Shown here piece after piece: positions 1 through 64,000 of a stretch of DNA of 64,000 nt (positions are counted from its first letter, which is position 1; the number at the start of each line of letters is the position of its first letter). The position numbers and the translations under genes are program-made. This DNA comes from Tubulanus polymorphus (taxonomy: Eukaryota; Animalia; Nemertea): the NCBI RefSeq assembly GCF_964204645.1, contig NC_134030.1:20606210-20670209 (forward strand), in the 5' to 3' direction. Below the pieces are notes generated by a model, which ran no database searches, was not told the origin of the DNA, and was given only the letters and a program-made list of their open reading frames with translations.

Positions 1-924
1 ATTAGAATGATAACGCGGAAAACTGTGAGTCACAGTCAGTTAAACTATTTAAAAAAACTCTATTTATAATCGCTCTTCCCCGGCATATGATTTTACTTAC
101 CCACTCTGTCAGCAGTTTCGTGATAAATGTTCAATTATAATTCGGCCGGAACAATATTGAAATTGCATCGATTTCTCGCGAAAACACATGTTTTGACTGC
201 AAATATGAATGAAGCGTTTTAGCACTTAATTTGAATAAATATTCCCTAGGTGCGGTTGGGTGGATGACTGTTAAAATAATTGTTACATATGAAAGCCCTG
301 AAGTATGGAAGCCCTAAACGACCGATTGCGAAATCACCACGTCTTATGTTTTACGAATTACGAGCTTTAGGTGTTTAACGATTGACCACTAAAAGCTGGG
401 TTCATTTAATCGCGAGGGGTCAAGGTTGTTGTCAAAATGGCGTGTGTAATTCGTCATTCGTAAAACGTAACCCGTAATTCCCGACGTGGCTTCAGCATGG
501 AAGCCCTGAAACAATACGTGTTCGGAATTTCATATGATACATTATTGATTGTAGTTGTAGCAAAAGATTACCCGATTTTACGGTTTTACTCATCGTCACC
601 CGTCAAGGGATTCGAACCCACTACGCTAAAGCTGTTCGCCGAACCCCTTGACCTCACGAGTCGTTGGAGTCGTTACTAGCCGACCAGAATCCGGTCGTAC
701 CAATCACAGCGCTTGTAACAAATGACATGAGGCTTCTGTTGGTTATCCCGTTAAATGGACCAATCAGCGAACGTTTTACCGAACAAGGAAGTATTTCGCA
801 AATCGATATATGTCGTCATGCGCAACTGCGCCAGTAATGAAATCACGCTTCGTGGGGCCAGGGAGCTGGTGGAAGCGAGTTCGGGAGTGATACCGGACCC
901 CTGGCAAGGGAGGATGGGTTTTAC

Positions 925-1212
925 TACTGATCGTCCACACTTCACATGTGTTCAGTGCTTCACGAGAGACATTTCTAATTGAAAATGAACTACAAAAACC
1001 AATTCTATCAGCAAAATTACAAAACTGATCGTCTAAGCTTCACACTTAATGACAACATAACTTCACCTACAGATATGTTTAAATGAAAATGAACAGCAAA
1101 CACCAAACATTCGACATTTCATCAGCAAAATTTCAAACAACACATGATATGTGTTCAATACTTTGCCTACTGACATTTTCAATTGAAAACGAACTGCAAA
1201 CACCAGACCAAT
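925..1212 (+). repeat. Degenerate copies of the 109-bp satellite
   Basis: Contains ctgatcgtccacacttcacatgtgttcagtgcttcac...aattgaaaatgaactacaaa, matching the arrays at 26905-27545 and 31228-32108. Confidence 0.8.
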
Positions 1213-2274
1213 AACAATATGAAAGCCTCATATAATTGCATGGAACATCTGTCCAGAATACAAACAATATTTCGAGTTTAATTAACTATATTTGCGGTTC
1301 ATGAGTGTTCTATGGACACGAATATACACATATCTAAACCACATATATTTTGCGAGAAATCAATAAACCGCAATAATAATTGGAATTACGGATGAACACT
1401 CCTATTGTAAAACTGATAATCGTGGATTTATTCTTTATCTATTTTATTTAGAAGGGACCTCACAAAACTACGGGCCGTTTCGCATAAGCAATCCGTAGGG
1501 AACAGGGAATAGCTGTATACATTCTCCTTTTTATTACCATGAGTTCACAGAAATGGATAGATTAAGATTATCATCGGGTAAGATGACAACCGACTTCAAT
1601 GACATTGATATCAACAAATACAAGCAAATGAGAAAAATGTTACGAAGAGCGAAACATATCCCGGAATCTAACCACACGCCCGACCGCTAGATCCGTTGTG
1701 TAACGTCGCCTTAGTAATTTCGATCCTATATAGAAGACACGTGTCGGCGCATTTTCGTGAAACGACATGTAACATTGCCGAAAGTCTTACCAGTTTTTTT
1801 TTTTGTTTCCAGAAACGTGTTTCCGTAGTGGTCGAATTTGAGTTGTGACGATGTCTACCATGACGAGAATTACCCGCTTACAATAAAAATCCTGGCTGTA
1901 AGAACATACATATTTAATATGACCGTACGACCGACACTATTGAAAACTATGACGAAAAATGTCCGTAAGCCTTTAGAAATAAAACAGAAACCCGTTAGAA
2001 AAAGGAATGTAAAATTCGAACGGAGCCCGGCTTCGATCACGCGAACCCCCCTGCCCTGCCACCTCCTACCGTATCCCCAACAAAGCGGTTTCAATTTTAG
2101 AATTTATTTTCCACGAATCTTTTTTTTTACATTGGCGCCGTATGAAATTTAGGATCGCCGATGTCAATTCCGGAAATTGGGTGAGAATTCCTCGCGGCGA
2201 CCAGTTATGGCACGGACCGTAAAAGCGTTCGGGGGTAGATGAGGTAGCCAGACAGCCTTTGCCCTTTCAAATAT

Positions 2275-2463
2275 AATTTTTTCGAAACACCCTCAACCCG
2301 CTAAGCACCACGCAGGGCATTATAAGCGAGTTCGATCTTTCATTTTCCCAATGGGGAGAGACCAGAGAAGAACCTTCGACCAAGAAACTTTGTCGGGTTT
2401 GAACCCATAAACCGCTGATTGACGAAACTGCTGATTGACGATACCAATGACCGGCGGCTTAAA
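2275..2463 (-). mobile_element. 5'-truncated tRNA-derived SINE with 13-bp target-site duplication
   Basis: Similar to the fuller copy at 38320-38487. Flanked by CCCTTTCAAATAT at 2262-2274 and 2464-2476. The paralogous empty site is present at about 5030-5060. Confidence 0.75.
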
Positions 2464-3465
2464 CCCTTTCAAATATCTTCTTTCAATTACCTACATAAAT
2501 AAATCATTGCTGCTTTTAAAAGAAATTATCAATTCACGACTGCGTTTTGTATCGTTACTGAATCTAAAAGCCTTGGGCGATGTATGTATTTCTTTCGTTA
2601 CGGGATAAAAGGAATCAGCCTTCGAAAAACATTGTTAGGACTCAATTTGCGGCTTAAGTCAATATTTAGATTGTGAATTATATATCTGTAACGATTGACA
2701 ATTTTCAATAGATCAAAATTGTTGCGCAAAGCTCGATTGTAACAAAATGAGCGAACCGGTTATCAATTAACGAACCTGGTGTATTTTTGCAAAGAAAAAG
2801 GTTTTTTAAGTAGAGTGTTACCGTGTGATTTACCTGCGAAGACGTTCCAACAACGCTCGAAGGCAAGACCGATATCAATACGAACAGCATATAGGTTTTA
2901 GGCTGATTTTAGTCCCAATTTGTGAACTCTATGATGTTCATTGCGTTGAATTTAGCTCATGGCTATGAAGATGAGGCATCTTATCAGGTTTGAGTATAAA
3001 TCAGCCTGATACATAGATTCACATTCGAATGCAGTAATAGCCACTTGCTCTTGACGGTGAATGTGACGTGTATGATGTATTCGCACAGGAACGCGTCATT
3101 GAAATTTCGAAAAATAATACTTTAGGAGTGGCTAATCTATATGATTTTTTTCTTGGTCTATATTATGAAATGGTAAATAGACAATATTAGAATAATTCGA
3201 CTTTAAGATATCGAACTAGTTTCTCGGGAAACCCGGCAGTGAATTTCTTGTTTCATGAACGAGACAAGTTCGATATTTAGATTAGATCCGCAAACAGTAT
3301 AATTAACGTCATTTGAACTATGCGGCTCACGTGACTGCCTTGTCAAAAACCGTTCCATATTACGACCGTTTCGCAAACGAAAACTGGACGTCAAAAACGT
3401 AGCATCGAAAAGAGTAACTTTGTTCATTTAAATCAAAAGTATCGATCCATCAAATCGGTGGCGAT

Positions 3466-12616
<9,151 letters not shown>

Positions 12617-13186
12617 GGTTTTTTTATTTTTCTAGTACTCGCTTCCCGCGGCGTTTTCACTCTATTTACAAATTCAAAGCCGCCCCGCTTTTTTGCTTAA
12701 TAAATATTTTCTTATGCTTTTTTTCAAAAGCACGCTGTACCGCGTAGCAGCTCGTCGTTCTCTGTACTAGGTGGTTGACTCACGACTTCTCATGCTTCTG
12801 CGAATGAGACCGTGAAATGGCCCCGAAACGCATCTCCGGCGATTGAATTTTCAAAGATTTTTTTGAAATAAGCCTCGCCACTGAAAAATTCCTTCCGACG
12901 GCTATGAAATTTCAAATGTTAGCAATTTTAATGACGACATATCTCTCGATAAAATGAATTATGTGTTTATAATTTCATCGGTTGTATGTCTCATCCGTCT
13001 AGCGGGACACTGGGCGTCATATATACGAACCTTTGTTCATGTGTCCGTCCTACCTTACATAAACCATCTTTTGACTTGAAAATGATACAGTAGATGAATT
13101 TGTTCAATATAATTTCTATATACTTGTTATATACTTTATATACTTATATAACCTGTTCTCACCCCCTGTTTTTAGTCTATATCTCC

Positions 13187-13226
13187 CACCTGACGATGAT
13201 CTCTAGCGTGAGATCGAAACGTCGTG
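13187..13226 (+). ncRNA. Minimal type I hammerhead ribozyme motif at the 5' end of a family A element (13187-13345); a further core lies on the minus strand at about 13371-13410
   Basis: cac-CTGACGA-t-gatctc/tagcgt/gagatc-GAAACGTC-gtg gives the conserved core, stem II, stem I cac/gtg and a palindromic ACGT helix III. Confidence 0.7.
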
Positions 13227-15585
13227 TATTCTATATATTTTAGATTGAATAAATAAAATCTTGTTTTTAAATTCTTTTAATCTGTAAATAGTGGGTTTTT
13301 ATCTTATTATCCGTTCACCACGTTTGAGTGTGGTTACGTTCTGTTTTATATACTTATTTAACTAAATTGACACGATGTTTCGAACCCTCACCAGAGATCA
13401 TCGTCAGCTGCGTGGGAATTACTTAAAAACCTTCGGTGGTAAATGATGTAATGAGATTCTACTGAGTGTTCAAGCTTGAAAATATGTATTATGTATTATG
13501 CATTATGTATTATGTATTATGAATTTATGTATTTATATGGAGCACGGATTCCGCCTCCTACAATCCTGCAAACATCAACAAATTCAAAAAAAACAAGTTT
13601 TTTTGTTATGCCCCTCTAGATTCTCAAGCTAGTAACTTGTAGAAGTTATGTTCATCTTAATTCCAAACTCGTGATTTGCAAAAAAAAAGTAAATTTTAAT
13701 TTCTACAGCCCTTCCGATTTCGTATGTGCTAAATACTCAAATGATAAAGAAAAATTGTTTTTCCTGTTCCCTCGCCCTCTCAAGATCCGTGCTCCAAGTA
13801 GTTAAATAAATGCCTGGGTAGATTTCCTTATTTATTATTATTTATTCTGTATTTGCTATGGTGAAATGTAAGAGTATATCATAAGAGTGTATCAGATATT
13901 CTAACGCTTGAAGCCTTTGAGACTGACACTGATTGTAAATCGCCGATAAAGCACTATTAGCAATATTATTATAAATCGAATTTATTCTGTTCCTGGGCCG
14001 CTGTTGATACTAGAAGTACTTCTAAATCCATACATTAAAATAACAATAATGGACAACAAACCAAGTGAAAGTAGCCGAATAAACTGAGCAGTCATTTCCT
14101 TATAAGAATGAAACATAATTTGTGTTCTCTCCACTAGTATATGCAGAACCTGGTTGACATTTACGATCGAGCTTAAATCCACTTTTCGTCGCAAACAAAT
14201 CGTCAATGAGTTTCAAGACTTATAGACCGGTCGGCGATAACAATAAAAGCCTCCGGCCGAAGTTATAATGCGTTTGTAATGATAATAATATTTTATTTCC
14301 ACAAGAAATTGTAAAAAATTTTATATTTATAAAGGATGTTCCAATATCGGTTTACGGATTTCGAAACCAATAACGAAGCTCAGCAGCTGAAGACAGATAG
14401 ACATACAGACACAGACACATTCGACAGACTCAAAACAGTGTATGATATTGCGCTGGACCCAGGCAACCGAATTATTTTTTTCTATTTTAGAAACAAAAAA
14501 AAAATAAATTGTTGATAGTGTGAAATCGACACGCTAGCTGGACCGTGATGATATTTTGTTTTGCTTTATGAATTGAATACCACGACCAGCAAATGATGCA
14601 GATTATGAGACTTGTTGCTCATCCCTTAATTATCCTATTCTATTCTCTCTGAAATCCTTATAGCTAGAAAATGGTTTTTTTTTTTTAATTTATACGACCG
14701 GATTTTCACCCACTGCCGATCCTAAAGTTATGCTGTCAATAATCGAAGAAGTGCTCGAATTTCTAAATTCGGCTGTTATCTGACAGTAATCATCAGGTGG
14801 AATGAGCATTCCACCTGCTGACGGTTGTTCGACTTAACTATGCTTTCAATATTTCAACATTCTAAATTACTTCTTCGATAGAAAAAATTGTTCGTTCGTG
14901 TCGCGAATATATCATTCGGCGTATATGGTTGTATTTATGTTGCAGTTTTCATTCATGGTTGTTGTATCATATCAATCCATATAATTCGTGTGATAACCCC
15001 TTTTCAGTACTGTACAGGTTGTTTACCAGATTCTATCCAATAGTTGTACAGATTTGACACAATGTGATCTCAATATCATTTCTATGAACGTATGGGCACG
15101 TCATTCTAACAATCTGAAGTATTTCCGCCGTATAGTTTGGTAAATGGAATTAACTGAAAAATGGACAACATCGCACGAGTGACTTCGGATCCTCTTGAAA
15201 TATCAACACTGGCCATTCAGAGCCGTCCACGCCCCTTCACCGCTTTTATGCAGCGCCGATGACAAATGACACCGATCGAGCGACTTAGTACTCCGTGTAG
15301 GTCAATATCAATAAAACCTAAGCCTTAGACACGCCCGAAACACGAAATTCAAATGAAATATCTGGAACACAAAGAAAAAAAAGATTAGCTTAAAAATGGT
15401 TTTAGATAGATAGATAGATTTTGACTTGATTTTGGATTTTGACTGAGTGACCTACTCATTCATACGCAAAGCCCTATTATTCATGTGGATTATCGAAGAT
15501 CATTGAGGAACTATTACTTAATCACCTCGATACAATACTTTCTACAGGCCTTAACACGACTCGTAGCCAACGAGTTGAGGCCCTA

Positions 15586-17001
15586 ATGATCATTTTAAGT
15601 CTAAGCTCTGCCATTGCTGTTGACTCTGCTCAAACCTTCAATATGACTGCTGCTGCTGCTGATACTTCGGAAAGTTGGTTCAGTTCGTTTCGCAGGTCGA
15701 AACTTCTCGTCAAAATCATCACGTTCGTCGCCTTGTTGCTGCATACTTTGACGTCGTCGACGCTCGTGCCTCTTCTACCGCCCATGCTGGTTAAAATCGG
15801 GAGAACTCCGACCGGCGGCAACGCTTCATCTTTCGATTCGTTCGGCGCTAGCGACATCTACGCGCGCAACCTTACGGTAATTAGTAACTTTTCGGGCGCG
15901 TTGGGCTACATCGTTTCGGCGCGATGGATCGCCGATTTTCTATTCACGATAGTGACCGGGTTTCTAGTGGATAGATTCGGTAACCGGTGGCCCATGCTAG
16001 TCGGGGTACTGTTCAACATGGCCTCTATTTTCGGATACGCGTTTGTTCCGAATATCGCGAGTCTGATCGTATGCCGCATTTTACAGGGAATCGGCGCCAG
16101 TTTGACTTACGTGTCCAGTTTAGCGCTGATAAGCGAAACTTTTCAAGACGATTCCGAACGAAATAAGGCGCTAAGCCAAGTTTTTCTCGGATATACTGTC
16201 GGGCTACTACTAGGTTACGCAGTCGGGCCTATACTGTTCAGATTCACTAATTTGATGGTGCCGTTTTTATTACTAGGCGTGCTCGCTTCCGTCGACGGAC
16301 TTCTGAGAATACTAAAACCAGCCGATGACACTAATACGCGTCAAGATGCCAAAAATGTGAAAATTTCAAAATATTGCGTCATTTTATTTGAACCATACAT
16401 CCTGGCCGGTTTGATTTGTAATCTTTCGTTGTTTTTCGGACTCGGTATTTACCTAGCTACGGGCGCTGATTGGATGATTTACCAACTGCGAGCCGACATG
16501 TGGAAAATTGGACTAGTTTTATTTATTAGTTTGTTGTTTATGATATTAGGTGACCTACTCGCCGGTTGGTACAGTTTAAAGCACCAGTGGGTGTGGCTTA
16601 TTATAGCCTTGTGGTTATACGCATCTGGTATGGCGATCTACCCGGCATGCACTTCGATATGGCACGTGATCGGGACGGAAGGACTAGCCCGACTCGGAAT
16701 AGGTATAGGACTGTGTTGCATCAATTCGCTTCTTGCCCGTGTAACCGATCTACGATTCGGTAGCGCCACCTATGGAGTGACGTTCGGGCTGTTCGCGGCT
16801 ACTGTCGACTTTGGGTTCATATTAGGGTCACTTTTTGGTGGATTTTTGGTCGACATAATGACATTCGCCTGGCTGTACCGAGCCGAGGCTATTTTCGTAT
16901 TTTTGGCGTCTTTCAGCGCTTTAATCTATCGTAAGATGCCCGCAGCAGTAAAAGATAAAGGAGAATATGAGAAATTCCCAGCTGGCGAGAATTACGACTA
17001 G
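15586..17001 (+). CDS. SLC18A (VMAT/VAChT)-like MFS vesicular transporter, 471 aa, single coding exon
   Basis: About 12 hydrophobic segments. MFS motif A GFLVDRFGNR, RILQGIGA, LALISETFQDDSERNKAL and DLRFGSATYG align with SLC18A signature regions. Confidence 0.88.
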   Translation: MIILSLSSAIAVDSAQTFNMTAAAADTSESWFSSFRRSKLLVKIITFVALLLHTLTSSTLVPLLPPMLVKIGRTPTGGNASSFDSFGASDIYARNLTVISNFSGALGYIVSARWIADFLFTIVTGFLVDRFGNRWPMLVGVLFNMASIFGYAFVPNIASLIVCRILQGIGASLTYVSSLALISETFQDDSERNKALSQVFLGYTVGLLLGYAVGPILFRFTNLMVPFLLLGVLASVDGLLRILKPADDTNTRQDAKNVKISKYCVILFEPYILAGLICNLSLFFGLGIYLATGADWMIYQLRADMWKIGLVLFISLLFMILGDLLAGWYSLKHQWVWLIIALWLYASGMAIYPACTSIWHVIGTEGLARLGIGIGLCCINSLLARVTDLRFGSATYGVTFGLFAATVDFGFILGSLFGGFLVDIMTFAWLYRAEAIFVFLASFSALIYRKMPAAVKDKGEYEKFPAGENYD

Positions 17002-17429
17002 AACCACGTCACAAACGTTATCATTCACCTAGTGCTGGTGTGGCAAGTGAGGATCCACCAGGTGTCGCTAGTGTACAGTAAAATATTACTTACTGCGTCA
17101 CAAACGTTATCATTCACCTACCTTCATTATCAGTAAAAAAACCTATACCACCTTATTGAGTTTGTAATAATGTTTTTTTACAACTTTTTACGAATAAATT
17201 CTTGTACGAGAACAGACTGATCCATATTCTAAACGTACACTGAAAATGAGTTATTCTTGCTGATAACTAAATCGGAGGAAATGTCTGACCTTGAACTACT
17301 TAAGATAGAGACTCAGAAAAGAGTCGGAGTCGGAGTCGAATTCTGCGAATAATTTTTTTGAAGAATCGTTAATTCTATTCATAATCAAGTAGCTCAACGT
17401 CAGACGTTTCCTCCAATTAAAACATAATG

Positions 17430-17665
17430 TCTCTACGATGCCATCAGGTTCGAATCCCTGCGAGTGAGGAACGTGGAAGAGTCTCACGATGTCATCAGGT
17501 TCGAATCCCAGCGAGTGAGGAATGTGGCAGAGTCTTGCGATGTCATCAGGTTCGAATCCCTGCCGAGGGAGGAAACGGTAGAGTCTCGCGATGTCATCAG
17601 GTTCGAATCCCCGCGAGGAAGGAACATGGCAGAGTCTCGCGATGTCATCAGGTTCAATTCCCTAC
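17430..17665 (+). repeat. 51-bp tandem repeat (about 4.5 units) containing a Pol III B-box-like motif
   Basis: Unit gtctcacgatgtcatcaGGTTCGAATCCcagcgagtgaggaatgtggcaga, related to the arms of the MITE at 46096-46442. Confidence 0.85.
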
Positions 17666-17974
17666 AAATAACGCACGTCTGCCGTCGGTTTTATCTCATC
17701 GATAATATTTAATTTCATCGTTTACTTAAACTGATAGGAAACACAAACACAAAACCCGGTATTGTAGAATACAGTTGTTGTTTTTTCATTGGCGGGAAGC
17801 ATCAAGATAACTCGTTCTTGCATTTGCAGGTGACGACGCATGGTTACATCAGCTACATACCGTTTGCATTCAACAATTTCGACGTCGTTACCTTAACAAT
17901 CGAATCATCGGGATCTCAGGGCCAGGAATCACCGAGACTTACCTTTATTTTCTTGAAAATCATATACAGACCAC

Positions 17975-18684
17975 ATGGGAGCGGAATTGCTGGTTCTCTC
18001 GTTAGTTATAATCGGTAGGTATACCGACCAGTCATATTTAATTTAGGGGCCTAAAGATATTCTTAACGATTTATTGTTGTAATGATAATCGGTCCTGGAA
18101 ACGGAGTCGGAGTACAGGGAGCCTATTTGTTTTTCTTCAACAATCTCAGCAGAAATTTCCATTCAAGCCCAGAATCGAAGTGAGCACCTTCAAAGCTTAT
18201 TTAAATCAAGTTCATATAAGTTGGTCCGATGATACTGGTTCAAGTTCGGAATATTCCATAAACCAGCCCTGCAGGGTTCTAGTTAGAAATAAATAGTCTA
18301 TAAAACCAGCCCCTGCAGGGTTCTAGTTAGAAATAAATAATCTATAAAACCAGCCCCTGCAGGGTTCTAGTTAGAAATAAATAGTCTATAAAACCAGCCC
18401 CTGCAGGGTTCTAGTTAGAAATAAATAGTCTATAAAACCAGCCCCTGCAGGGTTCTAGTTAGAAATAAATAGTCTATAAAACCAGCCCCTGCAGGGTTCT
18501 GGTTAGAAATAAATAGTCTATAAAACCAGCCCCTGCAGGGTTCTAGTTAGAAATAAATAGTCTATAAAACCAGCCCCTGCAGAATTAAAGTTAAATGTCA
18601 CCCTGATATAAAACGCATATTTTATTTATATCGAACAGTTCATAATATTTCACAGCTCTACTACATATTAATAATAATAATGAC

Positions 18685-18730
<46 letters not shown>

Positions 18731-20866
18731 TAATGTATTATAACTTATGACTATAGTTTCAATATGTGCTTTATCGTTATCAACATGTCAGACTACTCAA
18801 TATGTATTCAAAGTAATTAGCTATAGTCAGTGGTCATCGATAATTAATTAATGTCTCTCAAACAATATGTCACTAGGTGTTAGTTTGTGAGTCCTAATGT
18901 CTACAACTTGTCTGACACATAGTTCTCACATTATACTCATGATTCTGTATATAAAGACTATGTAAAGTTATGATAATCATTCTCATTCCGGGATGCAATA
19001 AAGATTGTACATATAAGGTTTAACTGCCTCGTTGTTCCTGATGGATGGAATCCTGTACCGCTGGTGTAAATGCTAGTTCCCCAGCCAGCCCGCCGATACA
19101 ACAACCAGCCGGTTACATAAAACTGGTTTATAAAACCAGCGTCTGCATGGTTTAAGTTGATATTGTATATCAGCCCAATCAAGGTTACAATCAAAATTTC
19201 AAAATTTACAATTAGATTCGGGGCGTGGTTTAAAGATCAACCAACCTCAAAACCAAAACCTCTGGGGTGATAGATAGAAGATCTAGAAAACCACCTATTG
19301 CGGTTTGATCTGAATCTGACCCGAAAACCGACCGTTTGGTCGATGGTAAACCCTCTAAATAAAACCAGTCGCGGACTTCAAATCAAAATCGATCAATATG
19401 ACCAGTCTATGTAGGGTTTTAATTCGGAAAGTGGCCCGGTGTTTTAGGCGCAGGCCTTTCGGTGGTGACGGCGACGATTACGTGTAAAAGATACGACTTG
19501 ACGACTTGTTACGAGGTGCGCGAGAACGTACTCGATTGGGACAAAGCCGAGAAAGACTGCGAGAAAGATGGCGGATACCTGGCCGTTATACCCGACGACG
19601 ATCGCCAGGGTTCGTATAGTCATCTGTTTCATCATCAGAATTTATTGTTGTTTTTTTTTTTTATTATCTAAATCTAAATCAGTATATCAGTCTTCGTTTT
19701 TTTTCGCAAAATATTCCTCCAGACATTACGACAAAGTTGTGATCAAATCTCCTATCACTTCTGCGCCGGGAATCACTTTTATTTCCAGTCGCATTTGCGC
19801 ATATTTTTTTTTCTTTCTCGATTGAATTTCGTGGCCGGTATCCTACAAAGCCATCCTCAATCCTCTTATTGGATCGGTTTGAAGAAAAATTACAACGCCA
19901 GATTCGAATGGGTGAACGGGGACGAATCGAAATACAGGTATTAGCATTATTGCCATAGGTCGATTGGAATCGGCCACTGGCAGTCTAGGGGTGTCGCAGT
20001 ATTCTGCAATGACCGAAATTACGAAAAACATATTTTCGCACAACCGGGAATTCTTGTTACAGATCCACTTCTTAGGGCGCTACAGCGATCCTACAAAACG
20101 CTCATATTAGCACCGGTTAGATTTCTACCCTTGACTATCGACGTTCCTCGTAGTTCTTATTTCAAATATCTGCCCTACCCGTTACGCCATTTTACTTTCG
20201 ACCGATTGACCGACGGGTTGAAACGCCATCTGACGGAATAACTGATGAAATAGCCGTATAAGTAATGAAATCGGAACTGATATTCATACGAACATTTTCT
20301 GATGAATGAAATACGGAATAAACGATCCAACAATAATCCATCCTTACAAGAATTATTGCGGGGATTTCACGCATTTATTCATAGTATACACGGATAATGC
20401 GTTAATCTCTTCCCGGACTCAAAATACGGAAGCCTGTTGGTGAAATACGAGTTTCTTTTCGACGATTCCTGAAGACGACTATTAGGATATAGTCGAAACG
20501 TTGAAGTAAACTACTATCTCGAAGTTTCATTTTCGGAGTTTTTATTATCATTGTTGGATTCTCTCTACATCGCGTCAACACGGATATAGTGTTCTACCAA
20601 TCGTGAATACGCCGAAATCTCATATGTCACTGCCAGGCTTCCGTACTGACTTGCTAACTTTCCAGCGAATTCCGGAAGTGTCCGTTCATTTTTTTTTCAG
20701 AAATTGGCGTGACAATGCCGACCTGGAAATGATTTCGCGGTCACACGCCTACATATACAACGGCGTACTGGAAAACAACCAGTGTACCTGGGACGCCATC
20801 GACCCGGAATATCACCAGACTTTCTACATCTGCGAATTCAAGAATGGAATTCTGAACGTGCAATAA
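17975..20866 (+). CDS. Secreted single-domain C-type lectin-like protein; exons 17975-18014, 19448-19609, about 19826/19851-19937, 20701-20866
   Basis: Signal MGAELLVLSLVIIGAGLSVVTA, then CYEV..LDWDKAEKDCEKDGGYLAVI, YWIGL, FEWVNGD..YRNW and FYICEF. The exon 3 acceptor is ambiguous. Confidence 0.78.
18259..18582 (+). repeat. 44-bp minisatellite, about 7.3 near-identical units
   Basis: Unit aaaaccagcccctgcagggttctagttagaaataaatagtctat; ctgcag recurs every 44 bp. Confidence 0.95.
18669..18734. repeat. (AAT)n microsatellite
   Basis: Direct observation. Confidence 0.95.
20466..20505 (+). ncRNA. Minimal hammerhead ribozyme motif
   Basis: ttc-CTGAAGA-c-gactat/tagg/at-atagtc-GAAACGTT-gaa, followed by a degenerate family B tail (acacggatatagtgt). 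Confidence 0.6.
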
Positions 20867-21334
20867 AATTCCAAATTGTTCGCCGTATACAATTGTTACT
20901 ATATCTTCTCGTGTGGGAATTTTTGTATTTAATACGAATGGCAGGAGGGGAATAATTTATTATATGTATTTGCCTTTTAATTTCTAAATCAATTGAGATT
21001 TTGATACGTATCCGAGGAAGAAAGGCGAAAAATGACCCATAGAACTATTTACCTGTTATGAAACTAGTAGTAAGAGCTACCAGAAAATGTTTGGTATACA
21101 AAGATTGGGCATTGTAACAGAGTAATATGTGCCCGAAATCTGAAGGTCGAATTTAGGCCACGTATTTATTTACATAACCTAGTCGAACATTGCCTGTACG
21201 TACTTCCTATGAGCAGTAGAGAATATAAACGACTGTAAGACAACAGCGGAGTATACAGTTTCAACGGAAAGTCAAATGAAGAAATCCCACACTCCGAATT
21301 TAAAATTATACGATCAAATTTATTATTATGAAAC

Positions 21335-21375
21335 GACAACGTTTCGGCTGTTGACTAACAGCCGTCTTCAGGTGG
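21335..21375 (-). ncRNA. Minimal hammerhead ribozyme motif (family B-like)
   Basis: Minus strand reads ccac-CTGAAGA-c-ggctgtt/agtc/aacagcc-GAAACGTT-gtcg. Confidence 0.6.
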
Positions 21376-22658
21376 AATGACCAGAAAAACAAGGAACTTG
21401 TTTTTCTGGTCATTTTAACAGCGGAAAACTACGTGCGTATCCCCGGGCCTCTAAAGATTGGTTTTTGTAGTAAACTCAATCTTGTTCGACCTTTGTGTCG
21501 TTCGTTCACTGCACACACTTAGTCAAACGAATTCAATAACTTCTTTACTACATTTAGAGTAAATGAGAAAATTATTCAGAAAAAGAACATCGGGATTCGA
21601 GACCCCGACGTCAACGAAGATGAGCAGACCTTATCATCTAAACTCCGTGAGCAAGTATATTCTTTATGAATGAGTTATATTTTTTCCATAACCAAAACAT
21701 ATCGTTACGATGCATTTAAATATTTGACACGATTGCAAATAGTATTGATTAGAAGCGAAAATATTCGATCATTCTCATTGACAGCTCTTCGAGCAAATAG
21801 CGGGTAGCCTATTGGAGCATTTGTTATCGTTCCATTTACCAGTTGTGCGAACCATTTCCACACAACCTTCATACTGATTGCCTCCTCCATTATTCGGTTC
21901 GTCGGTACCCCAGTTAGTGTAACCCTGGAATGAACCACATCAAAATCTGATAGCGATAACCATGATTTGATCATTCGCCACGAAATGAATTCTTCGCGTG
22001 ACACGATTTTTTTTCACGTTTTTGAAACTAAGCCTTAACGTATCCTATCTCGGACTTTAACTAATGGATGCGGTATTTTCGGAGGACGATTGTCGGCCAA
22101 TATTTGAAAAGATGTATTGTTGGCCCGCTCAAAGTCTGGTCTCAAAAAAGGTGTATTCAATTATATCTGACCTTTTTCATCGTGGTCTTATATCCAAGCC
22201 ATACTGTGTTGTGCTGTTTGGGTATAAGTCCTACAAACGAACGTACGTTATATATATATTTATCAGATTAACTCCGGCCGAACTGTGTGTTATTGTGGAC
22301 AGCCATCGCCGCCAAAATGACATGAAAGTCGTCATGTGGAGGATAAATATAGTGAAATATAATGTCGTAACGTGGAGGACAACCTCGAGACGTGTAGGAT
22401 CAACTCACGTCATCGTGGATAAACCTTCCAAGCCACCAGGTGGCGTGCTAGTCGGTTAGAACTAATTTCGGTGGAAATGCGCTGCGCATTTTTTCTAAGG
22501 TGGAGCGGAGGTAATTTAGCATAAGGCCACGTAGAGAAATACCCTTGTTTCTCGCCAGCCCTTTTTGGGAAAGTGACGAGGGCGGCAGGTTTTTACTTTT
22601 ACCCCCTTTGCTAAAATAGAAGAAACATAAATTCAGGTGTTAACGACATTTAATTCGA

Positions 22659-24337
22659 TCACGAAAAGAAAAGCCGAAATAGAGCGATCACCAAAGTTAG
22701 ATTTTGTACACTCGGGACTAGAGGATTTCGATGAACTGAATCGTGTTGTTCTTCCCGTAACCGGTTTAAATGTAGTATTTCATAAACGGGTGATCGAGTT
22801 TGTTTATCGGGAGTTTTTACTTCAAAAATGAAACGAAACGAAAACCGATGGCGGCCCATATTATGATATGACGAATCAAAAACAGAAAAAAAACTTCGAT
22901 AACTGTCTTACTTCTAACCGCCTTATTTTCCTCTGAGTTCTCAATATTGGCAAAATATGGAATACAATCTTTCTCCCTAAGAACAATGTGGGTGCATTTG
23001 TTTTGGCCGGCTTTTTTTCTCCAACCTTTAACACAACGACACGGCATCGCTGTAAAAAAACATGAAAGATCAGCAGCAAAAAGATGCAAATTTTTTTGAA
23101 TTTTTTTGGGGGTAAAAGCTGTATAACCCCTGACCAAGTGACCTACAGTTATTTCTACTAGCTGGATAGCACGTTTTCTGTACGTTCGATTCCCTGGTTC
23201 GATCCCTGGTGAGGGTGGAACTTAATGAGGACTACGTACCACCAGCTATCCCGCTAGATGGCGTGCGTAACGGTGCGACAACGCCATCGAAATCTAGTTC
23301 ATTCTCAATGAACTTTCATCTAGACTTTTTAGCCTCCCTCATCAGAAATTAGGCAAATCACTCATTTTGATAAACTCAGATGATCTCAAGGTTCGTATTT
23401 AAGGTGGTTTTTACTAATCATCATTCAAAGAATTTGAGAAATTATGGATAAACTTTAATTGAATACGAGAAGAAATGCGGGAGTAGTTGTCTGAGTGCAC
23501 ACTAGCGAACCTGGTGAATCCTCGATTGCCACAGTCGAACGTAGAGTCCTCATTTCATAGTTACTTCCTAATCGTTACGGTTTCAATAGACTCGTTTCAT
23601 TAGTAAATCGCTTTGGTTTAGTAAACCCTAACAGTATTAGACCTATGGCAATAAAATAAGAAAATACCTCTTACCAACAAAATCTGGTCCACAGTGGTAT
23701 TGTGCCTCTTGGTCAGAAGGCGACAGCTTGAAGCATTTCTGTCCAACTTGCTTCCAGCCACTTCCACAGCTACAGGCGATCACTAAGATAAAACAATGAT
23801 GGCAAAACCCGCTGTAAACAATGAGCAAGTTGTTCCGAATCCTCCGAAGAACCCACTTGGTACTTAACGTCTATTTCAACCTGACTTGAGAGCAATCCGG
23901 GTGGCCTAGCTCAGTCAGTTTCGGTGGTACATACCTGATAAAAGTCTTATTAGGACCACAAATCACTGGCAGTCGACCTAAAACATCATTTTTTTTAATC
24001 CATTCTAAACTGCATTGAAGTATATCCAAAAGTCTGCATTAAACAGGGCTCATGAGAGAAAATCGACTGCATAATTTGAAAGGTTAACGATATGTCTCCA
24101 TGCCTACCAACTGAAGTTTGGTGTGATATATATTGTTTAACTTTCATGGAGTTAAATTTCTTTGTTTAACCCCTTTTAGTGAAGACTTTTGGATATCATT
24201 CACTACAGTTTCAAATGGATTAAGTTGCCAGTCACTAACTGGCAACTTTGTTTCTTACAGGTTAGGCCTTTAAAGTTTGTGTATTTACCTGCAGTTGTAG
24301 AACCGACCAATAACAGAATCGACGTTAGAAGTTTCAT
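22659..24337 (-). CDS. Small secreted Cys-containing protein with a CTL-like N-terminal hairpin; exons 24337-24289, 23782-23675, tentative 22819-22659
   Basis: Signal exon MKLLTSILLLVGSTTA (phase 1) joins VIACSCGSGWKQVGQKCFKLSPSDQEAQYHCGPDFV (phase 1). The third exon is supported only by phase and an open frame. Confidence 0.5.
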
Positions 24338-24779
24338 CTCAATTCAACAAGTTACTTATTCACAATTCTTGCGTATCTAAAACTGGCATTGATAGAATAA
24401 CTGAGTATGAAAATAAGAGCGTATAAGTTCCTTGTAACTGTTTTAGATTGCTTATAAAACAAATCGCTATATCCATTCATTAACTAGGTGTCCTGGGACC
24501 TCATTTCTACTTACGAGTTCCGACAGCGAATTCCCCGAGCGAACGCAACAACATTAGCTGTTCAAAATAAGGAAAAAGCTTGCAAATGTAATACAGGCGT
24601 GGTATCGATTTTACTTAAAAAACATCTGTCTTTAATATGCAAACACGATAGAATTATTTGGTACTTGATATGGGCAAATTTTCAGGAAGTGGCTTTTTAT
24701 TAACAACACTGTGGATAGACTAGTCATCGAATAGTGCGTAGGTCCTGAAGGTGCAGCCCGGAGTCACGGTATAAAAAAT

Positions 24780-24891
24780 CAGGGCCCGGTTTTATAGACT
24801 GGTATTACCTTTAACCCGGGGAATTGCCTTTATTTTCAATTGAGTTAGCCCCCGGGTTAAAGGTAATACCAGTCTATAAAACCGAGCCCTG
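24780..24891. mobile_element. Palindromic MITE
   Basis: cagggcccggttttatagactggtattacctttaacccgggg / ccccgggttaaaggtaataccagtctataaaaccgagccctg. Confidence 0.8.
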
Positions 24892-26620
24892 AGTTAGTGA
24901 CATAATTAATTGTTTTGCACTGTCGCATCCACTCAATTTTATGCAGCAAGATTTAATTTTCCCTTCGTCAATCGTTTACAGTTTAACCGCAATAAAACTA
25001 GCAAAGATAACCATTGATAATGATAAAACACTTTATCGGTTATATGTAGTGAATTATGATATCGAAAAAATAATATTAAGTCGTTAGATGTCTCCTCGAG
25101 TTTGTAGTTTATTTCGACGTTCTGACTAATTCTCATAGTGGTCTCATTCGAAGCAACAAACAACTAAAGTCCAACAGCTCGAACATTACCGTTATGAACT
25201 TTTCATTCGGAATATTTACTCGATTTAAGTGCGAAATCGTCAGCTTTCTGTTTGCTTTCGAACCCGCGTTCATACCAGATCAATACATATTTTCAATACA
25301 GTCGTTCGACATATACTTTCGCTGGAAACCGCACTCGATGTTCATGCTATCACATTGAGATCCTATGGTGTCGAATAACCACTTTCACGACCGGTTTCAT
25401 AGAGAATGAAAGCCTCCATCTCACGATTAAGGGTTAGGGTTAGGATCAGCAGTCCGATTACATCTTTCTATTCAGAATAAAGTTGCTTTCCCGTTTTTGA
25501 TGTTAATGATAGCAACGATAATAATCATGATAATAATTAAATTTGTATAGCCCGATAATTCCATGCCAAAAAAAACAAAGTTAAACTCAAATATGGTAAT
25601 CATTTCTATTGTTTTTTGTGGGATTCTCTACAAACTCGATACTGCAACGTACATTAACTATAGTTAAATATCTCGAACGCTACCGGACGAAGAACAATCG
25701 TCGAAAATAGGCTCTTCGCAGTTTTCAGGTACCACGAACCACCATGAACTTTCCAAACGGGATATTTACTTAAATCAATTAAGTACCCGGTGCGGCTTTG
25801 TGTTTGCTTTCGAACATGTGCAATATCATATATTATTTCCAATGCATTTCAGCGGCTAAATACTTGAAAACGCAATCGGAGTTCAGCCAGTTCTGGTACC
25901 GGGTGTACCTCGGCGGGGTTTGAAGGTGCTGAATTCAACAAGAGACCCAATAAGACGAGTTAAAACTTCGCAATGAGTCACGAAAGAAGAGTAAAGTACA
26001 GGTACCACAACCACGAAACCGAAATACTTAAAACACTAAAAACCGTGACGAAAGGGATGACGAAGGATTTTAGTGAAAAACCGAAAATTCGTATTTTGAT
26101 AAATCTATAAATTTTTCAGCTTCGTGACTGTGCGAACGATATCTTAACAGATCCAATAACTCTGTTATTGTTTATCGCCACCGGTGAGGGCACTGAACAA
26201 AACACGAGATTACTAGGGGTGCCTAGCGGAGGACTCGACCTTCCCTTTCGCTTATAGTTCTATGTTAAGATGATGTGCTCGTCACGCCGTCTGGTCTTAG
26301 TACTTTAACTTCGATAAATCAATATAATCAATAATAAATCATTATCCCAAAACAACCTCCAAAATAAAAAGCAAGTTTAACTTCTAATGAATTCAATGTT
26401 TTTATCTTTTTATTTTTACCCGCCACCGCAATCATTTTGAGTCAATCAAATCCATATCAACGTATAATAAAAAACGGCCTAATTTGTATGAATTTCAGGC
26501 CCAGTCGCGCGGCTTTGAGTTAAATTTCAGTCATTTAAGTTGAGTACATCTTTAATTCTCCGAGTCTAATCTTGACCCACTACGGTGGAACCGGATCCAG
26601 AGGTTTCATATTACAAATAT

Positions 26621-29600
26621 TTAACTTTTAATTTCTATTTTAAACTCAAGCGAAATGTCGGGAAAAGGTTCGGGGCAGCATGAGTAAGTAATTTCGTTTC
26701 TGGTTATATTAAGCGCAAGTAGCGAATATCTCTTATCTAAACGATAATTGCTCACATCGATATTTTGACTGCGCAGTTTCACATCCACCTGAAATAAAAT
26801 TTGAAACAATACGAATAATCAGAATAATTAGTTGTGAATCACATTAGAAACGTCTATTAATGAAGGTTTCAGCAAGTAGCCTTGAAACAAACCATATACA
26901 GTTATTGTCGTGTTAAGTGTGGATGATCAGTTTTTGTAAGCGTTCTGATAAAATGTCTAATATCTGGTGTTTGTAGTTCATTTTCAATTAGAAATGTCTC
27001 AGGTGAAGCACTGAACACATGTGAAGTGTGGACGATCAGTTTTTGAAGGTGTGCTGATAAAATGTCTAATATCTGGTGTTTGTAGTTCATTTTCAATTAA
27101 AAATGTCTCAGGTGAAGCACTGAACACATGTGAAGTGTGGACGGTCGGTTTTTGAAAGTGAGCTGATAAAATGTCTAACGTCTGGTGTTTGTAGTTCATT
27201 TTCAATTGGAAATGTCTCAGGTGAAGCACTGAACACATGTGAAGTGTGGACGATCAGTTTTTGAAAGTGAGCTGATAAAATGTCTAATGTCTGATGTTTG
27301 TAGTTCATTTTCGATTAGACATGTCTCAGGTGAAGCACTGAACACATGTGAAGTGTGGACGAACAGTTTTTGAAAGTGAGCTGATAAAATGTCTAATGTC
27401 TGGTGTTTGTAGTTCATTTTCAATTAAAAATGTCTCAGGTGAAGCACTGAACACATGTGAAGTGTGGATGACCAGTTTTTAAAGTGTGCTGATAAAATGT
27501 CTAATGTCGGGTTTTTGTAAATATGTAGTTCATTTTCAATAAAAGGGGAAGTCCTGAACATAATCGGGGAATTTTGAGTAGGGCGGCGTGGGGAATCCAA
27601 GGACTGGTTGTACATACGTATTAGGTACATGGCTTTAAGCGATGTAGGCATAACGCATTTACGGTTTTACGGGAATTTTCGGGGAAGATTTTGAAAATGA
27701 ATCATTCTCTGAGCTATACAGTGATTCTAGAAAAAGAAACGACAGCATTAATTCGCGATTTTTACTTCCTTGAAAGTGTTGTCTTGGCAAAAATAGGGAA
27801 AGTGTGGACAATCACTTTTTTTAAGTGATAAAACGTACATGTCTGCTGTCTGTGGTGTTTAGAGTGTCAATTAGAAATGGGATGAAATGAGGTCGAAGGT
27901 CACCTACATTCCCAATGCGATATATCAGGTAACATAATCAATTGATGTTTATATGTATTCGTGTACGAAGTAGATTATGTTATTTTCATATCAATTGAAA
28001 AATGATTTTTAACGATAGTCAATACCTTATTTCCGTCGTAGGTCCATGACCCGAGTTTCACTTTACAGAGAGCTATGTTTTTATCATCTACGCCACCAAA
28101 TAGGCTGATCAGACGTACAGGGGGAGCCCAGAATACCGTACCATCGTGGCTGACCATCGCTAGCGTGTCTGTCTTCTTAACCAAGCCACCAACATTACCG
28201 ATATAACCGCTACAAATAAATGACATATACTTGAAAAATTTGAGTTTGTTTTACAAAAGACTTAAGACCAAAAGTGGTCTTAAATCTTAAGACTGATCTT
28301 AAGTTGTTAGATTGGCTATAAAACTAAGTTGGTCTTAGACCGGTCTTAAGTCTAAGCCTTGACTATGGAACTGGCCCCCAAATTCTAAAATATGTCAATA
28401 TCCCGAGGACACCATCTGCAGTACTATAGTTTTTTCAATGAATATCACCGATTTTCAACAATTTTCCAATCCCTAGGACGGATGAGAATCCTAACCGGAT
28501 TATATTCAAATTACCTGTTGTACATTTCAATATCCGGGGTCCAGATGTAACGTGTCGGTAGCCTGACTAATCGGATGCCACCGTATTCTTTTGGATCCCA
28601 CCGTAATCCAAAGTCGTTCCATTCCTGAAGATCATCAAAAAATGCATATAGATATGCATATTTTAACGTTTAGTTCTGACCACATGACGTGTGGACGATA
28701 AGTTTTTAAAAGACTTCCGATAGATTTCAAATGCCATGTGATTGAGGGAGTGAGGGGCCCATGTGGCAGATTAAAATCCTTATCACTAATGAACAATCAA
28801 TGCTGCAAATAGTCTGGCGAAAATTAGCGCATTTTGCAGTTAAATCAACCCAAGAGTCGAATTTCAACCAAAGACTGTAGAACTTGGGTCTAGATTGATA
28901 GATTCAATACCTACCAGATCTAGCCATCCGTTGAACGATGCGACGGAATTTTCCACGTCCTACAAAAAATGTAAACATGTATCAGGATTATAGACGAATT
29001 TGAAACTAAAATCAGATATGAAAGTTGTAGATGAACCTAATTCAAATAATTTGATATTTTTTCATTTGATAAAGCGTAATTGATAACTGAACGACCAAAA
29101 GAGATATTTTAAACGAACTTTGGTTGTTAACATTTAGCAACTATTGCTTCAGAATTAACTAATATGTTGTAGCTAAATTTTCAGGTAAAATGACAAAAAT
29201 GGTACCCGATAATTAATCTATAATTTTCATTAATTAAAGAGATTATTCACTCTCCCTTTTTGATCGACCCTACTTTGGCGCGGATTCGAACTTGATGGCT
29301 TCGACGCTGCTACGGCACGAAACCTTGCTTAACGCATAATTTAGCCCGAGTTATTACACTTCTTATCTCCGTCGAATATCCGGCCTAATAAAACTGGCAA
29401 TCCGAGCCTACATATCAGGCCGGAATAAATGCAGTGGCTGAGTTTCGCGCCCGATCAGGTTCGAATCCCTGCCGAGGGTAGGATGAGTTGTGGATCGGTA
29501 CAAACTGATGTCTACTCACTACTTGATCGATGTGGATCAGACTGAAGCCGATTTTCACCGTTACCGCGTCTTCGACATCTTTCACTGGTCGAACGTACTT

Positions 29601-30851
29601 CTTTATCGCGGAATAATGCTTTCCCAACAGGTCGTCAATCAGCCTGAATTCATCCGGGGCTCCTTTCGAGTCTGATCAAAAGTTTAATCAAAGTCATCTT
29701 AGCATTTTAAGGGAAATTTAAAATGATGAAAAATCATTGTTATGAATTGATTGATTTTGATTGATTTGAACACTTTATTTTTCAAATATAATTTACAGTA
29801 TAGTGTACAAAGCATAATATAAAATACAGTAAATTAGACCTGGAGGGGCCTGTAGAAACTAAGGAATAGTTTGTATAAAACAGGTCCCTCAAAAGCGAAA
29901 AGAAAAAAAAGAGAAATGCAATAAAGAAAATAAATTGTCTACACGTGATGGCGTTCTAAGGAATGCAGAAGCATCCTCGATGAGGGTTGGAGCAGGCAAA
30001 TTTTTTAGCCAAATTACCGTTTCTGATATTCCATTTTCTAGTTAACCATACACGATCGTGCCCGGGGGTTTGCTTCCATTTCGATTTTCAGTTTAAAAGC
30101 TCTAAAGGCAGTAAATCCAGTAAATCTGGCATTTTTAAAGAGAAATTGTACATCTTTCGGAAAAGCGTGGGACGCTCACGGGTGGGGTCTAAAATAAGTC
30201 ACTTTCCGCTTTGATACCTGGCCATCCAATCCGAACACATCAGGGAAGTAAAATCATGAACCATTTTCTTCTTCGAAATCTAATAAAAAGGACCGTCGAA
30301 TTCCCCGTACGAAGGGAGACTATACTCTTGAAAAAAAAGGACAAGCATGAATTCACAATGAGCGTGTATGGATGATTAATAATGTCCATGCGTCTCACCT
30401 GATACTTAAAACCGGTATATTTTGAAAGATTGCAAATAGACTAATGGTAGCCTTAGAGAAGTAACAAACAGTTTTAAAAAACTAACCATAAAGATACCAT
30501 TATAAGAACCAGAGTACAAATAGAAAAGGGAATCTTTCCAGCTAATCGAGGACTAAACATTGTAAATTGTATCTATTCTACATTTCCTAATTGACACAGC
30601 CCTATACAGCACAAAGCGGCCGCGGACAAACAATTTTTGATCGATCACAAAATCGTCACCCGATGCTTCGACCGTAGTACGAGGGTCAGGACTTTCCCTC
30701 GGCAACATATCTAGATCCCATGTTTTGGGAAGTATACCCATCTACGAGTGGTCTTATACTGAATCGGATCTCCCACACAGTTTTTGAGATGCTTACCCGC
30801 AAATAGCGAAGACAGGACGAGACAGAAGACTAAACCGATTGCCGCTGCCAT
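26621..30851 (-). CDS. Soluble acetylcholine-binding protein (AChBP)-like, about 237 aa; exons 30851-30797, 29671-29520, 28959-28915, 28624-28515, 28209-28026, 26788-26621
   Basis: nAChR ligand-binding-domain motifs: RLIDDLL..Y..YVRPV, GWLDLEWND..LRWDPKEYGGI, IWTPDIEMYN, GSWTYDG and loop C YSCCPEPFPD. The stop follows the last beta-strand, so there are no TM helices. All phases are consistent (714 nt). Confidence 0.9.
26905..27545 (-). repeat. 109-bp satellite array (about 5.7 units) in the last AChBP intron
   Basis: Repeating aggtgaagcactgaacacatgtgaagtgtggacgatcagtttttgaaag with a 109-bp period. Confidence 0.95.
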
Positions 30852-31227
30852 ATTCTAATTCGTCGCGCAGAAACAGCCCGTATTCAATGAGTTCATGAAT
30901 AACGTGTTGTATACTGGCAGCGGTAAATGTGTCAATCATACATAATTGCTTGACATTAAATACTTGATAGGTTTGCACCAATTATAAATATGTATTTGCA
31001 ATAAATGCTTATGTTGTTATTTCTGCCGCAAAAAGCTGATATTTGGTTATTCAAGACAAGTCATAGACCTGACACTCAGTTACGATACACCCAACCGACC
31101 GATCGACGGATTTGATGAACTGACGGACGGACGAACCGATAAAATGACCGATGGAATGACCCTCCTATACGGAATGACACCAACTCACGTATACAATCTC
31201 CGATATAGATGAACAGGGGGACATTAG

Positions 31228-32108
31228 ACATTTTATCAGCACACTTTCAAAAACTGATCGTCCACACTTCACATGTGTTCAGAACTTCACGTGAAACATT
31301 TTTAATCGAAAATGAACTACAAACACCAGACATTAAACATCTTATCAGCACACTTTCAAAAACTGATCGTCCTCACTTCGCTTGTGTTCAGAACTTCACA
31401 TGAGACATTTCTAATTGACAATGTACTACAAACACCAGACGTTAGACATTTTATCAGCACACTTCCAAAAACTGATCGTCCACACTTCACATGTGTTCAG
31501 TGCTTCACCTGAGACATTTCTATTTGAAAATGAACTACAAACACCATTTATTAGACATTTTATCAGCTCACTTTCAAAAACTGATCGTCCACACTTCACA
31601 TGTGTTCAGTGCTTCACCTGAGACATTTCTATTTGAAAATGAACTACAAACACCATTTATTAGACATTTTATCAGCTCACTTTCAAAAACTGATCGTCCA
31701 CACTTCACATGTGTTCAGTGCTTCACCTGAGATATTTCTAATTGAAAGTGAACTACAAACACCAGATATTAGACATTTTATCAGCACACTTTCAAAAACT
31801 GATCGTCCACACTTCACATGTGTTCAGTGCTTCACCTGAGACATTTCTATTTGAAAATGAACTACAAACACCATTTATTAGACGTTTTATCAGCTCACTT
31901 TCAAAAACTGATCGTCCACACTTCACATGTGTTCAGTGCTTCACCTGAGATATTTCTAATTGAAAGTGAACTACAAACACCAGATATTAGACATTTTATC
32001 AGCACACTTTCAAAAACTGATCGTCCACACTTCACATGTGTTCAGTGCTACATGTGAGACATTTACAATCAAAATGAACTACAAACACCAGATATTAGAC
32101 ATTTTAAC
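31228..32108 (+). repeat. 109-bp satellite array (about 8 units), inverted relative to 26905-27545
   Basis: Same unit with a 109-bp period. Confidence 0.95.
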
Positions 32109-32350
32109 AACCAGGACCCACTTCCACAGTTACGAGTTAGAGTTAACATCGAGTTTAAATTAGTTCATTTTCGATGAGTTAACTCATGAGTCAAATCGGA
32201 ACTCGGAGCCTGATTTGAAGAAAATGATCAGACACTCTTCATTCGTATTACAGCAGTAAACTTCTGGAGAGGGGATGACGTCGGACTCCTGTCTTGCTTC
32301 CTATAACGAATCTATAGACAACGACAGATAGAAATAGATTTCATACTTAC

Positions 32351-34936
32351 TGTGTAATTCGACTGTGATAGCTCGTTGCTGTAAGTCTCCAGTCAGTTCG
32401 ACCTCAGCCGTACACGTATAGATTCCGTTATCGGCTTCGGTCATATTCTTTATACTCAATCCTTTATTATCGATCTGATATCTGTCACCTGGTTCAAAAT
32501 AGTATATTCATATGAAAAACATGAACTAGACTTCACGTCAAATAGGATTCAGTCATGAGAATTTTTTTTGTACGTCGACCTACCCGGTCAGTAGCGCGGG
32601 GTTTTTGTAGAGAAGGTCACGCCGAACAACCCATGAACCACCCATAATTCGAAAAGGCCCGCATTTGGACAACGAATTTCAAAGAAAATCGGATAAAATC
32701 TTTGGCCCGTCCTATAAACTCCAAGACTATTAGGCCTACAGCCGCTTAACAGGACTAGCCACAGGGAGCCTCGAAGAACGAGCGTTATGCCGTCAGATTT
32801 TGATGCTTAACTTTTGAGCGTTGTTTCAAAAATGACCCTACACTGAAAAGCCCTGCATTTCAAGGAAAATGAAGTGCTTTTAAATCAGTCGTTAATCAAC
32901 GAAACGACATGATCAGACAATCGGGACCGAGCAATCAGATGATACCGCCAGCGGATAGACTTACCGATAATAATTGGTCGTCTGGGACTGTTCTCATTTT
33001 TACGGTAAGACCACATGACCTGCGGAGCCGGCGAACCGCTCACGACGCACCTGATCAACCCGTCCTGGTTAATAGCCGGACGCTGTTCCCTCGGGCAATC
33101 ATCCCACGTTATTTTCTCTGCAATAAATATCAGAATCAAATTTAAGGTACAGACAATAGTCAGTCAAGTCTACTGATGTGAACCTATCAACTATAGGTTG
33201 TTGAAATATGAATATAATCGAAGACGCCTAGAACAAAGTTAAATGTACAAATTTAACTCGTCGGAAGTCACACGTTTTATTTAAACACTATTTCGGATCC
33301 ATTGAATTTTCAGCGAGTTCGAATAGTAAGTAAATGCAAAACTAGGAGGGTAGTTTAATAAGAGGTGTCGTACTAAATTCGTAAAGAGAATAAGTCACAA
33401 ATATGCCGTCTAAACCTGGGTGTCAAATCAGCGTAACATAAAGACAAAATAGTACTTTAGTCAACTTGACATACGAGATTTCGCTACTAGTGCATAGAAG
33501 ATTCAGCGGGCAAACTAATTAAAATCTAGTTAACTGTGATTGGATACTGAATTGATATATTAAAACCTTACTATAGATGAATAACTCTTTTTGAGCCTCG
33601 GTCGTGACGCCGCCGAGTAACGAGCGACACTTATACGTGCCGCCATCGTCCATCGTGACCGGGTAAAATATCAGTTTCAGAACGGTCAGCTGTCCCGCAT
33701 TCTGCTCTACCTTCCTGTGAGTGTCAGAAGAAAAACGGAGAAAATTTTATTAGTTCAGGTCGCGCGCTCGACTGTCGGAAGCCAGGTCGTGGGTTCGAAT
33801 CCCGTATATTATTCTAGTGTCCTCGGGCAAGACACTTATCCTCATCGCCTCTCTCCACCCAGGACTACTGTCTGTCACACCTGCTAAACTAATCTCAGAT
33901 AGAAGACGTAGTCAGATCCACGGACAGTATGCAAATTATGCAGATTAGGCAAAAAAAATCTCGGACCAACTGAAACGGTCATGTAATGAAATAAAGGTAC
34001 CACAGGATCAATATTATTAATGCTCACTAAAATGTGCGGTAAAGTTCAACGTACAGTCTATCGGTGCTGGTGATCTGTTGGGAGTCGGGGTCGAACCAGG
34101 CGAGTTGAGGATCGGTGCCCGAGTCGACGTTCAACGCTTTACAAGTGAACGCGAACGATTCGTTTACCCGTCGCACGATGACACCAGACGGCAAAATCTG
34201 CAGCTTTAAACAATCTGAAATAATAATCATCGATTAGACGAGAAGATACACAATATCCGTGTATGATGAGGACGAGAGAAATCCCACAATAACAAAGCCA
34301 AAATTGAAAGATTTTATATCAGAATGCCTGATTGTATTTGAGGAGCGACGTTTCGGCTAACAACTGTTAGCCATCATCAGGCGTACAGAAAGTACGCCTG
34401 TACTTAGACTATCAGTACGCCTGATCTTTTCAATCTTGGCTTTGTTATTGTGGGATTTCTCTCGTAATAATCATCGAATAATCACCCAAAGTAAAAAACG
34501 GAAAATTAAGGATTTTGTTGAAACCAGTTCCGCGGTGTGGGCGGGGTTAGAACAACAGGTTCATAGTAATATATTTGCCTATGACCCCACCGTGGCTCGT
34601 CAAGACTGATTATAGCGACGATTTTCGCCCGTCCCGGCCAAATTCAGCAAACATTACTAGCAGAAAATCAGTTTGATACCAACACGATGTTACGAAAAAC
34701 CCGTTAAAACGATGGCAGCTTTCGGTCGTTGGTCTCATTTCCTTCTAGTAAATCGGCGCGGTAAATACGATTGCTGATTGAGTGGGTCACCTTCATCGGT
34801 CATTACGCATGCGTCGATTTCGTCGATTCCCGCTCAATGTCTACAGCGAGAGCCTCAAAGAGTTTCTGGGATGCTTACCCACAAAAGACGAAGACAGCAC
34901 GAGACAGACGACTAAACCAAATATTGTCACAGCCAT
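32351..34936 (-). CDS. NCAM/fasciclin-2/ApCAM-like Ig cell-adhesion gene, signal peptide + Ig1 + Ig2 only; exons 34936-34879, 34214-34055, 33714-33572, 33117-32965, 32488-32351; open at the 3' end (phase 1 donor)
   Basis: Ig1: SFAFTC..LAWFDPD..DDGGTYKC. Ig2: KITWDDCPREQ..LIRCVVSGSPAPQVMW..LSIKNMTEADNGIYTCTAEV. All junctions are GT-AG and phase-consistent. Confidence 0.85.
33755..33865 (+). mobile_element. tRNA-derived SINE fragment
   Basis: B-box GGTTCGAATCC followed by gtgtcctcgggcaagacacttatcctcatcgcctctctccacccagg, a conserved SINE central-domain-like segment. Confidence 0.6.
34234..34464. mobile_element. Penelope-like palindromic element (family B) with a hammerhead motif and 13-bp TSD
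   Basis: Inverted arms gagagaaatcccacaataacaaagcca / tggctttgttattgtgggatttctctc. Minus-strand core CTGATGA-t-ggctaaca/gt/tgttagcc-GAAACGTC at about 34345-34384. TSD TAATAATCATCGA at 34221-34233 and 34465-34477. Confidence 0.75.
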
Positions 34937-35078
34937 ATTTTCCATCGTTACAGAAACAACTCGTCATCGGTTGACGATAGACAAATTGTACACAGGCATC
35001 GGTAAATATCATCATCATTATACGTAATTACTTGGCATGATTACTGGATAACGTAATCAGCAATCGTGTATATCGACC

Positions 35079-35081
<3 letters not shown>

Positions 35082-35128
<47 letters not shown>
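35082..35128. repeat. (TA)n microsatellite
   Basis: Direct observation. Confidence 0.95.
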
Positions 35129-35134
<6 letters not shown>

Positions 35135-35760
35135 GCTATTTCTATTTCGCAATTACTTCACAACGATAATTCGACAGAAATGAAATACCATGGAATAGAA
35201 TTATTGGGAAGTAGAATATATCATTGTCTGTACCAACTCCCTTAGCACCAAGAGAGTATATATAATTCGGCTGAAATATATTCCGTAGAGTAGAATTATT
35301 TGCTTTGGGTAGCAGAATATATCATTGTTTATACCGACTCCCTTAGATGATTTGTACCGCAATCCCATACGATCTACTTTCCGTGTCCGAACAACCCTTG
35401 AAAACAAATCTGGCGACTCGTGTACCCGGTATTAATCTAACTTCCCTTCATATGTTGCTATCGTGGTAAGGTTAATGTTGGCCATGGTAAGGTAAGGTAA
35501 CGCTTATTGGATATTTTCAACCCTCGGGCTATCATAAAATCAAAATGGTATATCATTGGAATGTTGAAAAGTACCAGTTCACCGGTTCAGTTTCGAGGAG
35601 GATTGTATTGTATTTTGTATTTGTAATCTCATAAAGAACAGTGGTAACAAATATAGTAACACATAATATGAGCAGAGATAATAATGAGATTGCCGGGGAC
35701 CGGAAGAATCCGGAGATTGCCGAGTCGGGTCCCTGTCAATGACAAATAAAGGAAAACTGT

Positions 35761-36025
35761 TAATAAGATTAAAACCCACTATCTACAGATTAAAAGAATT
35801 TAAAAACAAGAATTTATTTATTCAATCTAAAATATATATAAGACACGACGTTTCGATCTCACCCTAGAGATCATCGTCAGGTGTCTAGGTTGAGATCGAA
35901 ACGTCGTGTATTCTATATATTTTAGATTGAATAAATGAATTCTTGTTTTTAAATTCTTTCAATCTGTAGATAGTGGGTTTTTAATCTTATTATCCGTTCA
36001 CCACGTTTGAGTGTGGTTATCGTCC
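35761..36025. mobile_element. Penelope-like palindromic element (family A) with an intact hammerhead and 14-bp TSD
   Basis: About 100-bp inverted arms plus a 3' tail. Minus-strand agacac-CTGACGA-t-gatctc/tagggt/gagatc-GAAACGTC-gtgtct at about 35841-35886. TSD TAAAGGAAAACTGT at 35747-35760 and 36026-36039. Confidence 0.8.
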
Positions 36026-37185
36026 TAAAGGAAAACTGTATTTTGGCGAACGTATAAAGCAGTACATTGACGAAAACCAGCGATGATACACATTATGTTT
36101 TTGCCGCAGGAAAACAGCTGCATCAAGAGTATCAGCTTACAAGCGAATAGAGTTTGAAAAGCCTCTTTGCGGAACAATACCATTCGTTATGAATCGATTC
36201 CGTGTAGAAAACATCTATACGGCTACGAAAGAAGTATGACGTAAGTTTCAACTGGGTATCCTTATCTGAAAATAACTGAGACGAAGGTTTACCCTAAGCA
36301 AATCCGTTTTTAAGGCCTAAACAATTCTATAAGTTCTATTTATAACCTACTACTGAACCCTCATTCTTGTTTTTGAATGAGACGACCGGCACTGATATGT
36401 GTCCTGCCTGAATAGCATTGTTTCATTAGGATTTGTACGCACAACCTCTCGATTGTGAGTCGAACACCTTATCCAACAAGCCACTACACAGTACAATATT
36501 ATTGGGACCCGTTGACCGAAAAAAAAACGAGCGAAATATAAATATTGAAAGTTTATATTTGCTGCACAAAACAGACAAACTTGGCGAAAAACAGAAAATC
36601 GGATTGGCGGCAGCTCTCAACATATCAATCTTCATATTTAACGATAAGATACGAAATGGTCATTTACAAATTCCGAATATCTCTTCAAGGCGAATCCAAA
36701 ATGGTGTTTCATATCTCTTAACACGTGTCAGAACCTTCAAATCTAGAAGGAACTAGGTTTTAGGTATATTTTATTTATTTCGCTCTAACCAAACATTGGT
36801 ATATAGAGGTAACAAGAATTTGTACAATAAAATGTATAATTAACAAAACTTAAAAACAAGAAAACAGAGATACACAGAGAATAGAATAATGAAAGAGATT
36901 ACAGATATGTATACGTGAATTTTACTTAAGTAGCTTGAGACCAGCATTTACAAATCCAGCGAGTTTAACTAACGATTTTTCAATCGCGACGTTTATTTCT
37001 GCATGACAAGATTAAAAGAAAAATTAAAAGAACTTGAAGAAAAATCGGATTAGACAGTTGTGGCTTTCATCTTGTTGTTTACCAACTGCGGGTTTCAAAC
37101 GCAGTTCAGAAACTCATTGTGTCTGCGTCAGCTCTTGTCGAAATGTTTTGAATGTTTATAACTGAAAAGCGCGGCAACATCGAAA

Positions 37186-39571
37186 ATGGCGAACGCTTAC
37201 AATAGATTCGAATACATTTTACTTATCGTACTCTGTCTCATCTCCCATACCACTGGAACATGGTTTCAAAAAATCACCAATCAACAACCGCCCGAATGCC
37301 CGATCGGCGACCAGAAATCGAACGATGCAAAGTCTTCGCACAGCCTGACGAAACGCGTAATCGGTAACGAAGAAGTGCGCAGTGTTTTGGAATGTGGAGC
37401 CGTTTGTTTAAACGAGCACAAATGTTCGCTGATGTCCATCGACAGTGAAAGTCATTGCCGGGTGTATGACGCCACCAATAACGAACTGTGTAGCCTGCCC
37501 AGTGGTCAACGCGTATACTACAAGGTAACGGCGAAATATTTTCATTTCTATCGGTCGTATCTATCACTTTTAGAGCATGATATTTCTTGACCATCGACTG
37601 AATTTTACAAAAATTATGGCCGAATTGTATTTTGTAAATGCCTAATGATGATGTGTACGACTAACTGACATCGCTGTTTAGTGTTTATTATCATCAGTTA
37701 ACCATTCGAACGCACAGTGTAAACTAGCGAAATCCTCGCGGAAACTAGACGTGTTTTCATCCCAGAGCATCAGATTCGTTGATTCATTGAATTAGAAAGT
37801 AGAAGCATTTTAGAATGTATAGATATTATGAGCTCACCGTGGATAGATTTGATCTGTTGGGAACTTGGATAACCTGTGCCCGGAGAGACTGGATTCACCT
37901 GCTTAAGGTGAAGACGTGTTAGGTCTACCGGTGAAAGTAGGGAGATACAAATATGTATTACAATTGTATTTTGTTTTTCTCTTCCAATTGACGCGTTGTT
38001 GATACAGAAATGTATTGAATGTTCGAAGATACCTGAAATATGTTTTCGACTTCACTTGTGGACAACGTTTCGTGTTTTCAACTATTATCTGAGCTTGGGT
38101 CGCCGCACGGTGGCGTTGTCCGTTTGTCCGGCCCCAAGGTTCACAATTGGTTTTGGAATAAGTTGTTTTTTTTTAAATTTCCTACTGCATATAATACGCA
38201 AACCTGTTCGCCCTTGTATCTGATCACTCGTTTACAAGTTAATCGTTGGGGAATGGTAGAATCATGGTCGTTTTTCTTTAAGTTGTATAAATAAATTTGG
38301 TTTTGTGTTTTTTAAATTTTTCAAACACCCTCAACCCGCTAAGCGCCACGCAGGGCATTATAAGCAAGTTCGATGTTTCTTCTTCCCAATGGGATAGAAA
38401 CCAGAGAAACTCTGTCGCCACCAGGGTTCGAACCCTGGATTGATGAGACCAGTGACCGGCGGCTTAAACCACTCGGCCACTGCGCCTCTCAAATTGGTTT
38501 TCTTTTCATAACCAGTCTAGAGGATAACGTTTCTTTTTCTCGAAGGAACTTGCCTTACGTAGCAGAGCTATGAAGTAACTAAAACAAAACAATTTCGTCG
38601 GGCGTGAAAGTGCATATCTTTATTTACGAAACGTGGCGACGAATGCACGTCGAAGGTCAAACCCTTTGGGAAAGATGCTAACGAGCTAATGCGTGAATGG
38701 CCCCTCTTATTCATTCAACGAGCTAATTTTGAATCGGGATTCGTCGGATTATTCGTTTCAGATATCAAATCAGGACGGACAGGCCACGAAAACTGAACCC
38801 GGTAAGAACCCCAGACATATTCACTAACTATTTAATTAACATCAATCTAATTCATCTCTCTTTCTACTGCACACACATCGTTAAACACTTTTTCCGAATA
38901 AAATTTCAGCCAAACCACAGTCAAGTAGATACCGATACTTTTTCGATTTTGAAAACGTGGACGTCGACCGTGGACTCGTGTTCGGCGAGGGAGCCAATAT
39001 GACGACGCATGACGATAACACGGTGAAACTTAAGACAAGCAAAGGAGTCGATAACGGAAGAGCTTTAGGATCATGGAACGGAAAGTCGCCATTTCTGCAC
39101 TTCGGTAACCTAAGGGGTGACATTGCTCAGAAGAACTACTCGATCTCGTTCCTATATCGTGGTCGCGGATACGTTACTGTGTACACAAGACTCTCTGGAC
39201 AGCATCGAATAGGGAAATTCGCACACATGAGTCGCGGTATCGTCTATTTTGCACCGTATAGCAGGTCACAGGAGAACGGTTACTGCGTAGGTCCGGCGCC
39301 GCTAAAAATCTCACATAAAATATACAAAATAAACAAAAGGAGTTTGAAGGGTAAGAACTGGGTTTTCGTGCGATGTACAAACGGGATTATGTACCTTGAT
39401 GGTGTAAAAGTGAAATTCGTCCGCAACGCAGGGGCGTTTTCGCCAGTTTCCTTTAGTTCTGCGAGTCCTGTTACTCCTAAAGAAGTCGTTGGGATTGTCA
39501 ATGAAACTCAATACACCGTTGCGACTCGTGATGCGCTCATCGATAATTTTACAATAGAAGTTTGGAATTAA
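37186..39571 (+). CDS. Secreted PAN/apple + laminin G/concanavalin A-like protein, about 346 aa; exons 37186-37524, 38762-38801, 38910-39571
   Basis: Signal peptide. PAN pattern SVLECGAVCLNEHKCSLMS..HCRVY. LamG-like YFFDFEN..GRALGSWNG..NYSISF..NGYCVGP..LIDNFTI. Phases 0/1 are consistent. Confidence 0.75.
38320..38487 (-). mobile_element. tRNA-derived SINE; other copies at 2275-2463 and about 58890-58955
   Basis: Minus strand has A-box TGGCCGAGTGG, B-box GGTTCGAACC, a shared 3' body and an A-rich tail. Confidence 0.8.
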
Positions 39572-39683
39572 GGGATTCACCAGTGGGTAAATCTACTCGA
39601 CACTGCAAGGGATAAAAGTTTCTACGGATCTGTCGTCAGAATATTTTGAATATTCATAACTCGATAACGGCAACATAAGGAAT

Positions 39684-41449
39684 CGTGACGAACGCGTACA
39701 ACCTACCTATTTTAATATATTTTAGTTATCGATTGAGACCCGGTTTCAGAAATTCACTCGACTGCCCGAATATCAGATCGATCACAAATGGGACGTTGGC
39801 AATTCTTTACAGGACTGGACGAAGAACGAAATAAGCAACAAAGAAGGCGTTCGAGAATGTGAAGCTGTTTGTATAAATGAAACGAAATGTCCGCTTATAT
39901 CAACCGACAATGAACGCCTTTGTCATCTGTATGACGTCACCATCAACGAATCATGTAGCCTGCCTAGCGATCAACACGTGTACTACAAGTTAACAACGTG
40001 ACTCGATTGTTATACATTTTTGAGTTAGAATTTCTTTCGAATGTTATGTTCTGATCGTCTTTAAAAAACATAAATGGGCATCTTAAACCTATTGATTCAA
40101 TTTCTTATCCATCAGAACTAGTTCGGTAGCCGTCAATTGCTAGTGACCAGTGCTTTAACCACTTTAACATTTTAGAACCAATGCCTTAGACTGGTTTTAA
40201 ATGGGAGCATTGGCTGCGTGCAACTGGACCTTGTTAATGACAGTAAAGTGGATATATCTGCTAGATTGAACCAATCCCCTCATCAAGAAACCAATGTACC
40301 TTTAAAAAAATCCGTGTTTTCAGATCATAGAGTCAGAGAAATTGCCTAATCCATTTCAACTGATCCAACCGTGGCTTCGTTATTGTGTGATGTCTCTCGT
40401 TATCATCATACACGGATATTGTGTATCTTCTCGTCTAATGATTTGTGAATGTATCCTGATCTGTTGAAATATCCATTTCAGGTAGATGATAATCAGCGAA
40501 AATCAAAGAACACGACAAACGGTAGGATTGAATTATTTCAAATAATCTTATATAGTAGTTTCACAAAAAATGAAAGTAATCTGAAATCAGTTATTCTGAT
40601 CTATTCTGATTTAGTAGTTATTCTTTACTTAGTTTGATATTTACAGTAGTCGTAGTTAGGTTTGTTCTGTTCTGTGCCATCGCCATCGCCATCGTCGCAA
40701 GATCACATAATCCATTTGAAAATCCTACAAATACAATTTCTTCATGTTTATTTGTGTCTAAAGCCACACGACACATCAACATTTCAGGTGCCGAACCGTT
40801 GTCGCACCGATTCCAATATTTTTTCGACTTCGAAAATGTGGACGTCAAACGCGGAATCGTGTTCGGCGAGGGAGCCAATATGACGGCGGATGACGGCCGG
40901 AAACGGGTCGAGCTAATGGTAGGCAAAGACGGTGTCGATAAAAGTCAAGCAATCATATCGAGAAGCAGTGCCATTGCATTACGTTTCGCCAACAAGAGGG
41001 ATGAAATTGCTCCAAAAAATTATTCGATTTCGTTTATATTTCGTGGTAAAGGTTTCGTATCTATATTTGCGAACTTTGCTAAACCGAATCCAGGGGAAGG
41101 AACAAGAAACACAAGAAGATACTTCACGGTATATTTCAAATTGGATTCGAGATATGCCACTAACGGCAGGTGCTTAGGTCCAACGTTGAAAACAGAATCA
41201 CACTTCAAGATTGATAAAACGCTCCTGAATAAAAAGAAACTTATCTCCGTTCGATGTTCGAACGGGATTATGTACGTCGATGATGTAGAAGGGAAATTAG
41301 TCAGAGAAGTTAAACTGCCCGAAACCGATACTTCAAGGATAGCGAGCACTGCTGGTCCCGAAGTCGCTAACATAATGAAAGAAACGCTATACGCCGTTAA
41401 TATTTATCAAGCGCTGATTGACAACCTAAAGATTGACGTTTGGAATTAG
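39684..41449 (+). pseudogene. Paralog of the PAN-LamG gene: decayed exon 1 (about 39684-39989), intact exons 40482-40521 and 40788-41449
   Basis: The start codon position reads GTG, the signal region is out of frame with the PAN frame, and the donor after YYK reads TT instead of GT. The LamG exon is open and similar to 38910-39571. Confidence 0.6.
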
Positions 41450-43136
41450 CGATTTTGGCTGTTGGTGGATTAACTCATTTAGAAAGAACATGACATAAAA
41501 GCTGTCAGCTGAAATCTAGTCAATGATCTTTGCACTCCGGTGGCCCCTCTAACTAATCTTTGTATTGAGAAGCCCATTGTACAAAATAGCCGCGCGCGAT
41601 CACATTTTGGACTTGGTAAAATTGGCACTATTATTCTAATGGTTTCCGAAGTTTATCCGAATCTCATCATCAGGTAAAAGGGTGGTAGTCTCGAAAACGT
41701 TTTGACGATGATACAATTGTAACATAATTTCAGTTCTAATGCCAGTCGAATCAAAGTATGCGAACGTCTGCACTTTGCTTGCCAGTCTTCGGTGTTCTAC
41801 TACGGATATTTTCCGCGGATGTTTTTGTCCCAGCCATAACTACCGATTAATTGGCGTCAACTTCAAATGACGTAAAATATCCTAAAATACAGTGCATTGT
41901 CTTACGCACGACTAACGGGCTTGATAATATTGAAAATACATGTATATTTATGAGTGGCATCTGCACATTGACTCATGGCCCAATAAATTCCCAACATGAC
42001 ATCACGAAACTTCCTACTACTGGTTCTATTAATCATTCTACGGGGATTGACCACTTCAATCACGAAATTTACCTAAACTACTGGTGAATGCATCCTTCCA
42101 CACAAGATAGCAGCCCCCATACCACAATGTCTTAATCAAATTGTCTATTGTTGGAATATGTTAGCTTCCAGGAAATAGGGATGGGAACGAGTATAGGCGA
42201 TTAGATCGATGTCATTGTGATGGGCCCCTGCCATACCACGGAGGATACCCTTTTCTTCAAGACAGAAGTTGTTCAAACCTGCAAATGTGACTCTAAATCC
42301 TCTTGAAAATTGCATTTTTGGATGGATTGAAAATAGCTGAAATCGATATCGACGACTAACTTATCACAATTTTCTGGTGGGATTTATGAGTCAGGCACAT
42401 ATTCAGGAAGGACCTGTAGCAGTAGCCTGTCGCACAGTAGACCGTAACTCTAACATGTAACAAACTTGTGGTACATAAAGTCGAGAATGATCGAATTTGA
42501 GCTATTATCAGTGGTTGTATGGCAACCTGTCGTTCGCATTTTCTCTGCTTATAATGCACCTCTAGACGTTTACCTTTCATATTGTCCTCAGACTTGTCCT
42601 CATCAAAAATAATCACTATCCAATGTCACAAGGCCAAGAACACCGCATGGACAACGCCGAAACAAACAAATATTCAAATTCTATTGTGCATTGGTATCCT
42701 AGTGATTTACATCCTTAATTAACGACGGTGCCGAATCCACAAGTCAAGGACCTACAAAAAGTATCGACTCAGCTACGGACTAGACATTAATGATTCTAGA
42801 TAGTTTTACATGAAGATAGTTGCCCTGTTCACAATCCGAGAAGGCTATAAGGGACTATACGAATTACTTTTTTTACTATTTGTTATTGTCAAATTTAAAA
42901 CTAAATGTCAGGTAAGACGGCAATATCAATAAACCCAATGTTCTTCTTCTTGTTCAACTTGATGTACTTTATTGGTAACATGTTTTCGTCATTTTGCACA
43001 TCTGACATACGGCGATATTGCATTGTACAGACCCATCAAATCCAAATGCGCACAGCAAACACAATAAGCGTCCAGGCACTGATAAAAAAAGCTTTCGAAA
43101 ACACATATATCAACTGTCAAATGAAAAAGTTAATGA

Positions 43137-43178
43137 CACCTGGTGAAATGATTCATATCCCCTCGAAGCGTATAAAAA
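43137..43178 (+). promoter_or_regulatory. GY-gene promoter module (E-box, TGATTCAT, TATA), copy A
   Basis: CACCTG-gtgaaa-TGATTCAT...TATAAAAA. Confidence 0.7.
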
Positions 43179-43312
43179 CCATCGCAAAAAGTTCATAACG
43201 TCTTACCTTGGAAAAGAACTATTCAAACCGCACCAGGTAAATCACCACCGTATTATCGTGCGTTCTTGCGATAGCGTAAAACTTATTTGCCTGTTAAATT
43301 TTTCGATTCAGG

Positions 43313-43895
43313 ATGAAGTTAGTTTTCCTCGTCACGATGGCCCTTGTGGCCGTGGCTGCTGCGGGTTAGTATAATATTTGACAGTATGAAGAAAATCGAG
43401 TCCATAACCCTGCATTCTAATTTGACCATTTTTACATTTCTCCGTTAAGGCGATGGCTATGGTTACGGCTATGGTGATGTGACTGTGGTCGAAGAGTATG
43501 GCTATGGTGGTGACTACGAAACTGGTTACGGCTATGGTGGTGAATACGACGATGGCTATGGCTATGGTGGTGAATACGACGATGGCTACGGCTATGGTGG
43601 TGAATACGACGATGGCTACGGCTATGGTGGTGAATACGACGATGGCTATGGCTATGGTGGTGAATACGACGATGGCTATGGCTATGGTGGTGAATACGAC
43701 GATGACTATGGCTATGATGGTGAATACGACGATGGCTATGGCTATGGTGGTGAATACGACGATGGCTATGGCTATGGTGGTGAATACGACGATGGCTATG
43801 GCTATGGTGGTGAATACGACGATGGCTATGGCTATGGTGGTGAATACGACGATGGCTATGGCTATGGTGGTGAATACGATGATGATTACTACTAA
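43313..43895 (+). CDS. Secreted acidic Gly/Tyr-rich protein A, 165 aa, (GYGYGGEYDD)x12; exons 43313-43364, 43450-43895
   Basis: Signal [17 protein letters not shown], phase-1 intron, 30-nt coding repeats, upstream TATA, non-coding first exon, 3'UTR intron and AATAAA at about 44530. Confidence 0.9.
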
Positions 43896-44589
43896 TAAGC
43901 CAAAGGTTAGTACTCAAGTCGAATAATGCGTTTGATAATGATTTATCGAGTTTGTACATGTACGTAATATCGACATTCATGGTGAAATAGTTCTTGAAAT
44001 ACATACCGAATATTACATAAATATGATCTAAGCAATGGATTTCTACAAGACACCGTATGAAAAACAAGCTTGACGCCCACTCTCTAATAATTTGGATGAC
44101 ATAAAAGGATTATATTCGACCTAAATTGAAATTAAGTAGAACCGCGTTCACTTGGGACTGTCAGCAGGTGTCAGACAATTGTTAAAAAAACGGAGTACGT
44201 AAAGAGGGGTAACAAGTCTATTGAGTAAACAAGTGAATGATTACATAATCAATGGGTGGTGTTAGGTTTGCGTGCTCTTCTCATTTCACGATAATGCCGA
44301 TATTGCAATAATGCAAGGGCAACATATTACTTAACACGTGAAAAGAAAATGATAGATATATTTGTGTTGATGAAAATGTAAATGTTTCGTATGTTGAATT
44401 TGTTGATGCTAAAGTATTCTGTGATTTCAGATGAATTCGTTCTATTTCAGGGCCGCTCACAATTGATGCTGATGACATCAAACCATTCATATCGATGCTT
44501 CTTGTTGCCCCGAATTCATCGCTTACGTCAATAAAAGCCATTATCAAATGAAAGAACTTCTTTTAAGATCTTAACTGAAAAGGAATAAA

Positions 44590-45075
44590 AACTTCAAACA
44601 AATCTACTTCAAACACCAGATATTAGAAATCCTGCATTAATACTGTTAACAATTATCATTTTCACTTCAAAATGAATGACATAACAGACGATTGTTCAGT
44701 ACACCTTTACTCTACATCGCTTCAGACTCTTTTAGAATTTTATACGAGACATTATTTTCATTAAAAATGAAGGACAAACAGCAGAAATGAGACATTTTAT
44801 CAGCACACTTTCAAAAACTGATCGCCTAAAGTTGACATGTGTCCAATACTTCATCTGAGACATTTTTATTTGAAAAAAAAACTACATGCACCAGATATTA
44901 GACATTTTATCAGCAAACATTCAACAACTGATCGTCCTCTCTTCACATATGTTCAGTACTTCACCAGATATTAGGCATTTTATAAAGACACTTTCAAAAA
45001 AACTGATCGCCCACACTTCACGTGTGTTCAGACTTCGGTCGAAAGATTTTGAGTTGAATATGAACGACAGACATT
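44590..45075 (+). repeat. Degenerate 109-bp satellite copies
   Basis: gacattttatcagcacactttcaaaaactgatcg motifs. Confidence 0.75.
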
Positions 45076-46095
45076 AGAATTTCGCACTTTCAAAAAGGAT
45101 TCTTATCGATACAGGCGTGAGATTTGGATTGTCAACACGGATCACATCATCATTATCCCTACGTTGATATGATTCCAGAGTACTAACAGTATCTATTCGA
45201 GGAATGCGTTTGGCTTGACGGGATATTCCTCCCATTTGAATAGTGAGCAACAATTGTTTGATAGTGGGATATATTCCATGGAACTTACAGTAGGACATCG
45301 CCGTTGATAGATCCCCAACATCAATGACGACATTAAATGGGTTCCCTTTTCCGAGATCAAAACAGGCCGGCCGGATCGAAAGAAGTTCCCAAGACATTTA
45401 AGTTTAGGCCGATCACCATTACATATGTCACCACCCAGCTGTTCAATTTTACAAATGTACAATACCGCAATATCCCTACCCAATATTTCAGTTTGGGCAT
45501 TACGAACAGCTGTTGCGAACTTTCAAAACGACTATAACAGTCTTTGAAACGCTATTAACCTTCACAATATTGGAGGTATGCGGAATGCACTTGCAAAGGC
45601 GATATCAACGTGATACCAGATTTATAGAAGTGATTATGGGTATGGGAACAGGTGGTTGTGGGTGACAGTCGAAGTGGACAAAGGTTGTTGGCACCGGTAT
45701 GCCAGGTAGTCGTGAAATATAGTACGTGAAACCAGGTCGTGGCGGACGCAAGGGCATTGAGGACGACAGTGAGTTAGGTAAAAGGTCATGGAGGGTTTGT
45801 TGCCTAATACTGGGACTCGAGGGTTCGAAACTGGGATGCCAGGTCATGGAGTTCCCCAGTTTTGCATTAGGCTGCTGGGATGACTTGGGTGATTAGTGAG
45901 CTTGAATTTGGGATATCCAATCTATAAGTGCTTGGGCTCGGTACAACTTGTCGCAATGCCAACTGGGTGGTTTAGCGGGTTAAATGTGCAGCTGGCTTCG
46001 AAACACCAGTGAATTCCTGTGTTGAGAATAATGATATATAAATATTATAAGTTTATTTCTTTACTCAAGAGATACAATACAGACATCTCTATTAG

Positions 46096-46442
46096 ATAAC
46101 ATCCTCCCCCGGCAGGGATTCGAGCCTGATGGCATCGAGATTGCCACGGTACGAAACCCTGCCATAATCGACCGTGTGCGCAGATACATGCGCAGTTTAG
46201 ATGATGTGATTTTTAGCCAATCAGAAATCCCGTTTTATTTTAGCCCGGGTTTTCCCATTTATAGTTCTTCCTTGAAATGTCCTTCAGCGACTATACAACG
46301 AGCAATCTGATTGGTGCCGCCAGTTTTCGTTCAGAAAGCTGAGTGTACCTGCGCACCCGGTCTACTGATGCAGGGGTTCGTGCCGTGGCTGAGTGTAGCG
46401 ATGCCATCAGGTTCGAGTCCCTGCAGAGGGAGGATGTTAGAT
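46096..46442. mobile_element. MITE with long imperfect inverted arms containing B-box-like GGTTCGA motifs
   Basis: aacatcctcc..gcagggattcgagcctgatggcatcg..ccacggtacgaaaccctgc versus gcaggggttcgtgccgtgg..cgatgccatcaggttcgagtccctgc..ggaggatgtt; inner pair ccaatcaga/tctgattgg. Confidence 0.7.
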
Positions 46443-46638
46443 AAATGAAAAAAAAAATTACAGAAAGTGCGGGATAATTGAAAGGAATGGTGTGTTAGTA
46501 CTCGATTATGTAAATGTGTTGATCGTCGAAGTCAGTGACGTCACTACGCAAATGTCTGACTACGAACTAACCTATGTTGCAGAGCATAAATCATTCCGGA
46601 CATAGGAAGCAAAATAGAGTAAGGGAACAGATTATCAG

Positions 46639-46680
46639 CACCTGTTGAAATGATTCATGCGATGGCTTAGGTATATAAAA
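46639..46680 (+). promoter_or_regulatory. GY-gene promoter module, copy B
   Basis: CACCTG-ttgaaa-TGATTCAT...TATATAAAA. Confidence 0.7.
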
Positions 46681-46869
46681 CCACATTGAAGAAAAATCGA
46701 CATCTCATCTCGGAAAAGAACAGCCTCCAACTTTTTAAGGTATTTTGTAAAGTGTTCGCTTGTTTCATCTGCCAATTCACATTTGTTCTAGCGTAAACAC
46801 GTTCTTTGATGAGAAACACGTTTTTTTTGTAAATGAGGGCATTTTCAATGGTCATGTTTCTAATGCAGG

Positions 46870-47199
46870 ATGAAGTTAGTTTTCCTTGTCATGATGGCAA
46901 TTCTGGCCATAACCCTAGCTGGTACGTAATGCCAAGCATTCGCCTAATTTGATAACTCGAATCCTGTATATAATCAACCGAAATATCTTGTTCTCCTAGG
47001 CCGCAGAGAGTATACTTACGACTACAATCGTGGTTATGATCCATACTACGGCCGCGGGGGAGCTTACGAAGGTCGTGGAAAGTATGGCGTGCGTCGTAAT
47101 CGTGGCTACGGAGGTGGTAGATACAAACCAAGACGTGGATCATACGACCGGGAGATATACGATGATGGATATGGCAGTGGGTCATATAGAGATTTTTGA
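46870..47199 (+). CDS. Secreted basic Arg/Gly/Tyr-rich protein B, 83 aa; exons 46870-46921, 47000-47199 (absent from the ORF track)
   Basis: Signal MKLVFLVMMAILAITLA, mature GRREYTYDYNRGYDPYYGRGGAYEGRGKYGVRRNRGYGGGRYKPRRGSYDREIYDDGYGSGSYRDF*. Same gene architecture as its paralogs. Confidence 0.88.
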
Positions 47200-50100
47200 G
47201 GCGTGTCAATGTAAGTATATCAACGTTGAATACATTTTTTTCACAATACCGGCTATTCTGTCAGTTGTATTGTCATCGAGATCATCCTCATTTAACATCT
47301 ATTGTTTGATATTAATATAAGGTCCAAACGATGTAAGTTTCACTTTTCTGCCTCAGAGATTTGGTATAGTTTTATTTTGTCAGATCATCTCTCGCCTCAA
47401 GTTGAGTCCTTCGTTGCTGCAGTAGTTGATGCCATAGTGCACGCTAGCGACATCTGATGAGACTCCATTGCCAGATTCGATGTCCTACTGCACGCTAGCG
47501 ACAACTGTACGATCCTCATTTCGACAAGTAGCCTCAACTTTTTGCTGCAGTAGTTGATGTCCTGCTGCACCCCATCGGACCTGGTGGAGACTGGCCACGT
47601 AGTGTTAGCATCGTGTGCTTCAGTAACGCCGAACTAACCTTATTTGAATCGATCGGATGATTGAGACATTCTGTTTCTATATTTCAGGATTGTTCCAAAG
47701 AAGGGAGGGAAGCTCAACAGAACCGGTTGAAAGCTCATTCGACATTATCGATAGATCGTCTGAATAAAAACCAAATATCTAAACGAAACGATTAATGTAG
47801 TGTTGAATTGTATTCATTTTATAAATGGTGCAGGGCACTTTGCTGAAACAAGGAAAAGACATATTCATTGTCAAGTTTCTTTTTCACAACTATGAATTCA
47901 TTGTCTGTATTTAACCAATTCGTGCAACCTTCCAATGACTTTCCTCACAATGAATGCGATAATTCACAGTAGGAGACACAGAGAATGAGTATTCTATCGA
48001 AATTATTGTCATCATTGATATTTCAAAGTCCAATAAAACGTACAAACAACGAGCAATAATCATAGAGAAATAACGCCGTTTTATCTAATCCCGGTGATTA
48101 TATGTTACGTGCCACATTCCGCAATCAATGATTGATATTAGAATGATAAAGTGGTTCGAATGATCAAAAGGTTCAAATTATAAGACGGCCAATTATTGAT
48201 GATATGACCCGTGTTATTAGAATAATAGACACCATACGGGAATATGGGTAAGAAGTAACGGGTAAGATGAAAGTTGGGCTCGTGGAAATCAAGAAAATAA
48301 AGGGATATAACTGATTCATATTTGATATGCAGCACACAATAATGAGTGCTACATAAGTGCTTAAGACACTTCTACCAGTTGTAATCACCGAAAATTCACA
48401 TGATTTGATGAAATAAATGAAAGGCATCGCAAAGAATTCGCGAACAAACAGTCGAAACAACTCTCGGTAATCAACCAGGGCTCAAAAATTGATGACAGCG
48501 CATCCGAAGATAATAGTTTTCACGGAACGAATCATTTGATCATTGCACTAATTTCACACCGGATCTTCAACTGCCACAGCAACATTTCCCGATTGCATAT
48601 CAACGTCCGAACTCCGACTACTCGTTTTTGCCATCGTAGCATTCCAATTCCACGGTATGGGAATATCAACATTTTAAGCCACCTGACTAGGGCCTGCCAC
48701 AGAAACATTCTGACTCAAATAGGACATCTATTAATATTTATATCTATATAAGACTGATGGCGCACTAGTACCACCTAGAAGTCGTTGAACACCGATCACA
48801 ACACGTTTTCTGACCAAGGACAAAGTTTGCGGTGATAGATTAGGCTCGGGTAAACCGTTCTGTCACTGGTGCTAAATTTGTCACGTGCCCAAAACGCATT
48901 GCGACAAGTCTGTGCCAAAGTTTCAGCACGGACTGGTAAAATTGTGCAGTGTGAATGATTAAGTGAAGTGAACAAAATTGCTTGCCATATTATCGTTAAG
49001 CGTTCTACCCAGGCGTGGTATCAATGTATCACTCGGTTGGTGGTGCCGGCCAGTTTGATCGTCTCTGCGTTATCCCGGCTCTTAATGGGGTCGGCGCAAA
49101 CTAGATGGCCCTACAATACACTCAGTTATACGTTGTAAACGTTACAGTCAACCCCGCACTCGTCATCGAATCAGTCGTATCATCACATCTCTCGTATAAT
49201 AATTTTAGTCCCAAGTCGTATTTACACGTAAGTCGTACAGATTTTAGAAGCCAAATCTTCTGATTTCATTCAAAATACCTCGCGTAAGTCGTAGCCCGAT
49301 ATGCCGGCAGCAGATAAAAATACACAACACTATTGTCTGTGTAAGTGTTTAGACAATTACGATGTAAATTTCTTGTGACGTTGTCTGCGTGGTGCAAGTG
49401 TCCGCTTTAATTGATTGATGGTGGGTAGATTTTAGCGAGATAGGATCTGCACTGTCAGCTCAGCTGGAATCTAAGCATCGTATATATCGTATTTTCATCA
49501 CGGGTTATTCGAGGAATTCGTATAAAACCACGACTTATAGATAGCTCGTGAAAATACGACATACTCGTGAAACCTACATCACGTAAGTCTAAGAAACCAT
49601 CAGTCCCGAGGGCTGATGCGGTAGTTCATTTTCAATAAACTTTGAACTGGATTTTTAGGCTCCCAAATGGAAATGTTGTCAAATAAGTCATCAATTAATT
49701 AGATTGACGTTCGCAATTGTGTATGGCATTGTTTTATTAGAAATTGATTTCACTAATGAGAAAAGTTGACTCGAATTTAATTGAAATGTAGAATAAATTG
49801 AAGCGCGGCAACCGAGTAACCACTAGCGAACCTGGCGGATCCTCGCCTGCCATAAGTGGAATCCTCGATTGCCTCTGTAGCATCGATTGCCACGGCATCC
49901 GAAGAGAAGAATCCTAAAACTATGAATATGAAAAAAAAACTATTTTCATTCTCAGTTACAGAATGAATTTCATCGATTTGATTTATCTTGCATAATAAAT
50001 TGGTTCAGGGATTTTGATACATGATTGTTATCAGATAATATGTAGTCAGTATAACAATAATATAAGGGCGACGAATTTATATATCCACGTTTTTGAATAA

Positions 50101-50776
50101 GAGAAACGTGACCAATCAGGCACACCTGTATCGGAAAACACGATATGATTTATAAAGTCGGCTACCTGCCCAGTGGCTGCAGTAAAACTCGAAGATAGCA
50201 TGTGTTTTAGTCATATTTATTGTGGAGCGCCACATATTGTGAATACAGGTTTGAACCTTACGGTAAACCTTAGAATGTGATTTATGTACTCATTTATTTT
50301 GCGAATATCTAGTAATAATAATAAGTAATAAAAATTAAATTAGTAATCAAGTAACATAGGAGTGAAAGGTCATTTCAGGATTACATCGTCATTAACCAAA
50401 CGAACAAGCTTTTTTCACCGATTTAATTGTTTTATTCGGTTCTACTGAGTATCATGATCATTGCAAGCAGATGAATTTAAGGAACTATCAAAAGTAAAAA
50501 ATCAAATTAGTTATCGATAATTGGACATTTTGATATTGCATATGAAATGTCATGCAGTAAAACTTACCCTATTAACATATAAAAACAATATGAAACTGGT
50601 TTGGGTACATAAAGTAAACACAAATTTAAAGGTTTCAGCCTACGATCAGGACGAGGTGATCATTCAGTTCAAAAATATTCAGTTAAATTGCTGAAAAGAT
50701 ACCGATGAGAATAAATCTTCAGCTTCAATATATCAATATTGTTAACGGCAGTCATAGCACAATCGGAAATAAATTG

Positions 50777-50818
50777 CACCTGTTGTTGTGATTCATGTCC
50801 GCGTAAAGAGTATATAAA
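50777..50818 (+). promoter_or_regulatory. GY-gene promoter module, copy C
   Basis: CACCTG-ttgttg-TGATTCAT...TATATAAA. Confidence 0.7.
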
Positions 50819-50962
50819 CCGGCTTCGAGGTGCAACAAGACATCTTATCTCGGAATAGAGCTCAAACCACGTAAGAACGAAGACTAGTTTTAGTAGCCAC
50901 TAAATATCATATTTCGAGACACACGTTCGAAAATTGTTTAGAAAAATCTTTTCTCTTACAGG

Positions 50963-51902
50963 ATGAAGTTAGTTTTCCTTGTCATGATGGCCCTCGTGGC
51001 CATGGCTTCTGCCGGTGAGTATGAATTTGTAAATTACCAGTTATCGGAATACTTCATAACTCGACATTTTTATGCTGGGTTTTTCTTCAGGCTACGGATA
51101 TGGAGGTTATGAAGAGAGTTATGGGGGAGTAGGTTATGGTTATGGTCATGGCGATGGATACGGCTACGGGGAAGCTGGCTATGGTTACGGAGGCCAAGAG
51201 GAATCTGGATACGGAGGCTACGGGGAAGCTGGCTATGGTTACGGAGGCCACGAGGAATCTGGATACGGAGGCTACGGGGAAGCTGGCTATGGTTACGGAG
51301 GCCACGAGGAATCTGGGTACGGAGGTTACGGAGGCTACGGGGAAGCTGGCTATGGTTACGGAGGCAACGAGGAATCTGGATACGGAGGCTACGGGGAAGC
51401 TGGCTATGGTTACGGAGGCAGCGAGGAATCTGGATACGGAGGCTACGGGGAAGCTGGCTATGGTTACGGAGGCCACGAGGAATCTGGATACGGCTACGGA
51501 GGTCACAGAGGCTATGGAGGCCACGAGGAATATGGTCATGGAGGTTACGGAGGCCACGAGGAATCTGGATACGGAGGTCACAGTGGCTACGGAGGCCATG
51601 AGGAATCTTATGGAGTATCTGAATACGGACATAACGGAGGTTACGGGGAATCTGATGGCTACGGAGGTCATGAGGAATCTGGATACGGAGAGGACGACAT
51701 CTACGGAGAGGAAAACCACTACGGAGAGGAAAACAGCTACGGAGAGGAAAACGGCTACGGCCGTAGTGATGATGCAGCATACGACGATGGTAGCTCGTAT
51801 GATGACTCCAGCTCAGCTGATGATTCCAGCTCGTACGATGACTCCAGCTCAGCTGATGACTCCAGCTTATACGATGATTCCGATGATTCTAGTGAATACT
51901 AA
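50963..51902 (+). CDS. Secreted acidic Gly/Tyr-rich protein C, 287 aa, with ([18 protein letters not shown])n repeats and an Asp/Ser tail; exons 50963-51014, 51091-51902
   Basis: Signal MKLVFLVMMALVAMASA, phase-1 intron, ORF 51072-51902. Confidence 0.9.
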
Positions 51903-54900
51903 ACCGGAGGATCGATTATTGCTAACGTAGACGCATGTAAGTGTTTATGTGAAATGCACAGTGATATCTTGAAATTGTTCAATAATCGAATGCTGCGTAT
52001 CTATAAAGAAACGCCTGATTAGTCCATTGGTCCTATTGTATTTATGCCAATCAACATGGGAATACTAGACAAAAATCGTGGGCTTGTTCCAACGGTAGTT
52101 TTACGTGAATTAATAAATCTAATTTGTTTTCTCATTCAGGTTCTCTATATTTACCAGTCAATACGTGGAGATAGACATTCATGAAGAATTGAAATTGTTC
52201 TCCGAAATAAAAGGCATTAATCGTAACATTAGTTTCCTGGTTTCGATGTTGTTTTGTTCTGAGGTGCAGTGGTTTTGGGTAATAGTTAGTGATAGCGCCG
52301 GATTGCTCTGGCGATGTGAGCAGTGCCATGCAGATGGTCACTTAACCAATGAGGTTCCAGTGCTACCAGCGAGGTTCCCGTGCCACCAGCTATCCGGTTA
52401 CGCGAAGGGATGGTGGATCTAGTGTGACGATGCATCTAACAACAGTGGCACAACCTCAATTTTCTGTTAATTTTCATTGGAAATCGTCTGTCGATAGATT
52501 TGACGAATCGTGCGAGACCAGAGGAATTCAGCATTGCTTTCCAATCGCGGTTTGGTGGGTCCTTACCATTTACGAGTGGAATACTCTTTTGTTCCAGTTG
52601 AAGATGAATAATATCCAGCTTTCGAGTCGCAGCTACAATTCTATCAGTTCCGAACATGCATAGTATGAAGATAATAACTATTTTCCAAACGATAGCGGAT
52701 AGGCGACAGCAGTTCTCGGGCTTAGAACTCCGAAATTACCAAGCGTTAGTTCCCATTGCATTTTGGATACGTTACATCTAGGGTCATTAGCTAAATTTCT
52801 TCGAGACAACTTTTTTCCTTTGATCTCATTCCCGAGTTATGAGGTCATATCGTGGCCATGTTACCTGTTACGAGTTTATAGTGCCTATTTCTGGCGCTAG
52901 CTGGTGCACTGCACGCACATCTAGATACATATACTAACATTGCAATCGAGTTTTATTAAGATCGACTTAAATAATCTAGAAGGTAAACACCAATACAGAC
53001 AGGCACACAGACAGACAGTACAAAAAATGGTCTCGTGGAAGCCCGGGAACCAGAGAACTTCAACACTAAAAAAAACATCTCACGACGGAACTGTAGAAAC
53101 TGGCAAAGATAAGGTTGAACTAGTAAGTTGCTGTAAAACCAAAGTTAAGAATCAGATATGGTGCGATTGCGCTCATAAATGCCACAAACGGATATCGAGA
53201 GAACGATTAAAAAACGTTCGATAAAAGTTAAATTTTTTGTTCCCTCACCTTACGATAATCATAGATGTGATGATAATGGTTCAGAAATCACCAAGCTGGC
53301 TGGATTCTATTCTCCATTTTTCTTACCGAGTTTACATGGTCTTTTTGACTGAATCAGTTCTTTAGACAGTCTAACACAAACTAAAGTCCGATCATAACGT
53401 GTTAGAGCTCATAGAAGGACACGACCGACGCACAGTAAGATATTACAACCGATCGACGAAATAAGTTTCGTGGTAGACGGTCACATTAATGTCCCGACCG
53501 GCCAAGAGAAAAAAAACATCCTATTTCAACCCCATGAATTCACAATTTACTTTAAATGCGTGATTTAGAAACAACGAATAGAAACTGGGCCTACTCAAAT
53601 TTAAGAACATACTTAAAAGGTTCGGTTACAATCATCAGTTCTCACCTGATGACTGCTCGTTTGCTATTCCTGAGTATCATCTGCCCATGTATCCGCATCT
53701 ACGAGTATATACTCGTTAAATAGGAACATCATATTGGTAAAAGAATTTTCGTAAGAAGTATCCGATGTTTGCTATTTTACGATAGCACCTCCCCAGTTCC
53801 CTAGAATAGGGGCCAGGGCCACCATGTCACCTGGCGCAACTGATGCAGTGCTCGATAACCAGACATTTCTAATATTCAAAGCCCCCATCGTGGACGTATA
53901 CACAACCCGACGATTCCAATACTCTGAATGACAGGAAATATGTGAAAGTATGTAGTACCGAATTTTGAAAAAAAGTAAATCGGGACGATGATCCGTTCAT
54001 TACAACCTTAAACTAACGAACAAACTACAAACCGAAATCCACAGCTCTTCATAAGGGATATACCTGAAACAGAAATAGACAACTTCAAACAGGGTTCGAA
54101 TGGATGGGGTGATCGCGTTACTGGAAGTGATTGAGGAGGGATGGCACTGTTAACAACGAGAAACAAATTCTAATGGAAAAGTCAAGCGCGAAACATTTTT
54201 TGTCCCATTAGCCTGCAGGCCATTTCTTTTTAATGAATCATTTCATCATATAAAAGTGCTCTGAGTAGCTTAGCTGGATTAAGTGTTTACAGTCCGTTAT
54301 ATGAAAAACAGAAACAGGTATACCTTGAAAGAGACCTACCGTATCAACTCACCTCGACTCGTGTCGAATAAATGAAGGCCATTCATCGGACACAGTTTTA
54401 CATGTTGTCGTCGTTGAATTAATCCCACCTGTTACATACAATTAATGATTATGCTTCATCGTGGACATTGCTAGCGACATTTGTTACGACAATTATCATC
54501 AATCACTCACGGGCGCGTGTCCTTCGTATGACAGAAGTTGGTTTTGATGTTCCGTGGTGCCAGCTTGTACTATTTTGTCTTAATCCACGTAAATTCATTT
54601 TAACTAATTTTGAGTCGACTCTCCCGTTCCGGTCAAACATTTCCTATGCTCCATTTATAATGCTATGGGGATGGATAGAAAAATAGTTCAATACATGAAA
54701 CTGCCTTGACAAAAGCACCCAGTAGCAATAAGAAGAAAATATAAGCAAAGAGACTAAAAGAAAAATTGCAAAAGGCAAAGCTTGTTATGGGTCGGGCAAA
54801 GCTTTATGTCCGTTGTCGCGAGCACCCAATACGGAGAGGGATGGATCTACTCTTGAGGTCCTCCGCGATTCTCTCTAAGTAGTAACGTAATACAGGAAGT

Positions 54901-55619
54901 GGAAAGAATTGGGATTTTATTATGTAAATGAAGACATGTTGACGGGAATGTAGAAACTGACGCAGTCTCTTGAACTTTGACATTATTATCGGGTATCTAG
55001 AAACGATGAGATTAAATACAAATTATTTAGTAGGAACCAGAACTTCTAAAACGCTATCATCTCAACAGTGACATGATATCATGAAAATTGTGGCATCACA
55101 ATGTCCCGTTCGCGATACGATAGGGATTCTGACATATAAAGATCTAGATATCGAAATTGATGGAATTCTGCAAAACAAATCACTACTAATCCTGATTGAT
55201 CGGCAACGTGACTTTCTTGATGTTGATATATTATTGATGCATTCACCTACTACGATTATAACTAAAGGATTTATGTTTTAAATGCTGTACATATTGTAAG
55301 CAGAAACTACGTACTACTATGACTATGCCTTTTATTCTTTATAAAAAAAATAATCATTCTTGAAAGAAACGTTTACACCGATACAATGTGTTATAACTAA
55401 CTTATTTTTATAAATCTAGTTACATCAGGCCAACGTTCAATACATTTAGACTCAAATATCATTCAAAACAATCTAATAATTTACATCTGCTATCAGAGCA
55501 ATCCAGAAATGATGTCCACGCGTGAAAAATGAGGCCATAAAAATTTCAATTCAAGCCTCCTCTAGAAAAAAAGATCAATTACTGACAACATCCTGAGCCA
55601 TTAAAAAAGAAATTCGAGG

Positions 55620-55659
55620 CACATGTGGAAGTGATTCATGGGCTGGTAAAGTATATAAA
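55620..55659 (+). promoter_or_regulatory. GY-gene promoter module, copy D
   Basis: CACATG-tggaag-TGATTCAT...TATATAAA. Confidence 0.7.
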
Positions 55660-55802
55660 TCGATTCCACAACTCAATTCGACATCTTATCTTGGAAAAGA
55701 ACTCATAACTGCAGGTAAGGACTTTCTGTTGATAACTAAAACATTTTTAATATTAGCGATATATCTCTCTCTCTTTAACGTGGTTTGTTTATTTTCAACA
55801 GA

Positions 55803-56839
55803 ATGAAGTTAGTTTTCCTTGTCACGATGGCCCTTGTGGCCTTGGCTTCAGCCGGTCCAGGTAATTAAGTCGATTTCGAATTAAAGGTTGTTCGAGTACC
55901 TCATAGCTTGACATTTTTATAATCGCTAATTCTTCAGGCTACGATTACGGATACGGAGGTTCTGGATACGGAGGCTCCGGATACGGAGGCTCTGGATACG
56001 GAGGCTCAGGATACGGAGGCTCTGGTTATGAAGAGTCATACGGAGGTGGATACGGAGATCATGAAGAGTCATACGGAGGTGGATACGGAGGTGGATACGG
56101 AGGTGGATACGGAGATCATGAAGAGTCATACGGCGATAACGAAGAGTCATACGGAGGCTCTGGATACGAGGCTGGATACGGAGGCTCTGGTTATGAAGAG
56201 TCATACGGAGGTCACGAAGAGTCATACGGAGGTTCTGGTTATGGGGCTGGATACGGAGGTCATGGTTATGAGGCCGGATACGGAGGTCATGGTTATGAGG
56301 CCGGATACGGAGGTCATGGTTATGAGGCCGGATACGGAGGTCATGGTTATGAGGCCGGTTATGGAGGTCATGGTTATGAGGCTGGATACGGAGGTCATGG
56401 TTATGAGGCCGGATACGGGGGAAATGGTTATGAAGAGTCATACGGAGGTGGATACGGAGGTCATGAAGAATCCTACGGAGGTGGATATGGAGAGGAGTCA
56501 TACGGAGGCGGATATGGAGGTGATGAAGAATCCTACGGAGGTGGATACGGAGAGGAGTCATACAGAGGCGGATATGGAGGTCATGAAGAATCCTACGGAG
56601 GCGGATATGGAGGTCATGAAGAATCCTACGGAGCAGGATACGGAGGCTCTGAAGAGTCATACGGAGGTCGAGGCTATGACGAATCGTACGGAGGCTCAAG
56701 ATACGAAGACTATGGTCGATCAGGTAGTGATTACGAATCTGAACCAGCTGGACCAGCTCCAACAACTTACGTGCCTGAACCAACTCCAACATCAAGTTAC
56801 GTGCCTGAACCAACTCCAACATCAAGTTACGTGCCTTAA
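55803..56839 (+). CDS. Secreted acidic Gly/Tyr-rich protein D, about 319 aa, with [11 protein letters not shown] and GYGGHGYEA repeats and a Pro/Thr tail; exons 55803-55860, 55938-56839
   Basis: Signal [17 protein letters not shown](GP). The frame is open to TAA at 56837-56839; the true frame is absent from the ORF track. Confidence 0.88.
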
Positions 56840-59800
56840 CCCTATGGGGTGACAGAGCAGGGATATAAATGTATGTTAAAAAATTATCTAAACTTAATCC
56901 ATATGAAACTTGTTTTTAACATTCTAAGACCTGCTTAACATGATTTGTCCTTTACATTTCAGGAACTCAAAGATGCAAGTGCTAGTACAAGTACTGAACA
57001 CTTAAGAGGTAGTCGGGCGAAAATACCGATGAATTTCATTTATTGTAAACATCTGCTGAAATAAAATGTCTAATAGACCGAAACATGATATTGTCGAGAT
57101 TTGTTGTTACTTTTGGGCCGTTGTATTGATTGGCTGTTAGGTTTACTCATGCTAATATGAGAGACGTCTTTGCATACTTTGTTTGCGATGATAGTCAATA
57201 AATTGCCGATGATGATCCGTAGTTCAAAGCCGGGAGTGGAAGTGAGTCAAAAAGCTCAGAACTCTGAAATTACCAAACGTTAGTCCCCTTTGCATTTTGA
57301 TATGTTATATCTAGGGTCATCAGCTTAATCTATTTGAGACAACTTTTTGCAGTTTGACCTCATTCCTGAGTTATAACGAGGTCACATCAGTTACGTTGGT
57401 CGATCACGTGTTTTAAGTACCTAGTTTTGTCGCTAGCTGGTGCACTGGGCCCATCATTTGCACTGCACAACTTGACTAATGTGCAAGCATATGTAACCAA
57501 GTTTCATGAAGATCGAATCGCTATAATGTAGAAGCTTAGTAGATGATATACATACACAAATAAACATGGCCACACAATGGTCTCACTGAAGACCGAGAAC
57601 CAGAGATTTCAACATTAAAAACATTTCATAATGGAACTGAAGAAGAACCTTGCTTAGGATGAGGTGGCACCAGAAAGTTGCTGTAAAACCAACTTAAAGA
57701 ATCAAATATGGTTCGAATGCCCATTGACGGCATAAACGGACATCGAGAGAACGATTAAGCGAAGTTATATTTTTATTCCCTCAACGTGCAATATGGGTAA
57801 ATATGATGAGAATGATTCAGAACACAGCCGGCTGGATTTTATTATCCAGTTTTTTCTCACCGACTTGACATTGCCTTTTGACTGAATCGGTTTCTAAGAC
57901 AGTTCAACACAAACTTAAATCCAATCATAATGTGATAGAGCTAATAGCAGGACAGGAATTGAAGACCTACGACCGATGCACAGTAAGATATTGCAACCGA
58001 TCACCGAAATAAGTTTACTGATAGACTGTCATATTAATGACAAATTAATGACCTCAAGAGAAAAAAAAACATCCTATTTTCAACCAAATGAACTCACAAT
58101 TCACTTGAATAACTTAATTTGCAAACAGCGATAAGGAACTGGCCTACCCGGATTATAGAACATGCTTAAAAAAGGTTCAGTTATCATTTCTCTTCCCTGA
58201 TGACTACGCCTTTTACTATTCCAGAGTATAATCGGCCAATGCATCCGTAACTACGAGTATGCTGGTTAAATAAATACCATCATATTTGCCAAAGAATATC
58301 GATAAGAAGTATCCGATGTTTGCTATTTCACATTAGCACCACCGAAGTTTCCTAACTTAAGGGGCCATGATCATCATGTGTCCTGGTGCAACAAATGCAC
58401 TGCGTAATAGGTGCAACCCTATAATCAGATATTTTTATATTCAACGACTCCATCGCTAACGTATACACAACCTGATGAAGCCGATACCCTGAATGATGGG
58501 GAAAAGGTGTAGTACCACATTGAAAAATGGAAAACGTAACGATAATCTGGCCAAAACGACCTTAAACGATTGAACAAACTAGAATGCACAAACCGAAGCC
58601 ACAGCCGTCTAAGGGATATACCTGAAACAGAATATAGAAATTGATTCAAATAGGGTTCGAGGTATGTGGCCATCTCGTTACTGGGAGGGATGGTACTATT
58701 GAGAATGAGAAAAATTTCAGATTGAAAAGTCAACTTCTCTAAGTAACCCTTGCTTCCATCGTCAGTTTGTTACGACAATGATTCTCCCAACAGCGTGAAA
58801 CAACCTTCGTACCAGCTCGATCCTATTTCTATCAAATTTTTCCTTTGCTTGTATCAGAAAGCATCTATATTAAACATTTACATTGAAACATTGAACCCGT
58901 TTATAATGCCCTGCATTGCGCTTAGCGGGTTGAGGGTGTTTGCAAAAAAAAATTAAAAAAGATGGGCCATTATATGAAAATGAGATATACCTAAAAGAGA
59001 CCTACGTGAACCCTATCAACTCACCTCGATTCTTGTCGAATGAATGAAGGCTATTCATCGGACACAGTTTTACATGTTTTTGTCGTTGAATTAACCACAC
59101 CTGCATTATTAAATTGATGACTTTGCTTCATCGTTGACATATTCAGAGACATGTGTAGCGACGATTATCATCTATAATTACGGGCGCGTGTCCTTCGTAT
59201 GACAAAAGTTGGTTGCAAAGTTCCGTCCGTGCCAGATTGCACCATTCGTCACAAATCCACGTGAAACCAATTGAACCATATTTGAGTTGACTGTTGTGTT
59301 TCGTTCCGTAATACTGTGGAGTAGATAACAAAATATTGTATGAAACAAATTAGTGAAACCCCCTAGTTATTTTCGTCTAGTCAAAATATAGGATCTGCGC
59401 CATCTTTTTGGCAATCGGGACTGCATTGACCAACTTATCAACGTCATAATGACGAATCTACTTCAAGGTCAAGTTTATTTTGCGAATAGCAATGAAATAT
59501 AAGCAATGAAAAAAAAGAAAAAGACATACCACGAAACTAACGAAAGCTTTAAACGTGGGCCAAGCGCAGTTCGAAGACCGATGTCGCGAGCCTCCAATTC
59601 GAGGGAAAAGTTCAAAGGAAAATAATCGGGGTATTCTTGATATCCTCTTCTGTTTATAGTAACTTTTTAAGGTGGTAAGTTGTATGGTCGGTACATTCGG
59701 ATTTCGATATCATTAAATAATCTAATAATCCACATCTGCTCACCGACCAATCCGACAATGACGTCCATGCGTGAAAAATGAGGCCATTGAAATTCAATTC

Positions 59801-59868
59801 AAGCCATTTCCAGAAAAAAATTATCAATTACTGACAACTTCCTGTGCAGTTAAAAAAGTAATTCCACG

Positions 59869-59909
59869 CATCTGTTGTAGTGATTCATGTGCCGGTAAAA
59901 GTATATAAA
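59869..59909 (+). promoter_or_regulatory. GY-gene promoter module, copy E
   Basis: CATCTG-ttgtag-TGATTCAT...TATATAAA. Confidence 0.7.
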
Positions 59910-60046
59910 CCGATTTCAAAAATAACTCAACATCTTATCTTGGGAAAGAACTCATAACTGCAGGTATCATTATGTACATAACTAAAACATTTTCAATTTT
60001 ATCGATATATTGCGCTGTTTAACGTGGTTTGTTTATTTTCAACAGA

Positions 60047-61242
60047 ATGAAGTTAGTTTTCCTTGTCACGATGGCCCTTGTGGCCTTGGCTTCAGCCGGT
60101 CCAGGTAATTAAGTCGATTTCGAATTGAATGTTGTTGAAGTACCTCATAGCTTGACATTTTTATAATCGGTTATTCTTCAGGCTACGATTACGGATACGG
60201 AGGTTCTAGATACGGAGGTTCTGGATACGGAGGTTCTGGATACGGAGGCTCTGGATACGGAGGTTCTGGATACGGAGGCTCTGGATACGGAGGCTCTGGT
60301 TACGGGGGCTCTGGTTATGAAGAGTCATACGGAGGTGGATACGGAGGTGGATACGGACAGGAGTCATACGGAGGTGGATACGGCGATCATGAAGAGTCAT
60401 ACGGAGGTTATGAAGAGTCATACGGCGATAACGAAGAGACATACGGAGGCTCTGGATACGAGGCTGGATACGGAGGCTCTGGTTATGAAGAGTCATACGG
60501 CAATAACGAAGAGTCATACGGAGGTTACGAAGAGTCATATGGAGGCTCTGGTTATGAAGAGTCATACGGAGGCTCTGGATACGAGGCTGGATATGGAGGC
60601 TCTCATTATGGGACTGGATACGGAGGCAATGGATATGATGAGTCCATTTACGTTGGCAATGTGTATGAGGCCGGATATGGAGGCTATGGACATGAAGAAT
60701 CATACGGAGCTGGATACGGAGGTCATGGTTATGAGGCCGGATACGGAGGTCATGGTTATGAGGCTGGGTATGGAGGTCATGGTTATGAGGCTGGATATGG
60801 AGGAAATGGTTATGAAGAGTCATACGGAGGCGGGTACGGAGAGGAGTCATACGGAGGTGGATATGGAGAGGAGTCATACGGAGGTGGATATGGAGAGGAG
60901 TCATACGGAGGCTCTGGTTATGAAGAGTCATACAGTGGTGGATACGGAGATCACGAAGAGTCGTACGGAGGCTATGAAGAGTCATACGGAGGTGGATATG
61001 GAGGTGGATATGGAGGTCATGAAGAGTCATACGGAGGTCGAGGCTATGACGAATCATACGGAGGCTCAAGATACGAAGACTATGGTCGATCAGGTAGTGA
61101 TTACGAATCTGAACCAGCTGGACCAGCTCCGACAACGTACGTGCCTGAACCAACTCCAACAACGTACGTACCTGAACCAACTCCAACATCAAGTTACGTG
61201 CCTGACCCAACTCCAACATCAAGTTATGTGCCCGAACGTTAA
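60047..61242 (+). CDS. Secreted acidic Gly/Tyr-rich protein E, about 372 aa, close paralog of D; exons 60047-60104, 60182-61242
   Basis: Signal exon identical to that of D. ORF 60661-61242 gives the C-terminal half, ending (TTYVPEPTP)n-R. Confidence 0.9.
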
Positions 61243-64000
61243 GGGGTTATAGTGCAGAGATATAAATGTAAGTAGTGAACTACATTATCTAAACTTAATC
61301 AATATGAAAAGCATTCTCACACGAGTCCTTCGAGCAGAAATTGACCTATTGATCTGAGCGTCAATGATACCAGGTTAAGATAAAATGCTAAATACTGCTA
61401 AACGTGATTTTTTCCATTACATTTCAGGAACTCAAAGATTCAAGTGCTAGTACAAGTACTGAACACCCAAGAGGTAGTCGGGCCAAAATACCGATGAATT
61501 TCATTTATTGTAAACTTCTGCAAAAATAAAATGTCTAATAGACGGAAACATGATAAATTGTCGTTACCGATTGATACTGAAAAGAAATTTTGCGAACATC
61601 GGATATTCGTCACTCAAACCCGATCTTGCAAACCCCAGAGCGCAATACCTCGAAATAAGTCGTTTCAGCGCTCGTCCAAGTTAGCATTTTAGTATTCTAC
61701 ACTGCTTGACATGCCGGAGAAGGATCAATGTAACTTATGCATTCGCTGAAATAGAATGTTGAAATTCTAGAATTTGGGGGAAAACTGATGTGAGTCGACG
61801 CCAAACTAACAGCCACAAGGGGTCTGGAGAGACTAAAGTATCCATCAAAACAGTCGAGATTTGTTGTTACTTTTGCGCCGTTGTATTGATTTAAATGGCT
61901 GTTAGGTTGATTACTAATGCTAATATGAGAGACGTCTTTGCATACTTTGTTTGCGATGATAGTCAGTAAATTGCCGATGATGATCCGTAGTTCAAACCCG
62001 GGAGTGGAAGTGAGTCAAAAAGCTCAAAACTCTGAAATTACCAAAAGTTAGTCTCCATTGCATTTTAGTTATGTTATATCTAGAGTTATTGGCTTATTTC
62101 ATTCGAGACAAGTTTTTGCAGTTTGACCTCATTCCTGAGTTATTACGAGGTCACATCAGTTACGTTGCTCGATAACGAGTCTTAACTTCCTAGTTTTGTC
62201 GCTAGATGGTGCACTGGGACCATCATTTGCACTGCACAACTTGACTAATGGACAAGTATATGTAACCAAGTTTAATGAAGATCGAATCGCTATAATTTAG
62301 AAGCTTAGTAGATGATATACATACACAAATAAACATGGCCACACAATGGTCTCACTGAAGACCGAGAACCAGAGATTTCAACATTAAAAACATTTCATAA
62401 TGGAACTGAAGAAGAACCTTGCATAGGATGAGGTGGCACCAGAAAGTTGCTGTAAAACCAACTTAAAGAATCAAATATGGTTCGAATACCCATTGACGGC
62501 ATAAACGGACATCGTGAGAACGATAAAAAACGATCGATAAGCGAAGTTACATTTTTTATTCCCTCAACCTGCAATATTCATAAATTCTGATCAGAATGAT
62601 GTAGAACACAGCTGGCTGGATTTTATTATCCAGTTTTTTTCTCACCGACTTGATATTGCCTTTTGACTGAATCGGTTTTTAAGACAGTTCAACTCAAATC
62701 CAATCATAATGTGATAGAGCTAATAGCAGGACAATAATTGAAGACCTACGACCGATGCACAGTAAGATATTACAACCGATCACCGAAATAAGTTTTTACT
62801 GATTGACTGTCATATTAATGGAAAACGTAACGGTGTTCTGGGCAAAACAACCTTAAACGAATGAACAAACTAGAATGCACAAAGTCACAGCCGTCTAAGG
62901 GATATACCTGAAACGGAAAATAGAAAGATTCAAATAGGGTTCGAAGGGATCGGATCATGCGTAACTGGAAATGATTGGGGAAGGGTGGCACAATTGAGAA
63001 TGAGAAAGATTTTAGATTAAAAAGTCAATTTCTCTAAGTAAAACTCGCTTCCATAGTCAGTTTGTTACGACAATGATTCTTTCAACAGCGTGAAACAACC
63101 ATCGTACTAGCTCATATTACTATCAAATTTTTCCTTCGATTGTATCAGAAAGCATCTATACTGTTTCCCTTTCAATTAAGCGCATTTACTCATCGACCCG
63201 ATCAGCTTCGCTGGATTTAGTGCTATGTGTGGTCAATTATATGAAAATGAGATATACGTAAAAGAACCGTATCAACTCACCTCAATTCGTGTCGAAAAAA
63301 TGAAGGCTATTCATCGGACACAGTTTTACATGTTTTTGTCACTGAATTAACCACACCTGTATCATGCAATTGATGATTATGCTTCATCGAGGACATATCC
63401 AGAGACATGTGTCACGACGATTATCATCAATGATTACGGGCGCGTGTCCTTCGTATGACAACGGTTGGTTTCAAAGTTCCGTAGTGCCAGATAGCAGCAT
63501 TTTCCCAAATCCACGTGAAGCCACTTTAACCATATTTGAGTTGAGTTGACCGTAAGAATGCCATTGCCTGCGGTTCATCCGTAAAACTGTGGAGTAGATA
63601 ACGAAATAGTTAATATTAGATAAATCAGTGAAACCCCTAACTATTTTCGTCGAGTCAAAATAGGATATGCGCTTTCTTCTTGGAAATTGGGAATGCATTG
63701 ACAAAGTTACCAACGTCATAATGACGAATCAACTTCGAGCTCAAGTTTATTATCAATAACATATAAGCAAAGAAACAAAAAAGATATAGCTTGAAACTTA
63801 CAACGAGCCTTAAGTGTTGGCCAAGCGCAGTTCGAAGATCGTTATTGCGAGCATCAAATTCGAGGGAAATGTTCAAAAGAAAATTACACTAGGATTACAG
63901 GATTTAGGATTACAATTGAAATCCTTTTGTATCTATTTTAACTTTTTTAGGAGATAAGTTGTATGTTCGGTAAATTCGGGATTAGATTTCATTCCAATGG

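Follow-up and report, generated by a model that had tools for sequence, protein, structure and literature searches.

On its minus strand, the window (the whole stretch of 64,000 nucleotides of Tubulanus polymorphus DNA that was analysed) carries the exons of an AChBP-like gene, four Ig exons and two similar first exons, termed A and B (Table 1). Searches were run exon by exon or with the database protein XP_074653086.1, and frame continuity was checked by junction codons and exon-length sums.

Table 1. Features of the locus, in transcriptional order (positions in the window).
Feature	Position	Strand	Description
Upstream flank of exon B	34937..35088	-	putative 5'UTR and core promoter; homologous to A flank
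First exon B	34879..34936	-	58 nt; ATG and signal-peptide-like MAVTIFGLVVCLVLSSSFV; phase 1; donor GTAAGC
Ig1a, Ig domain 1, first half	34055..34214	-	acceptor cag/AT, phase 1; donor CT/GTACGT conserved with parent; 143/153 nt identical to C6:20305781-20305935; Pfam Ig_3 match weak
Ig1b, Ig domain 1, second half	33572..33714	-	acceptor acag/G conserved with parent; 113/126 nt identical
Ig2a	32965..33117	-	phase 1-1; 142/150 nt and 45/50 aa identical to C6:20297926-20298075
Ig2b	32351..32488	-	donor A/GTAAGT, phase 1; I-set match E 1.7e-5
Satellite array, 109-bp unit	31223..32106		between Ig fragment and exon A; TRF 8.1 copies, 92% matches
Upstream flank of exon A	30852..31006	-	putative 5'UTR and core promoter; homologous to B flank
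First exon A	30797..30851	-	55 nt; MAAAIGLVFCLVLSSLFA; phase 1; donor GTAAGC
AChBP exon 2, N-terminal helix and beta-1	29520..29671	-	phase-1 acceptor common to exon A and Ig2b donors
AChBP exon 3, mini-exon	28915..28959	-	45 nt; DVENSVASFNGWLDL
AChBP exon 4, loop D/A region	28517..28624	-	Neur_chan_LBD match E 2e-10
AChBP exon 5, Cys-loop region (Phe for first Cys), loop B Trp	28026..28211	-	PDB AChBP matches E 6e-6
AChBP exon 6, loop C vicinal Cys-Cys, beta-10, stop codon	26621..26788	-	AATAAA at 26414

The Pfam matches of the AChBP exons, taken exon by exon, cover profile positions 3-213 of Neur_chan_LBD (PF02931). The stop codon (26623-26621) follows beta-10, and no transmembrane exons lie downstream. 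Moreover, when five nAChRs are compared with the window by tblastn, only residues of their ECDs match, and PF02932, which is present in all nAChR matches, is absent from XP_074653086.1. In the PDB, the LBD of this protein is best matched by AChBP and by ECDs of alpha subunits (E 4e-39); a CHRNA7-FAM7A chain is also found among the PDB matches. Like the AChBPs of Lymnaea, Aplysia, Bulinus and Capitella, the predicted product is a secreted nicotinic ECD without the transmembrane part that has the alpha-type vicinal Cys-Cys of loop C, the loop A Tyr and the loop B Trp. The agonist-site residues Y225, W282, Y323, C325 and C326 of XP_074653086.1 fall into invariant or near-invariant columns, and the Tyr-x-Cys-Cys of loop C is kept. 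The product differs from the molluscan and annelid proteins in its nemertean origin, in the two N-terminal NCAM-type Ig domains that it may carry, in the second loop C Tyr, which is Phe, and in the signature disulfide of the Cys-loop, which is absent: in the AChBP alignment Phe stands at the first Cys and only the second Cys is present. AlphaFold2 gives block-mean pLDDT values of ~84-96 for the greater part of residues 131-343, lower ones at 141-150 and ~221-240, and a pLDDT < 50 for the Ig part, because aligned relatives are lacking there.

XP_074653086.1 is the only public gene model of the locus. This RefSeq protein of 343 aa has Pfam Ig and PF02931 domains and maps exactly to Ig1b, Ig2a, Ig2b and AChBP exons 2-6. 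It splices the Ig2b donor (32351) to 29671 and uses neither exon A nor exon B. Its start is an internal ATG (33653) in Ig1b, midway through an Ig domain; residues 1-27 correspond to 33653-33573 and residues 29-79 to Ig2a. The 5' end of the model is thus unsupported, and the model may be ab initio. Word searches for other proteins combining Ig and LBD, carried out with the whole protein and with residues 1-124 (candidates of 189-600 aa), recovered only XP_074653086.1 itself. An AChBP that is preceded by another exon and leaves 30797-30851 unused, which a first-pass annotation of this DNA had named as the outcome contrary to its reading, is indeed seen in this model, although a gene model is not the same as transcript evidence. 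Three sequencing runs contain the locus, all of them DNA; over 29350-35150 (5,801 letters) their reads yield nothing but genomic contigs and joints caused by repeats, and no splice joints. A small run from 2015, tentatively classed as RNA, contains nothing in the same interval. The word depth of the satellite in the DNA runs is ~5e4.

Exons A and B each encode a Met followed by a hydrophobic core, by inspection a putative signal peptide, and both stop one base into a codon (phase 1), with GTAAGCATC next. The first-pass annotation had placed both exons on the minus strand at these positions and in phase 1; all of this is borne out, and phase 1 also suits the acceptors at 29671 and 34214. The identities it had reported were reproduced exactly: 45/55 nt between the exons, whose alignment contains a single 3-nt gap, and 16/18 nt at the start of the introns. 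The similarity extends further upstream. In blastn, 30774-31006 and 34856-35088 are identical at 165/240 positions (69%; E 1e-27, or E 5e-27 against the whole window), and the aligned span reaches from ~155 nt upstream of the exon to ~23 nt into the intron. The upstream flank alone is 67% identical (112/166), compared with 28/30 nt in the exon core and 16/18 in the donor region. That core and donor are far better kept than the flank suggests constraint on both copies.

A search for the 30-nt exon core with up to 3 mismatches in the 268-Mb genome recovers the A and B sites only (0 for the reversed-pattern control), and DNA searches with A, or with B and its intron, detect no third copy of the module. 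The matches of the B intron in the genome search stem from a dispersed repeat at 34610-34811. Exon A is restricted to the role of a first exon by an in-frame TAG two codons 5' of its ATG. It is the same in contigs from a second sample or individual, which show six differences just upstream of it, at 30875-30920. Gene conversion from B to A in the second haplotype was rejected, as only 2/6 of the variant bases match B when compared by hand.

The Ig exons have a close counterpart in a complete NCAM-like gene on the same contig and strand (C6:20.285-20.306 Mb), 340 kb away, which encodes Ig1-5 and two FN3 domains (exons identified from translations) and, like the copy in the window, splits each Ig domain across two exons. 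Copy and parent are identical at 520/558 exonic nt (93%, 38 differences), and the parental homology stops ~17 nt beyond the Ig2b donor. Over the 594 nt of Ig exons there is neither a frameshift nor a stop, the sole indel is in frame and 8/8 splice sites are kept; the introns show 67-79% identity to the parent and many indels. A dN of 0.042 and a dS of 0.185 (omega 0.23, binomial p 5e-5) indicate that the copy is under purifying selection. Judged from these alignments, Ig1a, Ig1b, Ig2a and Ig2b are a partial duplicate of the NCAM-like gene that is truncated at its 3' end. The encoded part is colinear with Ig1-Ig2 of NCAM2 (2wim, E 2e-19, residues 2-121) and of NCAM1 (1qz1, 1epf). In contrast to NCAM and Fasciclin II, which have five Ig and two FN3 domains and a membrane anchor, it is without Ig3-5, FN3 and the anchor, and its signal exon is not that of NCAM. 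Reading of the ORF lists revealed no further Ig or FN3 exons in the window. The window copy has four exons only and is therefore a fragment, not a member gene of NCAM or Fasciclin II; what had been called an NCAM/Fas2-like gene is reduced to these Ig1-Ig2 exons, for which no 3' exon of their own was found.

We then compared the first exons with those of AChBP paralogs. In four paralogs on contig C4 the first exon is of phase 1, encodes MAVTTVGLLILLSCFVS (MAVTTVGLL...) and lies ~310 nt before exon 2. Exon B has MAVT--GL in common with these exons, 8/17 residues being identical (shuffle p 0.004). With C4 as the outgroup, exon A shows the derived changes V3A and T4A and has lost one codon; exon B shows one silent change in the alignable part. 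No A/B-like module was detected in the 54 kb upstream of the NCAM-like parent, whether by low-stringency blastn, by tblastn or by scanning for signal-like exons. These comparisons, the likeness of B to C4 extending over 17 residues, identify the module as an AChBP-family first exon. Since it is of the AChBP type and was not detected at the NCAM-like parent or in the 54 kb upstream of it, we conclude that the Ig fragment was placed under the AChBP 5' module, and not the reverse. The capture of one gene's 5' end by the other, as proposed in the first-pass annotation, is thereby given a direction. The two duplications show overlapping noncoding identities, with 67% in the A/B flank and 67-79% in the Ig introns.

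We consider it rather likely that these elements form one composite T. polymorphus locus with duplicated alternative first exons, and not two genes. A and B are homologous first exons with their own flanks and the same phase, upstream of common exons. All exons of the locus have open frames and compatible splice phases, and the last donor of Ig2b (32351) is phase-compatible and in frame with the acceptor of AChBP exon 2 (29671). In the proposed arrangement, an AChBP-like gene, which would encode a secreted nicotinic-receptor ligand-binding domain without the channel part, carries two diverged copies (B, A) of its own 5' module, consisting of flank, signal-peptide exon and donor. Between them would lie the four phase-compatible Ig1-Ig2 exons, copied at the DNA level with their intron flanks from the NCAM-like gene. 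A start at B would give B > Ig1a > Ig1b > Ig2a > Ig2b > AChBP exons 2-6 (1311 nt, 436 aa), a protein with signal, two Ig domains and LBD, and a start at A would give a plain AChBP (714 nt, 237 aa). Thus, to judge by its sequence, the locus can probably give rise to an Ig-tagged binding protein as well as to a plain one. We infer that both promoters fire and that Ig2b is spliced to exon 2 in vivo. The Ig block may have entered between pre-existing duplicated first exons, or a single rearrangement may have made both. Of the original idea that one first exon was copied to two unrelated families, the local duplication of exons and upstream flanks stands, with B preceding Ig-superfamily exons and A preceding AChBP exons. 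Two independent genes are unlikely, however, as the Ig exons are a partial duplicate in frame with AChBP exon 2.

Several points count against the composite locus: the RefSeq model uses neither first exon, the likeness of B to the C4 exons spans 17 residues, exon A, with its derived changes and the upstream SNP cluster, could be decaying, and the AATAAA motifs of the satellite could terminate B transcripts early. If there were two separate genes, promoter B would drive a short secreted two-Ig protein and promoter A an ordinary AChBP. The B transcript would then end in the satellite, either by read-through of Ig2b (tail SKYEIYFYLSLSIDSL, stop) or in an unrecognised terminal exon. This agrees with the homologous upstream flank that each first exon possesses, with the minus-strand AATAAA motifs at 31879, 31661 and 31552, downstream of Ig2b, and with the place of exon A, which is that of the paralog first exons, a few hundred nt before exon 2. 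We nevertheless regard it as unlikely, since the terminal exon of the Ig fragment was not found, the Ig2b donor is strong, is conserved in the parent and leads in frame into exon 2, and the RefSeq model links the Ig and AChBP parts. Purifying selection on the Ig exons is compatible with two genes and with a composite locus alike.

It is less probable still that only the chimera is made and that exon A, intronic in B transcripts, is the decaying remnant of an original or duplicated first exon of the AChBP gene. RefSeq skips exon A, the SNP cluster lies at 30875-30920, and relative to C4 exon A has two amino acid changes and a codon deletion where B has one silent change. The putative relic, however, still has an ATG and an open frame, and its hydrophobic core (28/30 nt) and its donor (16/18 nt) are intact next to a flank that is ~33% diverged; the exon is also identical in the second individual. 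Finally, we judge it very improbable that plain AChBP from A is the only product, with B and the Ig exons as a silent duplicated fragment and the RefSeq chimera as a prediction artefact. The odd mid-Ig start of the RefSeq model and the guessed-RNA run, which lends no support at the locus, would fit such an artefact. The Ig exons do not, with an omega of 0.23, an intact sequence over 594 nt and eight kept splice sites amid introns diverged to 67-79% identity, and B holds more ancestral states than A.

Known systems offer partial parallels to the composite locus. Chimeric genes of the CHRFAM7A type arise by partial duplication, and modules flanked by phase 1 introns (phase 1-1) are spread by exon shuffling. 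As in the former, a partial DNA-level duplicate lies in frame with a gene of the nicotinic-receptor family; as in the latter, the inserted block begins and ends in phase 1. Unlike in the CHRFAM7A type, it is the receptor-family gene that is complete and the other partner that is partial, and with the 5' module present twice, the locus may retain the ancestral product alongside the chimera. The variable first exons of protocadherins and UGT1A are tandemly duplicated alternative first exons. A and B resemble them in being diverged first exons with their own flanks that could splice to common exons, but there are only two copies, which encode a putative signal peptide only, and the isoforms would differ by the captured exons in between.

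If the long product is real, it joins NCAM Ig1-Ig2 to a channel-less nicotinic LBD, a combination that we did not find described: our literature search returned neither an AChBP with Ig domains nor an Ig-pLGIC fusion, and nothing on the T. polymorphus genome annotation or on nemertean AChBPs. Its Ig1-Ig2 part would be 93% nt-identical to that of the worm's own NCAM-like adhesion molecule and therefore could dock a ligand trap on NCAM-bearing surfaces. It is conceivable, if rather doubtful, that the locus encodes a young lineage-specific secreted protein, a putative acetylcholine-binding pentamer with five NCAM Ig1-Ig2 arms that could dock on NCAM-bearing cells, the untethered form being kept via the second promoter. 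Should the composite locus hold true, it would be a clean natural case of gene birth by exon shuffling, with donor, recipient, block and duplicated module recognisable within 340 kb. Ancestral and derived products would both be encoded at one locus, a new isoform having been gained without loss of the old one. If only one first exon is used, the locus would be of local interest, as an ordinary chimera or a wrongly modelled gene. An AChBP-like protein without the Cys-loop disulfide also bears on whether this bond is needed for folding.

Our reading of the sequence yields a predicted chimeric gene, formed by partial duplication and exon shuffling and carrying duplicated first exons. The latter, termed exons A and B, are as similar as the first-pass annotation had claimed: they are identical at 45 of 55 positions with one 3-nt gap, and 16 of the first 18 intron bases match as well. 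GTAAGCATC is found directly 3' of both exons. Both donors split a codon after its first base, which is matched by phase-1 acceptors at 29671 and 34214. Moreover, blastn extends the similarity past the exon on both sides (30774-31006 versus 34856-35088, 165/240, E 1e-27), to about 155 nt of upstream sequence and about 23 nt of intron; this is the sole pair of its kind within the window. A 30-nt exon core has no site beyond A and B in the 268-Mb genome when up to three mismatches are allowed, and DNA searches with either module (exon, upstream flank and donor) revealed no third copy. These alignments exclude chance and identify the duplication as real. The core (28/30 identical) and the donor region are kept much better than the upstream flank (112/166, 67%), which suggests that both copies are constrained. 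An in-frame TAG lies two codons 5' of the exon A ATG, and exon A can therefore not be an internal exon. Exon A and its donor are identical in contigs from a second individual. Just upstream, at 30875-30920, these contigs show six differences within 46 bp, and only two of the six variant bases match copy B.

Exons of the predicted chimeric gene, with positions in the window
Feature	Position	Strand	Description
Exon A	30851-30797	-	MAAAIGLVFCLVLSSLFA, 55 nt
Exon B	34936-34879	-	MAVTIFGLVVCLVLSSSFV, 58 nt
Ig1a	34214-34055	-	Ig exon downstream of exon B
Ig1b	33714-33572	-	Ig exon downstream of exon B
Ig2a	33117-32965	-	Ig exon downstream of exon B
Ig2b	32488-32351	-	Ig exon downstream of exon B
E2	29671-29520	-	nicotinic-receptor ligand-binding domain exon downstream of exon A
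E3	28959-28915	-	nicotinic-receptor ligand-binding domain exon
E4	28624-28517	-	nicotinic-receptor ligand-binding domain exon
E5	28211-28026	-	nicotinic-receptor ligand-binding domain exon
E6	26788-26621	-	nicotinic-receptor ligand-binding domain exon

The 3' part of the gene is AChBP-like by its domain content. Matches of E2-E6 to Pfam Neur_chan_LBD span profile positions 3-213, the encoded ligand-binding domain ends after beta-10, and no transmembrane exon is found anywhere in the window. Its PDB matches are AChBP and alpha-subunit extracellular domains (up to E 4e-39). Phe replaces the first Cys of the Cys-loop (E5, window position ~28100), and the signature disulfide is therefore absent. 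Two AChBP-like paralogs at 9.2 Mb of C6, the contig that holds the window, likewise lack this disulfide, and four AChBP-like paralogs on contig C4 retain two cysteines.

The four exons between B and A encode two Ig domains, whose best colinear matches are Ig1-Ig2 of NCAM2 and NCAM1 (E 2e-19). Inspection of the ORF lists for the minus strand of the window revealed no further Ig or FN3 exon, and nothing NCAM-like follows Ig2b. Within the genome the Ig exons match one other locus, C6:20.297-20.306 Mb, 340 kb away on the contig and strand that also carry the window copy. Reading this region revealed a complete NCAM-like gene with Ig1-Ig5, each encoded by two exons, and two FN3 domains. The window exons are identical to this parent at 520 of 558 exonic positions, with a single, in-frame exonic indel (dN 0.042, dS 0.185, omega 0.23; binomial p 5e-5). 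Splice sites are kept too, including the Ig1b acceptor and the unusual Ig1a donor (CT/GTACGT, the slash marking the exon end). The intron flanks are alignable at 67-79%, showing that genomic DNA and not mRNA was copied. Homology to the parent stops about 17 nt past the Ig2b donor; at the other end it reaches about 60-90 parent bases 5' of Ig1a. By these comparisons the Ig exons were copied from part of a genuine NCAM-like gene, and the copy is under constraint but lacks its own 3' end. In the parent, the 6.5-kb intron that separates Ig1b from Ig2a contains a second, diverged Ig1b-like exon (C6:20302359-20302481, 56% amino acid identity to Ig1b), which is a candidate for mutually exclusive splicing; in the window copy there is a single Ig1b exon, and this intron is 0.45 kb long.

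The Ig and AChBP parts can be read through in one frame, which we checked by junction codons and exon-length sums. Ig2b ends in phase 1 (...CAC A/GTAAGT), and the first two bases of E2 complete the codon (A/AC, Asn). From exon B the exon lengths sum to 1311 nt, that is 436 aa and a stop, and from exon A to 714 nt, that is 237 aa and a stop. Searches were run exon by exon or with the 343-aa RefSeq protein XP_074653086.1, which in an exhaustive protein search was 100% identical to the E5 query. This protein, which has both Ig and PF02931 Pfam matches, maps exactly to Ig1b (from an internal ATG at 33653), Ig2a, Ig2b and E2-E6. Thus, an independent annotation pipeline likewise joins the Ig and AChBP exons and skips exon A. 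Since the protein starts inside an Ig domain, the 5' end of that gene model is unsupported; Ig1a and exon B, which lie upstream of its start, continue the same frame. Together, the sequence data support the Ig-Ig-AChBP chimera as a gene model. The predicted structure is confident for the ligand-binding part only: block-mean pLDDT is about 84-96 across most of residues 131-343, and most of the Ig part has values under 50. Literature searches returned no publication that deals with Ig-AChBP fusions, with nemertean AChBPs or with the annotation of the T. polymorphus genome, and the domain combination appears to be undescribed.

To trace the origin of the first-exon module, we compared it with the nearest AChBP paralogs, which form a tandem group of four genes at C4:21.87-21.885 Mb. 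When the sequence 5' of exon 2 in these genes was scanned for ATG-hydrophobic-donor exons, one conserved candidate first exon per gene was recovered, MAVTTVGLLILLSCFVS, about 310 nt upstream of a phase-1 acceptor; in three genes its end is called as phase 1, and in the fourth the donor reads GTGGG. Exon B and this candidate have MAVT--GL in common, 8 of 17 residues being identical, a value reached by 861 of 200,000 shuffles, and nucleotide identity over the first 29 nt is about 69%. Relative to this outgroup exon A is derived (Val3Ala, Thr4Ala and one codon lost), and exon B differs by a single silent change where the two align. Near the parent, no A- or B-like sequence is found in the 60 kb around the gene or the next 40 kb upstream; had an exon been co-duplicated and stayed as similar as the Ig exons (93%), the genome-wide searches would have recovered it. 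The likeness to the C4 first exon, a short peptide, and the absence of the module from the parent provide moderate evidence that the module is the AChBP family's own first exon and that the Ig fragment was brought under this module, rather than the AChBP gene taking it from the NCAM side. The C4 genes (C4:21871600-21885000) are spaced one per ~3.5-4.5 kb; their Cys-loop is short, and their first exons (MAVTTVGLL...) are nearly identical to one another.

The first-pass annotation had proposed that two families, AChBP and an NCAM/Fas2-like gene, use copies of one signal-peptide exon through local duplication. The copies, counts and phases stand, and B does precede the Ig exons as A precedes the AChBP exons; the interpretation holds only in part, since the Ig exons are a partial copy that lacks its own 3' end. 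Two separate genes may nevertheless exist if transcripts from B end at AATAAA motifs, which are present inside a 109-bp satellite. Exon A may also be a relic, or exon B and the Ig exons may be silent, although silence fits poorly with the low omega and the intact splice sites. The sequencing runs that cover the locus are of genomic DNA; another, small run, presumed to be RNA, contains nothing from it.

Most likely, judging from the sequence, this is one locus with duplicated alternative first exons. A promoter at exon B would then produce a signal-Ig1-Ig2-AChBP protein, and one at exon A a plain AChBP. The Ig block could have been inserted between already duplicated first exons, or a single rearrangement could have introduced the block together with a second copy of the 5' module; the ranges of noncoding divergence overlap and hence do not decide the order. 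The N-terminus of AChBP subunits lies at the top of the pentamer, where extensions are tolerated, and NCAM Ig1-Ig2 mediate homophilic contacts. The long form could thus trap acetylcholine while docked on cells that carry NCAM.

The 109-bp satellite (word depth about 5e4 in DNA runs) forms two arrays in opposite orientation (26911-27519 and 31223-32106) that flank exon A and AChBP exons 2-5. It also occurs in and around the NCAM-like parent (e.g., C6:20287066-20287744), and may have been involved in the rearrangement. The intron after exon B contains a dispersed repeat (34610-34811) that recurs at 70-79% on at least seven further contigs, and depth indicates high-copy repeats at 34200-34590 and 33620-34005. 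Finally, inspection of ORF lists by eye places other content on the plus strand at 3466-10500, 15586-17001, 38957-41449 and 43479-61242: DOMON or dopamine-beta-monooxygenase-like exons, an intronless transporter-like ORF of 471 aa, two paralogous intronless ORFs of 204 and 271 aa, and several repeat ORFs rich in Gly/Tyr.

Follow-up and report, generated by a model that had tools for sequence, protein, structure and literature searches.

A family of Gly/Tyr-rich genes at a single locus

What might a series of tandem genes for Gly/Tyr-rich proteins do, and is it a real gene family at all? The question is raised by five genes (hereinafter A–E) in a 64-kb stretch of DNA (hereinafter the window) from what is probably a palaeonemertean ribbon worm. 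A degenerate MKLVFLV pattern matches the window five times, always on the + strand, compared with 0.01 matches expected by chance, and the signal-exon ATGs lie at 43313, 46870, 50963, 55803 and 60047. The initial annotation described a five-gene tandem cluster; five genes do lie within the window, but the number reflects only where the window ends, and the contig carries 20. All 20 signal exons in the 268-Mb genome fall inside about 147 kb of this contig, 12 on the + strand followed by 8 on the – strand, and the window covers the left end of the cluster with A–E as its first five members. Nineteen of the 20 splice in phase 1 into Gly/Tyr-rich open reading frames (ORFs); copy S has no clear ORF, M is truncated and the C-terminus of G is shifted. 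Genes A–E look real and belong to a lineage-restricted set of 20 tandem paralogues confined to one locus.

The features of the five genes, all on the + strand, are as follows.
43137–43177, +: gene A promoter module (box CACCTG..TGATTCAT 43137–43156; TATA 43171–43177)
43198–43236, +: gene A predicted non-coding exon 1 (start approximate; core 43201–43216; donor GT 43237)
43312–43364, +: gene A signal exon (ATG 43313; phase-1 donor 43365)
43450–43905, +: gene A mature exon (148 aa; stop 43893–43895; donor GT 43906)
44451–44555, +: gene A putative terminal 3'UTR exon (AATAAA 44530; end approximate)
46639–46678, +: gene B promoter module (box 46639–46658; TATA 46672–46678)
46699–46739, +: gene B predicted non-coding exon 1 (start approximate; core 46703–46718)
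46869–46921, +: gene B signal exon (ATG 46870)
47000–47210, +: gene B mature exon (66 aa; stop 47197–47199; donor 47211)
47688–47790, +: gene B putative terminal 3'UTR exon (AATAAA 47763; end approximate)
50777–50817, +: gene C promoter module (box 50777–50796; TATA 50811–50817)
50838–50870, +: gene C predicted non-coding exon 1 (start approximate; core 50843–50858)
50962–51014, +: gene C signal exon (ATG 50963)
51091–51936, +: gene C mature exon (270 aa; stop 51900–51902; donor 51937)
52140–52230, +: gene C putative terminal 3'UTR exon (AATAAA 52206; end approximate)
55620–55658, +: gene D promoter module (box 55620–55639; TATA 55652–55658)
55679–55714, +: gene D predicted non-coding exon 1 (start approximate; core 55684–55699)
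55802–55860, +: gene D signal exon (ATG 55803; donor +58)
55938–56870, +: gene D mature exon (300 aa; stop 56837–56839; donor 56871)
56963–57085, +: gene D putative terminal 3'UTR exon (AATAAA 57060; end approximate)
59869–59908, +: gene E promoter module (box 59869–59888; TATA 59902–59908)
59929–59963, +: gene E predicted non-coding exon 1 (start approximate; core 59933–59948)
60046–60104, +: gene E signal exon (ATG 60047)
60182–61267, +: gene E mature exon (353 aa; stop 61240–61242; donor 61268)
61428–61550, +: gene E putative terminal 3'UTR exon (AATAAA 61525; end approximate)

The far members M–Q sit in a 10-kb cassette, present five times, that adjoins CUB-LDLa-LRR-7TM receptor genes; A–E show no such pairing. 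The cluster span also contains a large toxin-like ORF (ricin-B/PAN/ADP-ribosyltransferase), and a genome-wide scan for the family signal exon and promoter module found neither on it.

Conserved architecture and sequence turnover

Alignment of the 5' regions of A–E reveals a promoter box, CAYMTG..G...TGATTCAT, that precedes TATAWAA by 12–14 nt; an exon-1 core, TCTYAYYTYGGRAWAG, that lies about 25 nt beyond the TATA and leads into a GT donor; and a CAG acceptor immediately preceding the signal-exon ATG. The promoter appears to be a strong TATA type with an E-box-like/TGATTCAT box, and a scan of the 268-Mb genome for the box plus exon-1 core found none outside the cluster. The phase-1 donor of the signal exon lies at +52 in A, B and C and at +58 in D and E, and the signal exon joins a single long mature exon in frame via a pyrimidine-rich acceptor. 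Each gene carries a further donor, GT[AT][AT]GT, 10–39 nt downstream of its stop; the predicted 3' intron would end at a good acceptor 90–540 nt past this donor and lead into a terminal exon of about 100 nt with AATAAA. In A–F the junction falls <50 nt beyond the stop, so that the mRNA would escape nonsense-mediated decay by the usual rule. The predicted non-coding exon 1 and 3'UTR intron are read from conserved architecture. The shared features first claimed for these genes, namely a near-identical MKLVFLV signal exon with a phase-1 donor, a common promoter module, and a probable non-coding first exon and 3'UTR intron, recur in all of A–E, which supports the view of paralogous genes for secreted, Gly/Tyr-rich low-complexity proteins with one promoter module, common to the family because it was inherited through duplication.

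Between subfamilies, the introns and distal upstream DNA are no more alike than shuffled controls (identity 0.41–0.53; for introns 0.41–0.44 versus a control of 0.39–0.40), whereas identity is 0.71 in the box and TATA, 0.85 in the exon-1 core and 0.95 over the first 30 nt of the signal exon. Synonymous codons are almost invariant at codons 2–7 of the signal exon across all 20 copies compared. The locus is a clean case of a secretory gene family in which nucleotide-level freezing of the promoter, 5' exon and signal exon contrasts with turnover of the remainder, and it belongs, as an architecture class rather than a homology family, with the secretory superfamilies of conserved signal and hypervariable mature region. 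Superfamilies of the conopeptide type likewise conserve the signal even at synonymous sites and leave introns and mature region free to diverge, but conopeptides are short and disulfide-rich, whereas the family's mature regions (A–Q) are long, cysteine-free repeat polymers.

Reading frames other than the Gly/Tyr frame are also open across the repeats, so ORF length alone is little proof of coding. The locus might then be non-functional repeat DNA or a set of decaying copies, with the open frames a by-product of low-complexity, satellite-like sequence, a reading to which the defects of S, M and G also lend weight, as does the behaviour of the only three sequencing runs found to contain the locus, which is that of genomic DNA: contigs cross introns and intergenic DNA and show no splice joints. 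We nevertheless consider it highly improbable, given that a hinge motif in the products is conserved and that, despite saturated introns, 19 of the 20 copies still have the promoter, the splice sites, the phase and a Gly/Tyr-frame stop. Moreover, every one of the 35 indels that separate D, E and F in exon 3 is a multiple of three, compared with about a quarter in the flanks, a figure that is partly automatic as the repeat units are themselves multiples of three.

Predicted products

Spliced translations bear out the divergent low-complexity products first described for A–E. In gene A a 30-nt unit encoding YGYGGEYDDG is repeated 12 times almost without change, and the mature product is 36% Gly, 30% Tyr and 30% Asp+Glu, with a net charge of –45. 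Mature B is a 66-aa, Arg/Gly/Tyr-rich protein with a net charge of +6 and a pI of 9.65. Mature C (net –56) combines GY/His/Glu repeats, a YGRSD hinge and an Asp/Ser-rich tail, and D (37% Gly, 20% Tyr, net –45) combines GYGG/EESY repeats, a YGRSG hinge and a Pro/Thr tail; E (net –53) resembles D in its GYGG/EESY repeats, hinge and Pro/Thr tail. A YGRS[D/E/G] hinge is found in nine genes (C–K), where it links the GY/acidic repeat module to a tail that varies from gene to gene, being rich in Asp/Ser, Pro/Thr, PSESY or PPPGDTSDY. The C tail consists of Asp/Ser-rich 12-residue units, and as an Asp/Ser-rich repeat it recalls the Asp-Ser-Ser repeats of dentin phosphophoryn, to which it is not homologous; it is only about 30 residues long and is interrupted by Tyr and Ala.

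Across the family, 18 of the 19 Gly/Tyr-rich products are polyanions (net –18 to –105, pI about 4), and the only cationic members are B and perhaps the doubtful far copy S. Tyr content is 15–31% and Gly+Tyr 30–66%, and most Tyr residues sit in an acidic context. Products A–Q are cysteine-free and contain no N-x-S/T sequon. Dibasic sites number three in B and zero in the acidic members; Lys and Arg are absent from A and very scarce in the other acidic members, so that A and these others would escape standard tryptic proteomics of mucus. AlphaFold2 gave a mean pLDDT of 41.9 and no secondary structure for D, and the mature products are predicted to be intrinsically disordered. Their signal exons suggest that they are secreted.

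Searches for relatives

The initial annotation claimed no homology for these proteins, and the searches agree. None of the five mature exons matched a Pfam family, E-values up to 1 included, and Atlas, sequence and word searches returned no relatives of the family, B included. In an exhaustive phmmer search, 136 of the top 150 matches were bacterial RTX proteins. We rejected this kinship as a periodicity artefact arising from a 9-residue, GG-containing acidic repeat in D. Compared with the RTX consensus GGxGxDxUx, the D repeat YGGHGYEAG has Glu instead of Asp at position 6 and, at position 8, Gly instead of a hydrophobic residue; identity amounts to about 34%, and the AlphaFold2 model of D predicts neither strands nor a beta-roll, which places it outside the RTX beta-roll class.

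Candidate roles

The resemblance to cross-linked extracellular materials noted at the outset holds at the level of composition only. The reading that we favour, tentatively and at slightly less than an even chance, is that the family provides the bulk components of a secreted extracellular material made in one specialised gland-cell type. The genes would be expressed at a high level in that cell type and the products exported as the bulk of the material, candidates being the worm's sheath or tube, or a secretion that is sticky or gel-like. The abundant Tyr would provide cohesion by being oxidized and cross-linked as dityrosine or DOPA products, or alternatively would be sulfated to give a hydrated polyanion, and the carboxylates would be bridged by cations or cationic partners. 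Two prerequisites of a Tyr-cross-linked structural class are seen, namely the high Tyr content and genes for tyrosinase and haem peroxidase: the genome has at least one tyrosinase and several haem peroxidases, which could cure Tyr-rich proteins, and a genome search for tyrosinase found one locus only, with none near the cluster and no expansion. Most structural proteins known to be rich in Gly/Tyr are basic or neutral, so the family's extreme acidity is unusual for a structural role. The tube record comes from a different species of the same genus, a limit on the material reading.

Chorion and eggshell genes are classically arranged as tandem multigene clusters that encode Gly/Tyr-rich secreted proteins under strong promoters. 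Both this layout and the Gly/Tyr-rich composition would suit precursors that are deposited on oocytes or in spawn jelly and harden there as their tyrosines are oxidized. The eggshell precursors of trematodes and the chorion and Gly-Tyr cuticle proteins of insects share tandem clustering, strong promoters and Gly/Tyr repeats with the family and harden through tyrosine chemistry; however, they are basic to neutral proteins of defined families, with no homology to the present one found, and they lack both its acidity, which is unlike that of known eggshell precursors, and its hinge-plus-tail layout. Ribbon worms are not known to have vitellaria or shell glands comparable to those of flatworms, which also weighs against an egg-envelope role, and we judge it quite unlikely.

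Equally unlikely, in our estimate, is a complex-coacervate glue in the manner of the sandcastle worm, in which polycation B and the polyanions would be co-secreted and phase-separate into an adhesive. B is cationic and retains the full gene architecture of the family, and its exons contain no listed SNP, compared with roughly one per 50 bp in several flanks; the only variants listed between 46707 and 47433 are indels at 46829 (intron 1) and 47215 (3' intron). The Phragmatopoma cement proteins Pc1–Pc5 are likewise secreted, low-complexity and Gly/Tyr-rich, with oppositely charged members and Tyr open to oxidative curing. However, coacervate cements carry polycations and polyanions in comparable charge amounts, whereas here one tiny, Arg-rich 66-aa protein, the only cationic member in the window, faces about 18 polyanions and a summed net charge of about –800. 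The Pc1–Pc5 polyanions are phosphoserine-rich and their Gly/Tyr members are Lys-rich polycations, whereas the family consists almost entirely of carboxylate (Asp/Glu) polyanions, with a short Asp/Ser tail only in C. Pc1–Pc5 come from dedicated gland cells, as the family would on the reading that we favour, and such cement is marked by DOPA and phosphoserine and stored in distinct granules of the cement glands. The phmmer search found no Pc homology, giving only RTX-type compositional matches. The earlier parallel with one co-regulated polycation among polyanions is thus weak, the shared promoter reflecting duplication.

A more specific form of the material reading, which we hold to be rather unlikely, would make the 20-gene locus the basis of an uncharacterised ribbon-worm biomaterial, arising separately from the materials of annelids, molluscs and arthropods, in which cysteine-free, heavily Tyr-modified (sulfated and/or oxidatively cross-linked) Gly/Tyr polyanions and cationic partners including B form a cellophane-like sheath or an adhesive. 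If true, the chemistry would be new, based on carboxylates or sulfotyrosine as opposed to Lys/DOPA or phosphoserine. Such extreme polyanions are unusual among Gly/Tyr-rich secreted proteins, and the literature searched holds no molecularly characterised structural secretion of any ribbon worm, for which the locus supplies concrete, testable candidates.

Extreme negative charge with neither cysteine nor folded domains would also suit granule-packaging or carrier polyanions of the chromogranin or serglycin type, condensing cationic cargo (basic peptide toxins, amines or guanidinium toxins) in gland granules for co-release; on this view the proteins would not build a material of their own. Acidic flanks are the classical context for tyrosine O-sulfation, and most Tyr residues here are so flanked. 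The toxin-like ORF inside the cluster span would accord with this role, as would the storage of toxins by ribbon worms in gland cells of the integument and proboscis (PMC6410017, PMC12846013). We consider packaging unlikely all the same: the toxin-like gene lacks the family signal exon and promoter module, the candidate cargo is hypothetical, and a set of 20 genes carrying very long repeat arrays would more typically encode the bulk structural products that we favour than packaging proteins.

Finally, the products might be precursors of signalling or antimicrobial peptides, either ligands of the neighbouring amplified receptors or Gly/Tyr antimicrobial peptides of the nematode kind. The repeated M–Q cassette beside receptor genes, the dibasic sites of B, and the pairing of a conserved signal with a mature region that is hypervariable, as toxin and antimicrobial-peptide families typically show, point in this direction, but the in-window genes are unpaired with receptors, the acidic members lack dibasic processing sites, and these members are polyanions of 150–600 aa as opposed to short cationic or neutral peptides, making such a role very unlikely. 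Nematode NLP/CNC antimicrobial peptides resemble the family in their clustered genes and secreted Gly/Tyr-rich products, and A–E nevertheless fall outside that group: B is short and cationic but Arg-rich, without relatives or the YGGWG/YGGYG motif arrangement, and A, C, D and E are polyanions of 148–353 aa with a pI of about 4, whereas NLP/CNC peptides stay below 100 aa and are cationic or neutral.

A single-locus expansion of Gly/Tyr-rich secreted proteins

The Gly/Tyr-rich genes of the window belong to a single-locus expansion encoding secreted, predicted-disordered, polyanionic polymers behind a frozen 5′ end. A degenerate pattern for the MKLVFLV-encoding signal exon matches the window five times (0.01 expected by chance), defining genes A–E. 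The tandem cluster of five proposed in the initial annotation thus stands within the window, but the family comprises 20 copies: searching the whole assembly (268 Mb, 77 contigs) with at most one mismatch in 29 nt places all signal exons on contig NC_134030.1 (C6) at 20.649–20.796 Mb, with 12 copies on the + strand followed by 8 on the – strand. The window covers 20,606,210–20,670,209 of this contig. Tubulanus genomes are very small, 313–358 Mb by flow cytometry (PMC8468679).

Family members on C6
Window 43313, 46870, 50963, 55803, 60047; + strand; signal-exon matches (degenerate MKLVFLV pattern search)
C6:20,670,535–20,796,039 (stretches L021–L033); + then – strand; 15 further family members, genes F–T (signal-exon matches and models)

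We modelled all 20 copies, including those in the 140 kb that follow the window. Phase-1 splicing leads into a Gly/Tyr-rich open reading frame (ORF) in 19 of them, with the caveat that alternative frames are likewise open across the repeats; no clear ORF emerges from S, M is truncated, and the C-terminus of G is shifted. The spliced models of A–E agree with the mature products described initially: 12 near-perfect 30-nt units encoding YGYGGEYDDG in A, a 66-aa Arg/Gly/Tyr product in B, GY/His/Glu repeats followed by an Asp/Ser-rich tail in C, and GYGG/EESY repeats followed by a Pro/Thr tail in D and E. Within-array synonymous and non-synonymous differences are few. F and G closely resemble D and E, and are followed by H, I, J, K and L; I is a 601-aa product carrying some 50 PSESY units, and J and K have PPPGDTSDY tails. 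The last eight copies, on the opposite strand, include R and T, which have Cys in their ends.

Conservation of the 5′ module

Alignment of –400 to +100 nt around the five ATGs in the window shows identity confined to islands, the DNA between them being unalignable. An E-box-like box, CAYMTG..G...TGATTCAT, lies 12–14 nt 5′ of TATAWAA; a conserved core of the putatively non-coding exon 1, TCTYAYYTYGGRAWAG, lies about 25 nt 3′ of the TATA element, with a GT donor at most 15–25 nt beyond. An intron of 75–130 nt, a CAG acceptor and a single base then precede the ATG. A phase-1 donor closes the signal exon at +52 in A, B and C and at +58 in D and E, and a pyrimidine-rich acceptor opens a single long exon (exon 3, the mature exon) with the reading frame kept. 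Pattern search and alignment therefore both support the common signal exon, phase-1 intron and promoter module that had been noted in the five genes.

Among ten subfamily representatives compared against shuffled controls, identity is 0.71 in the box and TATA element, 0.85 in the exon-1 core, 0.95 in nt 1–30 of the signal exon and 0.80 in nt 31–52; introns 1 and 2 and the distal upstream DNA score 0.41–0.53, versus 0.39–0.52 when shuffled. A conserved signal region combined with divergent introns is the architecture of conserved-signal secretory gene families. Codons 2–7 carry the identical synonymous codon in 19–20 of the 20 copies (window 43313–43342 in gene A), and codon 8 differs in the protein among copies (Thr, Met or Val). 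Judged from these sequences, the near-fixed synonymous sites suggest constraint at the RNA or DNA level, or very short-tract gene conversion, at the 5′ end of the message.

Across the whole genome, the promoter box and exon-1 core occur only in the cluster. The box was considered as a regulon mark of other gland genes, such as a toxin-like gene, and rejected on this distribution. The shared promoter, read initially as apparent co-regulation, thus has a trivial origin, as it reflects inheritance within one expanding locus rather than a regulon signature.

Coding status and 3′ architecture

An unlikely alternative is that the arrays are non-functional repeats. Exon-3 indels among D, E and F are multiples of three in 35 of 35 cases, compared with about one in four of those in the flanking DNA on both sides, the repeat periods themselves also being multiples of three. 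Moreover, nine genes (C–K) share a hinge motif, YGRS[D/E/G], placed precisely where the GY module meets the variable tail; the mature regions are therefore homologous and two-part, beyond compositional likeness. Contigs assembled from DNA reads list no SNP across gene B (46707–47433), where indels occur at 46829 (intron 1) and 47215 (3′ intron), and show about 1 SNP per 50 bp in several flanks; the SNP-free stretch is a weak sign of constraint.

In A–F, a GT[AT][AT]GT donor lies 10–39 nt past the stop codon, with a good acceptor 90–540 nt further on and a predicted last exon of about 100 nt containing AATAAA. BLAST of the 3′ flanks detects similarity among C, D, E and F, and no likeness of the A and B flanks to these; the recurrence of the architecture in A–F, despite the unlike A and B flanks, is the one line of support for a putative 3′UTR intron. 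A junction less than 50 nt past the stop usually spares an mRNA from nonsense-mediated decay; the distance is below 50 nt in every A–F model, and by that rule we infer that the A–F mRNAs would be kept out of this pathway. Downstream of C, D and E, the intergenic DNA (window 52720–54620, 57254–59292 and 62022–63544) is 72–78% identical over up to 1.5 kb, indicating that the duplication unit of C–E took in the spacer.

Predicted-disordered polyanions without detectable relatives

The mature proteins contain 30–66% Gly+Tyr and 15–31% Tyr. All members except B and the doubtful S carry net charges of –18 to –105 with a pI of about 4, and B has a charge of +6 and a pI of 9.65. The mature exons of A–Q contain no Cys and, despite the presence of Asn, Ser and Thr, no N-x-S/T sequon. 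A less likely reading is that the products are peptide precursors; no acidic member has a dibasic site. Many of the tyrosines lie in acidic, base-free surroundings, the classical context for tyrosine O-sulfation. AlphaFold2 predicts no secondary structure for the mature exon of D (mean pLDDT 41.9), of which the last 30 residues, within the Pro/Thr tail, alone reach pLDDT 75–81.

Single exons served for the fold and the database queries, and joined signal and mature models for frame and composition. Pfam returns no match for the five mature exons, a word-indexed search no match for D among 8000 candidates and no candidate for B, and the ESM Atlas no usable match. An exhaustive phmmer search of 1.84 billion representatives with D yields 445 matches at E ≤0.001, none below 1e-30. 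RTX-type GGxGxD repeat proteins make up 136 of the best 150, a match attributable to the 9-residue repeat YGGHGYEAG of D, whose periodicity resembles that of RTX repeats but which differs from the motif at positions 6 and 8. Since none of these 150 exceeds 0.32 Gly+Tyr or begins with the family signal, we reject RTX kinship as compositional; a β-roll reading of the repeat fails at the same two positions and finds no AlphaFold2 fold. A literature search found no described ribbon-worm Gly/Tyr-rich protein. The initial annotation claimed no homology, and these searches likewise find none. The family is an orphan within the libraries searched, which hold few ribbon-worm sequences, and lineage restriction is provisional.

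Neighbouring genes and possible roles

Features flanking or interspersed with the family
Window 4247–8531; + strand; DOMON and copper type II ascorbate-dependent monooxygenase exons (dopamine-beta-hydroxylase-like)
Window 15586–17001; + strand; Major Facilitator Superfamily transporter, 471 aa, single exon (MFS_1, E 7e-35)
Window 38957–39571 and 40634–41449; + strand; two paralogous ORFs directly 5′ of the cluster, no Pfam match
L024:95–6025 = C6:20,700,304–20,706,234; + strand; 1977-aa single open frame between K and L
L026–L031, C6:20.727–20.785 Mb; receptor +, family member –; five copies of a cassette of about 10 kb

Both paralogous ORFs share a FDFENVDV..GEGANMT start and an ALIDN..I.VWN end. 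Each cassette copy pairs a CUB-LDLa-LRR-7TM (GRL101-like) receptor gene with a short family member bearing YDYxPYEESYDDGYGES repeats.

Ribbon worms have abundant gland cells in the integument and proboscis (PMC6410017, PMC12846013). The leading reading, quite possible though short of probable, is that one gland-cell type makes these polymers in bulk as the substance of an extracellular material or gel, to which tyrosine chemistry together with bridging by cations would give cohesion. The prerequisites for tyrosine curing are present, as the genome has one or more tyrosinase loci and several for haem peroxidase, unlinked to the cluster and without visible expansion. Linked curing enzymes are rejected because these genes sit on other contigs. 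The complex-coacervate parallel drawn in the initial annotation is a weak analogy, given the charge imbalance, a chemistry of carboxylates rather than phosphoserine, and the trivial origin of the apparent co-regulation. Egg-envelope proteins are a less likely candidate identity. Alternatively, the polyanions might package cationic toxins in granules, a role favoured by the 1977-aa ORF within the cluster span, which encodes PAN, five ricin-B lectin and a C-terminal ADP-ribosyltransferase exoenzyme domain; this toxin-like ORF, however, lacks the family signal exon and promoter.

Sequencing runs covering the locus

Only three sequencing runs, all belonging to a single study, cover the locus, and no RNA run is on record among them. 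Their contigs on 43886–49880 (5,995 nt) read through introns and intergenic DNA and show no splice joint, so the runs are genomic DNA and carry no information about expression. The Tubulanus polymorphus transcriptomes published so far derive from the Pacific form, possibly a distinct species; they could escape a near-identity index, and a silent index therefore does not argue for silent genes. Between the genes, the contigs show interspersed high-copy repeats with depths of thousands to tens of thousands and many loose ends.

Interspersed high-copy repeats (DNA-run contig depth)
Window 44686–45085
Window 46086–46485
Window 49686–49880
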